A stretch of DNA of 64,000 nucleotides from Bispira polyomma (taxonomy: Eukaryota): the NCBI GenBank assembly GCA_965649765.1, contig OZ287750.1, positions 16,988,001-17,052,000 of the forward strand, read 5' to 3'. A program made the position numbers and the translations under genes. How positions within the stretch are numbered: position 1 is the first letter of the stretch; each line of letters begins with the position of its first letter. The notes below the pieces were generated by a model, which was not told the DNA's origin, did not search any database, and saw only the letters and a list, made by a program, of their open reading frames with translations. Positions 1 through 64,000 of the stretch are shown here, piece after piece.

Positions 1-447
1 TACTTACTCAAAAATGTAAAATATTAATTCATATATTTGCTTTGTATTTAAAATAACAGGTGCTTCTCACGTAAATATAAAATGTACACTATTCATAATA
101 ATAAAATATTACCAAATTCCGGCCAAAGTCCTTGCAACAAAAAGTTTTGGTCAAAGTTTTATTCAGAACATTTCCATACTAAGGTTTCTTTGATGTATAT
201 TGTAAGTGATAATTATGAATCAGGATACATTTGAACCCTGTTAAGTAAAACCTCAAAATACCACAAAAATACCTCTACTTAAGCAGGATGTCCACTTAAC
301 AGGGTGGAATTTATTAGAAATTGTCTAGATGGGGCCAAAAATATAGTTCTACTTAACAGGGAATTTCACATAGTTCTACCTAAGGGAGTGCGACTGTACT
401 GCACAAATCACATTATTTCTTAGTGTTACATATATCAATATAAACAG

Positions 448-634
448 GGTCTTCCTCCGCGTGTGAGCTGGACACTTCTAGCCCGACTTCTAGTCGTGTA
501 GAAGGCGTGGTGCCACAGCTTGTCAGGGAACATCACCCGGCAGTGAAACAGGAACTCATCAATTACCTGGGTTACTCCTCCACTCACCAGTTACCTGTAT
601 ACAGGTGCTTGATGAAAGAGGCCAACAAGGCACA
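448..634 (+). CDS. SZT2: SZT2 (KICSTOR scaffold) internal coding exon near the C-terminus
   Basis: aaacAG|...GCA CA|GTAAGT. Reads SSACELDTSSPTSSRVEGVVPQLVREHHPAVKQELINYLGYSSTHQLPVYRCLMKEANKAQ. Its phase-2 end joins exon 10099 in frame. Confidence 0.8.
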
Positions 635-691
635 GTAAGTTATTACATAGATTTATACACTGACATACATTAAATACACAGGCATTTACAA

Positions 692-886
692 GGACGGGAT
701 TTACCAACAAGGATCAGGATCAGATTAAGATCAGATCAAATTTGAGAAAAAAGTTCCAAGTGATCCCTTGGATCAAATTGGTATTCACAAAGCAAGAATC
801 ACTTGATCAGAAAATATCAAATATTTGATCTGTTTTTCTCAAATTTGATGTGATCTTAATTTGATCCCTTTCGTAAACAACGTTCC
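692..886. mobile_element. Palindromic MITE
   Basis: GGATCAGATTAAGATCAGATCAAATTTGAGAAAAA is inverted to TTTTTCTCAAATTTGATGTGATCTTAATTTGATCC. Confidence 0.65.
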
Positions 887-989
887 AGGTCACAAATGTA
901 CTCGTGTTTTCTTTTGGAAGTGTTACGGTTGCTATTTGTCTGTTCATATTTTTGTGAACAATATTTTGAATTTCAATTTATTTGGATTG

Positions 990-1215
990 AAACCTTGCTT
1001 TCAACAACTTATTGTATCGTGACGGCCAGATTTAGCAGTGAGAGAAAGCATTGCTGAACCACTGTAAACCAGTGCTGAACCACTGTAAACCAGTGCTGAA
1101 CCACTGTAAACCAGTGCTAAACCACTGTAAACCACTGACCTAGGGCAAGTATCTGACAAACTTTCCCACATGAAGGAACGAAAGGGATTTTAACCACTAT
1201 GGTCACTAATGCCAT
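990..1215 (-). mobile_element. SINE copy with an internal 20-bp tandem expansion (1053-1136)
   Basis: Shares ...aaccactgacctagggcaagtatctgacaaactttcccacatgaaggaa... with 36455-36645. Contains (GCTGAACCACTGTAAACCAGT)-like repeats. Confidence 0.65.
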
Positions 1216-1366
1216 ATCGAAGATATCCTAAACTGCTGATCTAATTTTTAAAAACAAGGTAATGTATGGCATCAAAAACTGGAGGTCAAAGGTCAAGGTC
1301 ACTAATCCTAGATTTCTGATTTTAATAAGGTGCCATGTCTAAGATCTCTATGATTTCTTAAAAAAA

Positions 1367-1516
1367 CACCCAAAAATTCGACCAAAAAATCACACAAGTC
1401 TTTTTTACAAAGACTATTCTTGTGATTTTATTTGAATCTCCTCACTAATGCCCCAGCGCATGCGCTGGAAGTGCTGTCTACTTCTTGTCCTCGAGAAACC
1501 CTTCACAATTAATTTG
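1367..1516. repeat. DIRS-like inverted terminal repeat (element 3' side)
   Basis: Reverse complement of 9658-9785 (cacccaaaaattcgaccaaaaaa...caaagactattcttgtgatt...ggaagt..gtctacttct..tcctcgaga..ccttcacaa). This copy carries an extra segment with GCGCATGCGC. Confidence 0.85.
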
Positions 1517-1565
1517 GGAGATGTCTGCACAAATAAAAGTGGGGTTGGACTGGGCGGGATCTGGT

Positions 1566-1669
1566 TTAGTGAGGATAAGGTAAGTATTTATCTTCTAAAA
1601 AGATAAATTACAATGAAATTTTTACATTTTATTTCAATAAATACACCTTACCTTATCCTCACTAATGCT
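1566..1669. repeat. DIRS-like internal complementary region (self-complementary junction)
   Basis: TTAGTGAGGATAAGGTAAG...TATTTAT pairs with ATAAATA...CTTACCTTATCCTCACTAA. The right arm is complementary to 9796-9840. Confidence 0.7.
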
Positions 1670-2054
1670 TGAATCCAACCTTGAAGAAGGAGGAGGGTTA
1701 TTTGTGTGAAACAGAGCCCACCTAAGGAATTAAGGAGTTTTTAAAGCATTAGTTATTGAGGATAAGGCATTTGACTTACTCTGACACTTCAAATGAAGCA
1801 CGTAAGTCTCACAAACCAGCCAACTACCTAACTGAACAACAAGTATTGCTGCGTTCTATACAGATATGACTGTACCATATATGCATGTCAATAGGCCAAA
1901 AGGATGATGTTTTCTGGCTATTATGCTAAACCTTCATCAAAATGACATCACATGCCACAGCTGATCTTTTCACAATATGCCACTCAATGAAAGGGCTTGC
2001 AAAGGAAACAGACAAGCCATCAGCACATGCAAAGATGTATGTAGACAGTATAAA

Positions 2055-2950
2055 GGCAATTACTTCACTGGACAATTTCTAATAAAAGCAGGAAGTATAC
2101 AACCAACAAACTACTTCACTTTGTAATAAGTAGTGCTATCCTGCAAATATGAATAAGGTCACTTCACTGGACAGTTCCTTATGTCCAAATCAGTATTCAA
2201 CCAAACCAAATCAGTATTCAAAAATTACTGATAAGTGTCTTGGCACCAGTAAAAATTCAATCAGCAACCCACTTCACTACAAGATAAGTGACGCTGTACG
2301 TTAAAGTAACCAAAAATTACTTCATTGAACAGCTCCTTAAGAACCAGTAAGCATTCAACTAACTGCCTACTCAACACCATACAAGTAGGACTGCCCTTTA
2401 AATATAAAAAGAATAACTTCACTAGACATTTTTATAAACCAGTAAGAATTCAACCAGCAAACCACTTCACTCCATGTAAATGGTGCTGTATTTCAAGGAT
2501 GAAGAAAGTTACTTTACTGAATAGTTCCCTAAGAAGCAGTAAATATTCAACTAACAGCCTACTTAACATCATGTAAGTAGTGCTGCCCTTTATTTATAAA
2601 AAGAATAACTTTACTGGGCAGTTTTATAAACCACTTCACTCCCTGTAAATGGTGCTATATTTCAAGGATAAAGAAAATTACTTCAACTGGACAATTATTG
2701 ACAACAGTAAGTAAACAACTAACAGCCTACTCAAAACCATGAAAGTTGTGCTGCCGTATAAGAATAAAGAGAATTACTTCACTGAACAGTTACTATATGT
2801 CAGTAAGTATTCAACCAGCAAACCACTTCACTCCATGTAGATGGTGCTGTATTTCAAGGATAAAGAAAGGTACTCCACTGGACATTTGTTATGAACCAGT
2901 ATCAACCGCCTACTCAAAAACATGGTAAGTAGAGCATGCCTCTATCATAA
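2055..2950. repeat. Degenerate ~96-bp tandem repeat inside the DIRS relic
   Basis: TTACTTCACTGGACA-like motif at ~2060, 2159, 2317, 2414, 2509, 2606, 2678, 2774 and 2870. Confidence 0.75.
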
Positions 2951-4640
2951 GTACTAAACATGTAGAGTATGAAAACCTGATCAAGAAGTAATACATCACC
3001 CACTTAATAGGTAAAGTACTGCACTGTAGCTGTCTTGCAAAGAAATAGTCATCTAGAATGGCACTAGATCTCCAAACTGAAAACCCTTCAGTTCTATACC
3101 TCACAGGTAGAGGACAGACAAATGAGAGAAACAAATAGCTCATCAGCATATGACTGTATGTTTGAACATAAAATAGTCCCTGTGAACTGTCAGATCTATC
3201 TAAATAATATGTTGCAGGTCTGGCAGGACACCAAAAAATAACTCCAGCAAATGAGGCATCCAGTGCAAATTTAACGGCTGGAATGATTACTAGTGGAATG
3301 TGGAATCTCAGAAGCCAACTAATTCAGTTCATTACTTTCAGACATGTCCAAAGCAGCAGTTAGCAACCTATCTGCAATTGCAATGTGATACTCAGCAATG
3401 GTTATAAATTCCTCGTCTGACCATCTTATGACTAGGATCATCATAAGTGACATCTGGACCTGAACAAGTCCTGTACAAAATCTGGGTAGATTGACACTCG
3501 GACAAAAGCATAACCATCCATAACCGTTTAATGTCTCTACTTGTATGATTATCAACATTTAATTTAAATCAACATGCATCTCCTCCAAATATTGTGAAAT
3601 TGTTTTGCTTGATTGCAAACAACTCGTTCATCTTGGATTCCCATATGAAAACTTTCCAAAATACTGCATTCCTTGAACAAAACATGACCCCTTAATAAGG
3701 ACATGAAAAAATTCAGTTGTGATCTGAACTACAATCTGCTTATATACTGTGCATTCACAAAAAATCCTGCTTCAGTAGGAAATGACAGTCTAGAAATTTG
3801 ATTCAGTATGTCACATCAATTTCAGACCTAAATAAACAACAGCCAGTCCATGGATATAAAAAATATGATCCAATTTGTGGGAGACTTCACATTCGAACGA
3901 ATCACAAAAATTAATACATGAAAATCGGTGCCAAGCACCACCCATGTAGCCTGTAGATTACAATATTCTGAGTAATTTAGTACTTGTATCTTGTAAATCA
4001 CTGTATCTTGTAAATCACTGTATCTTGTAAATCTGAATTGACAAATTGACAAATCTGGGAGTCGAAATATATGATTTAGAACTCTTCCCAAGAACAGTCA
4101 CTACTTCTTAAGCAATGCTGGATAAGACTGTGTTTAGCCAGAATACTGCAAGTTTTCACTGTGACAAAGCTGGCCTTTTGTGCAAGTTGAGAAGTTGTAC
4201 AAGCCTCTGCTTCTTCGTGACTGTCTAGACAGAAATCTCTGATGAGACTAGGATATAGCATAAAAACTGTTTTCTGTCAAAAAACATGGCTATTTCACCG
4301 ATTTGACAGTGTTCTGCCCAATCTTGAAACTTACATCACATCTTCCAGCAAAGCTGTATCTTTCTTGATAGCTGGAGAATCTGTGAGTCTGACATAATCC
4401 AGATTCTCCATAAAAGTTCAGACAACCTCTGTGAAACAGTCAACAACGAATCTGAAGAATTTGATGACTGTGAAGACTACTGTTGAGAAGACACTGCAAT
4501 TTCCTGGTTACTCTGTCTTCTGTCCATATAAGACTAATCTTAGAATACTGACTCTCAAGATTAGACATGGTTATATGTTAAATAATAATAATACATGGGT
4601 GCATTCTGAGTGTGAAAGAATGACAAAATGGGCTCTCCGG

Positions 4641-7043
4641 TTAAATAAATTGGTTAATTCCGACTGGATGGATAGCCCCAATTTTCCACATCCACCATTT
4701 CTCTCTCATTTTTCTATGATCAGATTTGGCAGTGTTATATTTTAGGGAGCACCATTCCAAAATAGAGAATTGCATATTTTTTACAGAATGTCCCTTACTA
4801 GTAAAATGTCTAGATACAGGGGTGATTCTGTTATCCTTTGGTTTAGAGACAGATAGTCTGTGTTCATAAATCCTAGCCCTAAATGGGCATCCTGTTTCTC
4901 CAACATAGTACTTATCACACTTGCTACATGTGATTAAGTATACTATGTCACTTAGTTCACAAGTAACATGTTTGGGGAGATCAGTGATAAATATCCTTTC
5001 ATTAGATATTTTTCCTATTACTTCTGTCTTATTTTTGATCAGAGGGCAATAGGTACACTTGCCAAGTCTTGTGCAGTGTTTTGGAAGGATTTGTTTGGTT
5101 TTTAGTCCTTTGGGTGGGTAACTGATTGAAACATTGGTAAGCAGATCCCTGAGGTTTGGTAATCTCCTGAAGCCAATCAGTGGTTCTTTACTGAACGTTT
5201 CGGCACAGTCATTACTGTGCTTAATTATGTTCCAGTTGTTATGGATAAACCCTTTGATGTCAGGGTTATTAGGGTTGAATTTTGTTATCATGACTGGGTT
5301 GGTTGAGGGAACTTTTTGTTTTACCTCAAGTAATTCATCTTGTGTGAATTTAGCAGCTTTAAGCATGTGCTTTTTAAGTGATTTGAGTGGGTACCCTCTG
5401 TTCAGGTAGTGTTCAATCATTTTGATTCCATGATGTATGAAATCTTCGTTTTTGGTGCATATTCTTCTAATTCTTAAGAATTGTGCAAATGGTCCTTTAG
5501 TGTGGCAAGGTCTATGGTGGGCTGAAGTGTGGTGCAGATATAAGTGTGTATCTGTCAGTTTTTCAAACAAAGTAGTGAAGAGTTTTCTGTTGTTATCAAT
5601 CTTGACTGTTGTATCTAAGAAATTGATTGATTCTTTGTTAAGTTCATATGTGAATTTAATTTTTGGGTGAATATTATTGATATATTCAATGAAATTCATT
5701 AGTTCATCTGTGCCATGTGTCCATATCATGAAAATGTCATCTATGAATCTGAGCCATAGTGGTGGTTTGTTCTGCCAGTTTTGTAGTGCCTTGGTTTCAA
5801 ATCTGTCCATGAACAAATTTGCATAGTTGGGGGCTAAGGCAGTCCCCATAGCTGTTCCTCCTATTTGTTGGAAGTAGTCCTCATTAAATGTGAAATTCAT
5901 ACTGTGTAGTACCAGTTTTAGTAATTCCAGAATATAAGGTGTGATTGGGTCTTTAATTTTATCCTGTCTGAGATGTGCTGCCACTGCCACAATACCCTCA
6001 TGATTAGGGATATTGGTGTACAGTGAGGATACATCTAGTGTTACTAAGAGTGCTCCATTAGGGATTTGTCCCATTTGTTTGAGCTTACTAATGAAGTGTT
6101 GAGTATCTCTTATGTAGGATTTAGTTTTAGGGACATATTCTCTAATATGTGCATCAACAAATTTGCTGATGTTACAAGTGGGGTGGCCTATTGAGCTACA
6201 AATTGGTCTACCAGGAACCTGTTTTTTATGTATTTTTGGTAGGAGGTAGAATCTACCTGGTTTAGGTTGTTGGATATTAAGGTAATCAAAATTTTGTTGG
6301 GTGATTAGCTTATGGTTTTTCATTTGTGTTAAAACCTGGCAAATCTTGTCTGAGATTTTCAGTGTTGGGTCTTCTTTTAGTTTAGTATAGAAGTTTTTAT
6401 CACTGAGTTGTCGATATCCTTCCCTTAGGTAGTCAGTGGTGTTCATAACTACGACAGCTGATCCTTTGTCAGCTTTCTTGATAACAATCTCAGGGTTTTT
6501 CCTGAGTTCATTTAGGCCTTGCCATTGCTGTTTGGTAAGGTTAGGGTGTCTATGGTTTTGGTTTGTCTTACTGTTGAGTAAGTCTACTTTGAAAGCTCTT
6601 TTGAATGAGTCCAATGTTTTGTTTGGGGGATTTGGTCTCCAGGATGATTTATTCTTGAAGGTTTTGTGGATATCCTTATAGGGATCATGCACTATTTCAG
6701 GGGCATCTTGTGTGTCCCTTGCGTTTTCATTCATAAAGTCAATGATACTTTGGGTGATATTAATATCAACTGTAGGAGTATCTGAGGAGAAGAATTGTCT
6801 TAGTTCAAGTCTCCTATTGAATTCTTTAAAGTCATCCCAAATCAGGGATTTATTAGGAGTACCAGGTGTAGGACAAAATGTTAGTCCTTTTTCTAGTGCT
6901 GTGACTTGATGTTCAGTAAGGGTTATTTTTGATATGTTAATGACATTATGTCCAATATAACTATCAAAATGGGTCCCTGTGGGGAGGATGCCTGGTGTGG
7001 CATTTATTGCTTCTAGTTCAATCTGTTCTTTTAAGCAGGCCAT
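4641..7043 (-). CDS. Penelope-like reverse transcriptase with C-terminal GIY-YIG endonuclease (800 aa)
   Basis: PLE RT motifs KGLTFCP, ADKG, FYLLPKIHK, GRPI, LDVSSLYTNIP, GTAMG, RFIDD and INFLD. Cys linker CTRLGKCTYC is Neptune-like. The endonuclease has VYLITCSKC..YVGET..R..EH..HF (CCHH) and GIN. Confidence 0.96.
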   Translation of the reverse strand: MACLKEQIELEAINATPGILPTGTHFDSYIGHNVINISKITLTEHQVTALEKGLTFCPTPGTPNKSLIWDDFKEFNRRLELRQFFSSDTPTVDINITQSIIDFMNENARDTQDAPEIVHDPYKDIHKTFKNKSSWRPNPPNKTLDSFKRAFKVDLLNSKTNQNHRHPNLTKQQWQGLNELRKNPEIVIKKADKGSAVVVMNTTDYLREGYRQLSDKNFYTKLKEDPTLKISDKICQVLTQMKNHKLITQQNFDYLNIQQPKPGRFYLLPKIHKKQVPGRPICSSIGHPTCNISKFVDAHIREYVPKTKSYIRDTQHFISKLKQMGQIPNGALLVTLDVSSLYTNIPNHEGIVAVAAHLRQDKIKDPITPYILELLKLVLHSMNFTFNEDYFQQIGGTAMGTALAPNYANLFMDRFETKALQNWQNKPPLWLRFIDDIFMIWTHGTDELMNFIEYINNIHPKIKFTYELNKESINFLDTTVKIDNNRKLFTTLFEKLTDTHLYLHHTSAHHRPCHTKGPFAQFLRIRRICTKNEDFIHHGIKMIEHYLNRGYPLKSLKKHMLKAAKFTQDELLEVKQKVPSTNPVMITKFNPNNPDIKGFIHNNWNIIKHSNDCAETFSKEPLIGFRRLPNLRDLLTNVSISYPPKGLKTKQILPKHCTRLGKCTYCPLIKNKTEVIGKISNERIFITDLPKHVTCELSDIVYLITCSKCDKYYVGETGCPFRARIYEHRLSVSKPKDNRITPVSRHFTSKGHSVKNMQFSILEWCSLKYNTAKSDHRKMREKWWMWKIGAIHPVGINQFI

Positions 7044-7219
7044 ATTAAGATAAGCATAAATATATGAATATATATATAATATTGAGTGAAAAAAACTGCT
7101 GTACTGAGGTAGTTTTTATTATGTGCAATTGCACCTGTTTTAAAAAGTATATAGTGATATGTTATAGAACAGGTGAATAAATAACATTATGGTGCAAATT
7201 CAAAAATGAGGTTGTCTGT

Positions 7220-7903
7220 TTATTTTAACAGTTTCTTCAGCTGCATCATAAATTTTTGGAGGGGTACATCGTTTTGTTTCCTTCCTTTATTGGGTATGAC
7301 CCTCCTTCTTTTGGTTGGGCGGGCTGAATTTCCATTGGGTAATTCATATTGCCTCTTGGCTTTGTTGGTCATAGTTGGTACTAGCTGAGTGGTTCTCTGT
7401 TGTAGGGAATCTTTGATTTCTTTGAGTTGGTCAGAACGTAATATCTTCTCCAATTCTTGGAAGTCAGTGTTAATGAGGCTCTTGATGTGGGAGTATTTTT
7501 CAAAGAGTTCATCTAATAGTGTTTTAGTGAGTATCTATTTACACTCTTCAATGATGGTGGTCCATTTAGCTTGGACATTATCACTTCTGCTCCTATTAAT
7601 ATTGAATTTGAACTCAATACTAGGTGGGTAAGTTTTTTTCAGCAATTTGCTATGCATTTTACTGATTTGACTGGCCAGTGCTATTTTCTTCCTGGTGTTG
7701 TTTTTCAACCTCAGGTAGATGGGTTTGGACTCCTGTGGGTATCCACTCCTTTGTGGGATGGCACTTGGACCTCCACTTGGGCTTATCTCTCTTCTGGGTC
7801 GTTTACCACTCTTGGGGCATTGCTCCTTGGGTTGGCTGGTCAGTTTGTTGCCGGCTGCCATAAGGAGATCCAGAGTTTCATCAGACAATTTGTCTTTAGG
7901 CAT
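7220..7903 (-). pseudogene. PLE upstream ORF1 (227 codons, one in-frame TAG at 7535-7537)
   Basis: ORFs 7535-7903 and 7220-7453 share one frame, joined as ...IIEECK*ILTKTLLDELFEKYSHIKSLINTDFQELEKIL.... The product is basic and helical, with NLS-like GKRPRR and KRRR. Confidence 0.7.
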
Positions 7904-8518
7904 TGGTGTATCAGCAGCTCTAATGTCCTTGATTTCAGACTGGACATATTATACATATTCACCAGGTTAAAAAATACACTTTAACCTAGATATATGCACA
8001 ATTATGTGTACATCTATTTAGTTACCCCAATTGCTGTATTATCATATGGACTGTAAGGGACCCCACAAAAGAAAGGGGACCACTTACCTATATCTTTACA
8101 AGAATAAAATAAAAATATATTTCCATGAATAACAGAACTTTCATTACCTGTGTCTATTATAATGTCTGTAAGGGGTGTAAATAACACCAGGACTCCCACT
8201 TCAATAATAGACTACATTTAAAGGTAACACTTGTAACCAGAAGTGAACATATATTCCAATGATACCCAACCTTCCTAAGTCATTAGGAGGCAATAGGTCT
8301 GAATGCAATGTGAATCAAATATGGAATATCATCCCAAAAATATTTAAAATCATTAAAATCGATTTTAAACAATACAAAAAGTGACCTACCTACTAAATTA
8401 AAATTTCACCAGCACCCACTTTTCAGGTGAAAAACCGGTGCATACACCAGGTGCAATAAACCGGTGCAATTGCACTCCTCAAAAGGTACTTCAGGGGATA
8501 AGTTACCACTAATCTCCA

Positions 8519-8588
8519 GCCTCTGATGAGAAAGTCAAAATCACTTTCGAAATACAAGTTGTATTAATAAAATATAACAGTATCAGGC
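8519..8588 (+). ncRNA. Type I hammerhead ribozyme
   Basis: Stem I GCCT 8519-22/AGGC 8585-88. Core CTGATGA 8523-29. Stem II GAAAGT/ACTTTC. GAAA 8549-52. Stem III ATAC/GTAT, extended by GTTGTATT/AATATAAC. Cleavage triplet AUC, with the cut predicted after 8584. Confidence 0.9.
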
Positions 8589-9657
8589 CAACACATAGTA
8601 TACAGAGAGAACTATCTTACCAGTGATTACCTACACTTCACTTATTTTCTGTTATATGTTAAATAACACAGATCTTCTGTCTTTAGTCATAGCTTCATCA
8701 ACAGGACATAATAACACAGAAACTGGTAGATATTCTGATTCATCCCCCAGCATTCTGACAGGTCGACGTAGACGCTCTTTGGTAGCTTCAAGACACAAAA
8801 ATTGTGGTAACAAAGCTGACAGAGAGGTAACTCAGGGATCAATCAGCTGTAAGACATACTAAAAGCTTCCAGTGTTCACAACGAACAATAAGCAAGAAAT
8901 AGATCAGTCATCTTCAGGTAGATCTAGGATCATCATCTGTAGGACATACTAAGAGCTTCTAGCGTTCACAATGAACTATAAGCAATTAATATATCACCCA
9001 AATGCTGTGGAGGCTTTTAACAAGCACACAGCTCTGAGTTTGTTGAAACATCACTGTTAGGACATCACAGTTCGTACATCACTTTTGTAACATCTCAAGC
9101 AAAAAACTGTATCTCCAGGACCAATGTATGCTGCCATATGACTTCTCAGCTACACCATCCTCACTATGCACAGTAGTAGTAGCACCCAACACATTTCCCG
9201 ACTCGAATTTAAAAAGTCGATCCGAAGTGGTGGCGAATTGAGCCATAATCGCCTGCAGGACTGAGTCCATACCTGATGCTGTATAGTGTTGATGATTTTG
9301 GGCAGAAACGACCTCTGTTAAAGGTCGATCCTCCCGACCTTGTCATGCCTCCTAATCTTGGCGTCACTGTTGAGACATCACCATTGGGACATTCGTACAA
9401 ACTCACAAACGCTGTGGAGGCTTTTAAGCACACAAACAGAAGTTTTCCAAAATAGCTGTTTCAAAACTCGGGAATGAATGCAAAAGATCGCCAACGAAAT
9501 GGTAGGTCTGTTAAATTCTCAAAACGCTGCGTTAGAAGAATATCACTGCAGAGACCAAAGTTCCTCAGCCATAATATATGCTGCCTTATGAAAAAAAGCA
9601 TCTTCTCTTGTAAAAATCCATAGTAGTAGATCGAACTAGGTGTTGACACAATGGCGA

Positions 9658-9843
9658 CCAAATTATTTGTGAAGGATATCTCGAGGATGAGAAGTAGACG
9701 GGACTTCCGGTGATTCAAGTATAATCACAAGAATAGTCTTTGTAAAAAAGACTTATGTGCTTTTTTGGTCGAATTTTTGGGTGTACTAAATTAAAAGCAT
9801 TAGTAAGGATAAGGTAAGGTGTATTTATCGCAATAAAAAAAAA
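9658..9843. repeat. DIRS-like inverted terminal repeat (element 5' side) and terminus
   Basis: Inverted match to both 1367-1516 and 1627-1669. Confidence 0.85.
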
Positions 9844-10098
9844 TCGTTGATAGTTCAGAAAACTACATTACTACAATAAGATGACAATAAAGGCAATTTA
9901 CTAACATGAGATGTATTACTGACTTTCTCTTTGCATATCACCATCTATCAATGTAGTAAATTAAAAATACAAAACTTTTGATATTGATAACTGCGATTTG
10001 TGTCGAAGTAATATATGTGCATAGAATAACCATGAATTACAATATCCTTTAAAACAAAAATGGAATAAAAAAATTATATTTTTTATTCAAACTCTTAG

Positions 10099-10255
10099 AA
10101 CTCGACTCCAGAAGATGGTGTCTGTTGCTATGGTGCAGTGTCGTCGTGACATGCTATGGCAGCGTATGCTGATCAACACCAACTTGGGAGAAGAGAGTGC
10201 TCTCAGACGTCGGCATAAGTCAGGCTGGCTGGCCTCTGATAACGCTAATGATCCG
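10099..10255 (+). CDS. SZT2: SZT2 coding exon
   Basis: ctcttAG|A ACT...GAT CCG|GTAAGT. Reads TRLQKMVSVAMVQCRRDMLWQRMLINTNLGEESALRRRHKSGWLASDNANDP. CRRDxLWxR matches the SZT2 C-terminal region as I recall it. Confidence 0.88.
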
Positions 10256-13200
10256 GTAAGTACAGACTTAGTTAGAGGGTGGTTGTCATAAGTCAGTTTG
10301 GCTGGCCTCAGATAACGCTAATGATCCGGTAAGTACAGGATTAGTTAGAGGGTGGGTGTCATAAGTCAGTTTGGCTGGCCTCAGATAACGCTAATGGTCT
10401 GGTGAGTACAGACTTATTTAGAGGGTGGGTGTCATAAGTCAGGCTGGCTGGCCTCTGATAACGCTAATGATCCGATGAGTACAGACTTATTTAGAGGGTG
10501 GGTGTCATAAGTCAGGCTGGCTGGCCTCAGATAACGCTAATGATCCGGTGAGTACTGACTTATTTAGAGGGTGGGTGTCATAAGTCAGGCTGGCTGGCCT
10601 CAGATAACGCTAATGATCCGGTAAGTACAGACTTAGTTAGAGGGTGGTTGTCATAAGTCAGGCTGGCTGGCCTCTGATAACGCTAATGATCATGTAAGTA
10701 CTGAATTAGTTAGAGGGTCGTTGTCATAAGTCAGTTTGGCTGGCCTCAGATAACGCTAATGGTCTGGTGAGTACAGACTTAGTTCTAGGGTGGTTGTCAT
10801 AAGTCAGGCTGGCTGGCCTCTGATAACGCTAATGATCCGGTAAGTACTGACTTAGTTAGAGGGTGGTTGTCATAAGTCAGGCTGGCCTCAGATAACGCTA
10901 ATGATCCGGTAAGTACAGACTTAGTTAGAGGGTGGTTGTCATAAGTCAGGCTGGCTGGCCTCAGATAACGCTAATGATCCCGTAAGTACAGACTTAGTTA
11001 GAGGGTGGTTGTCATAAGTCAGGCTGGCTGGCCTCTGATAACGCTAATGATCATGTAAGTACTGAATTAGTTAGAGGGTCGTTGTCATAAGTCAGTTTGG
11101 CTGGCCTCAGATAACGCTAATGGTCTGGTGAGTACAGACTTAGTTCTAGGGTGGTTGTCATAAGTCAGGCTGGCTGGCCTCTGATAACGCTAATGATCCG
11201 GTAAGTACTGACTTAGTTAGAGGGTGGTTGTCATAAGTCAGGCTGGCCTCTGATAACGCTAATGATCCAGTAAGTACAGACTTAGTTAGAGGGTGGTTGT
11301 CATAAGTCAGTTTGGCTGGCCTCAGATAACGCTAATGATCCGGTAAGTACAGGATTAGTTAGAGGGTGGGTGTCATAAGTCAGTTCCGGTAAGTACAGAC
11401 TTAGTTAGAGGGTGGTTGTCATAAGTCAGTTTGGCTGGCCTCAGATAACGCTAATGGTCTGGTGAGTACAGACTTATTTAGAGGGTGGGTGTCATAAGTC
11501 AGGCTGGCTGGCCTCTGATAACGCTAATGATCCGATGAGTACAGACTTAGTTAGAGAGTGGGTGTCATAAGTCAGGCTGGCTGGCCTCAGATAACGCTAA
11601 TGATCCGGTGAGTACTGACTTAGTTAGAGGGTGGGTGTCATAAGTCAGGCTGGCTGGCCTCAGATAACGCTAATGATCCGGTAAGTACAGACTTAGTTAG
11701 AGGGTGGTTGTCATAAGTCAGGCTGGCTGGCCTCAGATAACGCTAATGATCCAGTAAGTACAGACTTAGTTAGAGGGTGGTTGTCATAAGTCAGGCTGGC
11801 TGGCCTCAGATAACGCTAATGATCCCGTAAGTACAGACTTAGTTAGAGGGTGGTTGTCATAAGTCAGGCTGGCTGGCCTCTGATAACGCTAATGATCATG
11901 TAAGTACTGAATTAGTTAGAGGGTCGTTGTCATAAGTCAGTTTGGCTGGCCTCAGATAACGCTAATGGTCTGGTGAGTACAGACTTAGTTCTAGGGTGGT
12001 TGTCATAAGTCAGGCTGGCTGGCCTCTGATAACGCTAATGATCCGGTAAGTATTGACTTAGTTAGAGGGTGGTTGTCATAAGTCAGGCTGGCCTCTGATA
12101 ACGCTAATGATCCAGTAAGTACAGACTTAGTTAGAGGGTGGTTGTCATAAGTCAGTTTGGCTGGCCTCAGATAACGCTAATGGTCTGGTGAGTACAGACT
12201 TATTTAGAGGGTGGGTGTCATAAGTCAGGCTGGCTGGCCTCTGATAACGCTAATGATCCGATGAGTACAGACTTAGTTAGAGAGTGGGTGTCATAAGTCA
12301 GGCTGGCTGGCCTCAGATAACGCTAATGATCCGGTGAGTACTGACTTAGTTAGAGGGTGGGTGTCATAAGTCAGGCTGGCTGGCCTCAGATAACGCTAAT
12401 GATCCGGTAAGTACAGACTTAGTTAGAGGGTGGTTGTCATAAGTCAGGCTGGCTGGCCTCAGATAACGCTAATGATCCAGTAAGTACAGACTTAGTTAGA
12501 GGGTGGTTGTCATAAGTCAGGCTGGCTGGCCTCAGATAACGCTAATGATCCCGTAAGTACAGACTTAGTTAGAGGGTGGTTGTCATAAGTCAGGCTGGCT
12601 GGCCTCTGATAACGCTAATGATCATGTAAGTACTGAATTAGTTAGAGGGTCGTTGTCATAAGTCAGTTTGGCTGGCCTCAGATAACGCTAATGGTCTGGT
12701 GAGTACAGACTTAGTTCTAGGGTGGTTGTCATAAGTCAGGCTGGCTGGCCTCTGATAACGCTAATGATCCGGTAAGTATTGACTTAGTTAGAGGGTGGTT
12801 GTCATAAGTCAGGCTGGCCTCTGATAACGCTAATGATCCAGTAAGTACAGACTTAGTTAGAGGGTGGTTGTCATAAGTCAGTTTGGCTGGCCTCAGATAA
12901 CGCTAATGATCCGGTAAGTACAGGATTAGTTAGAGGGTGGGTGTCATAAGTCAGTTCCGGTAAGTACAGACTTAGTTAGAGGGTGGTTGTCATAAGTCAG
13001 TTTGGCTGGCCTCAGATAACGCTAATGGTCTGGTGAGTACAGACTTATTTAGAGGGTGGGTGTCATAAGTCAGGCTGGCTGGCCTCTGATAACGCTAATG
13101 ATCCGATGAGTACAGACTTAGTTAGAGAGTGGGCGTCATAAGTCAGGCTGGCTGGCCTCAGATAACGCTAATGATCCGGTGAGTACTGACTTAGTTAGAG

Positions 13201-16200
13201 GGTGGGTGTCATAAGTCAGGCTGGCTGGCCTCGGATAACGCTAATGATCCCGTAAGTACAGACTTAGTTAGAGGGTGGTTGTCATAAGTCAGGCTGGCTG
13301 GCCTCTGATAACGCTAATGATCCAGTAAGTACAGACTTAGTTAGAGGGTGGTTGTCATAAGTCAGGCTGGCTGGCCTCAGATAACGCTAATGATCATGTA
13401 AGTACAGACTTAGTTAGAGGGTGGGTGTCATAAGTGAGGCTGGCTGGCCTCAGATAACGCTAATGATCCCGTAAGTACTGACTTAGTTAGAGGGTGGTTG
13501 TCATAAGTCAGGCTGGCTGGCCTCTGATAATTCTAATGATCATGTAAGTACTGACTTAGTTAGAGGGTGGTTGTCACAAGTCAGGCTGGCTGGCCTCAGA
13601 TAACGCTAATGATCCGGTAAGTACAGACTTAGTTAGAGGGTGGTTGTCATAAGTCAGTTTGGCTGGCATCAGATAACGCTAATGATCCGGTAAGTACAGG
13701 CTTAGTTAGAGGGTGGTTGTCATAAGTCAGTTTGGCTGGCCTCAGATAACGCTAATGATCCCGTAAGTACAGACTTAGTTAGAGGGTGGTTGTCATAAGT
13801 CAGTTTGGCTGGCCTCAGATAACGCTAATGGTCTGGTGAGTACAGACTTATTTAGAGGGTGGATGTCATAGTCAGGCTGGCTGGCCTCTGATAACGCTAA
13901 TGTTCCGGTAAGTACAGACTTAGTTAGAGGGTGGTTGTCATAAGTCAGTTTGGCTGGCCTCAGATAACGCTAATGGTCTGGTGAGTACAGACTTATTTAG
14001 AGGGTGGGTGTCATAAGTCAGGCTGGCTGGCCTCAGATAACGCTAATGATCCGGTGAGTACTGACTTAGTTAGAGGGTGGGTGTCATAATTCAGGCTGGC
14101 TGGCCTCTGGTAACGCTAATGATCCGGTAAGTACAGACTCAGTTAGAGGGTCGTTGTCATAAGTCAGGCTGGCTGGCCTCTGATAACGCTAATGATTCGG
14201 TAAGTACAGACTTAGTTCCAGGGTGGTTGTCATAAGTCAGGCTGGCTGGCCTCTGATAACGCTAATGATCCAGTAAGTACAGACTTAGTTAGAGGGTGGT
14301 TGTCATAAGTCAGGCTGGCTGGCCTCAGATAACTCTAATGATCCAGTGAGTACAGACTTATTTAGAGGGTGGGTGTCATAAGTCAGGCTGGCTGGCCTCT
14401 GATAACGCTAATGATCCGGTAAGTACAGACTTAGTTCCAGGGTGGTTGTCATAAGTCAGGCTGGCTGGCCTCTGATAACGCTAATGATCCAGTAAGTACA
14501 GACTTAGTTAGAGGGTGGTTGTCATAAGTCAGGCTGGCTGGCCTCAGATAACTCTAATGATCCAGTGAGTACAGACTTATTTAGAGGGTGGGTGTCATAA
14601 GTCAGGCTGGCTGGCCTCAGATAACGCTAATGATCCGGTAAGTACAGACTTAGTTAGAGGGTGGTTGTCATAAGTCAGGCTGGCTGGCCTCTGATAACGC
14701 TAATGATCATGTAAGTACTGAATTAGTTAGAGGGTCGTTGTCATAAGTCAGTTTGGCTGGCCTCAGATAACGCTAATGGTCTGGTGAGTACAGACTTAGT
14801 TCTAGGGTGGTTGTCATAAGTCAGGCTGGCTGGCCTCTGATAACGCTAATGATCCGGTAAGTACTGACTTAGTTAGAGGGTGGTTGTCATAAGTCAGGCT
14901 GGCCTCAGATAACGCTAATGATCCGGTAAGTACAGACTTAGTTAGAGGGTGGTTGTCATAAGTCAGGCTGGCTGACCTCAGATAACTCTAATGATCCCGT
15001 AAGTACAGACTTAGTTAGAGGGTGGTTGTCATAAGTCAGGCTGGCTGGCTTCAGATAACGCTAATGATCCGGTAAGTACAGACTTAGTTAGAGGGTGGTT
15101 GTCATAAGTCAGGCTGGCTGGCCTCAGATAACGCTAATGATCATGTAAGTACAGACTTAGAAAGAGGGTGGTTGTCATAAGTCAGGCTGGCTGGCCTCAG
15201 ATAACGCTAATGATCATGTAAGTACAGACTTAGTTAGAGGGTCGTTGTCATAAGTCAGTTTGGCTGGCCTCTGATAACGCTAATGATCATGTAAGTACAG
15301 ACTTAGTTAGAGGGTGTTTGTCATAAGTCAGGCTGGCTGGCCTCTGATAACGCTAATGATCCGGTAAGTACAGACCTATTTAGAGGGTGGGTGTCATAAG
15401 TCAGGCTGGCTGGCCTCAGATAACGCTAATGATCCGGTAAGTACAGACTTAGTTAGAGGGTGGTTGTCATAAGTCAGGCTGGCTGGCCTCTGATAACGCT
15501 AATGATCCGGTAAGTACAGACTTAGTTAGAGGGTGGGTGTCATAAGTCAGTTTGGCTGGCCTCAGATAACGCTAATGATCCGGTAAGTACAGGATTAGTT
15601 AGAGGGTGGGTGTCATAAGTCAGTTCCGGTAAGTACAGACTTAGTTAGAGGGTGGTTGTGATAAGTCAGGCTGGCCTCTGATAACGCTAATGATCCGGTA
15701 AGTACAGACTTAGTTAGAGGGTGGGTGTCATAAGTCAGTTTGGCTGGCCTCAGATAACGCTAATGATCCGGTAAGTACAGGATTAGTTAGAGGGTGGGTG
15801 TCATAAGTCAGTTCCGGTAAGTACAGACTTAGTTAGAGGGTGGTTGTCATAAGTCAGTTTGGCTGGCCTCAGATAACGCTAATGGTCTGGTGAGTACAGA
15901 CTTATTTAGAGGGTGGGTGTCATAAGTCAGGCTGGCTGGCCTCAGATAACGCTAATGGTCTGGTGAGTACAGACTTAGTTAGAGGGTGGGTGTCATAAGT
16001 CAGGCTGGCTGGCCTCAGATAACGCTAATGGTCTGGTGAGTACAGACTTAGTTAGAGGGTGGTTGTCATAAGTCAGTTTGGCTGGCATCAGATAACGCTA
16101 ATGATCCGGTAAGTACAGGCTTAGTTAGAGGGTGGTTGTCATAAGTCAGTTTGGCTGGCCTCAGATAACGCTAATGATCCCGTAAGTACAGACTTAGTTA

Positions 16201-19200
16201 GAGGGTGGTTGTCATAAGTCAGTTTGGCTGGCCTCAGATAACGCTAATGGTCTGGTGAGTACAGACTTATTTAGAGGGTGGATGTCATAGTCAGGCTGGC
16301 TGGCCTCTGATAACGCTAATGTTCCGGTAAGTACAGACTTAGTTAGAGGGTGGTTGTCATAAGTCAGTTTGGCTGGCCTCAGATAACGCTAATGGTCTGG
16401 TGAGTACAGACTTATTTAGAGGGTGGGTGTCATAAGTCAGGCTGGCTGGCCTCAGATAACGCTAATGATCCGGTGAGTACTGACTTAGTTAGAGGGTGGG
16501 TGTCATAATTCAGGCTGGCTGGCCTCTGGTAACGCTAATGATCCGGTAAGTACAGACTCAGTTAGAGGGTCGTTGTCATAAGTCAGGCTGGCTGGCCTCT
16601 GATAACGCTAATGATTCGGTAAGTACAGACTTAGTTCCAGGGTGGTTGTCATAAGTCAGGCTGGCTGGCCTCTGATAACGCTAATGATCCAGTAAGTACA
16701 GACTTAGTTAGAGGGTGGTTGTCATAAGTCAGGCTGGCTGGCCTCAGATAACTCTAATGATCCAGTGAGTACAGACTTATTTAGAGGGTGGGTGTCATAA
16801 GTCAGGCTGGCTGGCCTCTGATAACGCTAATGATCCGGTAAGTACAGACTTAGTTCCAGGGTGGTTGTCATAAGTCAGGCTGGCTGGCCTCTGATAACGC
16901 TAATGATCCAGTAAGTACAGACTTAGTTAGAGGGTGGTTGTCATAAGTCAGGCTGGCTGGCCTCAGATAACTCTAATGATCCAGTGAGTACAGACTTATT
17001 TAGAGGGTGGGTGTCATAAGTCAGGCTGGCTGGCCTCAGATAACGCTAATGATCCGGTAAGTACAGACTTAGTTAGAGGGTGGTTGTCATAAGTCAGGCT
17101 GGCTGGCCTCTGATAACGCTAATGATCATGTAAGTACTGAATTAGTTAGAGGGTCGTTGTCATAAGTCAGTTTGGCTGGCCTCAGATAACGCTAATGGTC
17201 TGGTGAGTACAGACTTAGTTCTAGGGTGGTTGTCATAAGTCAGGCTGGCTGGCCTCTGATAACGCTAATGATCCGGTAAGTACTGACTTAGTTAGAGGGT
17301 GGTTGTCATAAGTCAGGCTGGCCTCAGATAACGCTAATGATCCGGTAAGTACAGACTTAGTTAGAGGGTGGTTGTCATAAGTCAGGCTGGCTGACCTCAG
17401 ATAACTCTAATGATCCCGTAAGTACAGACTTAGTTAGAGGGTGGTTGTCATAAGTCAGGCTGGCTGGCTTCAGATAACGCTAATGATCCGGTAAGTACAG
17501 ACTTAGTTAGAGGGTGGTTGTCATAAGTCAGGCTGGCTGGCCTCAGATAACGCTAATGATCATGTAAGTACAGACTTAGAAAGAGGGTGGTTGTCATAAG
17601 TCAGGCTGGCTGGCCTCAGATAACGCTAATGATCATGTAAGTACAGACTTAGTTAGAGGGTCGTTGTCATAAGTCAGTTTGGCTGGCCTCTGATAACGCT
17701 AATGATCATGTAAGTACAGACTTAGTTAGAGGGTGTTTGTCATAAGTCAGGCTGGCTGGCCTCTGATAACGCTAATGATCCGGTAAGTACAGACCTATTT
17801 AGAGGGTGGGTGTCATAAGTCAGGCTGGCTGGCCTCAGATAACGCTAATGATCCGGTAAGTACAGACTTAGTTAGAGGGTGGTTGTCATAAGTCAGGCTG
17901 GCTGGCCTCTGATAACGCTAATGATCCGGTAAGTACAGACTTAGTTAGAGGGTGGGTGTCATAAGTCAGTTTGGCTGGCCTCAGATAACGCTAATGATCC
18001 GGTAAGTACAGGATTAGTTAGAGGGTGGGTGTCATAAGTCAGTTCCGGTAAGTACAGACTTAGTTAGAGGGTGGTTGTGATAAGTCAGGCTGGCCTCTGA
18101 TAACGCTAATGATCCGGTAAGTACAGACTTAGTTAGAGGGTGGGTGTCATAAGTCAGTTTGGCTGGCCTCAGATAACGCTAATGATCCGGTAAGTACAGG
18201 ATTAGTTAGAGGGTGGGTGTCATAAGTCAGTTCCGGTAAGTACAGACTTAGTTAGAGGGTGGTTGTCATAAGTCAGTTTGGCTGGCCTCAGATAACGCTA
18301 ATGGTCTGGTGAGTACAGACTTATTTAGAGGGTGGGTGTCATAAGTCAGGCTGGCTGGCCTCAGATAACGCTAATGGTCTGGTGAGTACAGACTTAGTTA
18401 GAGGGTGGGTGTCATAAGTCAGGCTGGCTGGCCTCAGATAACGCTAATGGTCTGGTGAGTACAGACTTAGTTAGAGGGTGGTTGTCATAAGTCAGGCTGG
18501 CTGGCTTTAGATAACGCTAATGATCTGGTAAGTACAGACTTAGTTAGAGGGTGGTTGTCATAAGTCAGGCTGGCTGGCCTCAGATAACACTAATGATCCA
18601 GTAAGTACAGACTTAGTTAGAGGGTGGTTGTCATAAGTCAGGCTGGCTGGCCTCTGATAACGCTAATGATCCAGTAAGTACAGACTTAGTTAGAGGGTGG
18701 TTGTCATAAGTCAGGCTGGCTGGCCTCTGATAACGCTAATGATCCAGTAAGTACAGACTTAGTTAGAGGGTGGTTGTCATAAATCAGGCTGGCTGGCTTT
18801 AGATAACGCTAATGATCCGGTAAGTACAGACTTAGTTAGAGGGTCGTTGTCATAAGTCAGTTTGGCTGGCCTCAGATAACGCTAATGGTCTGGTGAGTAC
18901 AGACTTAGTTAGAGGGTGGGTGTCATAAGTCAGGCTGGCTGGCCTCAGATAACGCTAATGGTCTGGTGAGTACAGACTTAGTTAGAGGGTGGTTGTCATA
19001 AGTCAGGCTGGCTGGCTTTAGATAACGCTAATGATCTGGTAAGTACAGACTTAGTTAGAGGGTGGTTGTCATAAGTCAGGCTGGCTGACCTCTAATAACG
19101 CTAATGATCCGGTAAGTACAGACTTAGTTCCAGGGTGGTTGTCATAAGTCAGTTTGGCTGGCCTCAGATAACGCTAATGATCATGTAAGTACAGACTTAG

Positions 19201-20148
19201 TTAGAGGGTGGGTGTCATAAGTGAGGCTGGCTGGCCTCAGATAACGCTAATGATCCCGTAAGTACTGACTTAGTTAGAGGGTGGTTGTCATAAGTCAGGC
19301 TGGCTGGCCTCTGATAATTCTAATGATCATGTAAGTACTGACTTAGTTAGAGGGTGGTTGTCACAAGTCAGGCTGGTTGGCCTCAGATAACGCTAATGAT
19401 CCGGTAAGTACAGGCTTAGTTAGAGGGTGGTTGTCATAAGTCAGTTTGGCTGGCCTCAGATAACGCTAATGATCCCGTAAGTACAGACTTAGTTAGAGGG
19501 TGGGTGTCATAAGTCAGTTTGGCTGGCCTCAGATAACGCTAATGGTCTGGTGAGTACAGACTTATTTAGAGGGTGGATGTCATAGTCAGGCTGGCTTGCC
19601 TCTGATAACGCTAATGTTCCGGTAAGTACAGACTTAGTTAGAGGGTGGTTGTCATAAGTCAGTTTGGCTGGCCTCAGATAACGCTAATGGTCTGGTGAGT
19701 ACAGACTTATTTAGAGGGTGGGTGTCATAAGTCAGGCTGGCTGGCCTCAGATAACGCTAATGATCCGGTGAGTACTGACTTAGTTAGAGGGTGGGTGTCA
19801 TAATTCAGGCTGGCTGGCCTCTGATAACGCTAATGATCCGGTAAGTACAGACTCAGTTAGAGGGTCGTTGTCATAAGTCAGGCTGGCTGGCCTCTGATAA
19901 CGCTAATGATCCGGTAAGTACAGACTTAGTTCCAGGGTGGTTGTCATAAGTCAGGCTGGCTGGCCTCAGATAACGCTAATGATCCGGTAAGTACAGACTT
20001 AGTTAGAGGGTGGGTGTCATAAGTCAGGCTGGCTGGCCTCAGATAACGCTAATGATCATGTAAGTACAGACTTAGTTAGAGGGTGGTTGTCATAAGTCAG
20101 GCTGGCTGGCCTCAGATAACGCTATTGATCATGTAAGTACAGACTTAG
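10214..20148 (+). repeat. 73-bp intronic tandem array (~135 units) containing the SZT2 exon end and 5' splice site
   Basis: Unit GTCATAAGTCAGGCTGGCTGGCCTCWGATAACGCTAATGATCCG|GTAAGTACAGACTTAGTTAGAGGGTGGTT. The first copy overlaps the coding exon. Confidence 0.98.
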
Positions 20149-20360
20149 GGGAATCATAGTTAGTGGTGCTTGTAAACTTAAGGCTTTTAAGCCGCTGATA
20201 GGGGGCTGTTTGGTAAGCCTTTGTCAGAACATTGGACATTTATAATATTGTGACACAAAGTACTGTTATGTAAATATTAAGAATGGTACTTCAACACCTT
20301 TGGCCATTTTATGAAAATTCCATTTCTGAACAAAGTGCTCCAGGTAGAGTTTTTTTTAGA

Positions 20361-20492
20361 GTTTCTGTACTTGTGGCTTATTTCAGTCACTTGTTTGGAT
20401 GTATTTGGAGAACAGTTTCTGCACTTGTGGCTTATTTCAGTCACTTGTTTGGATGTACTTAGATAACAGTCTGTACTTCTGGCTTATTTCAG
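20361..20492 (+). repeat. ~54-bp tandem repeat of the SZT2 3' splice site (2.5 copies)
   Basis: TCTGYACTTSTGGCTTATTTCAG ends at 20386, 20440 and 20492. Confidence 0.85.
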
Positions 20493-20647
20493 TTGCTCCA
20501 AAGACTGAGTTGTGGTGAGTTTGAAGAGCTCCTACAGATCGTATGTAAGGAGCCGCTACATACTTTTGACAAGAGCCTGATGCCGCTACATAACATGCCT
20601 CGTTCCTGGTACCAAGCACTATTTAAAGTACTCATCACTAAATATGG
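20493..20647 (+). CDS. SZT2: SZT2 coding exon
   Basis: ttatttcAG|...TAT GG|GTGAGT. Reads LLQRLSCGEFEELLQIVCKEPLHTFDKSLMPLHNMPRSWYQALFKVLITKYG, resembling SZT2 'RLxxxELEELL...SWYQSLIKVL'. Phases are consistent. Confidence 0.9.
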
Positions 20648-21060
20648 GTGAGTGAGCTTAGATCTACAAAGTGTACACATATTAACGCCAAATAGAAAGA
20701 AGTCTTCATAGACTTCATACAGTATTTGTTCCTGTTTAAACATTGCAGTATTCATTTGTAATAAGTCTTTTAGTAAAGCTACTCAAATATTCCATCAGTT
20801 TTTTTATGCCCCTGTACACCAAGTTACATTCCAAAATGTAGTAGGAACTTTACCAAGTGAATTGTGTTATATACTGCTGTGTTGGTAGATACTTGACGCT
20901 GTTTAGTTAGTTTAAGGTCTCATTAGAGACGGTTTATCAAGATAATAGCCCTAATCCTCTTTTAGTCGTGACTTTCTTTTGACATGAAGTTGAGTTTATG
21001 ATCTATCATCAAAACAGGTTCTCATTCCTTGATACTGTTAATTAGTGTGTTATATTTCAG

Positions 21061-21148
21061 AGATTACCACAGATCGTTCCACAACTGGGACAGCTCTATA
21101 CAACACCTGGTCATCCCTAACCCCAAAGCTCTGGATATGTTCATGTTG
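21061..21148 (+). CDS. SZT2: SZT2 penultimate coding exon
   Basis: tatttcAG|A GAT TAC...ATG TTG|GTAGGT. Reads DYHRSFHNWDSSIQHLVIPNPKALDMFML, in frame with its neighbours. Confidence 0.88.
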
Positions 21149-21181
21149 GTAGGTATTTATTATTCAGGGACTAATAGATCA

Positions 21182-21425
21182 GGGCCCGTATTCTCGAACG
21201 TATACTCAGCTTAAACTGATACTCAACTCAAATATAGGCTATGTGGAAATCATTGTACATGGAAATAACCTGTACTTGTGACCATTCATTTTAATAGAGC
21301 TTTCAACACTGAATTCAAATATGAAGTCAGATTTTAGATATGTTCACTGTATCCAGAATTATAGAGAATCCAGATTTGAGTTGAGTATGAGTTTGAGCTG
21401 AGTATACGTTCGAAAATACCAGCTC
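21182..21425. mobile_element. MITE with ~50-bp TIRs (GGGCCCGTATTC type, Harbinger-like)
   Basis: gtattctcgaacgtatactcagcttaaactgatactcaactcaaat is inverted to atttgagttgagtatgagtttgagctgagtatacgttcgaaaatac. Confidence 0.8.
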
Positions 21426-21499
21426 AAATCTCAGCTTAATACCACACCTGGAGTATCAGACTCAAGGAAATAGGAAATTGATGTCTGCTTTATAGAAAA

Positions 21500-21790
21500 G
21501 ATTTAAATTTGGTATGAAATATAAAATCTCTATTTTAAGGTGACTTTAAAATTAAAATATTCAGGAAATAGAATGACTATAAGGTTACAAAATTGACTTT
21601 AGCTTGATGGATTTGAGAGATAGTGTCCTGGATAGTGTCCCTATTTTAAGGTGACCTTAAACTCATAATGTTAAGGAAATAGGAGTGACTTTAGGGTCAC
21701 AAAATTTACTTCTGGCTTAAGGATTTTATCCAGATTTGATATGTGGAGAGACTTAGGCTTAGAGAAGATCCCTATTTTAAGGTGACCATA
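21500..21790. repeat. Diverged ~115-130-bp tandem repeat, 3 copies
   Basis: CTATTTTAAGGTGAC at ~21530, 21641 and 21772. Confidence 0.65.
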
Positions 21791-22037
21791 AATACACAAA
21801 AATGCTAACTCCTAGTATAAATTGACCTCAAACTTGTTTTTGTTTACCTCCAAATTGACAGCTTACCCTGGTGTATACTAAATGGTAAACATCTGAAATT
21901 AATTCTTATTGGATGCTGTTCCGTATGGAAGATCGGAAGTTTCAGGCTGTTTGGCTTGTAGGATAAGTCTACATTAGGATAATGGAATTTTGGGAGAGTA
22001 AAACTCATATTATTAACTTAACTATTTAGATGACATA

Positions 22038-22243
22038 AGTTTGTTTGACAGAGATTATACTGTATCTGTAACTCTACTGTTTTACAATTTACATTCAGGC
22101 CACCATAGATACCATTGGTAACAGGGCGGACTAATACTGACTATTTGGATAAGAGAAGTTTGTTTTATACAGATTATACTGTAACTCTACTGTTACACTG
22201 TCCTTTTTAGGCCACCATAGATACCAGCGGTAACAGGACAGAC
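22038..22243 (+). repeat. ~115-bp tandem duplication spanning the SZT2 last acceptor
   Basis: AG|GCCACCATAGATACCA..GGTAACAGG occurs at 22099 and 22211, each preceded by agattatactgta..aactctactgtt. Confidence 0.85.
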
Positions 22244-22354
22244 TTGTGTGCAGTATTCCGTAAACAGAGTTGTCAAGACGACGCAGTCACCCAGTCTCAT
22301 GTGGAGGCCTTTGTCAACACCTGCTGTTACCATATATGGAGTTGTGTTTTGTGA
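22211..22354 (+). CDS. SZT2: SZT2 terminal coding exon
   Basis: ctttttAG|GCC...TTG TGA. Reads ATIDTSGNRTDLCAVFRKQSCQDDAVTQSHVEAFVNTCCYHIWSCVL*, resembling the SZT2 end 'HLESVINTACFTLW..LL'. Confidence 0.9.
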   Translation, partial: ATIDTSGNRTDLCAVFRKQSCQDDAVTQSHVEAFVNTCCYHIWSCVL

Positions 22355-22449
22355 CATCTCAAAGGACAGATTCTCTGAACAGTGTCTAGTTTTTTTGTTT
22401 TGTGTGGTGGTGATCCTTGTCATTCTTGATAAATGTGATATTTGGGATG

Positions 22450-22644
22450 CAGTCAAACCTCCATATAGTGAATGCTTATGGTACCCAGCCAAATTGTTCA
22501 GTATAAATAGGTCTTCACTCTATAAAGAGATACAACTGTACAATTCACCAGTATTAAAACTGGGATTTGTTAAAAAGTGTTCACCATAGGGAGGATAGGG
22601 AGGTGGTCAGTATGTGGAGCCGTTCACTATACGAGGTTTTACTG
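22450..22644. mobile_element. Tc1/pogo-type MITE in the SZT2 3' UTR region
   Basis: CAGTCAAACCTC.ATATAGTGAA...TTCACTATACGAGGTTTTACTG followed by TA. Confidence 0.65.
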
Positions 22645-23375
22645 TAGAGCAATCTGTATTCCTTAATCTATGTGTGTAATGTACAATGTATTATCATTGT
22701 CTTCTATTGGAAGATTGCCAGGCAGTGGGATCTACCGTATTGTCTGTTATAATGGCTTCTAATTATGACCCTCGCCCCCACCAGCCATTGTTAAGAGATG
22801 TATCGCTCACTTGTAAATTTGTGTTGTTACATTTCAGCCATTGATAGGTGTCGAACCATGGTCACAGGAAGTTTTAAAATTTCATACATAGTATAAGTAT
22901 TGATTAGTGACTTTAGATATATGGTCGTACTCTGACATAAGTTTTGACCTTGGATCTATGCACACAACCTTAAACATCTTTACCAGACATCAACTTTGAC
23001 TTTGGATCTATGCATACAACCTAAAACATCTTCGCCCGACTAAGTCTCAGAGAGTTGTTAGATGAAGTTCAAATTTGGTATAATTTTTTTTTTGACCTTT
23101 ATAAACAGTTTTATTTTGAAATACATGTACTGTATTCAAAAATTTAATGGTATGTTAATATGTTAAGGGTCAATTTACTGATTCTTGAATAAAGAAGATG
23201 CCCTTCTACATAAACTCAAATTTGGGGTTAAACACAATTTACTTTATGTCTTCCAAATATATTCAGTCATAATCTGTATTATAAATGTGTATGAAATAAT
23301 TACATGAAGGGAGTTCTCAATATCCAAACTAAAATGCCTGAAACCCATAGCAATTTTTGTGTGATTGATTACTTG

Positions 23376-23484
23376 GGGGCCATATTCACGAAGGGACTTA
23401 GCCAGGCCTTAGACTTAAATCAGTATACTTTTGTGCTAGATTTAAGCCTAAGACCTGGCTAAGTCCCTTCGTGAATATGGCCCC
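23376..23484. mobile_element. Short near-perfect palindromic MITE
   Basis: GGGGCCATATTCACGAAGGGACTTAGCCAGG...CCTGGCTAAGTCCCTTCGTGAATATGGCCCC. Confidence 0.8.
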
Positions 23485-24409
23485 AGATCACCATTATTTC
23501 AGACTAACTGTTCACTGATATATTGAACTTCGAATGATCCCAAATTGAAGAATATTCAACACAAAAAAAAAGACTTTTCAACTGACCAAAAATACAGTGT
23601 AACTGATAATTAATGAGAGTATAATTATCATATTGCTAATTGGTCTATAGGAACTGAAGACCAAATATTATGTTATTCACTGTCAATTGTGGGTACATTT
23701 GGTAATTTAAACAATTCATGAACGACTGAGAAGGTTCACTGTACTGATTGTAAATGGTAAAATAGAACTTTTAGAATGTTTACTTTGAAATAATGCAATT
23801 AAACTTTATGGAAAATGCAAAATATTTTATTCTGTACGCTGTCACTTTCTCAAAACAAAGCAACTTGAATATTTAAACTCAAAAATCATTCAGTTTAGAT
23901 GGCTTGTTCTGCACAAAAACAATATCTCCCAGATGAACAATTTAGTAACAATAGTTTGACCTATGGTAAACAGTGTTTTGTGTTCCACTTGAAGCTTTTT
24001 AAGCATTGTTCATATGCACACGGTTGCATTATACCAACAGGTCATGCCAGTATGGATCACCAGTATATCTGATGATGTTTGCCCATATGTATACCCGTAT
24101 TGATCATTATTGATTAAAATCGCACAGTTACCTAAACCAACGGAAACTTTACGTTTTTTTTGGTGTGTATAACAATATTTGTCTTTAAAATTTGTTATTA
24201 ACATTTGCACCATATGTTGGGTGAATTGTCAAAACCCTTCTACAAATAAGAACGTTGTGTTAAACTAAACTTATTTATCAGGCGACGTTTAGTTTGATCT
24301 ACAACTCTAGACATTTTCACTTTACGTTAAACATGTCGGTTGTACAATACTTCAGGGACTGCTTTGTCATTGGAAGATAATATTGGGACATATTATCACT
24401 AGAGTGTGT

Positions 24410-24780
24410 GTACGGGTGTATGATCCCATACGGACTTTTTGTATTGGACTTCTGTCTGTAGTTGAATATAACACATCATAGTTGTGAGGATTTGGTATCC
24501 AGCTGAATTTATTCATTGTCATGATTTGATTATATTGTAGCATACAAACTGATACAAGTTAGTGTAAATGTCCTTTATGGACATAATATTTGTGTCCATG
24601 GGTGACCTCATACTGACAATTTGTGCATTGAAGTTCTGTCTTCGGTTGGATATATCACACTAGAGCTGTGCGGGTTTGGGATCCAGCTGAATCTATTGTC
24701 ATTGTTTGATTATATTGTATCATGCAAACTGGTGCAGTTTAGTGTAAATGTATATATGGGCATAAAATGTGTGTATAAAA
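24410..24780. repeat. Diverged ~183-bp tandem duplication
   Basis: atccagctgaat...ttgattatattgta..cat.caaactg...ttagtgtaaatgt occurs twice. Confidence 0.7.
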
Positions 24781-25104
24781 CTATGCATTTAGTGTAAAGA
24801 AGAGAAACAGTGGAGTATTTCAATGATGTGATATATACACAATGTGATATTAATAAATTTTAAAGATTCCTCAGTTGTATTTTTTTTGTGACCGTTTAGT
24901 CCCAGTGGTTCAACCCATTTCTTCTATTTTTCTTAGAGGAGTTACAATTTCTGAAGTTACTCTATTGACTCCCTCTTAATGTTAATGTTTTCACTTTTAT
25001 AGCACCATAATCAATGACCAGGCATCCTCTGTGGCGCAAATTCCAATCAGTCTGAAAAAAATTGTCCAATAGGAGAAAAAGGTGATTAGAGTTTAGTTAT
25101 GACC

Positions 25105-25610
25105 AACAGACGAATGTTAAGGGGGAATAGTGAGTTGATACGAATGTGTTTTGAGCTTTTTCCTGAAGCCTGAAATCCTTGTCTCAGTGTGAAGACTAGT
25201 AGGGAGACTATTCCGCTCAGCAGGTGCTGAAAATTTGAATGATTTTAAACCAGCCAGTTTTTTGAGTAAGAAGCCCAAGGTGGAGAGTCGCTTTCCTCTG
25301 GTAAGATAGCTGAGAGACAGCATAGATGATAAGAAGGCAGGTTGCTGCACATGCACTATCTTAAAAAGGAGGACATTTACCTTGAATTTAATATGGAATT
25401 CAATGAGGCAGCTAATGCAATTTTTAAGCAGAGGTATTGTGAGCAGCTTGTTTATTTGCCGTATCCAAATCCATATAATAGTGAATTGCAGTAATCAAGT
25501 CTACTTGCCACCGGGGCATTAGCCACTGCAACAGCATTTGCCAGAGTTGGGTGTCGGCGAATCTTACGAAAGTCATGGATTTTGCAGTAGCAGGATCAAC
25601 AGATGTTTGA
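25105..25610 (-). mobile_element. Decayed L2/CR1-group LINE 3' RT fragment
   Basis: Minus strand reads ...FRKIRRH...VANAPVASRLDYCNSLLYG... and ...FRKKLKTH, typical of the end of L2-clade ORF2. Confidence 0.75.
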
Positions 25611-27499
25611 AAAAAAAAATTAAGGAGAAATCCGGTAAAAGTTTTTCGTACTGATGGCAGGAAGTTAATTAATGCAGTGGGCCACAGGTGTGCCCTCCAG
25701 TATCGGTGTGCTTTTAAAACTGCTACAATAGTGTATAATGTTCTGAATTCAGGTTCGCCTGAATACTCCGCCCCACACTTGTGCTACTAGCCTACTACAA
25801 GTTTAATGTTAAAACCAGTTGAGCAGCTGCCGAAAATAAGTTCCTTCTTCCAAAATATATGTCCAAAGTACATTATAATAATACTAACATATTATAATAC
25901 TACTATCATAATAACTGTACAGTTTATTTTGCACTATCTCGACATAATATCAGGTCCATCTCTACCTAAATCAGGACTATCCTCTCAGTTTAGTAAATAC
26001 CAAAAATTCTTATTCTAAGTATAAAAACTTTAGTAAATACAGCCCCTGGCAATCCTATGTATTGCTTTTCACAATTCTTAGTTAGGAAAATTCTTATTCT
26101 AAGAATAACAAAAATCTTCAAACAGAAAATTTTCTAGGTATAAGAATGATTCTTATTGTAAGTATAAGAATGATTCTTATTTTAAGTATAAGAATGATTC
26201 TAAGTATAAGAACTTTAGTGAATATGGGCCCTGGTAAATTGCTGGTTTGATTTTAGGCAGCACTAAAATTCACCAAGCAGGCTGCCATATTTAAAATAGT
26301 TTCCATCCATTTACAGATTCTATCGATCTTACTAAAGTTAAAACCTAGATCAGAGTATTTGGCTTTAATTGCTTTTAAACCAGTTCAACATGTTTCAAAT
26401 AAAGTAGCTTGAGATACAAAAAAATGAGTACTGTAGGCAGATAAAATGTGGTTCAAGCTCTGTAAAAGTTGGAGGGGGGGGGGGGGGGGGGGGCTCTATA
26501 TGGATTGTTCTATAATACTCTTCTGCAGATATTAAAACATACATTCACTCACCCCTGTTGTCGTGATTCAAATCTTGGCTCTGGTTAATAAGACTCCCAG
26601 ACATCCTGAGAACGCGCCATAATGTTCACATATATTTAACTCCAAATATTTCAGTCTGGCAAAGGGTCCAGGAACATCGAAAGCAAGAAATCAAAGCAAA
26701 GAGAATGTTGTGGAATGGTGTGTACATTATTTTTGTGGCAAAGGCCAGCTATAGGATCTGCTAGCTGGTTGTATGTAGGAAAGTTCGCAGTGGACTTGTT
26801 CAATATTGGTTTTACAACTTTAAAACTGTGCCACAATTCAGCAAGTAAAACCGATTAAATTAGGACCATAATGAGAAACCATGATTTTACACCCATTTTC
26901 TGACAAGGTTGAGATATAATTGTAACGCCATTATGCTAGATCATACAATACTTTCCAAGCTTCTTGTTTTTGGTGACCATCTTGTTTTTCTGAATGACTG
27001 AACATGTCGATGTCATTTGGTTTAATAATGGTTTCTGTTACTCTGATCTCAAACTTAAAAAGGTGTACCTACTTTTTTATCATGGTGCCACCCTGATCAG
27101 AATCCAGTTTGAGTGTAAAAGATGGATTTCACTTTAAAAGTATCCAACCTGTTAAATCCTTCTAATGGAGTTTGATTACATCTTGGACACAATGTATTCA
27201 GAATATGAAACCAAATGGTCAATAATTCTTATAAGCACAATCATGACTCAATCTAGTGACTTAGATTCGGATTAGCTGCCTGTGACCTTGTTTCTGTATA
27301 GTGCGACTAAGGTTTCTCAGAACCTTCATTTTGAGCAACTTTGTAATTTATCCTTGACTTGCAAAGAATGTTTGATCAAATATATATCTGGGCATAATAT
27401 GGGTGCATAAAGAATACAGGGACCAGCAAAGAAGATTAGATCAGGTAATGCCAGTACAGCTTTCAAGAGGAATTAAGGTATTGACAAAATGACAACAAA

Positions 27500-30400
27500 T
27501 AAAATTCCTTTTGATATATTTTATTCTTTTTTTGATTTCTTTTGATATAGCTCTAGTGTGTATTATGGTTACAGGGTCTGCTTTAATCAATATAATACAA
27601 TGTGTACCAGTTCTGTTCTCCTCAGCAACTTCATATATTTCCCAATGAAATCCTTTAATGACGCTTACATTTTGATCATGGAATGGTAGCCAACTATCCA
27701 CTACCAATTAATATATACAACTACTCTCGTCTTCAAAGAGGCATCCTAATTTTTTAAAAACAAAAACATTTGCTTTAACATACACATGACTTTTTTGTAA
27801 AACAAAATAACAAAAAAAACCTAAAAGACTTTGGAATAATGCCAAAATGAACTTGGGGGACAAGTTTATTTTGGGGTAAAAAAACCCAGTTTACAATGAC
27901 GTTTAATTTACAATAGTGTGTTGCATAATGGACTATATTATGCAGTAGAACAGAAAAACAATTCTAATCACTGATATATGGCATTAAAAGCTCTTTTGTT
28001 TAAATTGGCGGTTGATAGAAAGACCTTTGGTTGACATCTAAACAGTGAACTAGCACTGGACAACAACACCAAGACATCTTTTTTTTTTGTAAATTTTCAA
28101 GATATAAATGCCCTGGATTTTTTTTATATTATTGAACAATGTATAAAGATAACAAATTAACTAAAGTGACACATAATAATAGTTAAGACATAATCACTTT
28201 TTTCAAAAATATACTTCTGAAACTTAAAAAAATAACCTCTGACTTTTTTCATGTTACAAGAGACAGTTTTCAAGTACAAGCTACACACATAGACACTGTT
28301 AGGGAGAGTTTAGTTTTAGTGCGGCCATTTCTGGAGGCGATTGTCCTCAAAGGATCAACCACTTACTGACGGGAGGTGGGCCAAAAATACACACAAATGG
28401 CCCAGAACCTGGCGGGGACTTCAATAACCACAACCTTATTATCATGCAGATCAAACTTTGTTCTAAAAAAAAACACATGTGCTTAACTGCATTAAAATCT
28501 GGGTCCCAGAAAAAAACCAAGAAGAACTAGTATTTGTTATCTACGCAAGGCTACAGTTATAATAGCTTGATATATACAAGATAGGTGGGCTTTAAGAGTT
28601 TAATCTGGCTAATCTATATACTACATATCTACGTTTTTTTTGTTATTTTAAGCTTAAATACAGTCTTTGTAAGTTAATAAGAGTAAACTGGGCTAAATAT
28701 ATATATAGATTATAATAATATAATATACTGTAAGTTAAACTAGTCTATGTTTATAAATAATATATATATCTGAATAAAATAATAAAATGAATAGAATTAT
28801 GTACAAGCGAAATATACTGATAGCTTTGACAGTAAGAGGCCAATACTTCACCTTGACACACGGTGGGACAATTCATCTACAAGATTGACGATTATTTAAG
28901 TAAATAAATAAAACACACACCAAAGAGAATGACATTTAAAAACCTTGTTCTGAAGACTCGCTGAACTGTTCTTGAAGTTGAGTGTTTACAACACCCAAAA
29001 AACATCCAAAAAACCAAACAAAAAGAGAACCGAAGGATCCTATGTAAATGCAACAAACCAACTATATGTAAACTCCCCCCAATAAAATACAACCTCACAA
29101 AGTTCTGGTCTCTAGTAGAATAATAAACACCCCCTATCTACCTACCCACTAATGAACCAGTAGTCCTAGTCACCTTGGAAACCTATGGAAGTATGGAACA
29201 AAACCTAACAAATAGACAACTCACACCAAGTCTCTCGTGGCAAAATTTCTTTTGTTATTTATTTTTTTTCTTTTCCCAAATCTTCTAGTAACTGGTTAAA
29301 CTTTAACAGCAATCTTGGAAATATGTAAATTTGGCATCAATAAAAGTGATAAATTATAATTTAAAATTTAAAGCCAAATATCATAGAAGAAAAAAAGGGG
29401 AGAAGTTTTGACCAAATCTTTAAAGGGTTACTTCAAACTATCACGGGTGATTATTTTAACCTCATTAACAGTGTATACAGAATACAGAATTCTTATTCCA
29501 CTCAGCCCCACCCACCTACCTCCCATAAACACCCCCCAACCCACCCCAATTTACATGTACACCGTACAACAGTTTTTTGTATAAATATAGAGAGATATAT
29601 ATCTGTACAGTAGAGTGTATATATATTTATATATCAATTTCACAGTGGAATATAAAATCAGTTCTCATCGAGTCCAACTACAGGTGAAGTAATAAAACAC
29701 TGACAACATCCATTTGTACACAAATTTCTGGCACAGACTTTTTTTTGTTCTATAAAAATAAAAGGCAAAGGGAGAATGGAGACAAAAATGTGTACAATTT
29801 GAGATTTCTTTTCCTCCCCTATACAATGAACATGCCGCCACAGTAATGGGTTCTAATCCCCTACACGAGACACTCAAAGCAAAGAAACATGGACACCCCA
29901 GAAGTTCTAAAGAGCGCAAACACACGCCACACCTAAAACAGGACTGCCTAAATCATCCATCGAATAAATAAATACATCTACAGACAACAGCATATAAGAA
30001 CTCCTATAAATTTACCTAGTTCTTTAAAAATCAAAAACTGATCCACCGAGATTAACTGCATTACCTACAACCTTGTAACAACACCCTACCTTTTACAAGA
30101 GGGAATTCTAAGAGATCTCAAAGCAAGACCTTGTCCAACTAAAACTTGAAATGAAACAACAGATCTTAGTAAAGTAATTGAGATTAACTAAACCATCAAC
30201 TTGAGATTAAATCACAAACTTCATTAACAATAACAAACCCTGGAGATTAAAAGAAACTTCTTTACCCAACTAGATCTGCAATTGTGTCAAATCTTGCAAA
30301 ATTTATCTGAGTGTAATAATGACTATTTTTGATTAAAAAATAAAATACCAAACACTTTTCTTATCATACTGCTAAAACATCTTAGGAGTCCAGTTATTTC

Positions 30401-33400
30401 TAATTTATTGTTCAACTTGTCTCAGAAATTAAATTTGTAGACTTCAAAGAATTTAAAATTTCAATTTTAAAAATTTCAAAATTTTTAACTACAAGAAAGT
30501 GGCCACTATAAAATAGCTGCTGCCACTTTTTAAAACTTGGCTTGACCTAATAATTCCTGATGAACACAATTTATGTAGGCAAATTTTTTTAACGAAAACA
30601 ATAAAATCATTTTGTACACCTTGTGATAACAGCTCATAATTAGCAGATATCTCAATAGATTAACAACCTGTGGCCAAGTAAAAAGAACTCGCCAAAACGT
30701 GGCCACTTTAAAGTGAATGGGTGAACAAGTTTGAAAACCTTGTACGATTAGAACAAACCATGGCCGCCAAATTTACAAACTCAATTGATTTTAAACAAAA
30801 GTACCCTAAATATTCCTATGTAAATTGGCTGAAAAATGGAAGGGATTCAAAATATTAAGCCAAAGTGCCGGAACAATTTTCTTTTGGTTAAACTGGGTTT
30901 TTTTCTAATTAACTTATTTTTTTTAAATTGTTTGTAAGACAATGCAATCAATAATTTGCTGAATCTCTTTTCAAATTTTACTGTAAGCCACAGGTTGTCG
31001 ATAAAATATTGCACTAAATCAGTGACGTTAGCATTGTCTGAGGTTGTGAACACAAACCATTTGAGCCGTGTAAGTAAACTTTTCACCCATGTAATTTTAT
31101 TACACACACATATCACACACACGGAGATAGGAACGCTCTAAACTAGTACCTGGCTAAAACAACAACAAAACCCCTATTTCTTTTTAACTCTATAATTTCG
31201 GCTACAAAAGCTCCGTATTGACCTCTTACTGAAGCTACGTGACAGAAATATAGAATCTGACCAGAGTGAACATTGGTCCAACTTATATAACTTTCACATG
31301 ACTAGATTTTTTTTTTTGTATCTATATATGTATGCAATATCATTATATAATATTATACACTAGTAGAGAGATTATATACAGATATATGTGATAGTTACTA
31401 CTAAAAAAAAATATCAACTACAATTAAGTACTCTAATCTAAAAAAAAGTTAAGCAGAGAACATTTTTTATTGTTTTCTATCGCGTTATTAAGCTGTGAAG
31501 CAGAATAAATAGTTGAGACAAGCAGAGATTGATGCATTATAACAATGACTCTGTTCCCAGTTGTTGTGTATACAAAGACCATATGTATGCATCCCCCCCC
31601 TCCTCCCCTTTGTTGTTAGTAGCAGAAATATAAATACTACAAGCATTAATTCTAGCACATCCCCCCCTTTTGTTAACTTAATAGCATAAAAGAACTACCT
31701 TAACTACAGATTAATAACTAAAAAAAAAATGAAAACAACTGACCGCCAGAGTGGCCATTTTTGGTTAAATTAAAACATCAATTTGTTAGTTTGATAATAA
31801 ATTAACACACTCATTATCATAATTTATATGAATAAATTAGCATTATACAGACTATTACCACAAAATTTTGTATTTACAAAAAAAATAAACAATGTGTAAA
31901 CATAACTGTTACTCGAACCAGACAAATGTCTGCTTCTTTTAACTTGGGCGGAACTTAAAACTGAGTTAGACATAAAAACGCAAGAGATCCTCGGCCCTCA
32001 AGTCTTTCTAGTCTGATCCTGCATAATTAAGTGGTTTAATTCACTGTTTACTGCTTCTACATCAGCGTTAACATAGATAGAGTCAAACTGAGACAACATT
32101 TTAAAAAGAAACAGAAAAACTGGCACCATCTTTGGATAATTTACGATCGTGTTGAATCTAAAAGAGACTACAATAGTTTCTTTTAATGTTTTCACTGACG
32201 GAGCATTCTGACTGCCGCAAAACTTCAGATTACGCAGTAGAGACTACAAAGATTTAAGTAATACTAAATAAACAACTGAATATACACATGTAGTGTGACT
32301 AACAATGATCTGGGATACATGACTAAGGGGTTTTCTCAATATCTCACTAATCGCCAAACATGAAATGTCTCATTGTTAAGTTTTCCTATATAATTTGCAA
32401 GAACAACCCCTTCTGAAAATAATTACTTTCATCAACAGGTTTTCCTAACATTTATATACTTGGTTAGTTTACTGACCGACCTGTAAACTAATTTTTTAAA
32501 ATGCTTTAAAACACTTATGTCATGGTACTAGAAAATCTGATACGAATATACTTTTGAAATGGCTTTTTTGATTATTTGTCATATTATACTGCAATAACAA
32601 AATTAGTCAACAAGAATATAACATAAACATGTGTTTAACTGTTACCCCCATCCATTTGGATACAGAGACATTTTTTTACACCTAAGACACTGAACTAAGC
32701 CTTAAAAATATCCTACAATTCATAACCAGAATGAATAACTTAAAGAGACAACTTGTTATAACAAAGAAACAACGTGGTATTATCACTTTTGCACTCAAAC
32801 GTACCGTGTAGGCATGTGTCATCACCAATTACCCATACAGTACTGAGAGTTCAAATACCCGAAAGGAATGTTTTCCAAACTTCTTAACACAACTTAAAAC
32901 TCGGGGAAAACCTACACTGTTTTTTTATTCTTTACGAAGGAAGTATCCTTTATTTACACATTTCCTTTACTTTCATTGCATAATTTTGACCAAATTTTAC
33001 ATTAACAAGACAACTTTGCAAGAGATATTAAACATTAGAAATGCAAGTTTATTATAACAAACGTCACTATAAATTTATCAGTAGCAGTGTAGGTTATCCA
33101 GAGTAAATTTTACACAAAAAAATAGAAAACTATACCAGTTACAATGCATTGTGTGTATATGGGTTACCCCTAAACTGCTGTGCATTGATAGTTTTCTTAA
33201 AATTGCTTTATTAAAATTACCTAGGACACACATAATAATATAGCCAAACAGAACAAAACACTGTCAAATGCAGAAAAGCGGTGCATTTATTTTGCGTAGT
33301 TTTTGCGTAATTAAGCGATGTAAGCCCATCTGCCATATGATCTTTGGATACATCTTTAGTGACATTATAATGGCTTTTTATTGTGACAATCTTAAGGCAA

Positions 33401-33932
33401 ACCAATAGTTTTTAAAATTTTAATATCTAAATATGAGGTTTCTTACTGTTTCCTCATCTTTACTTTAAAATACAGATATGTTTTAAATAGTAGTGACTAA
33501 ATGTCCATATATATATATATATATCTATATATATAAGAAAGATATATATATATAGAGAACATATATACACTAGTTTACTTTTCAACCCCCATATTATATA
33601 CAAAGTGTGTGACCAACTAGATTGGTTACTATATTTAGATTAATGAAAAAAATTAAAGAAAAGAAAAATAAGTAAAAACAAAATCCATCTCTTTGAAAAT
33701 AATAGTAATAGTAATGAATAACAAGGGTTTGGAAATATAACTGTGAAAAAGCCAGGCTGAATCCATTCTATTGTTTGTATGGAGTCAAACATGCACTAGT
33801 ATAGGACTGTTTTCATCTTCTTTGAATGTCTTGTGTCACAAATCCACACACAAGTCTCCTTTAAACTTAGCCATCATGTCTATTATGTGTTTTCAGTGTA
33901 GGAGCTATCTCTAGTGCAAGTAACTTTCCAAT
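27500..33932 (-). other. Probable terminal 3' UTR exon of the CELF gene (~6.4 kb)
   Basis: Strong acceptor (long T run then GTTCACAG|) at 33933. The minus strand is U-rich with no recognisable TE. AATAAA at ~27520-27525 is followed by a U/GU-rich stretch. The 3' end is approximate. Confidence 0.55.
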
Positions 33933-35718
33933 CTGTGAACAAAAAAAAAAAAAAAGAGGTAAAATAAAAATCTTCACAAACTACTGACTGGATTTGTAAA
34001 AAAAAAAATTGCTGTAAAAATAAAGTATTATTGGTCGATTAACTAACTTTTCTTTCAGATTAATCAACTACAAAATATTTTAGATTTGACTTGACTTTTA
34101 TTCACTTTAGTATTAGATTGATCAGTTTTACTGGAGATATCTGTTTCTGCTGTAGACTGCGACATTACTGCTACTATTACTATTGACTATATATATATCA
34201 GTGTTTTCTTTTATTCCACAAGACGAGATACTAAGTAACACACGGGCTGAGATGATTAATACAACTACTAAACAGGTCACAGTATTAGTAAACTTTGAAA
34301 GCCTTGTGTTCACAACACAGGAAATTGCAACAATGAAGTTAAAACACCAAAGTCTTGCACTGATCTAGAATTTGAGGGTTGACACATGTAAGTAATCAGA
34401 AACTGATGTCTGTAGCTGATAATCTCAGGTCTATTCTTTGTACAGAAGAGGTGTGTGAATATCTACTCGCATTATATCATCGATGTTATTGGAAATTTGG
34501 TGCCGTGAACAAAATCACTACTTATGTTAGTTAGCATTCTTTTCCAAAATAGAATCTCTATGACATAAATCACAGTAGTGTCTCCCGAGTTCATGCCTAG
34601 TACAATTAGTATGTCCTCAGTATATGACATTTAGTTATAAACTCAAATATTCTAACAAAACAGCCCACCAGGAATATATTGAAAGAAGTTTGACAATTCA
34701 CATTGAAAAAGGAAGCCAGACTGGGATTAATTCCATTAACATACAACAATTTAACACTTTTTTATGGATACATAGGCCTATAACATGTTAAAGAGATTAG
34801 AACTTTGACGTGTTGTTAGCCGTTTTGCTGCCAAATTTCCCATTATAGGCCTATGTACATATATTGAGGAATTAATTCAATTAAATATGTTGACCGTATA
34901 AAAAAAATATCACTAGCAACACATTATACACCCTTTTATTATGAAGAAGAAAAATGAAAGTGACAATCTAAAATACAAACGGGTAAATTAAATACAATAG
35001 TGTTACATACGTTACACACAAGAAATATCAAATTTGTTTTAACACATGTCGTTTCTGACGATATTAATATTCAAACACAATGTGATTTCAATCCACACAC
35101 ATTATGTATATTGATTGATCTAAGTTTGGACACAGGTCAATGTGAAATTCTGGCAAAATATGCTAAAAACATAAAGGAAATACAAATCCTGGACTCAGAT
35201 TCCTAGTTAGTCTTTTGAACAAACTGTATTGTACTGGGTGTAGTGGTCACTCGGTGGTCAGTAGCCGTGGATTTCCATGAATGACTACAGGTTATCAAAT
35301 TTGAGCTATTTACGCTCTTTGGTTAACTTAAACAGTTAACTAATGTCAGTAGAGCCATTAATGTCCAAATGAAAACATTCAGAAAGTCTGAATTAATTGT
35401 TGTTTTTTTTGTTGTTTTTTTTGGGGGGGGGAGGGGGGGGGGGGTGTCAAATGCTTACAATGCATTCTAAACCGTTCGTATATATTTGTTGCTTAGATAT
35501 CATAAGTTTGTTTTGGTTTCATCTAATTTAATTGGTACATGTTTGAATCATCTAAAAGGTTATTTTATTGGCCAAAAAGAAGAAGGAATCTGAACCCCTG
35601 ATTTGGTACACCAAGGCAACTGTGAAAAACAAAGCCCACTGATTCTGGAGACAAGTCTAAAAACACTGAACAACACACCACAGTGTAACCAGAGCCCTCT
35701 CTCCCTGCTCAAACTTAC

Positions 35719-35825
35719 GCACAGGTGGGCATATAAGTATACCCTCCACCAATCAGGGCTCAGATCTCTGCTCATGTGATCTGAGCACCTGTTTTAGTCA
35801 GTCGACAGTTGCGTGTGTGATTTAT
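35719..35825 (-). other. Candidate non-coding cassette exon in the CELF 3' UTR
   Basis: Acceptor tttgcattttgcattccctcAG| at 35826 and donor TGC|GTAAGT at 35718 define 107 nt. Confidence 0.45.
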
Positions 35826-36281
35826 CTGAGGGAATGCAAAATGCAAATTAGGTTCTTTTTTGTGTTTATTTTCATGTACACAGAAAATCATTTCTTCATG
35901 CTCTTATTGGAACCGAGATATGCACACTGATCAACTTATGAAGTATGGGTTTAAATACACATGTTTAGCACTGTATAGCCTAGCGACAAACTGCATTTAA
36001 TTCACAAGTTACCATATGTTTTACCATATCCTTACAGACAAATTTCAGACTGAATGTTGTGATACTTAAAATCAATACATCTATCTAAACCAACCCAGTT
36101 AACTTTTCAAGACTTTTCTATATAAACAAATTCCAAAACAAGATTCTTCCTCAAATAATTGCGGTCTTCCGGAATGTCCTATAACTTCTACACAAACTAC
36201 ATTTGCTGGCACTCTATTCTCACAAACCACGAAAACCCTTCAACTCTTTATATTTACCTTCTGCTTTGAATGCTATGCATC

Positions 36282-36409
36282 TTAATAAGGCTTGTTGGCA
36301 TCCTTGGGCCGCTTCAGCTGGACTTTGAGCCTCTTCATGCCGATCTGGAATCCATTCATGGCTTGGATAGCTGCTTGGGCACTGGTGGGGTTGTCAAAGC
36401 TCACAAAGC
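36282..36409 (-). CDS. CELF4: CELF last coding exon (RRM3 end)
   Basis: Reads [42 protein letters not shown]. The exon continues to a donor AAG|GTAAAT at 36258. Confidence 0.97.
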
Positions 36410-36454
36410 CTGCAATTACAAGTTACAATTTAGTTTGAGTTTGACGTCCCTGTC

Positions 36455-36645
36455 AACAGCTTAGCTCATATCATGATGGCCAGATTGAATGAGTGGAAGA
36501 AACCAAGCACAGTAAACCAATGACCTATAGTAAGTACCCGACAAACTTTTCCACATGAAGGAATGAACAGGATTCAAACCCACATTGGTGAGAGGCCAGT
36601 GATTGTGTAGTAGGCCACAAAGTAACTGTGTACAACTGGGCAGCA
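36455..36645 (-). mobile_element. SINE copy of the same family as 990-1215
   Basis: aaaccaatgacctatagtaagtacccgacaaacttttccacatgaaggaa, plus a B-box-like GGTTTGAATCC on the minus strand. Confidence 0.65.
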
Positions 36646-37111
36646 TAATGGATAGAGTTGACTTTGGACTTAAAATCACTTTCAAACCGTCTTTGTGTCA
36701 TAGCACCACGGGCAGTCCACTGGTAGTGGAAATTAGACCAAAGTAATAGATCAAGGTTTTGTTTAAAGCAAGTCTACTGCCAACTTTTCCATAGAGACAA
36801 TGGGCATCACAATAGGCAACAGAATGGACTCAACTTATCAGTTACTGATCAGCTTAACATGCATAATTAAATAAGTGACCAGCACCTTATAAAAGCCAAA
36901 AGGTTATGTCAATATGTGTTTGTAAGTATAAAACACTACATAAGCTTACTTTAGCTTAATACATTGTAAGTTACCTTCATAAAAACATAATATAGGATTT
37001 TGCAACTACAAAAGACTACATCCACATATAGACATTGTATGTTAGCCTTGACATGTATTTTAAGGAGTCTAACTATTGAACACCCCACTAAAGAGCGGCT
37101 GCCAGACTTAC

Positions 37112-37255
37112 CAAAGCACTTGCTCTGGTTGGTAGCACGGTCCACGTACACCTTTGCGCTGATGACTGTTCCGAATGGCATGAACATCTGGGCTAGCTCT
37201 GCATCTCCAAACTCCTGGGGCAGATGGTAGATGAAGAGGTTGCAGCCCTCGGGAC
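37112..37255 (-). CDS. CELF4: CELF RRM3 exon
   Basis: Reads [48 protein letters not shown] between canonical AG and GTAAGT. Confidence 0.97.
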
Positions 37256-39408
37256 CTACAGGGATAACTGAACATGGGACCCAGAGACTTTAGTAGAGGC
37301 ACCAAACAACATCAAGGGGCGGGTGGGGGTGTAACCAACACGTGTGTGTGAGTGAGTGGAGGCTGGGCGCTCCAAGTCAAGGGAACACAGACGTAAAAAT
37401 GCACGTGTGAATATTACTACTTCAAGAGAACTGTGTCCTGTGTCAGACTCAAGTAAAAAAAAAAACAACTAGTAGTTAATTTGAACATGTAAATAGCTTT
37501 CACAAATTTCACAAACAAAAAAAGTTGCCAGAAAAACCTCCCACATATGTCACCCTAATGGGAAAAATATTTTGTTCTAAGTGATTGTGAATATACTCAT
37601 TTTCAATACATTTTAAATAGGGGTCCCCAGAGACCATACACTAGTATCAGTTTTAGAGCAATAATTAAAAACCCTGTTACAAACAATTAAAAACCTTGAT
37701 TAAAAAGAGTATTGACCCAGTTCTCTGCACTAGACATAGATTAACTGCTACCAAACACTAGATGAAGCCCACACACTATGCTACGTTACTATAGCTAAAT
37801 ATCCAATGGCTTAGACATGTGGGTTACATTTAGTGGTTGGTGAGACACAACAGCATGCTTAAGTCTGCTACACGTACACAATGACACAAGATTACACTTC
37901 ATCTCATCACATCTAATACTTCTCTCTTTTACTTTGTTTACTTCACCAACACAAAACAAAAAATCTTCCATTGCGTCAAAAATGTTTTAAAAAAAAAATG
38001 TGTTCAAAAAATATTTGACTGTAAGCTATAAAACATCTTGGTCAAGTGTTGTACTATCTACTTTTGCATCTCTTTGTCACTAAATTACAGAACTCGACAA
38101 AAATACTAAAAATAAACAACTTCACAAAACAGATAACATTAAAAGAGTTTAATCCGTTAAAAAAAAAAAAAATCACAGCCAATAACACTTGCAGAGTTGA
38201 CAACAGAAATGGGATGATACATTAAGAATGTGTTAAAGACCTCTCACTCTAGTACAAAAACAGTCAACACCAAAAAAACAGCCGCATTTTCTTTTTTCTA
38301 AATTGACTATATAAATTTGAAAACAGTCTCAATTCTAATGATAGTGGTGGGTCATTTTAACGGTGATTCAAGTCCATGACATCATAGATCTTTCGTCCTT
38401 GGTTGTCTGTGTTTTTTTTCTTAATTGAAATGGCCAGTTTTTGTTCTATATGTTAATAAGTAAGCAGAACCACGTACTTTTACCAATTGACAACAGCGAG
38501 TACAAAATACACAAGACACACCAATTATATAAAGAAAACACGTCACACCGAACCAGAGGATGAACAGTGAACACAATGTATCACTGAAGTCCTGGATTAC
38601 ACCTGTCTGAAACCTAGCCTCCGTAACCCGTGGTCTGTGTGTACGTCATTCTTACTCCTTCACAGTTTTAGTGTGTCCTTGTAGTAAAATTTTACAAACA
38701 GGCGTAGACTGAGTTTTCTGTCCCTTTGCATTAGCGATGGAAACAGAGTATTCCGTCTATGACGGATGCACTTTCTTGCACACAAGACTTAACGAGGACT
38801 CCCACACATGTAAGAATAACGTACACAGTTAAAGGGATGGCCTAGCACTGGTTACGGAGACCGGTTTCAGAAAGGTGTTTTTTTGTTGTTGTTTTTGTAA
38901 GGCCGTTGAGAAGTCTACAACAGAGTCAGCTGACTTCTATAGACGGGCAACACACCTCTTGTGTGTACTTGTGTGTAATGGTACACACTAAAACAAGGTG
39001 TTTTTGGGGGGTCCCCATTATAAGCTACCGACAATTAGTCACCATGGTAACTACAAGATGAGCTGTCACTCTGCGGGTGTTGTCGCCTGCTTAGTTTACT
39101 AATCAAGCCTTCAACTCTTGTGCATAGAAACATGTCAACTGGCTCAAACTTTGCCCCAACTGTAAAAAATCAAAATGCCTCAGAAATCTTCTATCAGTTT
39201 TCTTTATAAAAATATTGCAGGGTTGACTGATAGGTGTATTATTATTGAATCAAATTGGTAAGGAATAGAAAGTGAAACTTGCTGACTATTTACACAAACA
39301 TGTAAATCGTTAATGCAATTAATCTTTATTAATGGATGCAAGGGCAGAGTCCCCCATGTTTCTATACACCTGGTTGAGGCTAGTAGTATTATCTGCACAC
39401 TTATATAC

Positions 39409-39492
39409 CTTCTTTAGTCTGCTGGGAGGTTGGAGCGGGTGGGGCTGCTAGGACCTGTTGGAACTGACCGGCGTATGCAGCAGGATATGTGG
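39409..39492 (-). CDS. CELF4: CELF exon preceding RRM3
   Basis: ttttacAG|CC ACA TAT...GAA G|GTATAT. Reads ATYPAAYAGQFQQVLAAPPAPTSQQTKE, phase 1-1. Confidence 0.88.
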
Positions 39493-40872
39493 CTGTAAAA
39501 ATACAAACAAGACACCCACATAAGGACAATAACAACTAGCACCTGTATATATGGGAGACTGAATAAATTAGCAAAAAAATCACGTTAATGTGCAAGAATA
39601 TGTGCCAATGGTTGTGGTACTCTACCAGTATTTAGCTAGAAATGATATAATGTGTAGTAAACATCACTGAAATCTTTTTATTAGTACAGATTTATACAAA
39701 GTATATAGCCTCAGGTTTAATATATTACATTAGAAGCTATTTAATCTAGTTAGATATTTAAACTATATATATGGGATAGAATGGAATTTAGTACATGACT
39801 AACAGTTATTTACACACAGTAACTAAATGTAGAAAGTGCAATTTCGAGCATTTTGTACAGACGCACATGTATATTGCATGTATATTTACAAAAAGTAAAA
39901 ACAAAAAAGTACAGTTACTATTTTTTGGAGGACAACGTAAATTACTTTTAAAATCTGGTCAGTATATCAATAAACGTTAAGCAATAGAGGGACACACATA
40001 TATGTATACATACATATATAGAGAGAGATCCAACAAACGAGCAAAATTAAACAAGAAAACTAAAACAATTTCCCAAATCCTTGCTCTATGACAAACACGT
40101 GGCTCAAAACACAGCATTTCATAAACGAATCCAATCACTCTGAATTTCCAGATTTTTTTTTTTTTGTGTAGATAAGACTCTCAGGGTGGTGGTGATGGTT
40201 GAGGGGGGGGTTATACATAAAGCGTTGTAGTAGAGAGAGTGGGCTGAAGTAGATGACAACAGTGGCGTATACAATACGTACACCTGACAAAATGTGTCGC
40301 TACATTAAACACCCAGGACACACTCTCTTGGCATGCAGTCCCTGTGTTATGATTAACAAGAGATCATGCTTGTTTGAAGAATAAACACAAAAGCAAACAC
40401 ATACACAGTTACTACACGTAAAAACTTTTCAAAAAGGCAAGACTAAACTAAACAGTTGTCTTGCCCCATTTTTTTTAATTGCGATATTCTTTTTTTCTGT
40501 TGTTAAATTTGAAAAATAAGTTTGAACACTGTACATAGAAGGAACAATACTTATTATCATATTTAGGGGAAAAACAGATTCAATATACATCTTAAAACAG
40601 CTAAAACGTAAACAAAATCAACCACCAACTAGTAAACAAAAAAGGTGTACACAGATACATACTTACATGTATCGACAAACTATTGCTGGTTTCTTTTTAG
40701 TTTAATTATTTCATGTGCAAGTGTTTGCTTTTAGATTACAGAGAAGGCCAACAATTTATGCTTTATGAAGAGAGAAAAAAACACGAAATTACTAAAAAGA
40801 CATTGCTATGGAAATGAGTGGGTCTGAGCCAGGTTGTTGCTAAGAGACAAAGAATTGAGACAGCACCTATAC

Positions 40873-40935
40873 CCGCGTATTGCTGCACCCCAGTGTAGGC
40901 TTGCTGTAACGGATCACCATTAGCAACGGCCGTCA
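40873..40935 (-). CDS. CELF4: CELF divergent-domain exon
   Basis: ttttcAG|TG ACG...GCG G|GTATAG. Reads VTAVANGDPLQQAYTGVQQYA, containing the conserved DPLQQAYxGxQQYA motif. Confidence 0.9.
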
Positions 40936-43109
40936 CTGAAAACAAACAAGTTACCATAGTAACACATACTGATGCAACACTGAAACACACACACATGTAC
41001 ACACACAGAAATAAATGATTTTTTTTGGTGTCAATTACTAATATTGAAAAGTTAAATTTTTGGGAAGATTAGTAAATTCTGATTGGATACATAGTGCAAT
41101 AAGAAAAAAAAAAAAACAATTAAATATCCATCATGTTTTGAAACATTCTTTTAATGGATAAGAGAAGATCAACACAATGACATGAGAAACACAAAATTCA
41201 AATGGGGCGACAACAATTTATTGGTGTCTTTGTTAATAAACAGCTCTGATTAAAAGTTATTAACAAAGTAATCAGTAAATTTTAGAGTAATGAAATTTAC
41301 CCACAAATACTAAAGACAGATCAAGATTGTGCATGTAGAAGGCCATTTAGATTCGTACTCTACTTTTAAATCTTGACAAATACTAGGATTTGAGGCAGTT
41401 TATCTACCGCCCCAATATAGATTGTAAGTCCAAAAGTGGAGAGTAAACATTTATCATTTAGTAAGATTCTGTTGCAGTGTTTTTTTTTAATAACTGCAGT
41501 AGATATTTGATTGTCATTTTGTTATATTAAATCAATTATATTTTAATCACAGAACTATATGTAACGCCAAATTGGTTTAAGCTGTGTTAACTGTGAAATG
41601 GAATTCAGGACACCATCATAATGAAATTATAATATTGCTTTATGTATATTTATAAAGTAAATTTTAAATATGATTTCTGCAAATTTTCATTATTGCAACA
41701 AATATTTTTTTTGTATCCAGTTTCCAATTCGCAATTATCAGAGTGAGTAACCATGGCAACACTTAAATAAACACCATTAGTATGAAACAAACATATTCCC
41801 CCCGAGTGCAGTTTTCTTGTGTCACCACCAATCAATTTATATTATTTATTGCACACAATATCTGTGCATAGGAGGTTTAGTAATAATAATAAGCCCAAAA
41901 TCACTGCCTACAAGATACATCTAGTATAACACATCCATACTAAGAAAAGACATCCAATGCTCTCACATACACACATAGATATGTACACTTGAAAACCGTA
42001 TTTGTGCTAACATGTTTCTCAAGGTCAAAACAAAAAACATTTTGTTTTCAAAATGTTATCACCCCAGCCTGGTTTTTTTTCTAAAATGTACCCCAGGTCA
42101 AGTTTATATCAACTTTACACAATATTCCGTTCAAATTTTTTTGATTCTTTAAAGTTTAAAAGTGCTTTTTACTAAAAAATCTTTGGGGGAGTTAAAATTC
42201 ACCCACATACCACACTAACTAGACATTCAGTAAAATCATATGAAATTTCCTATTGCTAATAAACACAGAAAAGGATGTTAAGACTTCCAATATATGCTCT
42301 ACTTTTTTGGCACAAGCAGATTATACTGCAATTTGTTAACACTTTTTCATTTACGTAACTTTAAAGACACAAGAATATTTTTACTACAACTAAAGAGTAG
42401 CTTTATTTACAGCATATATTGATCCCCAACATCATATAATCAACATATACTCTTGTGGAAATAAATGTATGTGAAATTTTAAAATGCGAAACTGATCATA
42501 AATGTTTCCCAATGCCCTTGTTAAATTTTTAATATTTTACTTTTTCTTAAGGATGTTTCACACTAGTATCTATTATCAATGCAAAAACCTTGACTGACGT
42601 CACTCTAATCAACAACATTTAGGGCATGTAAAACATTTATAGGTCGAGAAATCTAAATTCTTTGTACATATAATTAACATACAGTAGTACACCAACTAAG
42701 TAATGCAAGAAGCTTGGAAAATCCATACATGAAAGTTGTAAAAACTTCAGAAATTTTTTCATGGCTACAATTTAACAAACTATTGTCCAATGAGATCCTG
42801 CTTTGTGAGTTCATATTTTGTGTTAAATCGTTTAAAAGAAATGGCTTACAGCTACAACATGGAAAAATGGCGAATTTTTTTTTTGTTAATTTTACACCAC
42901 AGTGATGGGGGCTGGCTTCTTGCACTACCTTTTAAGTCCTCAAACCCAAATCTGTGACACACACATCCATGTATATAGATATTTAATAGACAGATGTATG
43001 AAAAAGTAATAAAACACAGATGAATTATATATATAACACACTGAGTGAAGGTGGGTGGGGAGGGGAAAGGGGAGGTCAGTCTCCATGCAGAGAATGAGGT
43101 GCTACATAC

Positions 43110-43238
43110 CTGGATATTGGGGCACTCCATTAGCATACATCTCGGCAGCCTGGCCATTCACCTGGGCCATGGGGAATGCAGCTACACCTGGGGACAAGAC
43201 TGTGGGGGCAGCACCATTCATTGCCGCAGTGGTCCCTA
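43110..43238 (-). CDS. CELF4: CELF divergent-domain exon
   Basis: ttcCAG TAG tandem acceptor...CCA G|GTATGT. Reads (V)GTTAAMNGAAPTVLSPGVAAFPMAQVNGQAAEMYANGVPQYP. Confidence 0.9.
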
Positions 43239-44773
43239 CTGGAAGAATAGACAGAAAGATCACAGTGAAAGAAGGAGAAATTGAAGATGGCAAGATCGGG
43301 TCACAAAATAATCCTCTCCCCGAGACTCGACCATTGCTAAAAATATATGTGTGGTATCCCATGTTCAAAATTTTGCTTTAGATGGGTTTTTGTCTTGTAC
43401 CAATCGACGCCCACTCAGATTGAAACTGCTCATTTACTGCTTTGTAGGAATATCTATTTCAAAGAGACTTCTAGTGAAGCAAACATACTACTACACTTAT
43501 AGATATAACATGACAATTTCTACTGTTTATTTCATTGTATTGAAGCTTTTTTTTGGCAATCATTTACAAGTTGTTTCTCATAGGTACAGGCCATTAATAC
43601 ATTAATATACAAATTATGTACCAACACTTTCACAACATATATTGCATGAATAATTTATTAGCCTCCTAAACTTTTTTTTTGGTAACAAAACATGTGCAGA
43701 TTTCTCAATACCACTCCCTAACATTAGTCTGTCTCTATTACATAATCAAAATGACACATTTACTTTTTTGGTTTTAAATACTAAAACTCTTTTCTGTAGA
43801 GCAAAACAAACACTCTACAAAAAATAATAAAGTGTCAAATATTGTGTTATTAAAATAGTTGATTTCGACAAGCTATGAATTATTAGTACATGATTCTTTA
43901 GAATTTTTGTTTTAAAATGTACAAAAACATGAAACAGACAGAGTTTAGATAGATCTAGCTGATGAAATATTGATGGCTGTTTTACTGGCCAAACTGTGTG
44001 TGCCATCTGTATATAGAGAAGAGGCAGCCTTTAGAAATGTACACACTTTATGAGGGACTACTATTAGTACAACATGTCAGCAGCTTGGATCCTAATAATT
44101 AATGGATTTCCCATGTCCCCATCCTGTTCTACTAACTTAATGGACTCTCTCTCCGCTCTCTATCTCAAAGCTAGGGCTTAGTTGTGCCATTGGCAATATA
44201 CATGTACTATGATCGGGGCAAAACTCAAACTGTATAACATTGAGCAACTCGAGGATGTGGTGGTCAATATTATGATACATTGATGAACTTGTGTAAATGG
44301 GATGAAAGAACAAGCCCCCAACATTTGAAAACTATAGAAAATGCTATGAGTAATAAGACACGATTAAAGAGGACGTTGTTTTTGTAACCGAGTCAATCAG
44401 TAAATATATAACGCCACATAATGTTTTATTTAATATTTTTATTTTACTGTAATGAATGTCTTTCAGATATCTAACATAGTTTGGACAGTATTGAGCAATT
44501 ACGACTGTCTTTATATGGCAGTAATCAAAAATAAATTGGAAATGTTATAAACTCTTTACTTATTGAATAATTGCTACCAATAGAAACATACATTCGCAAA
44601 ATATTTCACCATTTCAAATATATACAAGTTTGTGTAGAGTCTTCTTTTCCTCAAAATTATTGCACAATATGCACATGTATGTTAACTGAAGACTGAGGAG
44701 CAAATGCACTTAGCCGGTACCAATTACGTTTGTTCATAATGTTTTTAAAAATGGAGGAAAGACAGTAGCTTAA

Positions 44774-45217
44774 GTGAGTGTTTCCATGCAGGCAACTTTC
44801 TGAGGCGACCAGCCGACGTATAACAGGCAATTTTTAATTTTTATGGTTCTATACAATATTTGAGAAAAATCGATATCTGTATTTAAACCTGAATATCTCA
44901 GCCATTTCTCAACCGATTTTGATGCAACAAAAAGCACAATATACCCGATAAAATAAGCTTTCTCACCATATTTTTATTAAATTTATACCTTCAGTAATTT
45001 TTGAGTTATTTAAAAAAACGGCAATGTTTACAAGGCGACGGGCAATGCCAGGCGATTTTTTTCGCTCCTAGTACCGAAAAAAAATCGCCTGGCATTGCCT
45101 GTCCCCTATCGGCGTTGCTCACATGGAAACACTTTGTTATAAATCAATGAAACTGATAGAATCGCCGTCGGCCGTCGCCTGATCGCCTCAGAAAATTGCC
45201 TGCATGGAAATACACAC
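44774..45217. mobile_element. PIF/Harbinger (Tourist-like) MITE with TAA target duplication
   Basis: ~40-bp TIRs GTGAGTGTTTCCATGCAGGCAACTTTCTGAGGCGA and TCGCCTCAGAAAATTGCCTGCATGGAAATACACAC, with TAA on both sides. Internal inverted repeat at ~45040-45101. Confidence 0.85.
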
Positions 45218-45414
45218 TAAATGTGTACTTTTCGAAGCAATAATAAGACAGGTAAGATAAAATTAAGCATTAATAGATGGTTTACGACAGTTAGAAAGAA
45301 AATTTTTATCATAGTTTTTTAGCAAACTTGTTAAAATTTAAAGTGGAGTTAGTGACGTTATATTGGTACCAGAAAACTACATTCTAGCCACGACTGTAAG
45401 TGAGCAATAGTTAC

Positions 45415-45583
45415 CTGTGGTAGTGGGTGTGATGGAGGCGGTACTCAGTCCATTGGGTACTGCTGCTAGTGCTGTGTGGGGCAGTTGTGCGCTGAGTGCC
45501 AGGTTAGGGTTGATGTAGGTAGCTGTGCCACCCTGGGCTGCTGCGGCCATCAAGGCAGCCTGCTGCTGAGACAACATCTGTTG
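45415..45583 (-). CDS. CELF4: CELF divergent-domain exon
   Basis: ttcgcAG|CAA CAG ATG...ACA G|GTAACT. Reads QQMLSQQQAALMAAAAQGGTATYINPNL...ITPTTT. A second AG lies 6 nt downstream. Confidence 0.9.
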
Positions 45584-47326
45584 CTGCGAAACCAAATACA
45601 TACTGATGCTCAGAATTGGAAACAATCGGAGTAATAATATTTTATCTAAATTCTACTTTTTTTTCAATAATAAGCAACGTTCCTGGTTCTTGGTCAATGT
45701 ATTTGCTATTTTACTGGTCATTCATATTTAAAATTTTGAAATGTTAAAAGCTAGCATTAAATAATACAAAATGAATAAACTGTAATCCTCATTAAAATTG
45801 CAAACTTTTAAAAACTCCATACATGTCCATATCCAAAGGGGTATCTCATGGTTAGCATCTTTCACAGGGTTTGCACACTTTATAAAATATAACCCAAATC
45901 TGAAGAACACTGGCGACAATTTGAGGTTGTTTCTACTCTTTCAGTAAATGCTTCAGTCTATCACTGGTTGTTCCTCCTCCTGTTATTCTAGACTTGCCAA
46001 GCAGCTCACTTTCCCTCATATGACACTGGCTTTGGCACTTACTCAGTGTTTTATACACACAGACATACAGTCACTACCCCCACCCCACCCCCCCTCACCA
46101 AATCACATAAAAACAGGCTAGTGGTATGAGATCTGTGTTGTTATAACAACCCCAGCCAGGCCCTGGCAGATGTACAGCCCTTCCCCCCTCCTCCCCTCGC
46201 CCCCACAACCCTCAAATACTGCTCTGCTATGATGTTATTACAGATAATATTCAATTGCAATGTGGCCTTGGTTTTAGGGGCTGCCCTGCCCTTCTATGGG
46301 GTTCTAATTGAGTCAAGAGGCAGAGACAATAATCTATGTGAGGTGGGAATACCGTACCTAAGTCCAAACTTACGCTTAATTATTTTAAACAAAAATATGT
46401 AAATTTTTGTTTTATCAATTTTAACATAAAAAACAGACCACTCGGTATATAAAAAAGCATTTGTCAAATTCCTTATTACTGACTTCAAAAGAAGTCTTTA
46501 TGAATTAAAACTGGTTTTTAAAACCCAAGGTGACCTTACCTTCGGGAAATGTAATTGTTTAACCTACATCAGCCTTGTAGCTACAGCAAATGCAGCTGTC
46601 TGACTTAATACTAAACTTGTGACTTTTGTGAATGGTTGATTGAGAGTCTGAACAACTGGTTGGATATTAGGCTGAATGAATGTGTACAGTGAAGGCCCTG
46701 CAGCACACTCAAGGCTGAGGCTTAAATTCACACCTGCCACTCCATGCATTTAATTATGCCATCTTACACTATTTTTTTTAAATGACATCTGTACTTTTTT
46801 CAACAGGGTTTTAAAGCCTTCAGTCTTTGTAATTATAGGGTAAAAAGTAGGTTATCTAAGCAGGAAAGACGCGTCATTGCACAACTTTGTAGGACAAGGA
46901 AAGTTACATCACATGCTTATTGATGTAAAAAAAAAGGTGTTCTTTTCATCAATGACTAAACATGCCAGATATACTTTATTAATTTTCTTGTTAGAGAGGA
47001 TTGAAATATGCAGTGACCTTTAATGTAACCTTGACTCAAGCCAGAGACAGGGTCATCAAAGAGTGGAGTCTGAGTTGACCTTGACATCATTCAAAGAATA
47101 CATGTCCTGGAGACTATATGTAATGTAATGAACAATTTCTATAGAACACCAAATTGATATCCAGGTATCTTCCAAGATCCTTTACCATCCATGGAGTTTA
47201 ACTGTTGAGAATATAGTCCAGGTAGACAAGGTGGTTGGTGAGGGAAGGTGTGCAGTGTGTACTGAATAAAACATTACTAAGGAACACAAAGCCTACTAGA
47301 AAAACCATAATGGTGACATGACTTAC

Positions 47327-47491
47327 TTCATAAGAAGCTCCCATTTGGGTGTAGGCCCCGGCATAACCTGGGATCTGTGTCAGAGCGAATGGGTTGAGTA
47401 GCCCCAGTGGGCCAGTCATCTGCTGCATCTTGCGGAGTTGACGTTCTTTCTCGGTATCTGCAAACTTTACAACCAGACTAGATGATGCACC
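47327..47491 (-). CDS. CELF4: CELF exon: RRM2 C-terminus and start of the divergent domain
   Basis: tttgtAG|GGT GCA...TAT GAA|GTAAGT. Reads [55 protein letters not shown]. Confidence 0.95.
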
Positions 47492-49788
47492 CTACAAACA
47501 GAAAAACACATTGGTTTGTTTTGAATAAATGGTAAAAATGGAATTCTATTGGTGGATCTGCCTGTTTTAAGCAACAATCTGATAAGCTGAAACTCAAAAA
47601 GAAAAGCCTTGATGTTAGGCCCAGATGACATGTCTTGGTATTTTCTTCGGGTCGTTAATCCAACATTTACATCATTTATAATTGTATATTCCTGGTTTTC
47701 TATATTTCTTGTGCTTTGATATTTTAGTATTGTTTGAGTAGGGGTAGTGTTAATTGTGTAATTATATGCTTTGATATTTTAGTATTGTAAGTATTAGTAG
47801 AGGTTGTATTAATGGTGTAACTCTATATATTTGCGATGTACTATTACAATTCAGTGTTTTCTACATTACAAGACAAATGCTTGTAACCTCCTTTCACCAT
47901 GTCTTTGTGTACAAAACCATCTGCCAATTTTTACCCCAGACTATTTTTTCACCACCCTATTCATCAAAGCAGAAGTAACAGACAACAAATCTTCCAGTGA
48001 CGGCTTGTAGCCCTTTACCAAAGGTTATCTGATCAGAGGGCAAAAAATGATGAAATGGACATTTTCTTTGTCAGGAAAAATGGACAAATCCGAAACTTTA
48101 CAAAAGTAGTAAAGATAGACAGAGTTGTTTCGGTGTAAAATCTAAAGAATATTAAATTTAATGTTATTTTTAGGCAAAAACAGGGATAATCTACACATTT
48201 TTCAATTATATGGTGGAAGTATTATTTTCTATTATTATTTTCTATTTTTATTTTTATTATTTTCTATTTTTATTATTAGCACTACTTTCTGATTTTTGGC
48301 TTAATAAAGATAATATTTTAGAAGAGATTTCTTTTCATTTATTTGTCACAACCTCTGTGCAAGTTCAATACAACACAAATATAGGATTGTTTTGTATATC
48401 CATCACTAAAAGCTCTTCATAACTTTCTCCCAGATTTCTTCTATGTAAATATATCTTTATAATATATCTATATTAATCCCTGGGAGTGCTGATCAAGAGT
48501 CTATAAGTTTAGTACCTTATTGGTTTACCTAATATATTATTAAAGCCTCTTTATTAGTTGATCAAATGTTGCTAATCCAGTTAGACACCAAACCAATGAA
48601 CTATGAGATTTGTCTATTTATTCTCTCCATTCAGCTCTGGCTTAAAAGTTTGCACATCATATTATTTGATTTCTTTCATAGTTTTCTTCTCTGGCCTTTT
48701 AGGATTTTATGTCTGGGGAAAGTATGTGTACAAGGGAAAGGTTGACAGAACTTTCACACACCAATATTCAGGGCCCACCATGAGCCTCTGTTCTTTAAAG
48801 ACCAACATAGCTTCGAAAATAACTCCCCAACAATTCTGACTTCTGCTTCTGACCTAATGACAATACATTTTAACTTTTACGAGTTGAATGCTCTTCTACA
48901 TCACCAACTGGTCACACATTAAACTGATATTCTAGTAAAAGACTCTTCTGCCCCATTAAGCAAGCTGCCGAGTTTAAGTTGAGAGTTTGAGGTTATCTGT
49001 AAGAAGTGTGGCTCCCTGATAAATATAGCTCTACAGGAGTTAGTTCAGAAGGTACAACCAGGTAGATTTGCCTTTTATGTACAGGTGTACACCACCTCTA
49101 TGTATATACATTACACGAGTCAGAGACCAGGTCTCCCAAAATATTTTCAAAATAATTAAATCAAGTCTCTCCCAAATGTCCACCCAAGCGGACATGCTAA
49201 CGTCAACAATAAGACATTCACACCAACACAAACAGGTGAATGGTCTTATGTCTCTATAAAGGCAGGTTTTAGAACTGTTTCATGACTACCAGGTATAAAC
49301 AATATTACAACACGATGGGCTGGGGCTCTCCAATCCCTTAAAATCACAAGGTAGAGAGTCAGGAATCTGCCTTCTTTAACAAGTACCTATGTTTGGTTTT
49401 TGCAGAGACAATTCAGAACAGAAAAAACTCAGCAAATGTCAAAGGTACAAGTCCCAAGTGGCCAACCTATAACTTTCTATAGGATAGAAGTGCTTGTCTC
49501 AACACCTCTCCAACACAGCACAAATATCTTACATATATATATATATCCACAAAAGGGCAGGGGTTGCCAGAAAGGTATAGTACATGTACTTCAAATACAC
49601 ACATAAATATATATATATATGTACTTATTCAAATTTATTTTAAGTCTATACTATCAATGTTTATTGGTTTTTTATACACACAAATCTTTATATAAAAGTT
49701 CACAGGCCCAAACCTGTATCGAATCTTTAAACCTCATTAAATATTCAAACCCACATACCTCTTTATGCTTAACAAAAAGAGTTCACTT

Positions 49789-49902
49789 GTTATGTTTTAT
49801 TAAGAAATCATAAATGTGCTGTTATGTTTTATTAAGAAATCATAAATGTGCTATTATTATAAAGGTTTTATTAAGAAATCATAAATGTGCTATTATTATA
49901 AA
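49789..49902. repeat. Short tandem repeat, 3 copies
   Basis: GTTTTATTAAGAAATCATAAATGTGCT occurs three times. Confidence 0.8.
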
Positions 49903-52099
49903 GTAAGTTGAGGTTTGATGAAGTAAAATTATAATTATTCTTGTACTATTTCATTTGAATCAAGTGACACTTCGATAGTTTTAACACGTGAAAGGCAAAT
50001 AAACACACAATGGGGAAAAGCAAACGCCTGGCATTTAATCAATGCGACCAACAGGGCTCTTTGTCACAGAACTTCAAAATTGCTCACTTCTTTACAATTA
50101 CTCTGTTTGGTAATTGCACTTACTGCCATAGTTTTTTATTTTGAAGAGATGCAAGTAATAATTGATTACTTTGGGTAAAAATTTTAGGAATTTTTTGTCG
50201 ATTAAAAATACTGTATGAAATTAAAATCAAGAGTACATCTATTTTATTAAAGTTTAAAAAAAAAAAAAAATTTCAAATATTAACGGTTTTAAATAATCAA
50301 CAATATATGTATGTTTTGCTCAGTGATTCTATTTTATAAAATTATTGCTCGTTTCTATTCTCTCTTATATCCACATGTCCTCCCGTTTTATTGGGGTAAA
50401 AGCTAGGTAATATCAAACTGTTGCACTATCGTATGGCACCACATCTATTTTTTTAACGAGAGAGTATTTTTCAATGTTAGTTGAGTAAATCTGATGCCAC
50501 TGATCTGATATCTTGATTCAGTGATCAAGGTTAGCGACACTTCATCAGATTTCAGTTATTTATTCATGGCAACAGATGGGACATAAATGTACAAATTTAA
50601 AGTATAAAAGTGAAAAAAAAAACCACACCAAATCACAGGCTCAAAATGCATGGATATTTGTATATATTTACATAGAGTGGTGAGCCTAAATAAAAGTGCA
50701 AGTTGTTTTTGCAGATTCTTCTATATTCTCTCAGTGAAGCATTCAGTTTATTTCTCTAGTATTCTCCAAATAGGGCAAGCTCAGCTAAAAAAAACCAGGG
50801 ACATCACTTCTGTCATGCCACCACTTCTAAACCCTGTACACCCTGTGCCATTAGGACAGTGACAACTCCAATATGAAGGCTGCTTGTTGGCACAAAACTC
50901 AATACTGCCCCAAGCCAAGGGGAGGATGAGGAAGGCAAGTCTGATCAATGGAAGGGCCCCTGCTATTGTAGAGATTGGATTTGGTCACCCATTAACAGGG
51001 GTACTTGTTTATACACACACAGGGCCCAATACTAAAAAGTCCTCTACTCTTTGAAAGGATGAATCATTATTCCACGGAATCAATGTACCCTAAAGTTCTA
51101 CTGTACACATAAAAACAAGCAATCTGTGAAAACAACCAGACATAGATCCATATATTTAGCCATTACCAATGGTTCTTGTTTTCACTTGAAAGATATGGGT
51201 TCTCCAAAATATAGTCACCATGGTACAAAATCCCAATATGTTTTTTTTGTAGGGTTGGTGGTTGCAGACTTGATGGACGTTTTTGGAAGTACCCATGCAG
51301 TAAGTACATCAGATTTTACATTAAAATATCTTACCACACAGGATATAAACCACTGAACTTCTGCTAACAGTTTTTTACAATGTTTATACATAAAATAAAC
51401 TCATCCGTACCTTGTATATAATTGTGGTTGAACAGACTTTATAGGGATTCCCATGGTCGTAAAAGTTAGGATTGTTAAAAGAATTACTTTAAGTATGAGC
51501 AAACATTAGTCATAACATATTAAACAACTCCTGTCCCCTATCAAAACTAACCTTATAACGTTGATGAAAGACTATGCCTTAAATTAATGCGCGTTTTACG
51601 GTACAAACATCTGGAGGGTTGTCAAGGCATCCAAGTGATCTAACCCTATCATTAGTTCATCAATTAAAACTTACAGATCAATAATTTAGACTTGTAAATT
51701 TCAAACAATAAAACCCTCTCAACTTTCCATTAGATCAAAATGTCACATAGCCAAATGTCATGATATTTCAGTAGTTGTAATAGGGTAAACAAATCTCACC
51801 AGTTTTCACCAGAGTTTGAAGTTATAACACTGAAGGCTTTTTTACACCTTATTCATGCAGTATTGGACAAAGGATGAAATGAGAAATGTAGATAAGTTCA
51901 CCTTATATCATCATCTGATTATCAATATTACTAAGTTTACCAATGTGAAGCAAGTTATTACATTCAGGTGTAGAACTCCATTACTGCTAACTTAAGAGGA
52001 CATATTTGTTCTCCTTTGTCTTACTATAAACTTATTAGAAAATTACTCAAAAAAACTCTTCCCAAAAAATTCAAATTTGATCACATGACTTCTACTAAC

Positions 52100-52237
52100 C
52101 TGCTGCTGGTGGTACTGGGGTTGCTGACCATTGACCTGTGGATGCATCTGTCCATGCATCTGTGGAGGACCAACTACACTCTCTTTTACTGGTTCTGCTG
52201 ATGTTGTGGTGTTTTTATTCTCAACTAATACACCCAT
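52100..52237 (-). CDS. Candidate alternative first coding exon of the CELF gene (short isoform)
   Basis: ATG GGT...CAG CAG CAG|GTTAGT. 46 codons, MGVLVENKNTTTSAEPVKESVVGPPQMHGQMHPQVNGQQPQYHQQQ. The phase-0 donor is compatible with exon 47491. Confidence 0.6.
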
Positions 52238-53207
52238 GATTTTTGTATATTCTCTGATTATGTTCTTTCAAAAACTTTCTTTCCAAGCTTCCTTTGTTTC
52301 AGTTTAAATGCACTTTTGTTTTTCTTTTATAAAGTTATGTTATTATTCAGTGTTTTCTGATTTTTTTTAGCCCTGTAATACTTGATATACGTATAAATTA
52401 TTGTTGCTTCTCTGTATTATTTTCACACGAGGTGTATAACTTTTACTTTCTTTGTGTTGTTAATAGTAAAGAAAGGAAATCCAATATAAAAGTTTTTAAA
52501 TAGCAATATATAAATCAACACACTGATCTCTTTTTCACTCACTACTAACAGACATGCATGCGGTTTGCTTCCCCTCAATGAACTGAATACTGCCAAGCCT
52601 CTCTCTCTCACTCCCCCCCTCCTGCTATTTACTATCAGACCAATAGTATTCCACTCCTCCTACAAACAGCAGATGTGCATTCAGGCCAAGACAAGCCAAC
52701 CTTTATGCATTAACAAAGCCCCTTATAAATATTTGACAAAATCCCGCTCTTTCTCCTTTTCTCTCCCTCTGGCTGACTGACTGTGTGTGTGTGTGTATGC
52801 AAATGGCTGAGAGATCTCCAAATAGCCTTTGGGAGGCTGCCCTTTTGTGAGTGTCAATTAACAAAACCACACAGACACAAAAAACACAAGGCTCTAAGAG
52901 TGGAAAGCTTTTACAACATACACAGAAACGCACACTGAAAAAGCTCACAAAAATCTGCCCTGGATGCTTGGTGTACAAAGAGAGAATGTTACAGATTAGG
53001 TGTTTTTGCTTCCAAATGCAAGTGGCAAATGCTAGTGAAAGCTCCCAAAACCCCAGAGTTTATATAACCAACAAGTGGCATGAGAGGTGTCCATATGGAC
53101 AAGTGTGATTGAAAAGAATTCTGCTATGTTGGAAATTAATTACATAGCTTAGACAAAGGGACCACAAAGACAAGAAAGGACTGTGATTGGATTGGCTGGC
53201 AGTAGGG

Positions 53208-53416
53208 CAGGGGCGTAGCTACCATTAACGCCAGTACGCCCAGGCGTACCAATTTAATGACAAGAAAGAAAAAAAAAAATATTTAAATTTCCGTTTATTC
53301 TGTTTGTTTTATTAATAACATAGATTTTTGTTGTTAAATAAAATTTTATTTGGTACTCCCCAATAATTAAACCAGAATATTATGTGTTAACGTGAAAAAT
53401 CCTGGCTACTCCCCTG
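53208..53416. mobile_element. Non-autonomous DNA transposon (MITE)
   Basis: TIRs CAGGGGCGTAGC and GCTACTCCCCTG, with a GTAGGG direct repeat at the junctions. Confidence 0.7.
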
Positions 53417-55115
53417 TAGGGTGACACTTCTCACCCCATGAGGTCCCTAAAACTTGCTAATCACTTCCTATTGTTTCAGTAAAAAGTGAGGGGTGGGTGG
53501 GTGGGTGGTGTTAGGGGCAATTAGCAGAGGTATACACAAAATGTATTAACTTTATTCTTTCTATGGGTGTGTCAAGTACACCTGGACTTGATTGTTAATC
53601 CTACTTGGGACAGTTTGGCAAACATCATTGTGCTTTCTTTAATAATGGTTTTATAGTATCAGAGGTTTGTCTTAACATGTATTGAAATTTTCTCTGTGAA
53701 GAATGATCCCATTTACTAAATTAATTATGATATAATTATGTTCTTTCATCTTTTATATTCATTACTAGGCATCCCCATTTTGACAATGAAGCTTAGAACT
53801 AACATCATTTTGTCAGTTTCTATTGATATTCAAAACCAGTTTTGAATCAGATAACCTATAATTTTCCATCTAGCATTATACAGCCCATGCCTATGAATAA
53901 TTTAATAACTGTAAAATGAGTTATTGTAGATAGTGCATCAACTATTGATTATGTATACTTTGCACATAAATACCTGGTTTTTTCACAAATAACTGTTACT
54001 TGTTTCAAATGCTAACAACCAAGAGAAAATTAATTGCATTAAATATGATATGTCTTTTAACATCAGCTATTACAAAGCTAAGGGTCTATATCTGAAGTGG
54101 GCTAAACCTGCATATTTAACTAGATAAATGTGAAATGTAATTTCTTTGTTGTGAAAACCAATAGATGGGGTATGGTAAAATATGGTAAATATTTAAAATC
54201 TTGTATCAATGGTTCTATCAACAAAAACCTTTTTATATAAAACATAAAATATCTTCCTTTTGCAACAATATTCGTTATACTCTGTTTTGAGTTCAAATTG
54301 AATGGCTTACATTATAAAGCAGTATGTTTTTTTTTTCAGCCCTCCTACAAAAAATACTTTGTAAATACAATGATGTCTGATCCAGAAACCCAATATCTTT
54401 ATTGCATCTACTGATTACTCACTGTATAAATAAGGCCATCAGTTTGTGTTCTAAGGCCAGTAATAACAGGAATTAGTCATCTCAATTTTTGGCACTACAC
54501 TGTTACATTGCAGCAATGACACAACAGTACTCAGGGGGCACATTTGTAGTATTTGGGACTGTAACCAGGAAACCTCTTCCACAATTGATGGTATGCATAG
54601 TTGATAATAGTTTTCCATATATTGAATACTACATACTAGACCCTGTACATGTCCAGTGTCCATAGCAAAATTGCTTTTTATACTTATGGCTATTTCCAAT
54701 ATCAACTTTATAACATAATTGAAAACTAGAATTTTTAAATTGTTCGGAGCAGGATACTGGTTCCCTTTCAAGAGAAATTCGATTTATACTGGTTTTAGTG
54801 ACAGAGAGGTTATTGTATTTGCATGTATTATATACAATATGAAGGATAACAAATGACATGTACAAAAAGGGTGGAAATTAATAACACATTGAGAGAGGTA
54901 ACAAAATACACAGCACTGATTTCTGGACACATGTATTGTTGCGTATGTTGCTTATAAATGAATTCTCAGACACGACTTATGGTGGTCAATCAAGTCCTTT
55001 CAATAAGTAAGGTTATTAGCACAATTCAATATATACCATATTCCTATCATTTCCTAGCATTTTATGACTTTGTTATTTATTTTTTTCACAGCATCTATTT
55101 TGCTAATAGTTTATA

Positions 55116-55289
55116 CAGTCAAAACCCTTTGAGTGGAAATCTGTTAAGACAATTTCCATCTTATGTGAAGTAAACCTTTAAAACCACAAAGACCATTCCA
55201 TTTAAAATCGACACTGTTAAGTGAAAATCCTGCTTAAGTAGAAGTATTTTATCTAATCCCTAGAGGTTCGACTTAAAGGGCTTTGACTG
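55116..55289. mobile_element. Tc1/pogo-type MITE with TA TSD
   Basis: TA|CAGTCAAAACCCTTTGAGT...ACTTAAAGGGCTTTGACTG|TA. Confidence 0.7.
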
Positions 55290-58200
55290 TATTCTGAAAT
55301 AAAGTGACCTGTTTACTTGGTGAAAACAAAGACAAAGTATTTTAGGTACTTTTGTAGATTCATGAATATATTCAATATTTTATACAGTATAATGAATACA
55401 AAAAATGTTAAGCCTTCTGTGTGAAGTTAATCACAACATCGTGTAACACAATACACTTGTTTAGAAACTTATCAGACAAGGAATCTCAAACTTCAATGTA
55501 TCTCCCTTTAGTTTAGTTTAAGTGTTAACATAATATATAAAAGTGATGCAAAGTAAAAAAAAAAAACCCAAAAATTATAATCTGCGCTAAGATTGTTAAA
55601 ACTATTCAACGTTACCATAGTAATGATTGATATTCTTAAGTCAGCTCTGTAACTTAAACGAAAGAGAGGAAATAAATATGCAGCTCTTATGATCATCTTA
55701 AAGTTATTTGGCAGCCTTTTTTACCTATGTGCTTGGAACTTTTAACATGCCATTATAAAGCCTATGAATTATCAATGACTGAAGTCTGGCTAATAGGAGT
55801 GTACTTTTTGGCCACCATCCACTCCACTAGTCATCCCTGTGAGACATTTTAGTTTTCCATAACATCCACACATAGACAGTAGCCTGGCTGAGGATTAATA
55901 GGACAACTGGAGCTCTTCTTCTCATTTCTGCCTCTCACACCTCTGTCATTGTGGGGTTGTATCTCGGTCATGGCTTGTATGTGTGAGGAAAGTCGGCAGT
56001 AGATCTGATGAATGAAGGCTGGTGGTATGCAGAGCAGAAAACCTTGACCAACAGCCCTAATAACAACTGCCCAGTCGTTAATCATGTTAAAATCCAAACT
56101 AAACCGAGTCTTATTTTTAGCCCTTATTATTTTCTAACAAGGTTTTTATTAAGAATGATATGTAATGTAACTTTTTTAATACAAGATGTGCTCTTACCAG
56201 AGTGCATATGTGGCTTTGAGTAGTAAACAAAACAGAGTACGATTTCGTATACAGACGTATTGGATAAATATCCTGACAAAGGTTTCTCTCAGAGGCTGAC
56301 TTCATGATTATAATCAATATTAATCTAATGAAATCAGAATTTATGGTGTTTAATCTTCCTAATGGCAGATGCTAAGGTGCATGAATCAATATTAGCATTT
56401 GAGTCTGTGTAGTGTACAAAAGGAGATTTTTCAAAGTTTCCCATGCGCAGCCAAAAAGTAAAAACATACACTGTAAAAAGCTGAACATCCTTTTTTTATA
56501 CAGGTACTACCTGAAAGAAGGCCAGTATATTTATAAAAATATTTATAACCTCCATTATTCTAACAAGTTGGGGAGCATGACTTTATTGGGTAAAAAGAAG
56601 GTTCTATATGGTGTATATATCATGGCCTGGTTTTCTGGCCAAAACGAGTCTTCACAAGACCACTTGGCTGGGCAAACTATGGCACAGTCAAACCATTTGT
56701 AGATTAACTTCTGTATGTTGGCTGATAAAATATGTGAATGTACAGTAGTATGTTTCCCTTTGTGCTTATTCTAGCATATCAAAATAACATTACCTTATCA
56801 AATGAAAATATACATGTAGACGTTTTTTTAAAACTTTTTTGTTGTTTGAAAATGTAATAAATATAAAATAATGACAAATAAGGACAGGTACACATTGTGT
56901 ATAGAAAAATAGAATAAACTTGAAAAACTTACAAATAACTTTACTTGTTTGGTAAATTATAGTAGTTCTATCTTTAAAGACCATCAATTTGAGGTACAGT
57001 ATCAGCTGTTTCAATCTTTTTGTATTTTAATATTTATGTGTTTTATGGAAGTTAAGTAATGCTGAGATATGTATAATTATATTATCCCATAGATGGAGGT
57101 ATTGTGTAAAGTGATTATTGAGTCTTGGTCAGTCACAGTAAAACAGCATTAATTCTGGTAATACAATTAGTATTTATGTGTTGTGAAGAACGAAAACAAA
57201 TTCTGACTGTTTTAAATATAATATACCAATACTTTAAATATGTAGACAGCTTTTACTCAGTATATAACGTGTGGATACGGGTGGATAAGGCCAGCTGAAT
57301 AATTATTAATTTACTTAGTGTTATCTAAATACTATGTTACCTAATATTCACTGCAGAACTGAATTAATTACCAATCATAAGTTAAAGAAATCTTTAGTAA
57401 GTAGAGGTATTTTGTTCTGGTTGTTTTAAATTTGACTTTAACATGACTATAGTGTGATCTCTACTTTGACCAGACAGGTAAAAATATTTGTGACAATAAT
57501 AATATAAAATAAACAAAGAGAGAAACCAACACAAGTTGTATGGGTAAAAAGCCGACCCAAACAAAGACTGTTAAATAATGTAAAATACAACACCAAGAAA
57601 AATATTATTGTTGTTGTCCATTTATTATTTATTATAAAGACGCTGGTTAGAGAATATTTAATGAGGAGAAGTAAACAGATGGTAGGGTAGCCCCTTGCTT
57701 GATCTTTTGAACTCATGTTTTCTTCTGTCTTCTTCCTTCATCTTCACTGGCCAATGGAATTCATCCAAACAGTTTAGTTTCAATTGTATTCAATAAAGGC
57801 ATGATCGGATAAACCTCGAAAAATCTTAAGTGTATTACTAACATCTAAATGTAAGTTTTTTTGCACATGAATGTACTTGGAAATGTGGTACAAGTCCTAT
57901 CAGATTGTTTTTTTTTATAGCTTGATCGATCGAACATGATGCGACGCGAATATATAAGTATTAGAACCTTTGAGAATATTACCCTTCAAATTATACCTCT
58001 TTAAAACATTAAGGAAAATTTAAAGTATTTAGTAATGGTCAAGTGTCTGTACATGTCAACGGGTGGTCATCAGATGTTCTGTGTGATTTAGACCAATTAG
58101 AATATTTCAAGATGAACCTTTTTATTAGATGTACCTAAGTAGCTTGTGAGTAAGCACTACATCTCTTTATACCAGGGACAAAAAAAATGTATTCATGCTG

Positions 58201-58854
58201 CCAACACATGAGTAATAACCATCTCATCTTGGACAAAGAAGTGGCAGTTAACCAGTGTCTAAATGTTAACGAGTTGACCTGGTGCTGGGGTATCAGATTC
58301 TTTCCAGTGAATATCAAATCACAGTAATTTTTTAATAGTATCCCTGTCTTTCACTGTGTGTATGAATCAATGTAATATTTGTTTTACTGATCACATGACT
58401 TCTCTATTTAAACTCAATTCGTAAAATATTATAGGTAAATGTTAAGCTTTGAGTGTACTTTCAGACACATTAATGCAAGTCATACCAACATTTGTTTGAC
58501 TAATATTAATATCAGTACCTTTACATTGCTTGATTGCTCGACAATCATCTAAATATACATTTATGTACATGTTATTACTGTACATTGACAACTCGATAAT
58601 ATTTATATCAGTATTGCAGATATAGTATGACTAATATTCATATCAATCTGACTACTACTATTTTGTACAGTAATGTACTTAGAAGCAGAGTATGACTAAT
58701 ATGTACATTAGTGTACATTTACAGCAAAAGTCAGACTAATATTTATATCAGTTTGACCGTTATTTTTATCAGTCTGAATAATATTAATATTAGTGTACCT
58801 ACAGTTACAGTCTTATTACCATTTACATCAGTTACAGTCTTACTAATATTTACA

Positions 58855-59100
58855 TTATTATTATTATAATAAAAGCATTTACTTAGTGCCTATTGGTATA
58901 TAATCCTCTAAGATGCTTTTCCAAAGCAAAGGGACAGTCGTCCTACAGCATAGCCTGGGTCGTCATCAGTAGGCAATTATGGCGTGTTTACATCTAGCCC
59001 AAGGATGTTATTCCACCAATAAACCTAGTGACAATAGTCAGAGTTGATCCTGGGACCTTGCAATTACCAGACCAACTCCCTAACCACTAGATCACAGGAG
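58855..59100 (-). mobile_element. tRNA-derived SINE (CORE-like) with (TAA)n tail
   Basis: Minus strand has A-box-like TGATCTAGTGGTTAG, B-box-like GGATCAACTC, CCTTGGGCTAG and a TAA-repeat tail. Confidence 0.6.
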
Positions 59101-59251
59101 GCTACTAAGCATAGTCTATTAATAATAGCAGTATTCTTACAGGCATAGTCTGAATACCACCTAATGTTAATATTTACATCAGTATACTTACAGGGTTACT
59201 CATTTTTATGTCAATATAATTACAGATATAGTCCAACACTTAAAATAATTA

Positions 59252-59707
59252 AGGGTGTTACAACATATCGAAAACTCAATATATCCCAATATCCCATTAT
59301 GTTTTTGCAATACAATATATTGCAATATGAAATTTGATAAGCAATACTTATTGGATACATCATTTTTTGCAGTAAACTCTTTGAATATCGCTCACTTCTT
59401 GATTTTCTAGAAATAAGGTATAAAAGTATACAAGATATTTGTCAGCAACAGAATCAGATATAAAGCAATGCTTGCAGTCTACACTGAATAATTTGAATAT
59501 CACTAAAAAAATTCGCCATTTTTACAGTTTGTTTTAAGATCACCGATGCCAATATTGACTGTAAAAGCATTTGTGCATGGGCAGAAACTCATTTGACTTG
59601 AATTTGTGCAAAAGTATTATTCTTCAATATATTGCAATATGTATTGTGAATATGACTGGAATATCCGGGTATATTTGAATATTATTTTATGGCAAAATAC
59701 ACACCCT
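59252..59707. mobile_element. Old hAT-like MITE
   Basis: AGGGTGT...ACACCCT ends with subterminal CAATAT/ATATTG repeats. Confidence 0.4.
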
Positions 59708-59722
59708 TGATAGTATACTCAC

Positions 59723-59802
59723 AGGCATAGTCTGACTACCATGTAGTGCGTTAATGGCTGATTGGGCTTCTGTGTGGCTCGTGAACTTTACAAATGCACA
59801 AC
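59723..59802 (-). CDS. CELF4: CELF3-6/Bruno-3-like RNA-binding protein, RRM2 exon
   Basis: tatttcAG|GT TGT GCA...ATG CCT|GTGAGT. Reads [27 protein letters not shown]. The symbol marks the CELF3-6 subfamily, not one-to-one orthology. Confidence 0.93.
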
Positions 59803-62800
59803 CTGAAATACAGAAGAAACTTCTATAAGAATACATATAAACAGCCTCCTCTTTATCCATTACAAATATATCATGAATCTGTATAGTAATATTTAATAGA
59901 AACTAATTATTTTGAAAAAAAGAGAGTTAATTTTATTTAGTGCTTCAAGAAATTTACAACTAATTTTTTCCAAAAAAATTAATAACATAATAAAATTCTG
60001 CAAAAATAACAGAATTAACATTGTATAAGATGGATTTTTTCCCCCTGTAAGTTTAATTGATATGATAAAGTTTATAGAATTTTCTTTAAAATTTAACGTT
60101 GTTTTATACTGTTGTTGTTCCTTGATCAGGTCATTAGAGTGCACACAAAAATAACACCCAAAAAAACAAAACCACTAAAACAATATTAATCACTCAAACT
60201 TATAAAGAGCACATTTTTGATGGATAGATACCTTAATAAGCTATCAGTAATAGATTCCTTAATAAGCTATCAGTAATAATATAACCAATCACTGCTTCTT
60301 TCCACTCGTTTTTCAACCATCGCCCTTTTTTACCTTTACATTATAAACTGTGCACTGCTGCTTAAAACAGTAGTATTTTTAACTCGCCAAGTACCACAAA
60401 CCTAGCATACATAACTATAACAACTTATCCAAACTATTTTGTTATGTACCTTTACCTGTTTAATCAATACAATCCTGTGACACAACGAAAATTTAACTTT
60501 CAAAAATATCACACAAATCGTAGTCAGTGCTGCTAAATTTTTTTTTCACAACAACACTTGAACCTCCTCTTCCATAACATCAGCGTACATACTGAGTGAG
60601 TGGTGGTTACATTGACAGTTACAAAGGTACACAGGTATTTCAAACAACTGTTCATAGACTCCTATTACCCCCTAGAGTCACCTGTCACCTAGCCATTAAA
60701 GCTAAAAAACAACCTTTTCCTATCAATAAAAACAAAGCACGCAGTTCTATTAGTCGCAGAGCTGATATTTATTAGAGAACGTCGCAGCTCCCATTTTTGC
60801 ATTTCTGCATTATGCATCCTTTATTGACCATTTTAATAGAGCAAATAAAATGACTTGCAGAACAAACAACAATGTCCTTAAAACATTGAGAGGGGATGAC
60901 AACGTTTCACAGCTCTACATATACCTGACATGGAAATGGACATTTGTATCAGTTATTCATTGACTGAAATGCTCAACAGACTTTAAGGCTACCTTAAACT
61001 CATTCACTAAGTTTGTACTGGAATTTTCATAGCCAAAAGTCCTAATGTGACTGTGTGTAATGAATGGAGGGTCTCTATCGATAGCTACTGCCCTAAGACT
61101 GTAATTAAGCCCCTTTTCCTCATTATTATATAGTAGAAGGCAGTAGTTTACCTCTGGATTACAGAGATGCAGTATTAGCAATAGCACCACCAGGGACAAT
61201 GTATAGCTTGCTGGCTAGCAAGTCTGTCATTTTCTGACTGGAGAGAGGAGCTATACTGCCATAGTCTGCCATATAGAACAGCTACATGTACTATAGTATG
61301 ACATGTGAGTCACTTTACAGAGACAAAACCATTCATCACCTGATAGTTACTGTGAGTGAAAAGAAACCCCCCCACCCCAGACTCACTAGTCCGTGTGCAT
61401 TCTTTGCTGGCAACTAGAGTGGATCATGAAATAATACATGAAGCAAAACCTGGACTTAAACCAACCAACATCAGAGAGAAAAAACACACTTATGCCTCCA
61501 TGTTAAACTCTACACAAAGCCTGCCTATCAGAGTCACTCTATTGTTAGATTCGTAACCTCATATGAATAATTGATTAATATAGCGTTTGGTGTTTTTTGA
61601 GTCACTTAACAGCGGAATACATTATTGTGCGTGTGTGTGCTGTATTTATAGATTATTTTGTTAAAAGGCTTGCACAATGGGGACAGAATTTGGAGACCTG
61701 GTCACAAAAGAGCTGTACTCCATGGCTCATATGGGAAGAGGTTAGTAGACTTCTGATACTAGTGATACCAGGCCAGCGTGTACACAAAGACAGGGGTTTG
61801 GTAGGTCCAGAAATAGACCTACTGAAGGTACCATAAGATCATGTAGACAAAGATAGGGTTTTGTATGAAATAGACCTATTAAAGGTGCCAGAGCATCATG
61901 TAGACAGATCTTTGTCTTGGCAGGTGCAATATCTTGCTCTAAAAGAGTAACTTCTATTATCTGAATTTCTATTATCCGAATATTCAATATTCAAATTTCA
62001 ATCTCATTTCAACTCTCCCACATTTATGTTTTCCTACTGTTTTATACAGAAATGCGTCTTATATACTAAAAATCTTCCATTATGTCAATAGACTGTTGCT
62101 CTCCCAACATGTTCGGATAACAGAGGATCTACTGAAGGTACCACAGCATCATGTAGACAAAGGGCAGAGGCTCGATCCCCTGGAGCTTGTTCCTCTGAAT
62201 ATCATGTGAGGGAGTATGAGTATGTCAAGAGATAGGACTGCCACTAAAACACCCATTTCAGCCTAAGCTACTCCCACCTTAGGGGCATGCATAATGAGTG
62301 AGTAATAGTATACCACAAAAAGAAACACAACCAATAGCTTTATCTCTGGGGGGTGGAGTAAAAATTAAGTCATTGCTAAGGTAGACAAAAAACACTGTCA
62401 TCACACACATGTCAGATCATCTACAAAAGGAATTAACGGTTTAAAATTAAATAAGGGTTTCTATATCAGATGTCAGGGCATTTAGAAGAATAACGGTTTA
62501 AAATTATAATGCCTTTTAAAAATATATATAGTTTTTTATGTGCACTTTCTATATTTCTTTTGAACACATTTTATACAATGTCTATTTTCACAATTATATG
62601 GCACCATTGAGTAATCCATAGCCAAAATAAACAAGCTTTGTGCCCAAGACTACTAAGTCAGTCATTTGTATAAATAAATACTAGTCATTTTCTCTTTCCA
62701 TTTCCATTTGTGACATTTTAACAGTAAGTCATGTTTTTTCCTGCTCAATATATTTACACAGCACCCCTGTCTCTTGAATAAATTTCAGAGTTATTTATGG

Positions 62801-64000
62801 CGTTTTTTCACATTAAATTGCAATAGAGAGATAATTTAGGGCAAACAAATTGACATTTTGCATGCCACAGCCCTCCTTTTTATACTTATTACTCAGGCAT
62901 CAGGAATAGCGATTTTTGCTTTCACAGCTTATAAGACATGCAGTACACGGCTACTGCTTGATAAAATCAATTTTATCACCATGGATACATGGGGTGGGTG
63001 GTGCCAACTGATGGGGTGTCTCACAGAACAGGATGTTCATTTAAAATGTCAACATGCATGTCACCTGGCTTTCAATATGCAAACTTGTAATTCTTACGTG
63101 TCATAACAGGTTGCATCATGAAGACTGTTGACTAAAATAAAGCACACATAGTACTCTTACATATACAAAGTCTCAGAGACATACTTTTTTACAAATAGAG
63201 GTATTTATTTAATACTAAACTTCTGTTTTATTGGTATCTTGAGAAAGCCTAGAATAACACGTTTGTTCACAAGTTAGTAATTAAACATTTCCCATGTTCA
63301 CTGTTAAAAATCTCTGCATTTACCATCAAAATTGAGTAACCTACATTAAACTTTTAAACTGTATAAGGTTTATATGTATGTATGTCATTTTTCTTTGCAC
63401 AACTATTATGAATTTTAGAAAAAAAGATTTAAGTTTAAAACTGTTGGAAAAAGGTGTTTTACCTTCAATAGAATGAATGTGAGTGGGTGTATAGGATAGA
63501 CAGCTCACATTGATCTGGCCATTTGAGATGTTGTACCCATATATTAACTGAAATCAATACACCTGCTCATTTCCACCCTTTTATCACCATCAGAGATCAT
63601 GTTTACCCCCAGCACCATTACACCACAACAAATGGAGAGCATTTATCAATATAAAGCTACAATATTGTCCCTGGTGGAGGCATTATTGGGTTATTGCTAG
63701 TTACACATCTGACAGTTCCCCTATTATACACTGCTTTGTGTTTTAAAAGCTCCTTATCGATCTTTTTTGTTTACACGCAATTCTAGACAGAATATGTGTT
63801 GCCTTGTTTTAATTTCTGCCCCAGACAAGGATCTCCGTTTGTAGAACATTAAAAAAAAAAATCTATGAGCACCCCATTTTTCATGTGGTGTCTTATGAGA
63901 AAAAGGAAACTCTTTCTTGTGGACAAATGCAGTTGGTAAATATTTGCTTACAGTTGAGTGTCACAGCAAACCTTAGAAAAAGTGCTAATGAAAGCCGCTA

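What the first reader, a model, noticed from the sequence alone, without database searches (positions are those of the whole stretch)
7043..7903. Two-ORF architecture in an endonuclease-containing Penelope element
Seen: a 227-codon basic, helical ORF ends with TAA at 7220 and is separated from the RT-EN ATG (7043) by a 176-bp AT-rich spacer. Known: canonical EN+ PLEs have a single ORF, whereas extra coiled-coil ORFs are features of EN- Athena/Terminon elements. Inference: this is either a bicistronic Neptune-like lineage with the N-terminal helical domain split off as a Gag/ORF1-like protein, or the two frames are joined by splicing.
Basis: partly seen in the sequence, partly recalled or inferred. 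Interest (0 to 1): 0.75.

Follow-up and report, generated by a model that had tools for sequence, protein, structure and literature searches.

The report
Three-gene Penelope retrotransposon with zinc-finger protein
This jumping gene belongs to a Penelope-type lineage that carries three separate genes instead of the usual one (a split-off helical protein, the copying enzyme and a zinc-finger protein), and the zinc-finger protein likely regulates the other two through a short DNA motif placed in front of each.

Summary
(1) The window's ORF1 is not open: it has a stop at codon 123 and lost its 5' end at an inversion. Sister copies show a 262-aa ORF1 with the same terminal stop. (2) The full unit has a third gene, a two-finger C2H2 ORF after the RT-endonuclease, missing from this truncated copy. 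The order ribozyme-ORF1-spacer-RT/GIY-YIG-ZnF recurs in 12 divergent families of this genome; a metagenome contig shows the ORF1/RT split too. ORF1 is homologous to the N-terminal helical domain of single-ORF Penelope proteins, not to Gag. ORF1 and ZnF are under purifying selection. Splice fusion is unlikely: spacer phase varies and no donor is conserved. A promoter-like module (GGxGC-N5-GGxGC-N10-ACYT) precedes both ORF1 and RT; its middle base tracks finger-1 residue +3 in 11 of 12 families, but one of two advance predictions failed. Best reading: separately transcribed genes, with the ZnF as the element's own transcription factor (inferred; no RNA data).

The parts
4570..4585 (.). Target-site duplication, copy at end A (16 bp, overlaps the element end)
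   Evidence: 14-17 bp TSDs in 10 of 12 family-A copies
4581..4640 (-). 3' trailer of RT-EN ending in (ATT)n: fixed insertion end A. In tandem copies the ~2.07-kb segment X with the ZnF ORF follows here
4641..7043 (-). Intact RT + GIY-YIG ORF, 800 aa; DKG at 192, FIDD at 433, CX4CxxC linker at 657, Cys pair inside the GIY-YIG motif at 701
7044..7219 (-). 176-nt non-coding spacer between ORF1 and RT; AATAAA at 7224-7219 and 7120-7115
7104..7137 (-). Spacer copy of the promoter-like module (GGTGC ... ACCTCAG), inferred internal promoter of the RT gene
   Evidence: promoter function inferred
7220..7942 (-). ORF1 (detached PLE N-terminal helical domain plus lineage-specific terminal helices); broken in this copy by a stop at 7537-7535 and loss of the 5' end; 262 aa in intact sister copies
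7939..8655 (+). Inverted 717-bp piece of the pLTR-like segment X, running from inside X to fixed end B (8655); too short to reach the ZnF ORF
8461..8494 (+). Pre-ribozyme copy of the module at the end of a GGTG array; in uninverted copies it faces ORF1, here it points away
8519..8588 (+). Type I hammerhead ribozyme motif (predicted cut after 8584); lies 70-80 nt before the ORF1 ATG in uninverted copies
   Evidence: missed by Rfam on four sister loci
8651..8666 (.). Target-site duplication, copy at end B

Best explanation
The window holds a damaged copy of a Penelope-like retrotransposon whose full unit carries three same-strand genes (ORF1, RT-endonuclease, C2H2 zinc-finger ORF), which are likely transcribed as separate units, with the zinc-finger protein predicted to bind a module in front of ORF1 and of RT. 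Shown: gene order, conserved stop, selection on ORF1 and ZnF, homology of ORF1 to the N-terminal helical domain of single-ORF PLEs, the ribozyme motif, the duplicated module, TSDs. Inferred: (1) CRE-like palindromes behind the RT stop drive the ZnF gene; (2) the ZnF protein binds the GGxGC pentamers, spaced one helical turn apart, and regulates (more likely activates) an ORF1 promoter and an internal RT promoter (about 0.5); (3) ORF1 supplies in trans the dimerisation/nucleic-acid-binding function that this domain is predicted to have in fused PLE proteins, so its amount is uncoupled from RT; (4) read-through RNA across tandem units is the template, and RT primes at two fixed sites (A and B), one at each target strand, giving the inverted ends.
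For: Conserved split: terminal TAA in 9 of 9 family-A copies; 147 ORF1 matches in the genome down to 30% identity, full-length ones in open frames of about 250-320 codons; none of 144 RT matches has an open frame above 860 codons; 124 ORF1 homologues from other assemblies are at most 358 aa, and most of the 26 of >=240 aa end in the same amphipathic helix; contig L142 shows ribozyme, ORF1, 119-nt spacer, RT; a DNA contig of another run bridges ORF1, spacer and RT start (record 14). dN/dS 0.10-0.33 for 12 between-family ORF1 pairs, 0.18-0.29 for 7 ZnF pairs. ZnF ORF starts 306-696 nt after the RT end at 17 places in 15 of 51 loci and is found in 12 of 12 families; tandem array L102 has all three ORFs open. 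RT clade 100/100 with a fused sister protein P0129. Module 30-34 nt before the ribozyme in 13 of 13 families and 32-48 nt before the RT ATG in the 10 families where measured it; the two copies of a family resemble each other more than other families' copies (14.4 vs 10.7 of 25; 0 of 20000 permutations; 7 clades p=0.001). Finger-1 +3 Ser goes with GGTG (4 families), Asn with GGAG (6), Tyr with GGGG (1); Asn-adenine and Arg/Lys-guanine fit the C2H2 code (PMC12264921 passages). AATAAA near the ORF1 stop in 11 of 13 vs 3.5 expected.
Against: No transcript, start-site, binding or protein data of any kind. One of two predictions written in advance failed: family G has GGAGC but Tyr, not Asn, at +3; the one that held (H) is sister to the C families. 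The Ser/Asn switch is only 1-2 events on the tree (node 83/58). Module anchors were picked by eye and two were corrected after a first run (12.85 vs 9.91, p=0.00035), and relatedness makes the permutation lenient. Antisense TTTATT occurs in 7 of 13 spacers, and AATAAA over a Lys-TAA junction is partly a by-product. Ser is a weak, versatile reader in the code. CRE palindromes were seen in 5 of 8 printed regions, not in family D. A ribozyme cut just after the inferred ORF1 start would remove the cap. Two within-family ORF1 pairs gave dN/dS 1.47 and 0.63 on few changes.
Confidence: 0.6

Rival explanations
1. One polycistronic RNA (as in L1) carries ORF1 and RT; RT is made by termination-reinitiation or cap-independent initiation on ribozyme-cut or circular RNA. 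The modules are host-factor sites or RNA elements and the ZnF protein has another role (RNA binding, chromatin, target choice).
For: Short spacer of 119-290 nt; ribozyme 70-80 nt before ORF1 in all families with an intact 5' end; tandem arrays imply read-through RNA; the failed prediction for family G; circular-RNA templates proposed for PLEs (PMC4209133 passage).
Against: Family-specific duplication of the module in the spacer at fixed distance from the ATG, with 10-bp periodicity typical of DNA-bound factors; AATAAA excess after ORF1.
Confidence: 0.2
2. ORF1 lies in an alternatively spliced intron: a donor at ORF1 codons 2-8 is joined to an acceptor in the spacer (CCTCAG), giving the RT mRNA, while unspliced RNA gives ORF1.
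For: GTRAGT scoring 6-7 bits at codons 2-8 in 8 of 13 families; several spacers read YYYY..CCTCAG; 5'-UTR introns are known in Penelope and Chlamys-3 (PMC8557442 passage).
Against: No such donor in 5 of 13 families; the AG is missing in the spacers of families A2, B and L142 and the same core occurs upstream of the ribozyme; the codons are explained by a conserved Ser-Val-Ser.
Confidence: 0.12
3. One reading: an intron in the 3' end of ORF1 and the spacer joins ORF1 and RT into one canonical polyprotein.
For: PLEs retain introns; the frame from the module to the RT ATG is in phase with RT in 7 of 10 families; ORF1 is the domain that is fused in relatives.
Against: No donor at a shared position in the last 150 nt of ORF1, best score 5.9 bits, none in family C; the candidate acceptor AG at about 7135 is lost in 2 of 9 copies; the helix right before the stop is conserved across all families; stop-to-ATG phase takes all three values within family A and between families.
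Confidence: 0.06
4. The ZnF ORF is a captured host fragment riding passively between pLTRs, and the split is decay.
For: PLEs capture host DNA between ORF and pLTR (PMC3846280); the commonest short derivatives delete the fingers.
Against: Same position in 12 of 12 families whose RTs differ by up to 46%; dN/dS 0.18-0.29; intronless; tandem arrays with all three ORFs open.
Confidence: 0.02

Closest known systems
Neptune-clade EN+ Penelope-like elements (PMC8557442)
   Same: RT followed by C-terminal GIY-YIG, CX2-5CxxC linker, Cys pair within GIY-YIG, DKG motif, type I hammerhead in the pLTR, tandem and inverted ends, TSDs.
   Different: N-terminal helical domain is a separate gene; a third C2H2 gene fills a ~2-kb pLTR; duplicated family-specific module before ORF1 and RT.
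Fundulus Neptune repeat.CL27 (10.1101/2025.05.22.655539; PMC12602865)
   Same: ORF1, 173-nt gap, then RT/GIY-YIG ORF2.
   Different: ORF1 is 420 nt and was left unidentified; no third ORF or motif described in the passages read. Its sequence could not be compared here, so common origin of the split is open.
Poseidon of Anolis (PAc; PMC11167929)
   Same: Extended N-terminal helix (27-173, predicted homodimer) is the likely counterpart of ORF1's core; internal RT initiation near the ORF start, ATT cut preference, need for the first 172 nt of the ORF parallel end B, end A and the ~176 nt kept by short derivatives here.
   Different: Single ORF; two adjacent start sites 30-40 nt apart, versus two ends about 2 kb apart here. 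Homology to PAc itself was not tested.
Chlamys-2_cBra and EN- Athena/Terminon elements
   Same: PLEs with additional ORFs.
   Different: Chlamys-2 has N-terminal EN and a CCHC gag-like upstream ORF; Athena/Terminons lack a fused EN and are telomeric. Here EN is C-terminal and the extra ORFs are a split domain and a C2H2 protein.
Foamy virus Tas circuit (functional analogy; PMC8670036 abstract start only, rest recalled)
   Same: A retroelement-encoded transactivator acting on two promoters of its own element.
   Different: Unrelated RT class and protein; the function here is inferred.

Membership tests
EN+ Penelope-like elements | PLE-type RT with C-terminal GIY-YIG endonuclease in one ORF | tested here: met
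   Pfam RVT_1 and GIY-YIG; motifs
EN+ Penelope-like elements | CCHH motif with two Cys between GIY and YIG | tested here: met
   VYLITCSKCDKYYVG at 701 and downstream His residues
EN+ Penelope-like elements | Type I hammerhead in pLTR; tandem/inverted pLTR ends; variable TSD | tested here: met
   cleavage not assayed
Canonical EN+ PLE (Penelope/Poseidon, Neptune, Nematis) | Single ORF including the N-terminal domain | tested here: not met
   three ORFs in 12 families; so filed as a Neptune-like variant, not a canonical member
Neptune/Nematis | CX2-5CxxC linker between RT and EN | tested here: met
   CTRLGKCTYC at 657
Neptune | RT groups with named Neptune references rather than Nematis | tested here: inconclusive
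   Tree has only unnamed relatives bearing the same linker; no named references were available
Athena/Coprina/Terminon (EN- PLEs) | No EN fused to RT; telomeric attachment | tested here: not met
   EN present; interstitial insertions with TSDs
Gag or L1 ORF1p-like structural proteins | Capsid fold, CCHC knuckle or RRM | tested here: inconclusive
   No knuckle in the sequence, no Pfam hit, model all-helical, fold searches give only generic helical hairpins
PLE N-terminal helical domain | Sequence homology to the region N-terminal of RT in single-ORF PLEs | tested here: met
Sequence-specific C2H2 transcription factors | Tandem C2H2 fingers with base-reading residues | tested here: met
   Pfam zf-C2H2 E 1e-6; finger table
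Sequence-specific C2H2 transcription factors | Binds cognate DNA and changes transcription | not testable with these tools
   only co-variation, 11 of 12 families

The most novel reading that the evidence does not exclude
A Penelope-like retrotransposon lineage that behaves like a complex retrovirus: it encodes its own two-finger transcription factor, which co-evolves with a family-specific promoter motif and switches on separate ORF1 and RT genes, giving each family a private regulatory code.
Probability: 0.45. Interest if true: 0.87.

Novelty: new variant of a known kind. Interest (0 to 1): 0.72.

Why it matters
Endonuclease-bearing PLEs are described as single-ORF elements and their mechanism is barely known. 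A natural split isolates the N-terminal helical domain, so its role (dimerisation, RNA binding, trans action) becomes directly testable. A dedicated DNA-binding gene conserved across a whole lineage, with a motif that shifts with the finger, would be a rare case of a non-LTR-type retroelement regulating its own transcription, and a dozen natural finger/motif pairs in one genome give a ready test. The two fixed ends 2 kb apart also bear on how PLEs prime both target strands.

Tried and rejected
RNA evidence: no RNA holder listed; the three runs laid look like DNA and their joints are deletions, none a GT-AG junction across the spacer; no evidence either way on splicing. Rfam found no hammerhead in four loci; it was found by pattern. 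Pfam: nothing for ORF1. Search of longer proteins with the ORF1 alignment: none among 7991 scored candidates (weak); homology appeared only in the targeted test. hhalign of A1 against single P0129 was not significant (E 0.2), though the fused-domain profile hits it at 4e-20. Foldseek PDB: no hit at E<=0.001; VIA best Z 9.8, rmsd 5.5, generic helices. ESM Atlas did not hold the sequences. Complex prediction of an ORF1 dimer was not available: no verdict. Metagenome scan gave 1 locus, too short to show a ZnF ORF. Earlier scan notes: none on this element. Rejected: the 110-aa antisense ORF at 7652-7984 as a gene (97-110 aa shadow of ORF1; not tested further); the inverted 717-bp piece as a separate MITE (it is part of segment X and lies inside one TSD pair); stop read-through or frameshift (phase varies). 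Literature: nine full-text searches found no three-ORF or C2H2-bearing EN+ PLE; Arkhipova 2006, the Terminon paper (not held), Repbase and Dfam were not seen, figures are not held, and the killifish supplement was cut when stored, so prior description there is possible.
Full report
OBSERVATION. The minus strand carries an intact 800-aa RT + GIY-YIG ORF at 7043-4641. But the frame is not open: codon 123 is TAG (7537-7535). A DNA search of the own genome gave 44 matches; I fetched 11 long copies and aligned the 8 that cover ORF1 with the window. All 8 have a sense codon at that place, all 9 share the terminal TAA, 2 (L033, L034) have a fully open 262-aa ORF1 that starts 35 codons earlier, 2 are open but 5'-truncated, and 4 have private lesions. 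The window copy lost the ORF1 start at an inversion near 7940.

THE WHOLE UNIT. Window 8655-7939 is an inverted piece of a ~2.07-kb segment X that, in L031, L037 and L039, follows the RT end directly and, in other copies, leads into ORF1. X holds a third same-sense ORF of 274 aa with two N-terminal C2H2 fingers (Pfam E 1e-6), an AT-rich stretch, a GGTG array and a type I hammerhead motif that Rfam missed. Insertions end at two fixed points, A (4581, in an ATT run) and B (8655, 9 nt before the ORF1 ATG); 10 of 12 copies have 14-17 bp TSDs, the window's at 4570-4585 and 8651-8666, so the inverted piece and the body are one insertion.

LINEAGE. ORF1 finds 147 matches in the genome down to 30% identity (146 of 525 candidates scored). 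I fetched 52 further 10-kb loci chosen from the match lists and sorted them by eye into 12 families. All 12 have ORF1 separate from RT and a ZnF ORF. The ZnF start lies 306-696 nt after the RT end at 17 places in 15 of the 51 loci then examined; most other copies end at A or are truncated. Tandem arrays exist (L102 with all three ORFs open, L103, L104, L122, L123). None of 144 RT matches lies in an open frame above 860 codons. The RTs of 15 rows form a clade at 100/100; the sister row P0129 (99/94) is a fused 1134-aa protein (family G and L142 not in the tree). Outside the genome, 19 and 108 ORF1 homologues were listed, all at most 358 aa and unnamed, and a metagenome contig shows ribozyme, ORF1, 119-nt spacer and RT. 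Nei-Gojobori dN/dS is 0.10-0.33 for 12 between-family ORF1 pairs (two near-identical pairs gave 1.47 and 0.63; pairs with pN above 0.33 were not printed) and 0.18-0.29 for 7 ZnF pairs, 3 more being saturated.

WHAT ORF1 IS. The model has a long helical hairpin and a third helix at pLDDT 88-97 (residues 94-219) with short conserved helices in disordered ends; fold searches give only generic hairpins. Of 120 long PLE proteins, 117 have N-terminal extensions of 80 aa or more; the ORF1 profile hits 16 at E<=0.001, reversed controls at best 0.069. A profile of 23 such extensions (picked from those hits, so partly circular) matches all 28 ORF1 rows at E<=2.4e-5 and aligns to the ORF1 profile at 96.6%. 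ORF1 is therefore the detached N-terminal PLE domain. In Anolis Poseidon an extended helix at 27-173 is predicted to form a head-to-tail dimer (PMC11167929, parts 1-2 of 4 read); that ORF1 does the same in trans is inference, and the dimer prediction could not be run.

SPLICING OR SEPARATE GENES. Stop-to-ATG distance is 164-184 nt in 8 family-A copies and 140-290 nt in 10 families, in all three phases. No donor sits at a shared place in the last 150 nt of ORF1 (weights recalled), and the helix before the stop is conserved. A donor-like GTRAGT at ORF1 codons 2-8 in 8 of 13 families keeps an ORF1-as-intron model alive at low odds. In favour of separate transcription, a module GGxGC-N5-GGxGC-N10-ACYT lies 30-34 nt before the ribozyme in 13 of 13 families and again in the spacer, 32-48 nt before the RT ATG in the 10 families measured; some spacer copies keep only one good pentamer. 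A family's two copies resemble each other more than other families' copies (14.4 vs 10.7 of 25 letters, 0 of 20000 permutations; one row per clade p=0.001), with anchors set by eye and relatedness uncorrected. In L142 the core reads like a TATA box. AATAAA lies near the ORF1 stop in 11 of 13 (3.5 expected; antisense 7 of 13). No RNA run was listed, so none of this is shown at RNA level.

THE ZINC FINGER. The middle base of the pentamer is T in families A, A2, B, E (finger-1 +3 Ser), A in C, C2, C3, F, F2 (+3 Asn) and G in D (+3 Tyr); +6 is Arg and -1 Arg or Lys, matching the flanking guanines. Asn-adenine and Arg/Lys-guanine are standard in the code, Ser is versatile (PMC12264921, passages). 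I wrote a prediction before looking: G and H should have Asn. H does; G has Tyr with Gln at -1, so the rule holds in 11 of 12 and the harder test failed; the third prediction (L038 type) could not be read. A shifted register (GGA) could fit G but is after the fact. The tree allows only 1-2 Ser/Asn switches. I put cognate binding at about 0.5.

MECHANISM, COMMITTED. CRE-like sites drive the ZnF gene; the ZnF protein binds the modules and regulates separate ORF1 and RT transcripts; ORF1 acts in trans as the helical scaffold of the RNP; read-through RNA from tandem units is the template, primed at A and B on the two target strands. Architecture, homology and selection are shown; promoters, binding, trans action and priming are inferred.

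PRIOR KNOWLEDGE. Canonical EN+ PLEs have one ORF (PMC8557442, part 1 of 10 and passages; PMC6431247, PMC4209133, passages; PMC3846280, parts 1-2 of 5; 10.64898/2026.07.22.740005, part 1 of 5). Exceptions in print: killifish Neptune with an unidentified ORF1, a 173-nt gap and ORF2 (10.1101/2025.05.22.655539 and PMC12602865, passages; supplement cut) and Chlamys-2_cBra. Nine searches showed no three-ORF or C2H2-bearing EN+ PLE, but Repbase, Dfam, Arkhipova 2006 and the Terminon paper were not seen. The foamy-virus analogy rests on one abstract start (PMC8670036) and recall.

VERDICT. Observation partly confirmed; split-domain reading supported, Gag and splice readings not; real architecture three-gene. 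New variant of a known kind; interest 0.72; self-encoded transcription factor probability 0.45, interest 0.87 if true.

Noticed in passing
window 10108-20148: 10-kb satellite of a 73-bp unit, about 137 copies, with higher-order variants.
   Followed up: no
L021, L026, L094, L016 and others; joint 3164-5918: Abundant ~2.2-kb non-autonomous derivative: keeps the ribozyme, module array, first ~176 nt of ORF1 and the last ~500 nt of the RT unit, and deletes the zinc fingers, ORF1 core and RT.
   Followed up: partly
family-A copies L031-L041 and window: Two fixed ends about 2 kb apart in the unit; 8 of 12 long copies have A at one end and B at the other in tail-to-tail orientation, 4 are 5'-truncated and end at A. 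L031 spans more than one unit length.
   Followed up: partly
L037, L102, L103, L104, L119 (120-210 nt before the ZnF ATG): Clusters of TGACGTCA-like (CRE) palindromes between the RT stop and the ZnF ORF; the CRE label is recalled.
   Followed up: partly
window 1366-1670 and 9658-9844: Inverted repeats 8 kb apart that bracket the PLE; may be ends of an older element into which it inserted.
   Followed up: no
window 23376-23484: 46-bp arms, 96% complementary, 17-nt loop.
   Followed up: no
L110 6294-8012: A second, more distant PLE RT (about 40% identity) directly behind a family-H copy.
   Followed up: no
L114 6943-9641: Repeated 180-270 aa ORFs starting MSSPLE, unrelated to the three PLE ORFs.
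   Followed up: no
L038 spacer and ORF1: Older subfamily copy with a long (TA)n run in the spacer and a poly-C run inside ORF1.
   Followed up: no
ZnF ORF tails in families A, A2, D, G: A conserved TNT[ED]P...PDE motif in the otherwise variable tail, a possible cofactor-binding site.
   Followed up: no

What the first reader, a model, noticed from the sequence alone, without database searches (positions are those of the whole stretch)
10214..20148. A 10-kb intron built from ~135 copies of the exon end plus its own 5' splice site
Each 73-bp unit holds the last ~42 coding nt of the SZT2 exon and a GTAAGT/GTGAGT donor, many in the same CCG|GTAAGT context as the real one. Using any downstream donor adds VSTDLVRGWLS* and so a premature stop. 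The spliceosome must pick the first of more than 100 equivalent donors. Each unit also has TTAG|, defining potential 53-nt pseudo-exons. This is a natural test of exon definition and a possible U1 snRNP sink or length-polymorphic modulator of SZT2.
Basis: partly seen in the sequence, partly recalled or inferred. Interest (0 to 1): 0.7.

Follow-up and report, generated by a model that had tools for sequence, protein, structure and literature searches.

The report
Giant splice-donor minisatellite in SZT2 intron
A 73-base piece covering the end of one exon of an invertebrate's SZT2 gene and its splice signal stands 139 times in a row over 10 kb of the next intron; it is a large example of a repeat type already known from lancelet and human genes, and the cell likely uses only the first signal.

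Summary
The array is real: window 10214-20148, 139 donor positions (135 with GT, 54 identical to the true CCG|GTAAGT), found nowhere else in the genome, and backed by short-read contigs of two samples. The gene is SZT2. The unit is 42 nt of exon end plus 31 nt derived from the old intron start, and any later donor adds a stop codon. This is a known kind: lancelet 'mirages' and the human F7, CBS, LMNB2 and ABCA7 repeats, the last reaching 10.7 kb. In F7 only the first donor is used. The TTAG pseudo-exons have poor acceptors, and copied GT/AG sites are neither kept nor purged, so neutral growth is most likely. The architecture is common here: 26 of 213 junctions in three genes carry copies. Arrays span junctions more often than random placement predicts (16 of 58 and 6 of 16), although a position-level test was not significant in the two control genes. 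The scan found the same kind before on other DNA. Splicing itself is untested.

The parts
448..634 (+). SZT2 exon upstream of exon A (start 448 by one homolog, 544 by the other; donor agreed)
   Evidence: spliced alignment
10099..10255 (+). SZT2 exon A (157 nt), fourth from last; its last 42 nt are the exon half of the repeat unit
   Evidence: both homologs give these ends
10253..10261 (+). Authentic donor CCG|GTAAGT, score 9.9, above 80% of 51 SZT2 donors
10214..20148 (+). 73-bp tandem array, 139 donor positions, 134 extra GT donors, locus-specific
10289..10291 (+). In-frame TAA in the first intronic unit; every downstream donor would include it
13620..18495 (+). Higher-order duplication: 2457 nt identical at a period of 2419 nt (33 units)
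20133..20173 (+). Last donor and likely ancestral intron start; the unit's 31 intronic nt align to it with one 11-nt deletion, one 1-nt insertion and 2 substitutions
20149..20492 (+). 344-nt unique intron tail that carries the acceptor
20360..20493 (+). Second small array: acceptor TTATTTCAG stands three times (AG ends 20386, 20440, 20492); only the last keeps the frame open
   Evidence: same sequence in contigs of both samples
20493..20647 (+). SZT2 exon B; matches human SZT2 residues 3298-3345 of 3432
21061..21148 (+). SZT2 exon C
22211..22354 (+). SZT2 last coding exon with stop; its acceptor and first bases are duplicated 112 nt upstream (AG ends 22098, leads to a stop)

Best explanation
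This is a locus-specific minisatellite made of the end of an SZT2 exon and its splice donor, likely born from one tandem duplication across the junction, likely amplified neutrally, and predicted to be spliced at the first donor only. Shown: unit composition, single locus, nested higher-order blocks up to 2.4 kb, a stop codon behind the first donor. Inferred: a piece of about 83 nt (42 exon, about 41 intron) was duplicated, lost 11 nt, and grew by slippage or unequal exchange. Inferred from the F7 experiments and exon definition: the spliceosome pairs the acceptor at 10098 with the nearest downstream donor (157-nt exon); the 134 later donors stay silent because no good acceptor lies in front of them; rare use of a later donor would give a stop with further junctions downstream and would be removed by nonsense-mediated decay or lose the last 128 codons.
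For: Unit = exon end + intron start. One locus. Two homologs both join 10255 to 20493 in frame. True donor strong. Array AGs are purine-flanked (median 6-8 pyrimidines of 16 against 10 for real acceptors) and typically have another AG within 20 nt, which only 6 of 46 real acceptors do. No selection seen on copied GT/AG: 9 changes at 36 positions of 18 arrays, 9.2 expected. The variable -2/-1 position is a CpG and its two commonest kinds of change include both deamination products. Same architecture at 26 of 213 junctions in three genes. Precedent: F7, CBS, IFI6 (6-16), LMNB2, PDGF (PMC1557585); lancelet mirages do not disturb splicing (PMC3087553).
Against: Donor use was not observed here. 53 later donors equal the true one and 2 score higher. 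In CBS and 6-16 the next one or two donors are used too, and in ABCA7 one unit is retained in some transcripts. The AG at unit position 41 scores moderately (mean 4.0, best 7.3; 105 of 1013 array AGs reach the 10th percentile of real acceptors), so 32-nt pseudo-exons are possible. The excess of arrays at junctions is not predicted by plain neutrality without a mutation or retention bias.
Confidence: 0.8

Rival explanations
1. The array is a length-variable dimmer of SZT2: more donor copies divert a share of transcripts to a premature stop and decay, as proposed for the human ABCA7 repeat.
For: 134 extra GT donors, all behind an in-frame stop. ABCA7 precedent. Two unit variants stand at 48-54 per assembled copy in X3 against flanks of 61-91, a weak hint of a shorter or different allele in the second sample.
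Against: F7 experiments show no competition by later donors. Only the nearest copies leak in the human cases, so copies far down would add little. No sign of selection on copied GT. The two runs of one sample differ about as much as the samples do.
Confidence: 0.1
2. The extra donors help rather than compete: U1 bound downstream strengthens definition of exon A or shields the intron from early cleavage, and junction arrays are kept for that.
For: Arrays span junctions more often than random placement predicts (16 of 58 against 1.8-2.6; 6 of 16 against 1.8). That U1 bound downstream can enhance an exon is recalled, not from a call.
Against: The true donor is already strong. GT in copies is not conserved above background. 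Acceptors are copied about as readily as donors (11 against 15). The array holds no AATAAA or ATTAAA to shield.
Confidence: 0.05
3. The array is much shorter in life and was inflated by the assembler, in particular at the perfect 2.4-kb block.
For: 2457 nt are identical at a period of 2419. In X2 the collapsed counts (4, 5, 9 copies) would give about 16 per copy, equal to the left flank depth of 16.1.
Against: Three unit variants with 6, 7 and 13 assembled copies give 23.5, 22.9 and 22.4 per copy in X1 (flanks 22 and 16.6) and 10.7-11.2 in X2 (flanks 16.1 and 9.65), nearer to the full than to the collapsed array. Even without the block about 106 units remain. X1 and X2 may be the assembly's own sample, and the second haplotype is unknown.
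Confidence: 0.04
4. The unit is a dispersed satellite that landed here by chance.
For: The region holds real dispersed satellites of 142 and 169 bp.
Against: All genome-wide matches lie in this array and the unit aligns to the exon end and intron start.
Confidence: 0.01

Closest known systems
Amphioxus 'mirage' minisatellites (Adh3, globins BflGb6 and BflGb9, troponin C, PGBD5). Passages read in PMC3087553 and PMC3902484; the original Adh3 paper PMC117041 is not held
   Same: Tandem copies of an exon-intron boundary, either end; many but not all copies keep GT or AG; marine invertebrate genes; homogenised clusters
   Different: Reported globin and PGBD5 clusters have 2-7 units; this one has 139 over 10 kb with nested blocks; the host is likely an annelid or other spiralian; no RT-PCR here
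Human F7 intron 7 37-bp VNTR, with CBS, 6-16 (IFI6), LMNB2 and PDGF listed beside it. PMC1557585: abstract, Introduction and Discussion read
   Same: First unit spans the exon end; identical donors follow; first donor used (next one or two also in CBS and 6-16)
   Different: 5-26 donors there, 135 here; 42 nt of exon per unit here against 4 in F7
Human ABCA7 intron 18 25-bp VNTR. Passages read in PMC5954066 and PMC13747324
   Same: Starts at the donor; up to 10,678 bp (about 427 units); use of the next unit's donor gives a premature stop
   Different: Length polymorphism and an effect on splicing are shown there and untested here; the unit there begins at the GT rather than inside the exon

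Membership tests
Mirage / junction-spanning minisatellite | Repeat unit spans an exon-intron boundary of the host gene | tested here: met
   42 nt exon end + 31 nt from intron start; exon fixed by two homologs
Mirage / junction-spanning minisatellite | Head-to-tail array confined to that locus | tested here: met
Mirage / junction-spanning minisatellite | Many but not all copies keep the splice signal | tested here: met
   135 of 139 GT
Mirage / junction-spanning minisatellite | Turnover by homogenisation and block duplication | tested here: met
   59 unit types in recurring runs; identical blocks at periods 726 and 2419
Mirage / junction-spanning minisatellite | Length varies between alleles or cells | tested here: inconclusive
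   contig depths of two samples are too noisy
Mirage / junction-spanning minisatellite | Normal mRNA made from the authentic site | not testable with these tools
   only homology and reading frame speak to it
Array of cassette pseudo-exons | Usable acceptor with pyrimidine tract and AG-free zone in each unit | tested here: not met
   TTAG at +20 scores -1.0; +41 moderate but purine-flanked with an upstream AG
Recursive splicing (ratchet) sites; definition recalled | AG directly followed by a donor GT | tested here: not met
   0 of 139 donor contexts end in AG
Dispersed satellite DNA | Copies at other loci | tested here: not met

The most novel reading that the evidence does not exclude
In this genome minisatellites arise or persist preferentially on splice junctions (about one junction in eight in three genes; junction-spanning arrays 3 to 9 times above random placement), so it carries thousands of natural splice-site duplications that all obey a nearest-site rule, and at the extreme end, this 139-donor array, allele length sets how much SZT2 message is lost to decay. 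The junction bias alone I put near 0.5; bias plus a length effect on SZT2 at the probability given.
Probability: 0.1. Interest if true: 0.6.

Novelty: new member of a known kind. Interest (0 to 1): 0.25.

Why it matters
As it stands it is a large specimen of a known repeat class and a handy substrate: 134 strong decoy donors behind one real donor would make a stringent test of first-donor choice outside mammals. The side result may matter more: if junction-spanning arrays are truly over-represented, they point to a mutation or retention bias at exon borders that three full-text searches (also 73) did not find measured genome-wide. Such arrays can also mislead gene prediction. SZT2 belongs to KICSTOR (molecule name), a regulator of mTORC1 nutrient sensing (abstract listing), so a length effect on its dose would be of interest, but nothing here shows one.

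Tried and rejected
No RNA holder listed for the exon-array border, so splicing was not examined. A DNA search of the own genome with two units was not scored; pattern searches answered the question. Exon A alone found no solved structure and no homolog by word search; exon B did. Pfam gave nothing over cut-off for 5 of 5 SZT2 exon pieces. Folding of 10200-10500 is unremarkable, z -0.78, so masking of donors by structure is not supported. A gap in X3 cover at 10180-10203 proves nothing. Selection for or against copied splice dinucleotides: none seen. Enrichment against the raw intron background: none (SZT2 17.5% against 19.3%, p 0.71; CHC plus RPB1 7.8% against 12.1%, p 0.95). PMC10078293 passages did not bear on this class. 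PMC117041 not held. Supplements were not consulted; additional files 4-7 of PMC3087553 may give more detail on mirage units.

Full report
Observation. Tandem Repeats Finder reports a 73-bp array at 10214-20148. Parsing on the donor motif gives 139 donor positions, the first being the real exon end at 10255|10256; 135 keep GT, 4 read ATGAGT, 54 have CCG|GTAAGT; there are 59 unit types. The consensus unit matches the last 42 nt of the exon, and its other 31 nt align to the 41 nt that follow the last donor with an 11-nt deletion, a 1-nt insertion and 2 substitutions, so the whole unit derives from this junction. Exact and two-mismatch pattern searches of the 1.035-Gb genome give 61 and 130 matches, the same numbers as inside the array.

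Is it real? Three short-read contig sets from two samples of one study hold the border. Summed depth over the unit is 160-240 times the left flank in all three; the tool warns that this is no copy number. A finer check uses single contigs: unit variants with 6, 7 and 13 assembled copies give 23.5, 22.9 and 22.4 per copy in X1 (flanks 22 and 16.6) and 10.7-11.2 in X2 (flanks 16.1 and 9.65). A contig bridges the last unit into unique DNA in X1 and X2; the X3 contig starts only at the array's edge. The perfect 2457-nt block is favoured but not proven, and X1/X2 may be the assembly's own sample.

The gene. Exon 20493-20647 matches human SZT2 residues 3298-3345 (E 0.003-0.009) and 24 library proteins, the best named SZT2-like from Tubulanus. 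With 200 kb of upstream DNA a spliced alignment of two homologs gives 66 and 46 exons; both join 10099-10255 to 20493-20647, then 21061-21148 and 22211 onward. The 66-exon model holds one stop and is not exact everywhere. The intron is 10,237 nt, third longest of 65. The modelled clathrin heavy chain is closest to a polychaete (89.1%) and a brachiopod (88.4%) among 11 named proteins compared, so the host is likely an annelid or other spiralian.

Splice signals. Against matrices from 51 donors and 46 acceptors of this gene (those of 65 each that both homologs agree on, or that lie in well-scoring N-terminal exons), the true donor scores 9.9, above 80% of real donors; most copies are in the normal range. 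Reading past the first donor meets TAA at 10289-10291, upstream of further junctions, so any later donor would give a truncated, probably degraded message lacking the last 128 codons (inference). The TTAG at unit position 20 scores -1.0 on average (best 2.7; 10th percentile of real acceptors 4.1). The best AG is position 41 (mean 4.0; 105 of 1013 array AGs reach 4.1), which would give 32-nt pseudo-exons, but it has 6 pyrimidines of 16 against 10 in real acceptors and an upstream AG. No donor is preceded by AG, so there are no ratchet sites. Across 18 junction arrays in SZT2 the copied GT/AG positions show 9 changes where 9.2 are expected from copied exon bases: no sign of purging or keeping.

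Mechanism. Shown: composition, single locus, block structure, stop. Inferred: one duplication of about 83 nt across the junction, then amplification. Inferred from precedent: use of the first donor. In human F7, 50 constructs showed that later identical donors are functional but silent and that the most upstream one is chosen; the same paper lists CBS and 6-16 (next one or two donors also used) and LMNB2 and PDGF (first only) (PMC1557585; abstract, Introduction, Discussion). Lancelet repeats of exon-intron boundaries are named mirages and do not disturb splicing by RT-PCR (passages of PMC3087553 and PMC3902484). The ABCA7 repeat starts at a donor, reaches 10,678 bp and leaks one unit into some transcripts (passages of PMC5954066 and PMC13747324). 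The name mirage reached me through a search listing and an earlier scan note; eight further notes on other genomes describe the same kind, those listed spanning at most 43 copies where stated. These notes are leads, not support.

It is not alone. The acceptor of this very intron stands three times and that of the last exon twice; only the last copy keeps the frame. In SZT2, 11 of 51 donors and 6 of 46 acceptors have a local copy at up to 6 mismatches in 30. As an independent check I modelled two single-copy genes on other contigs: clathrin heavy chain 3 of 62 junctions, RPB1 6 of 54. Total 26 of 213. Whether this is an excess depends on the null. Against the raw share of intron positions with a local copy there is none (p 0.71 and 0.95). 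Against arrays collapsed to one unit SZT2 shows an excess (17.5% against 4.0%, p 3e-7) but the two control genes do not reach significance (7.8% against 4.8%, p 0.11). Counting arrays of period 20 or more, after dropping 12 of 70 and 3 of 19 with distant copies, 16 of 58 span a junction in SZT2 (1.8-2.6 expected; 0 of 200,000 simulations) and 6 of 16 in the control genes (1.8 expected, p 0.004). Biases that could produce this without any function: the junction copy cannot be deleted, its exon half is conserved and so stays recognisable longer, and deep intron DNA turns over faster (the collapsed rate falls with distance from exons). Searches for a genome-wide measure of this in print returned nothing relevant, within an open-access library only.

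Verdict. Observation confirmed; interpretation partly supported. A new and unusually large member of a known kind, most likely neutral (0.8). Interest 0.25, for its size and for the junction bias seen in three genes, which needs a genome-wide test.

Noticed in passing
window 4641-7115, minus strand: An 824-codon open frame with reverse transcriptase (over Pfam cut-off) and GIY-YIG (just under) domains, a Penelope-like element (label recalled) antisense inside the preceding SZT2 intron; shorter upstream frames at 7220-7948.
   Followed up: partly
window 36289-47491, minus strand: Exons of a CELF/Bruno-like RNA-binding gene (name recalled; RRM_1 hit) converging on the SZT2 3' end.
   Followed up: partly
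G000:C3, about 63.2-65.6 kb upstream of the window (L012): A 52-bp acceptor array of SZT2 in two blocks 1.5 kb apart, 17 copies all keeping AG.
   Followed up: partly
G000:C3, about 50.5-51.1 kb and 153.4-155.0 kb upstream of the window: Donor arrays of SZT2 with about 20 copies of 31 bp and 11 copies of 141 bp.
   Followed up: partly
G000:C10:44699032-44718551 (L043-L045): RPB1 carries six junctions with local copies, among them a 60-bp donor array and a 52-bp acceptor array.
   Followed up: partly
G000:C2:73012926-73013051: A second clathrin-linker match apart from the full gene on C8; paralog or fragment not examined.
   Followed up: no
window 2245-2884: Old 96-bp tandem array in the intron before exon A, not on a modelled junction.
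   Followed up: no
L006-L025: Dispersed satellites of 142 and 169 bp recur through the SZT2 introns; tandem repeats cover 15% of the 264 kb examined.
   Followed up: partly
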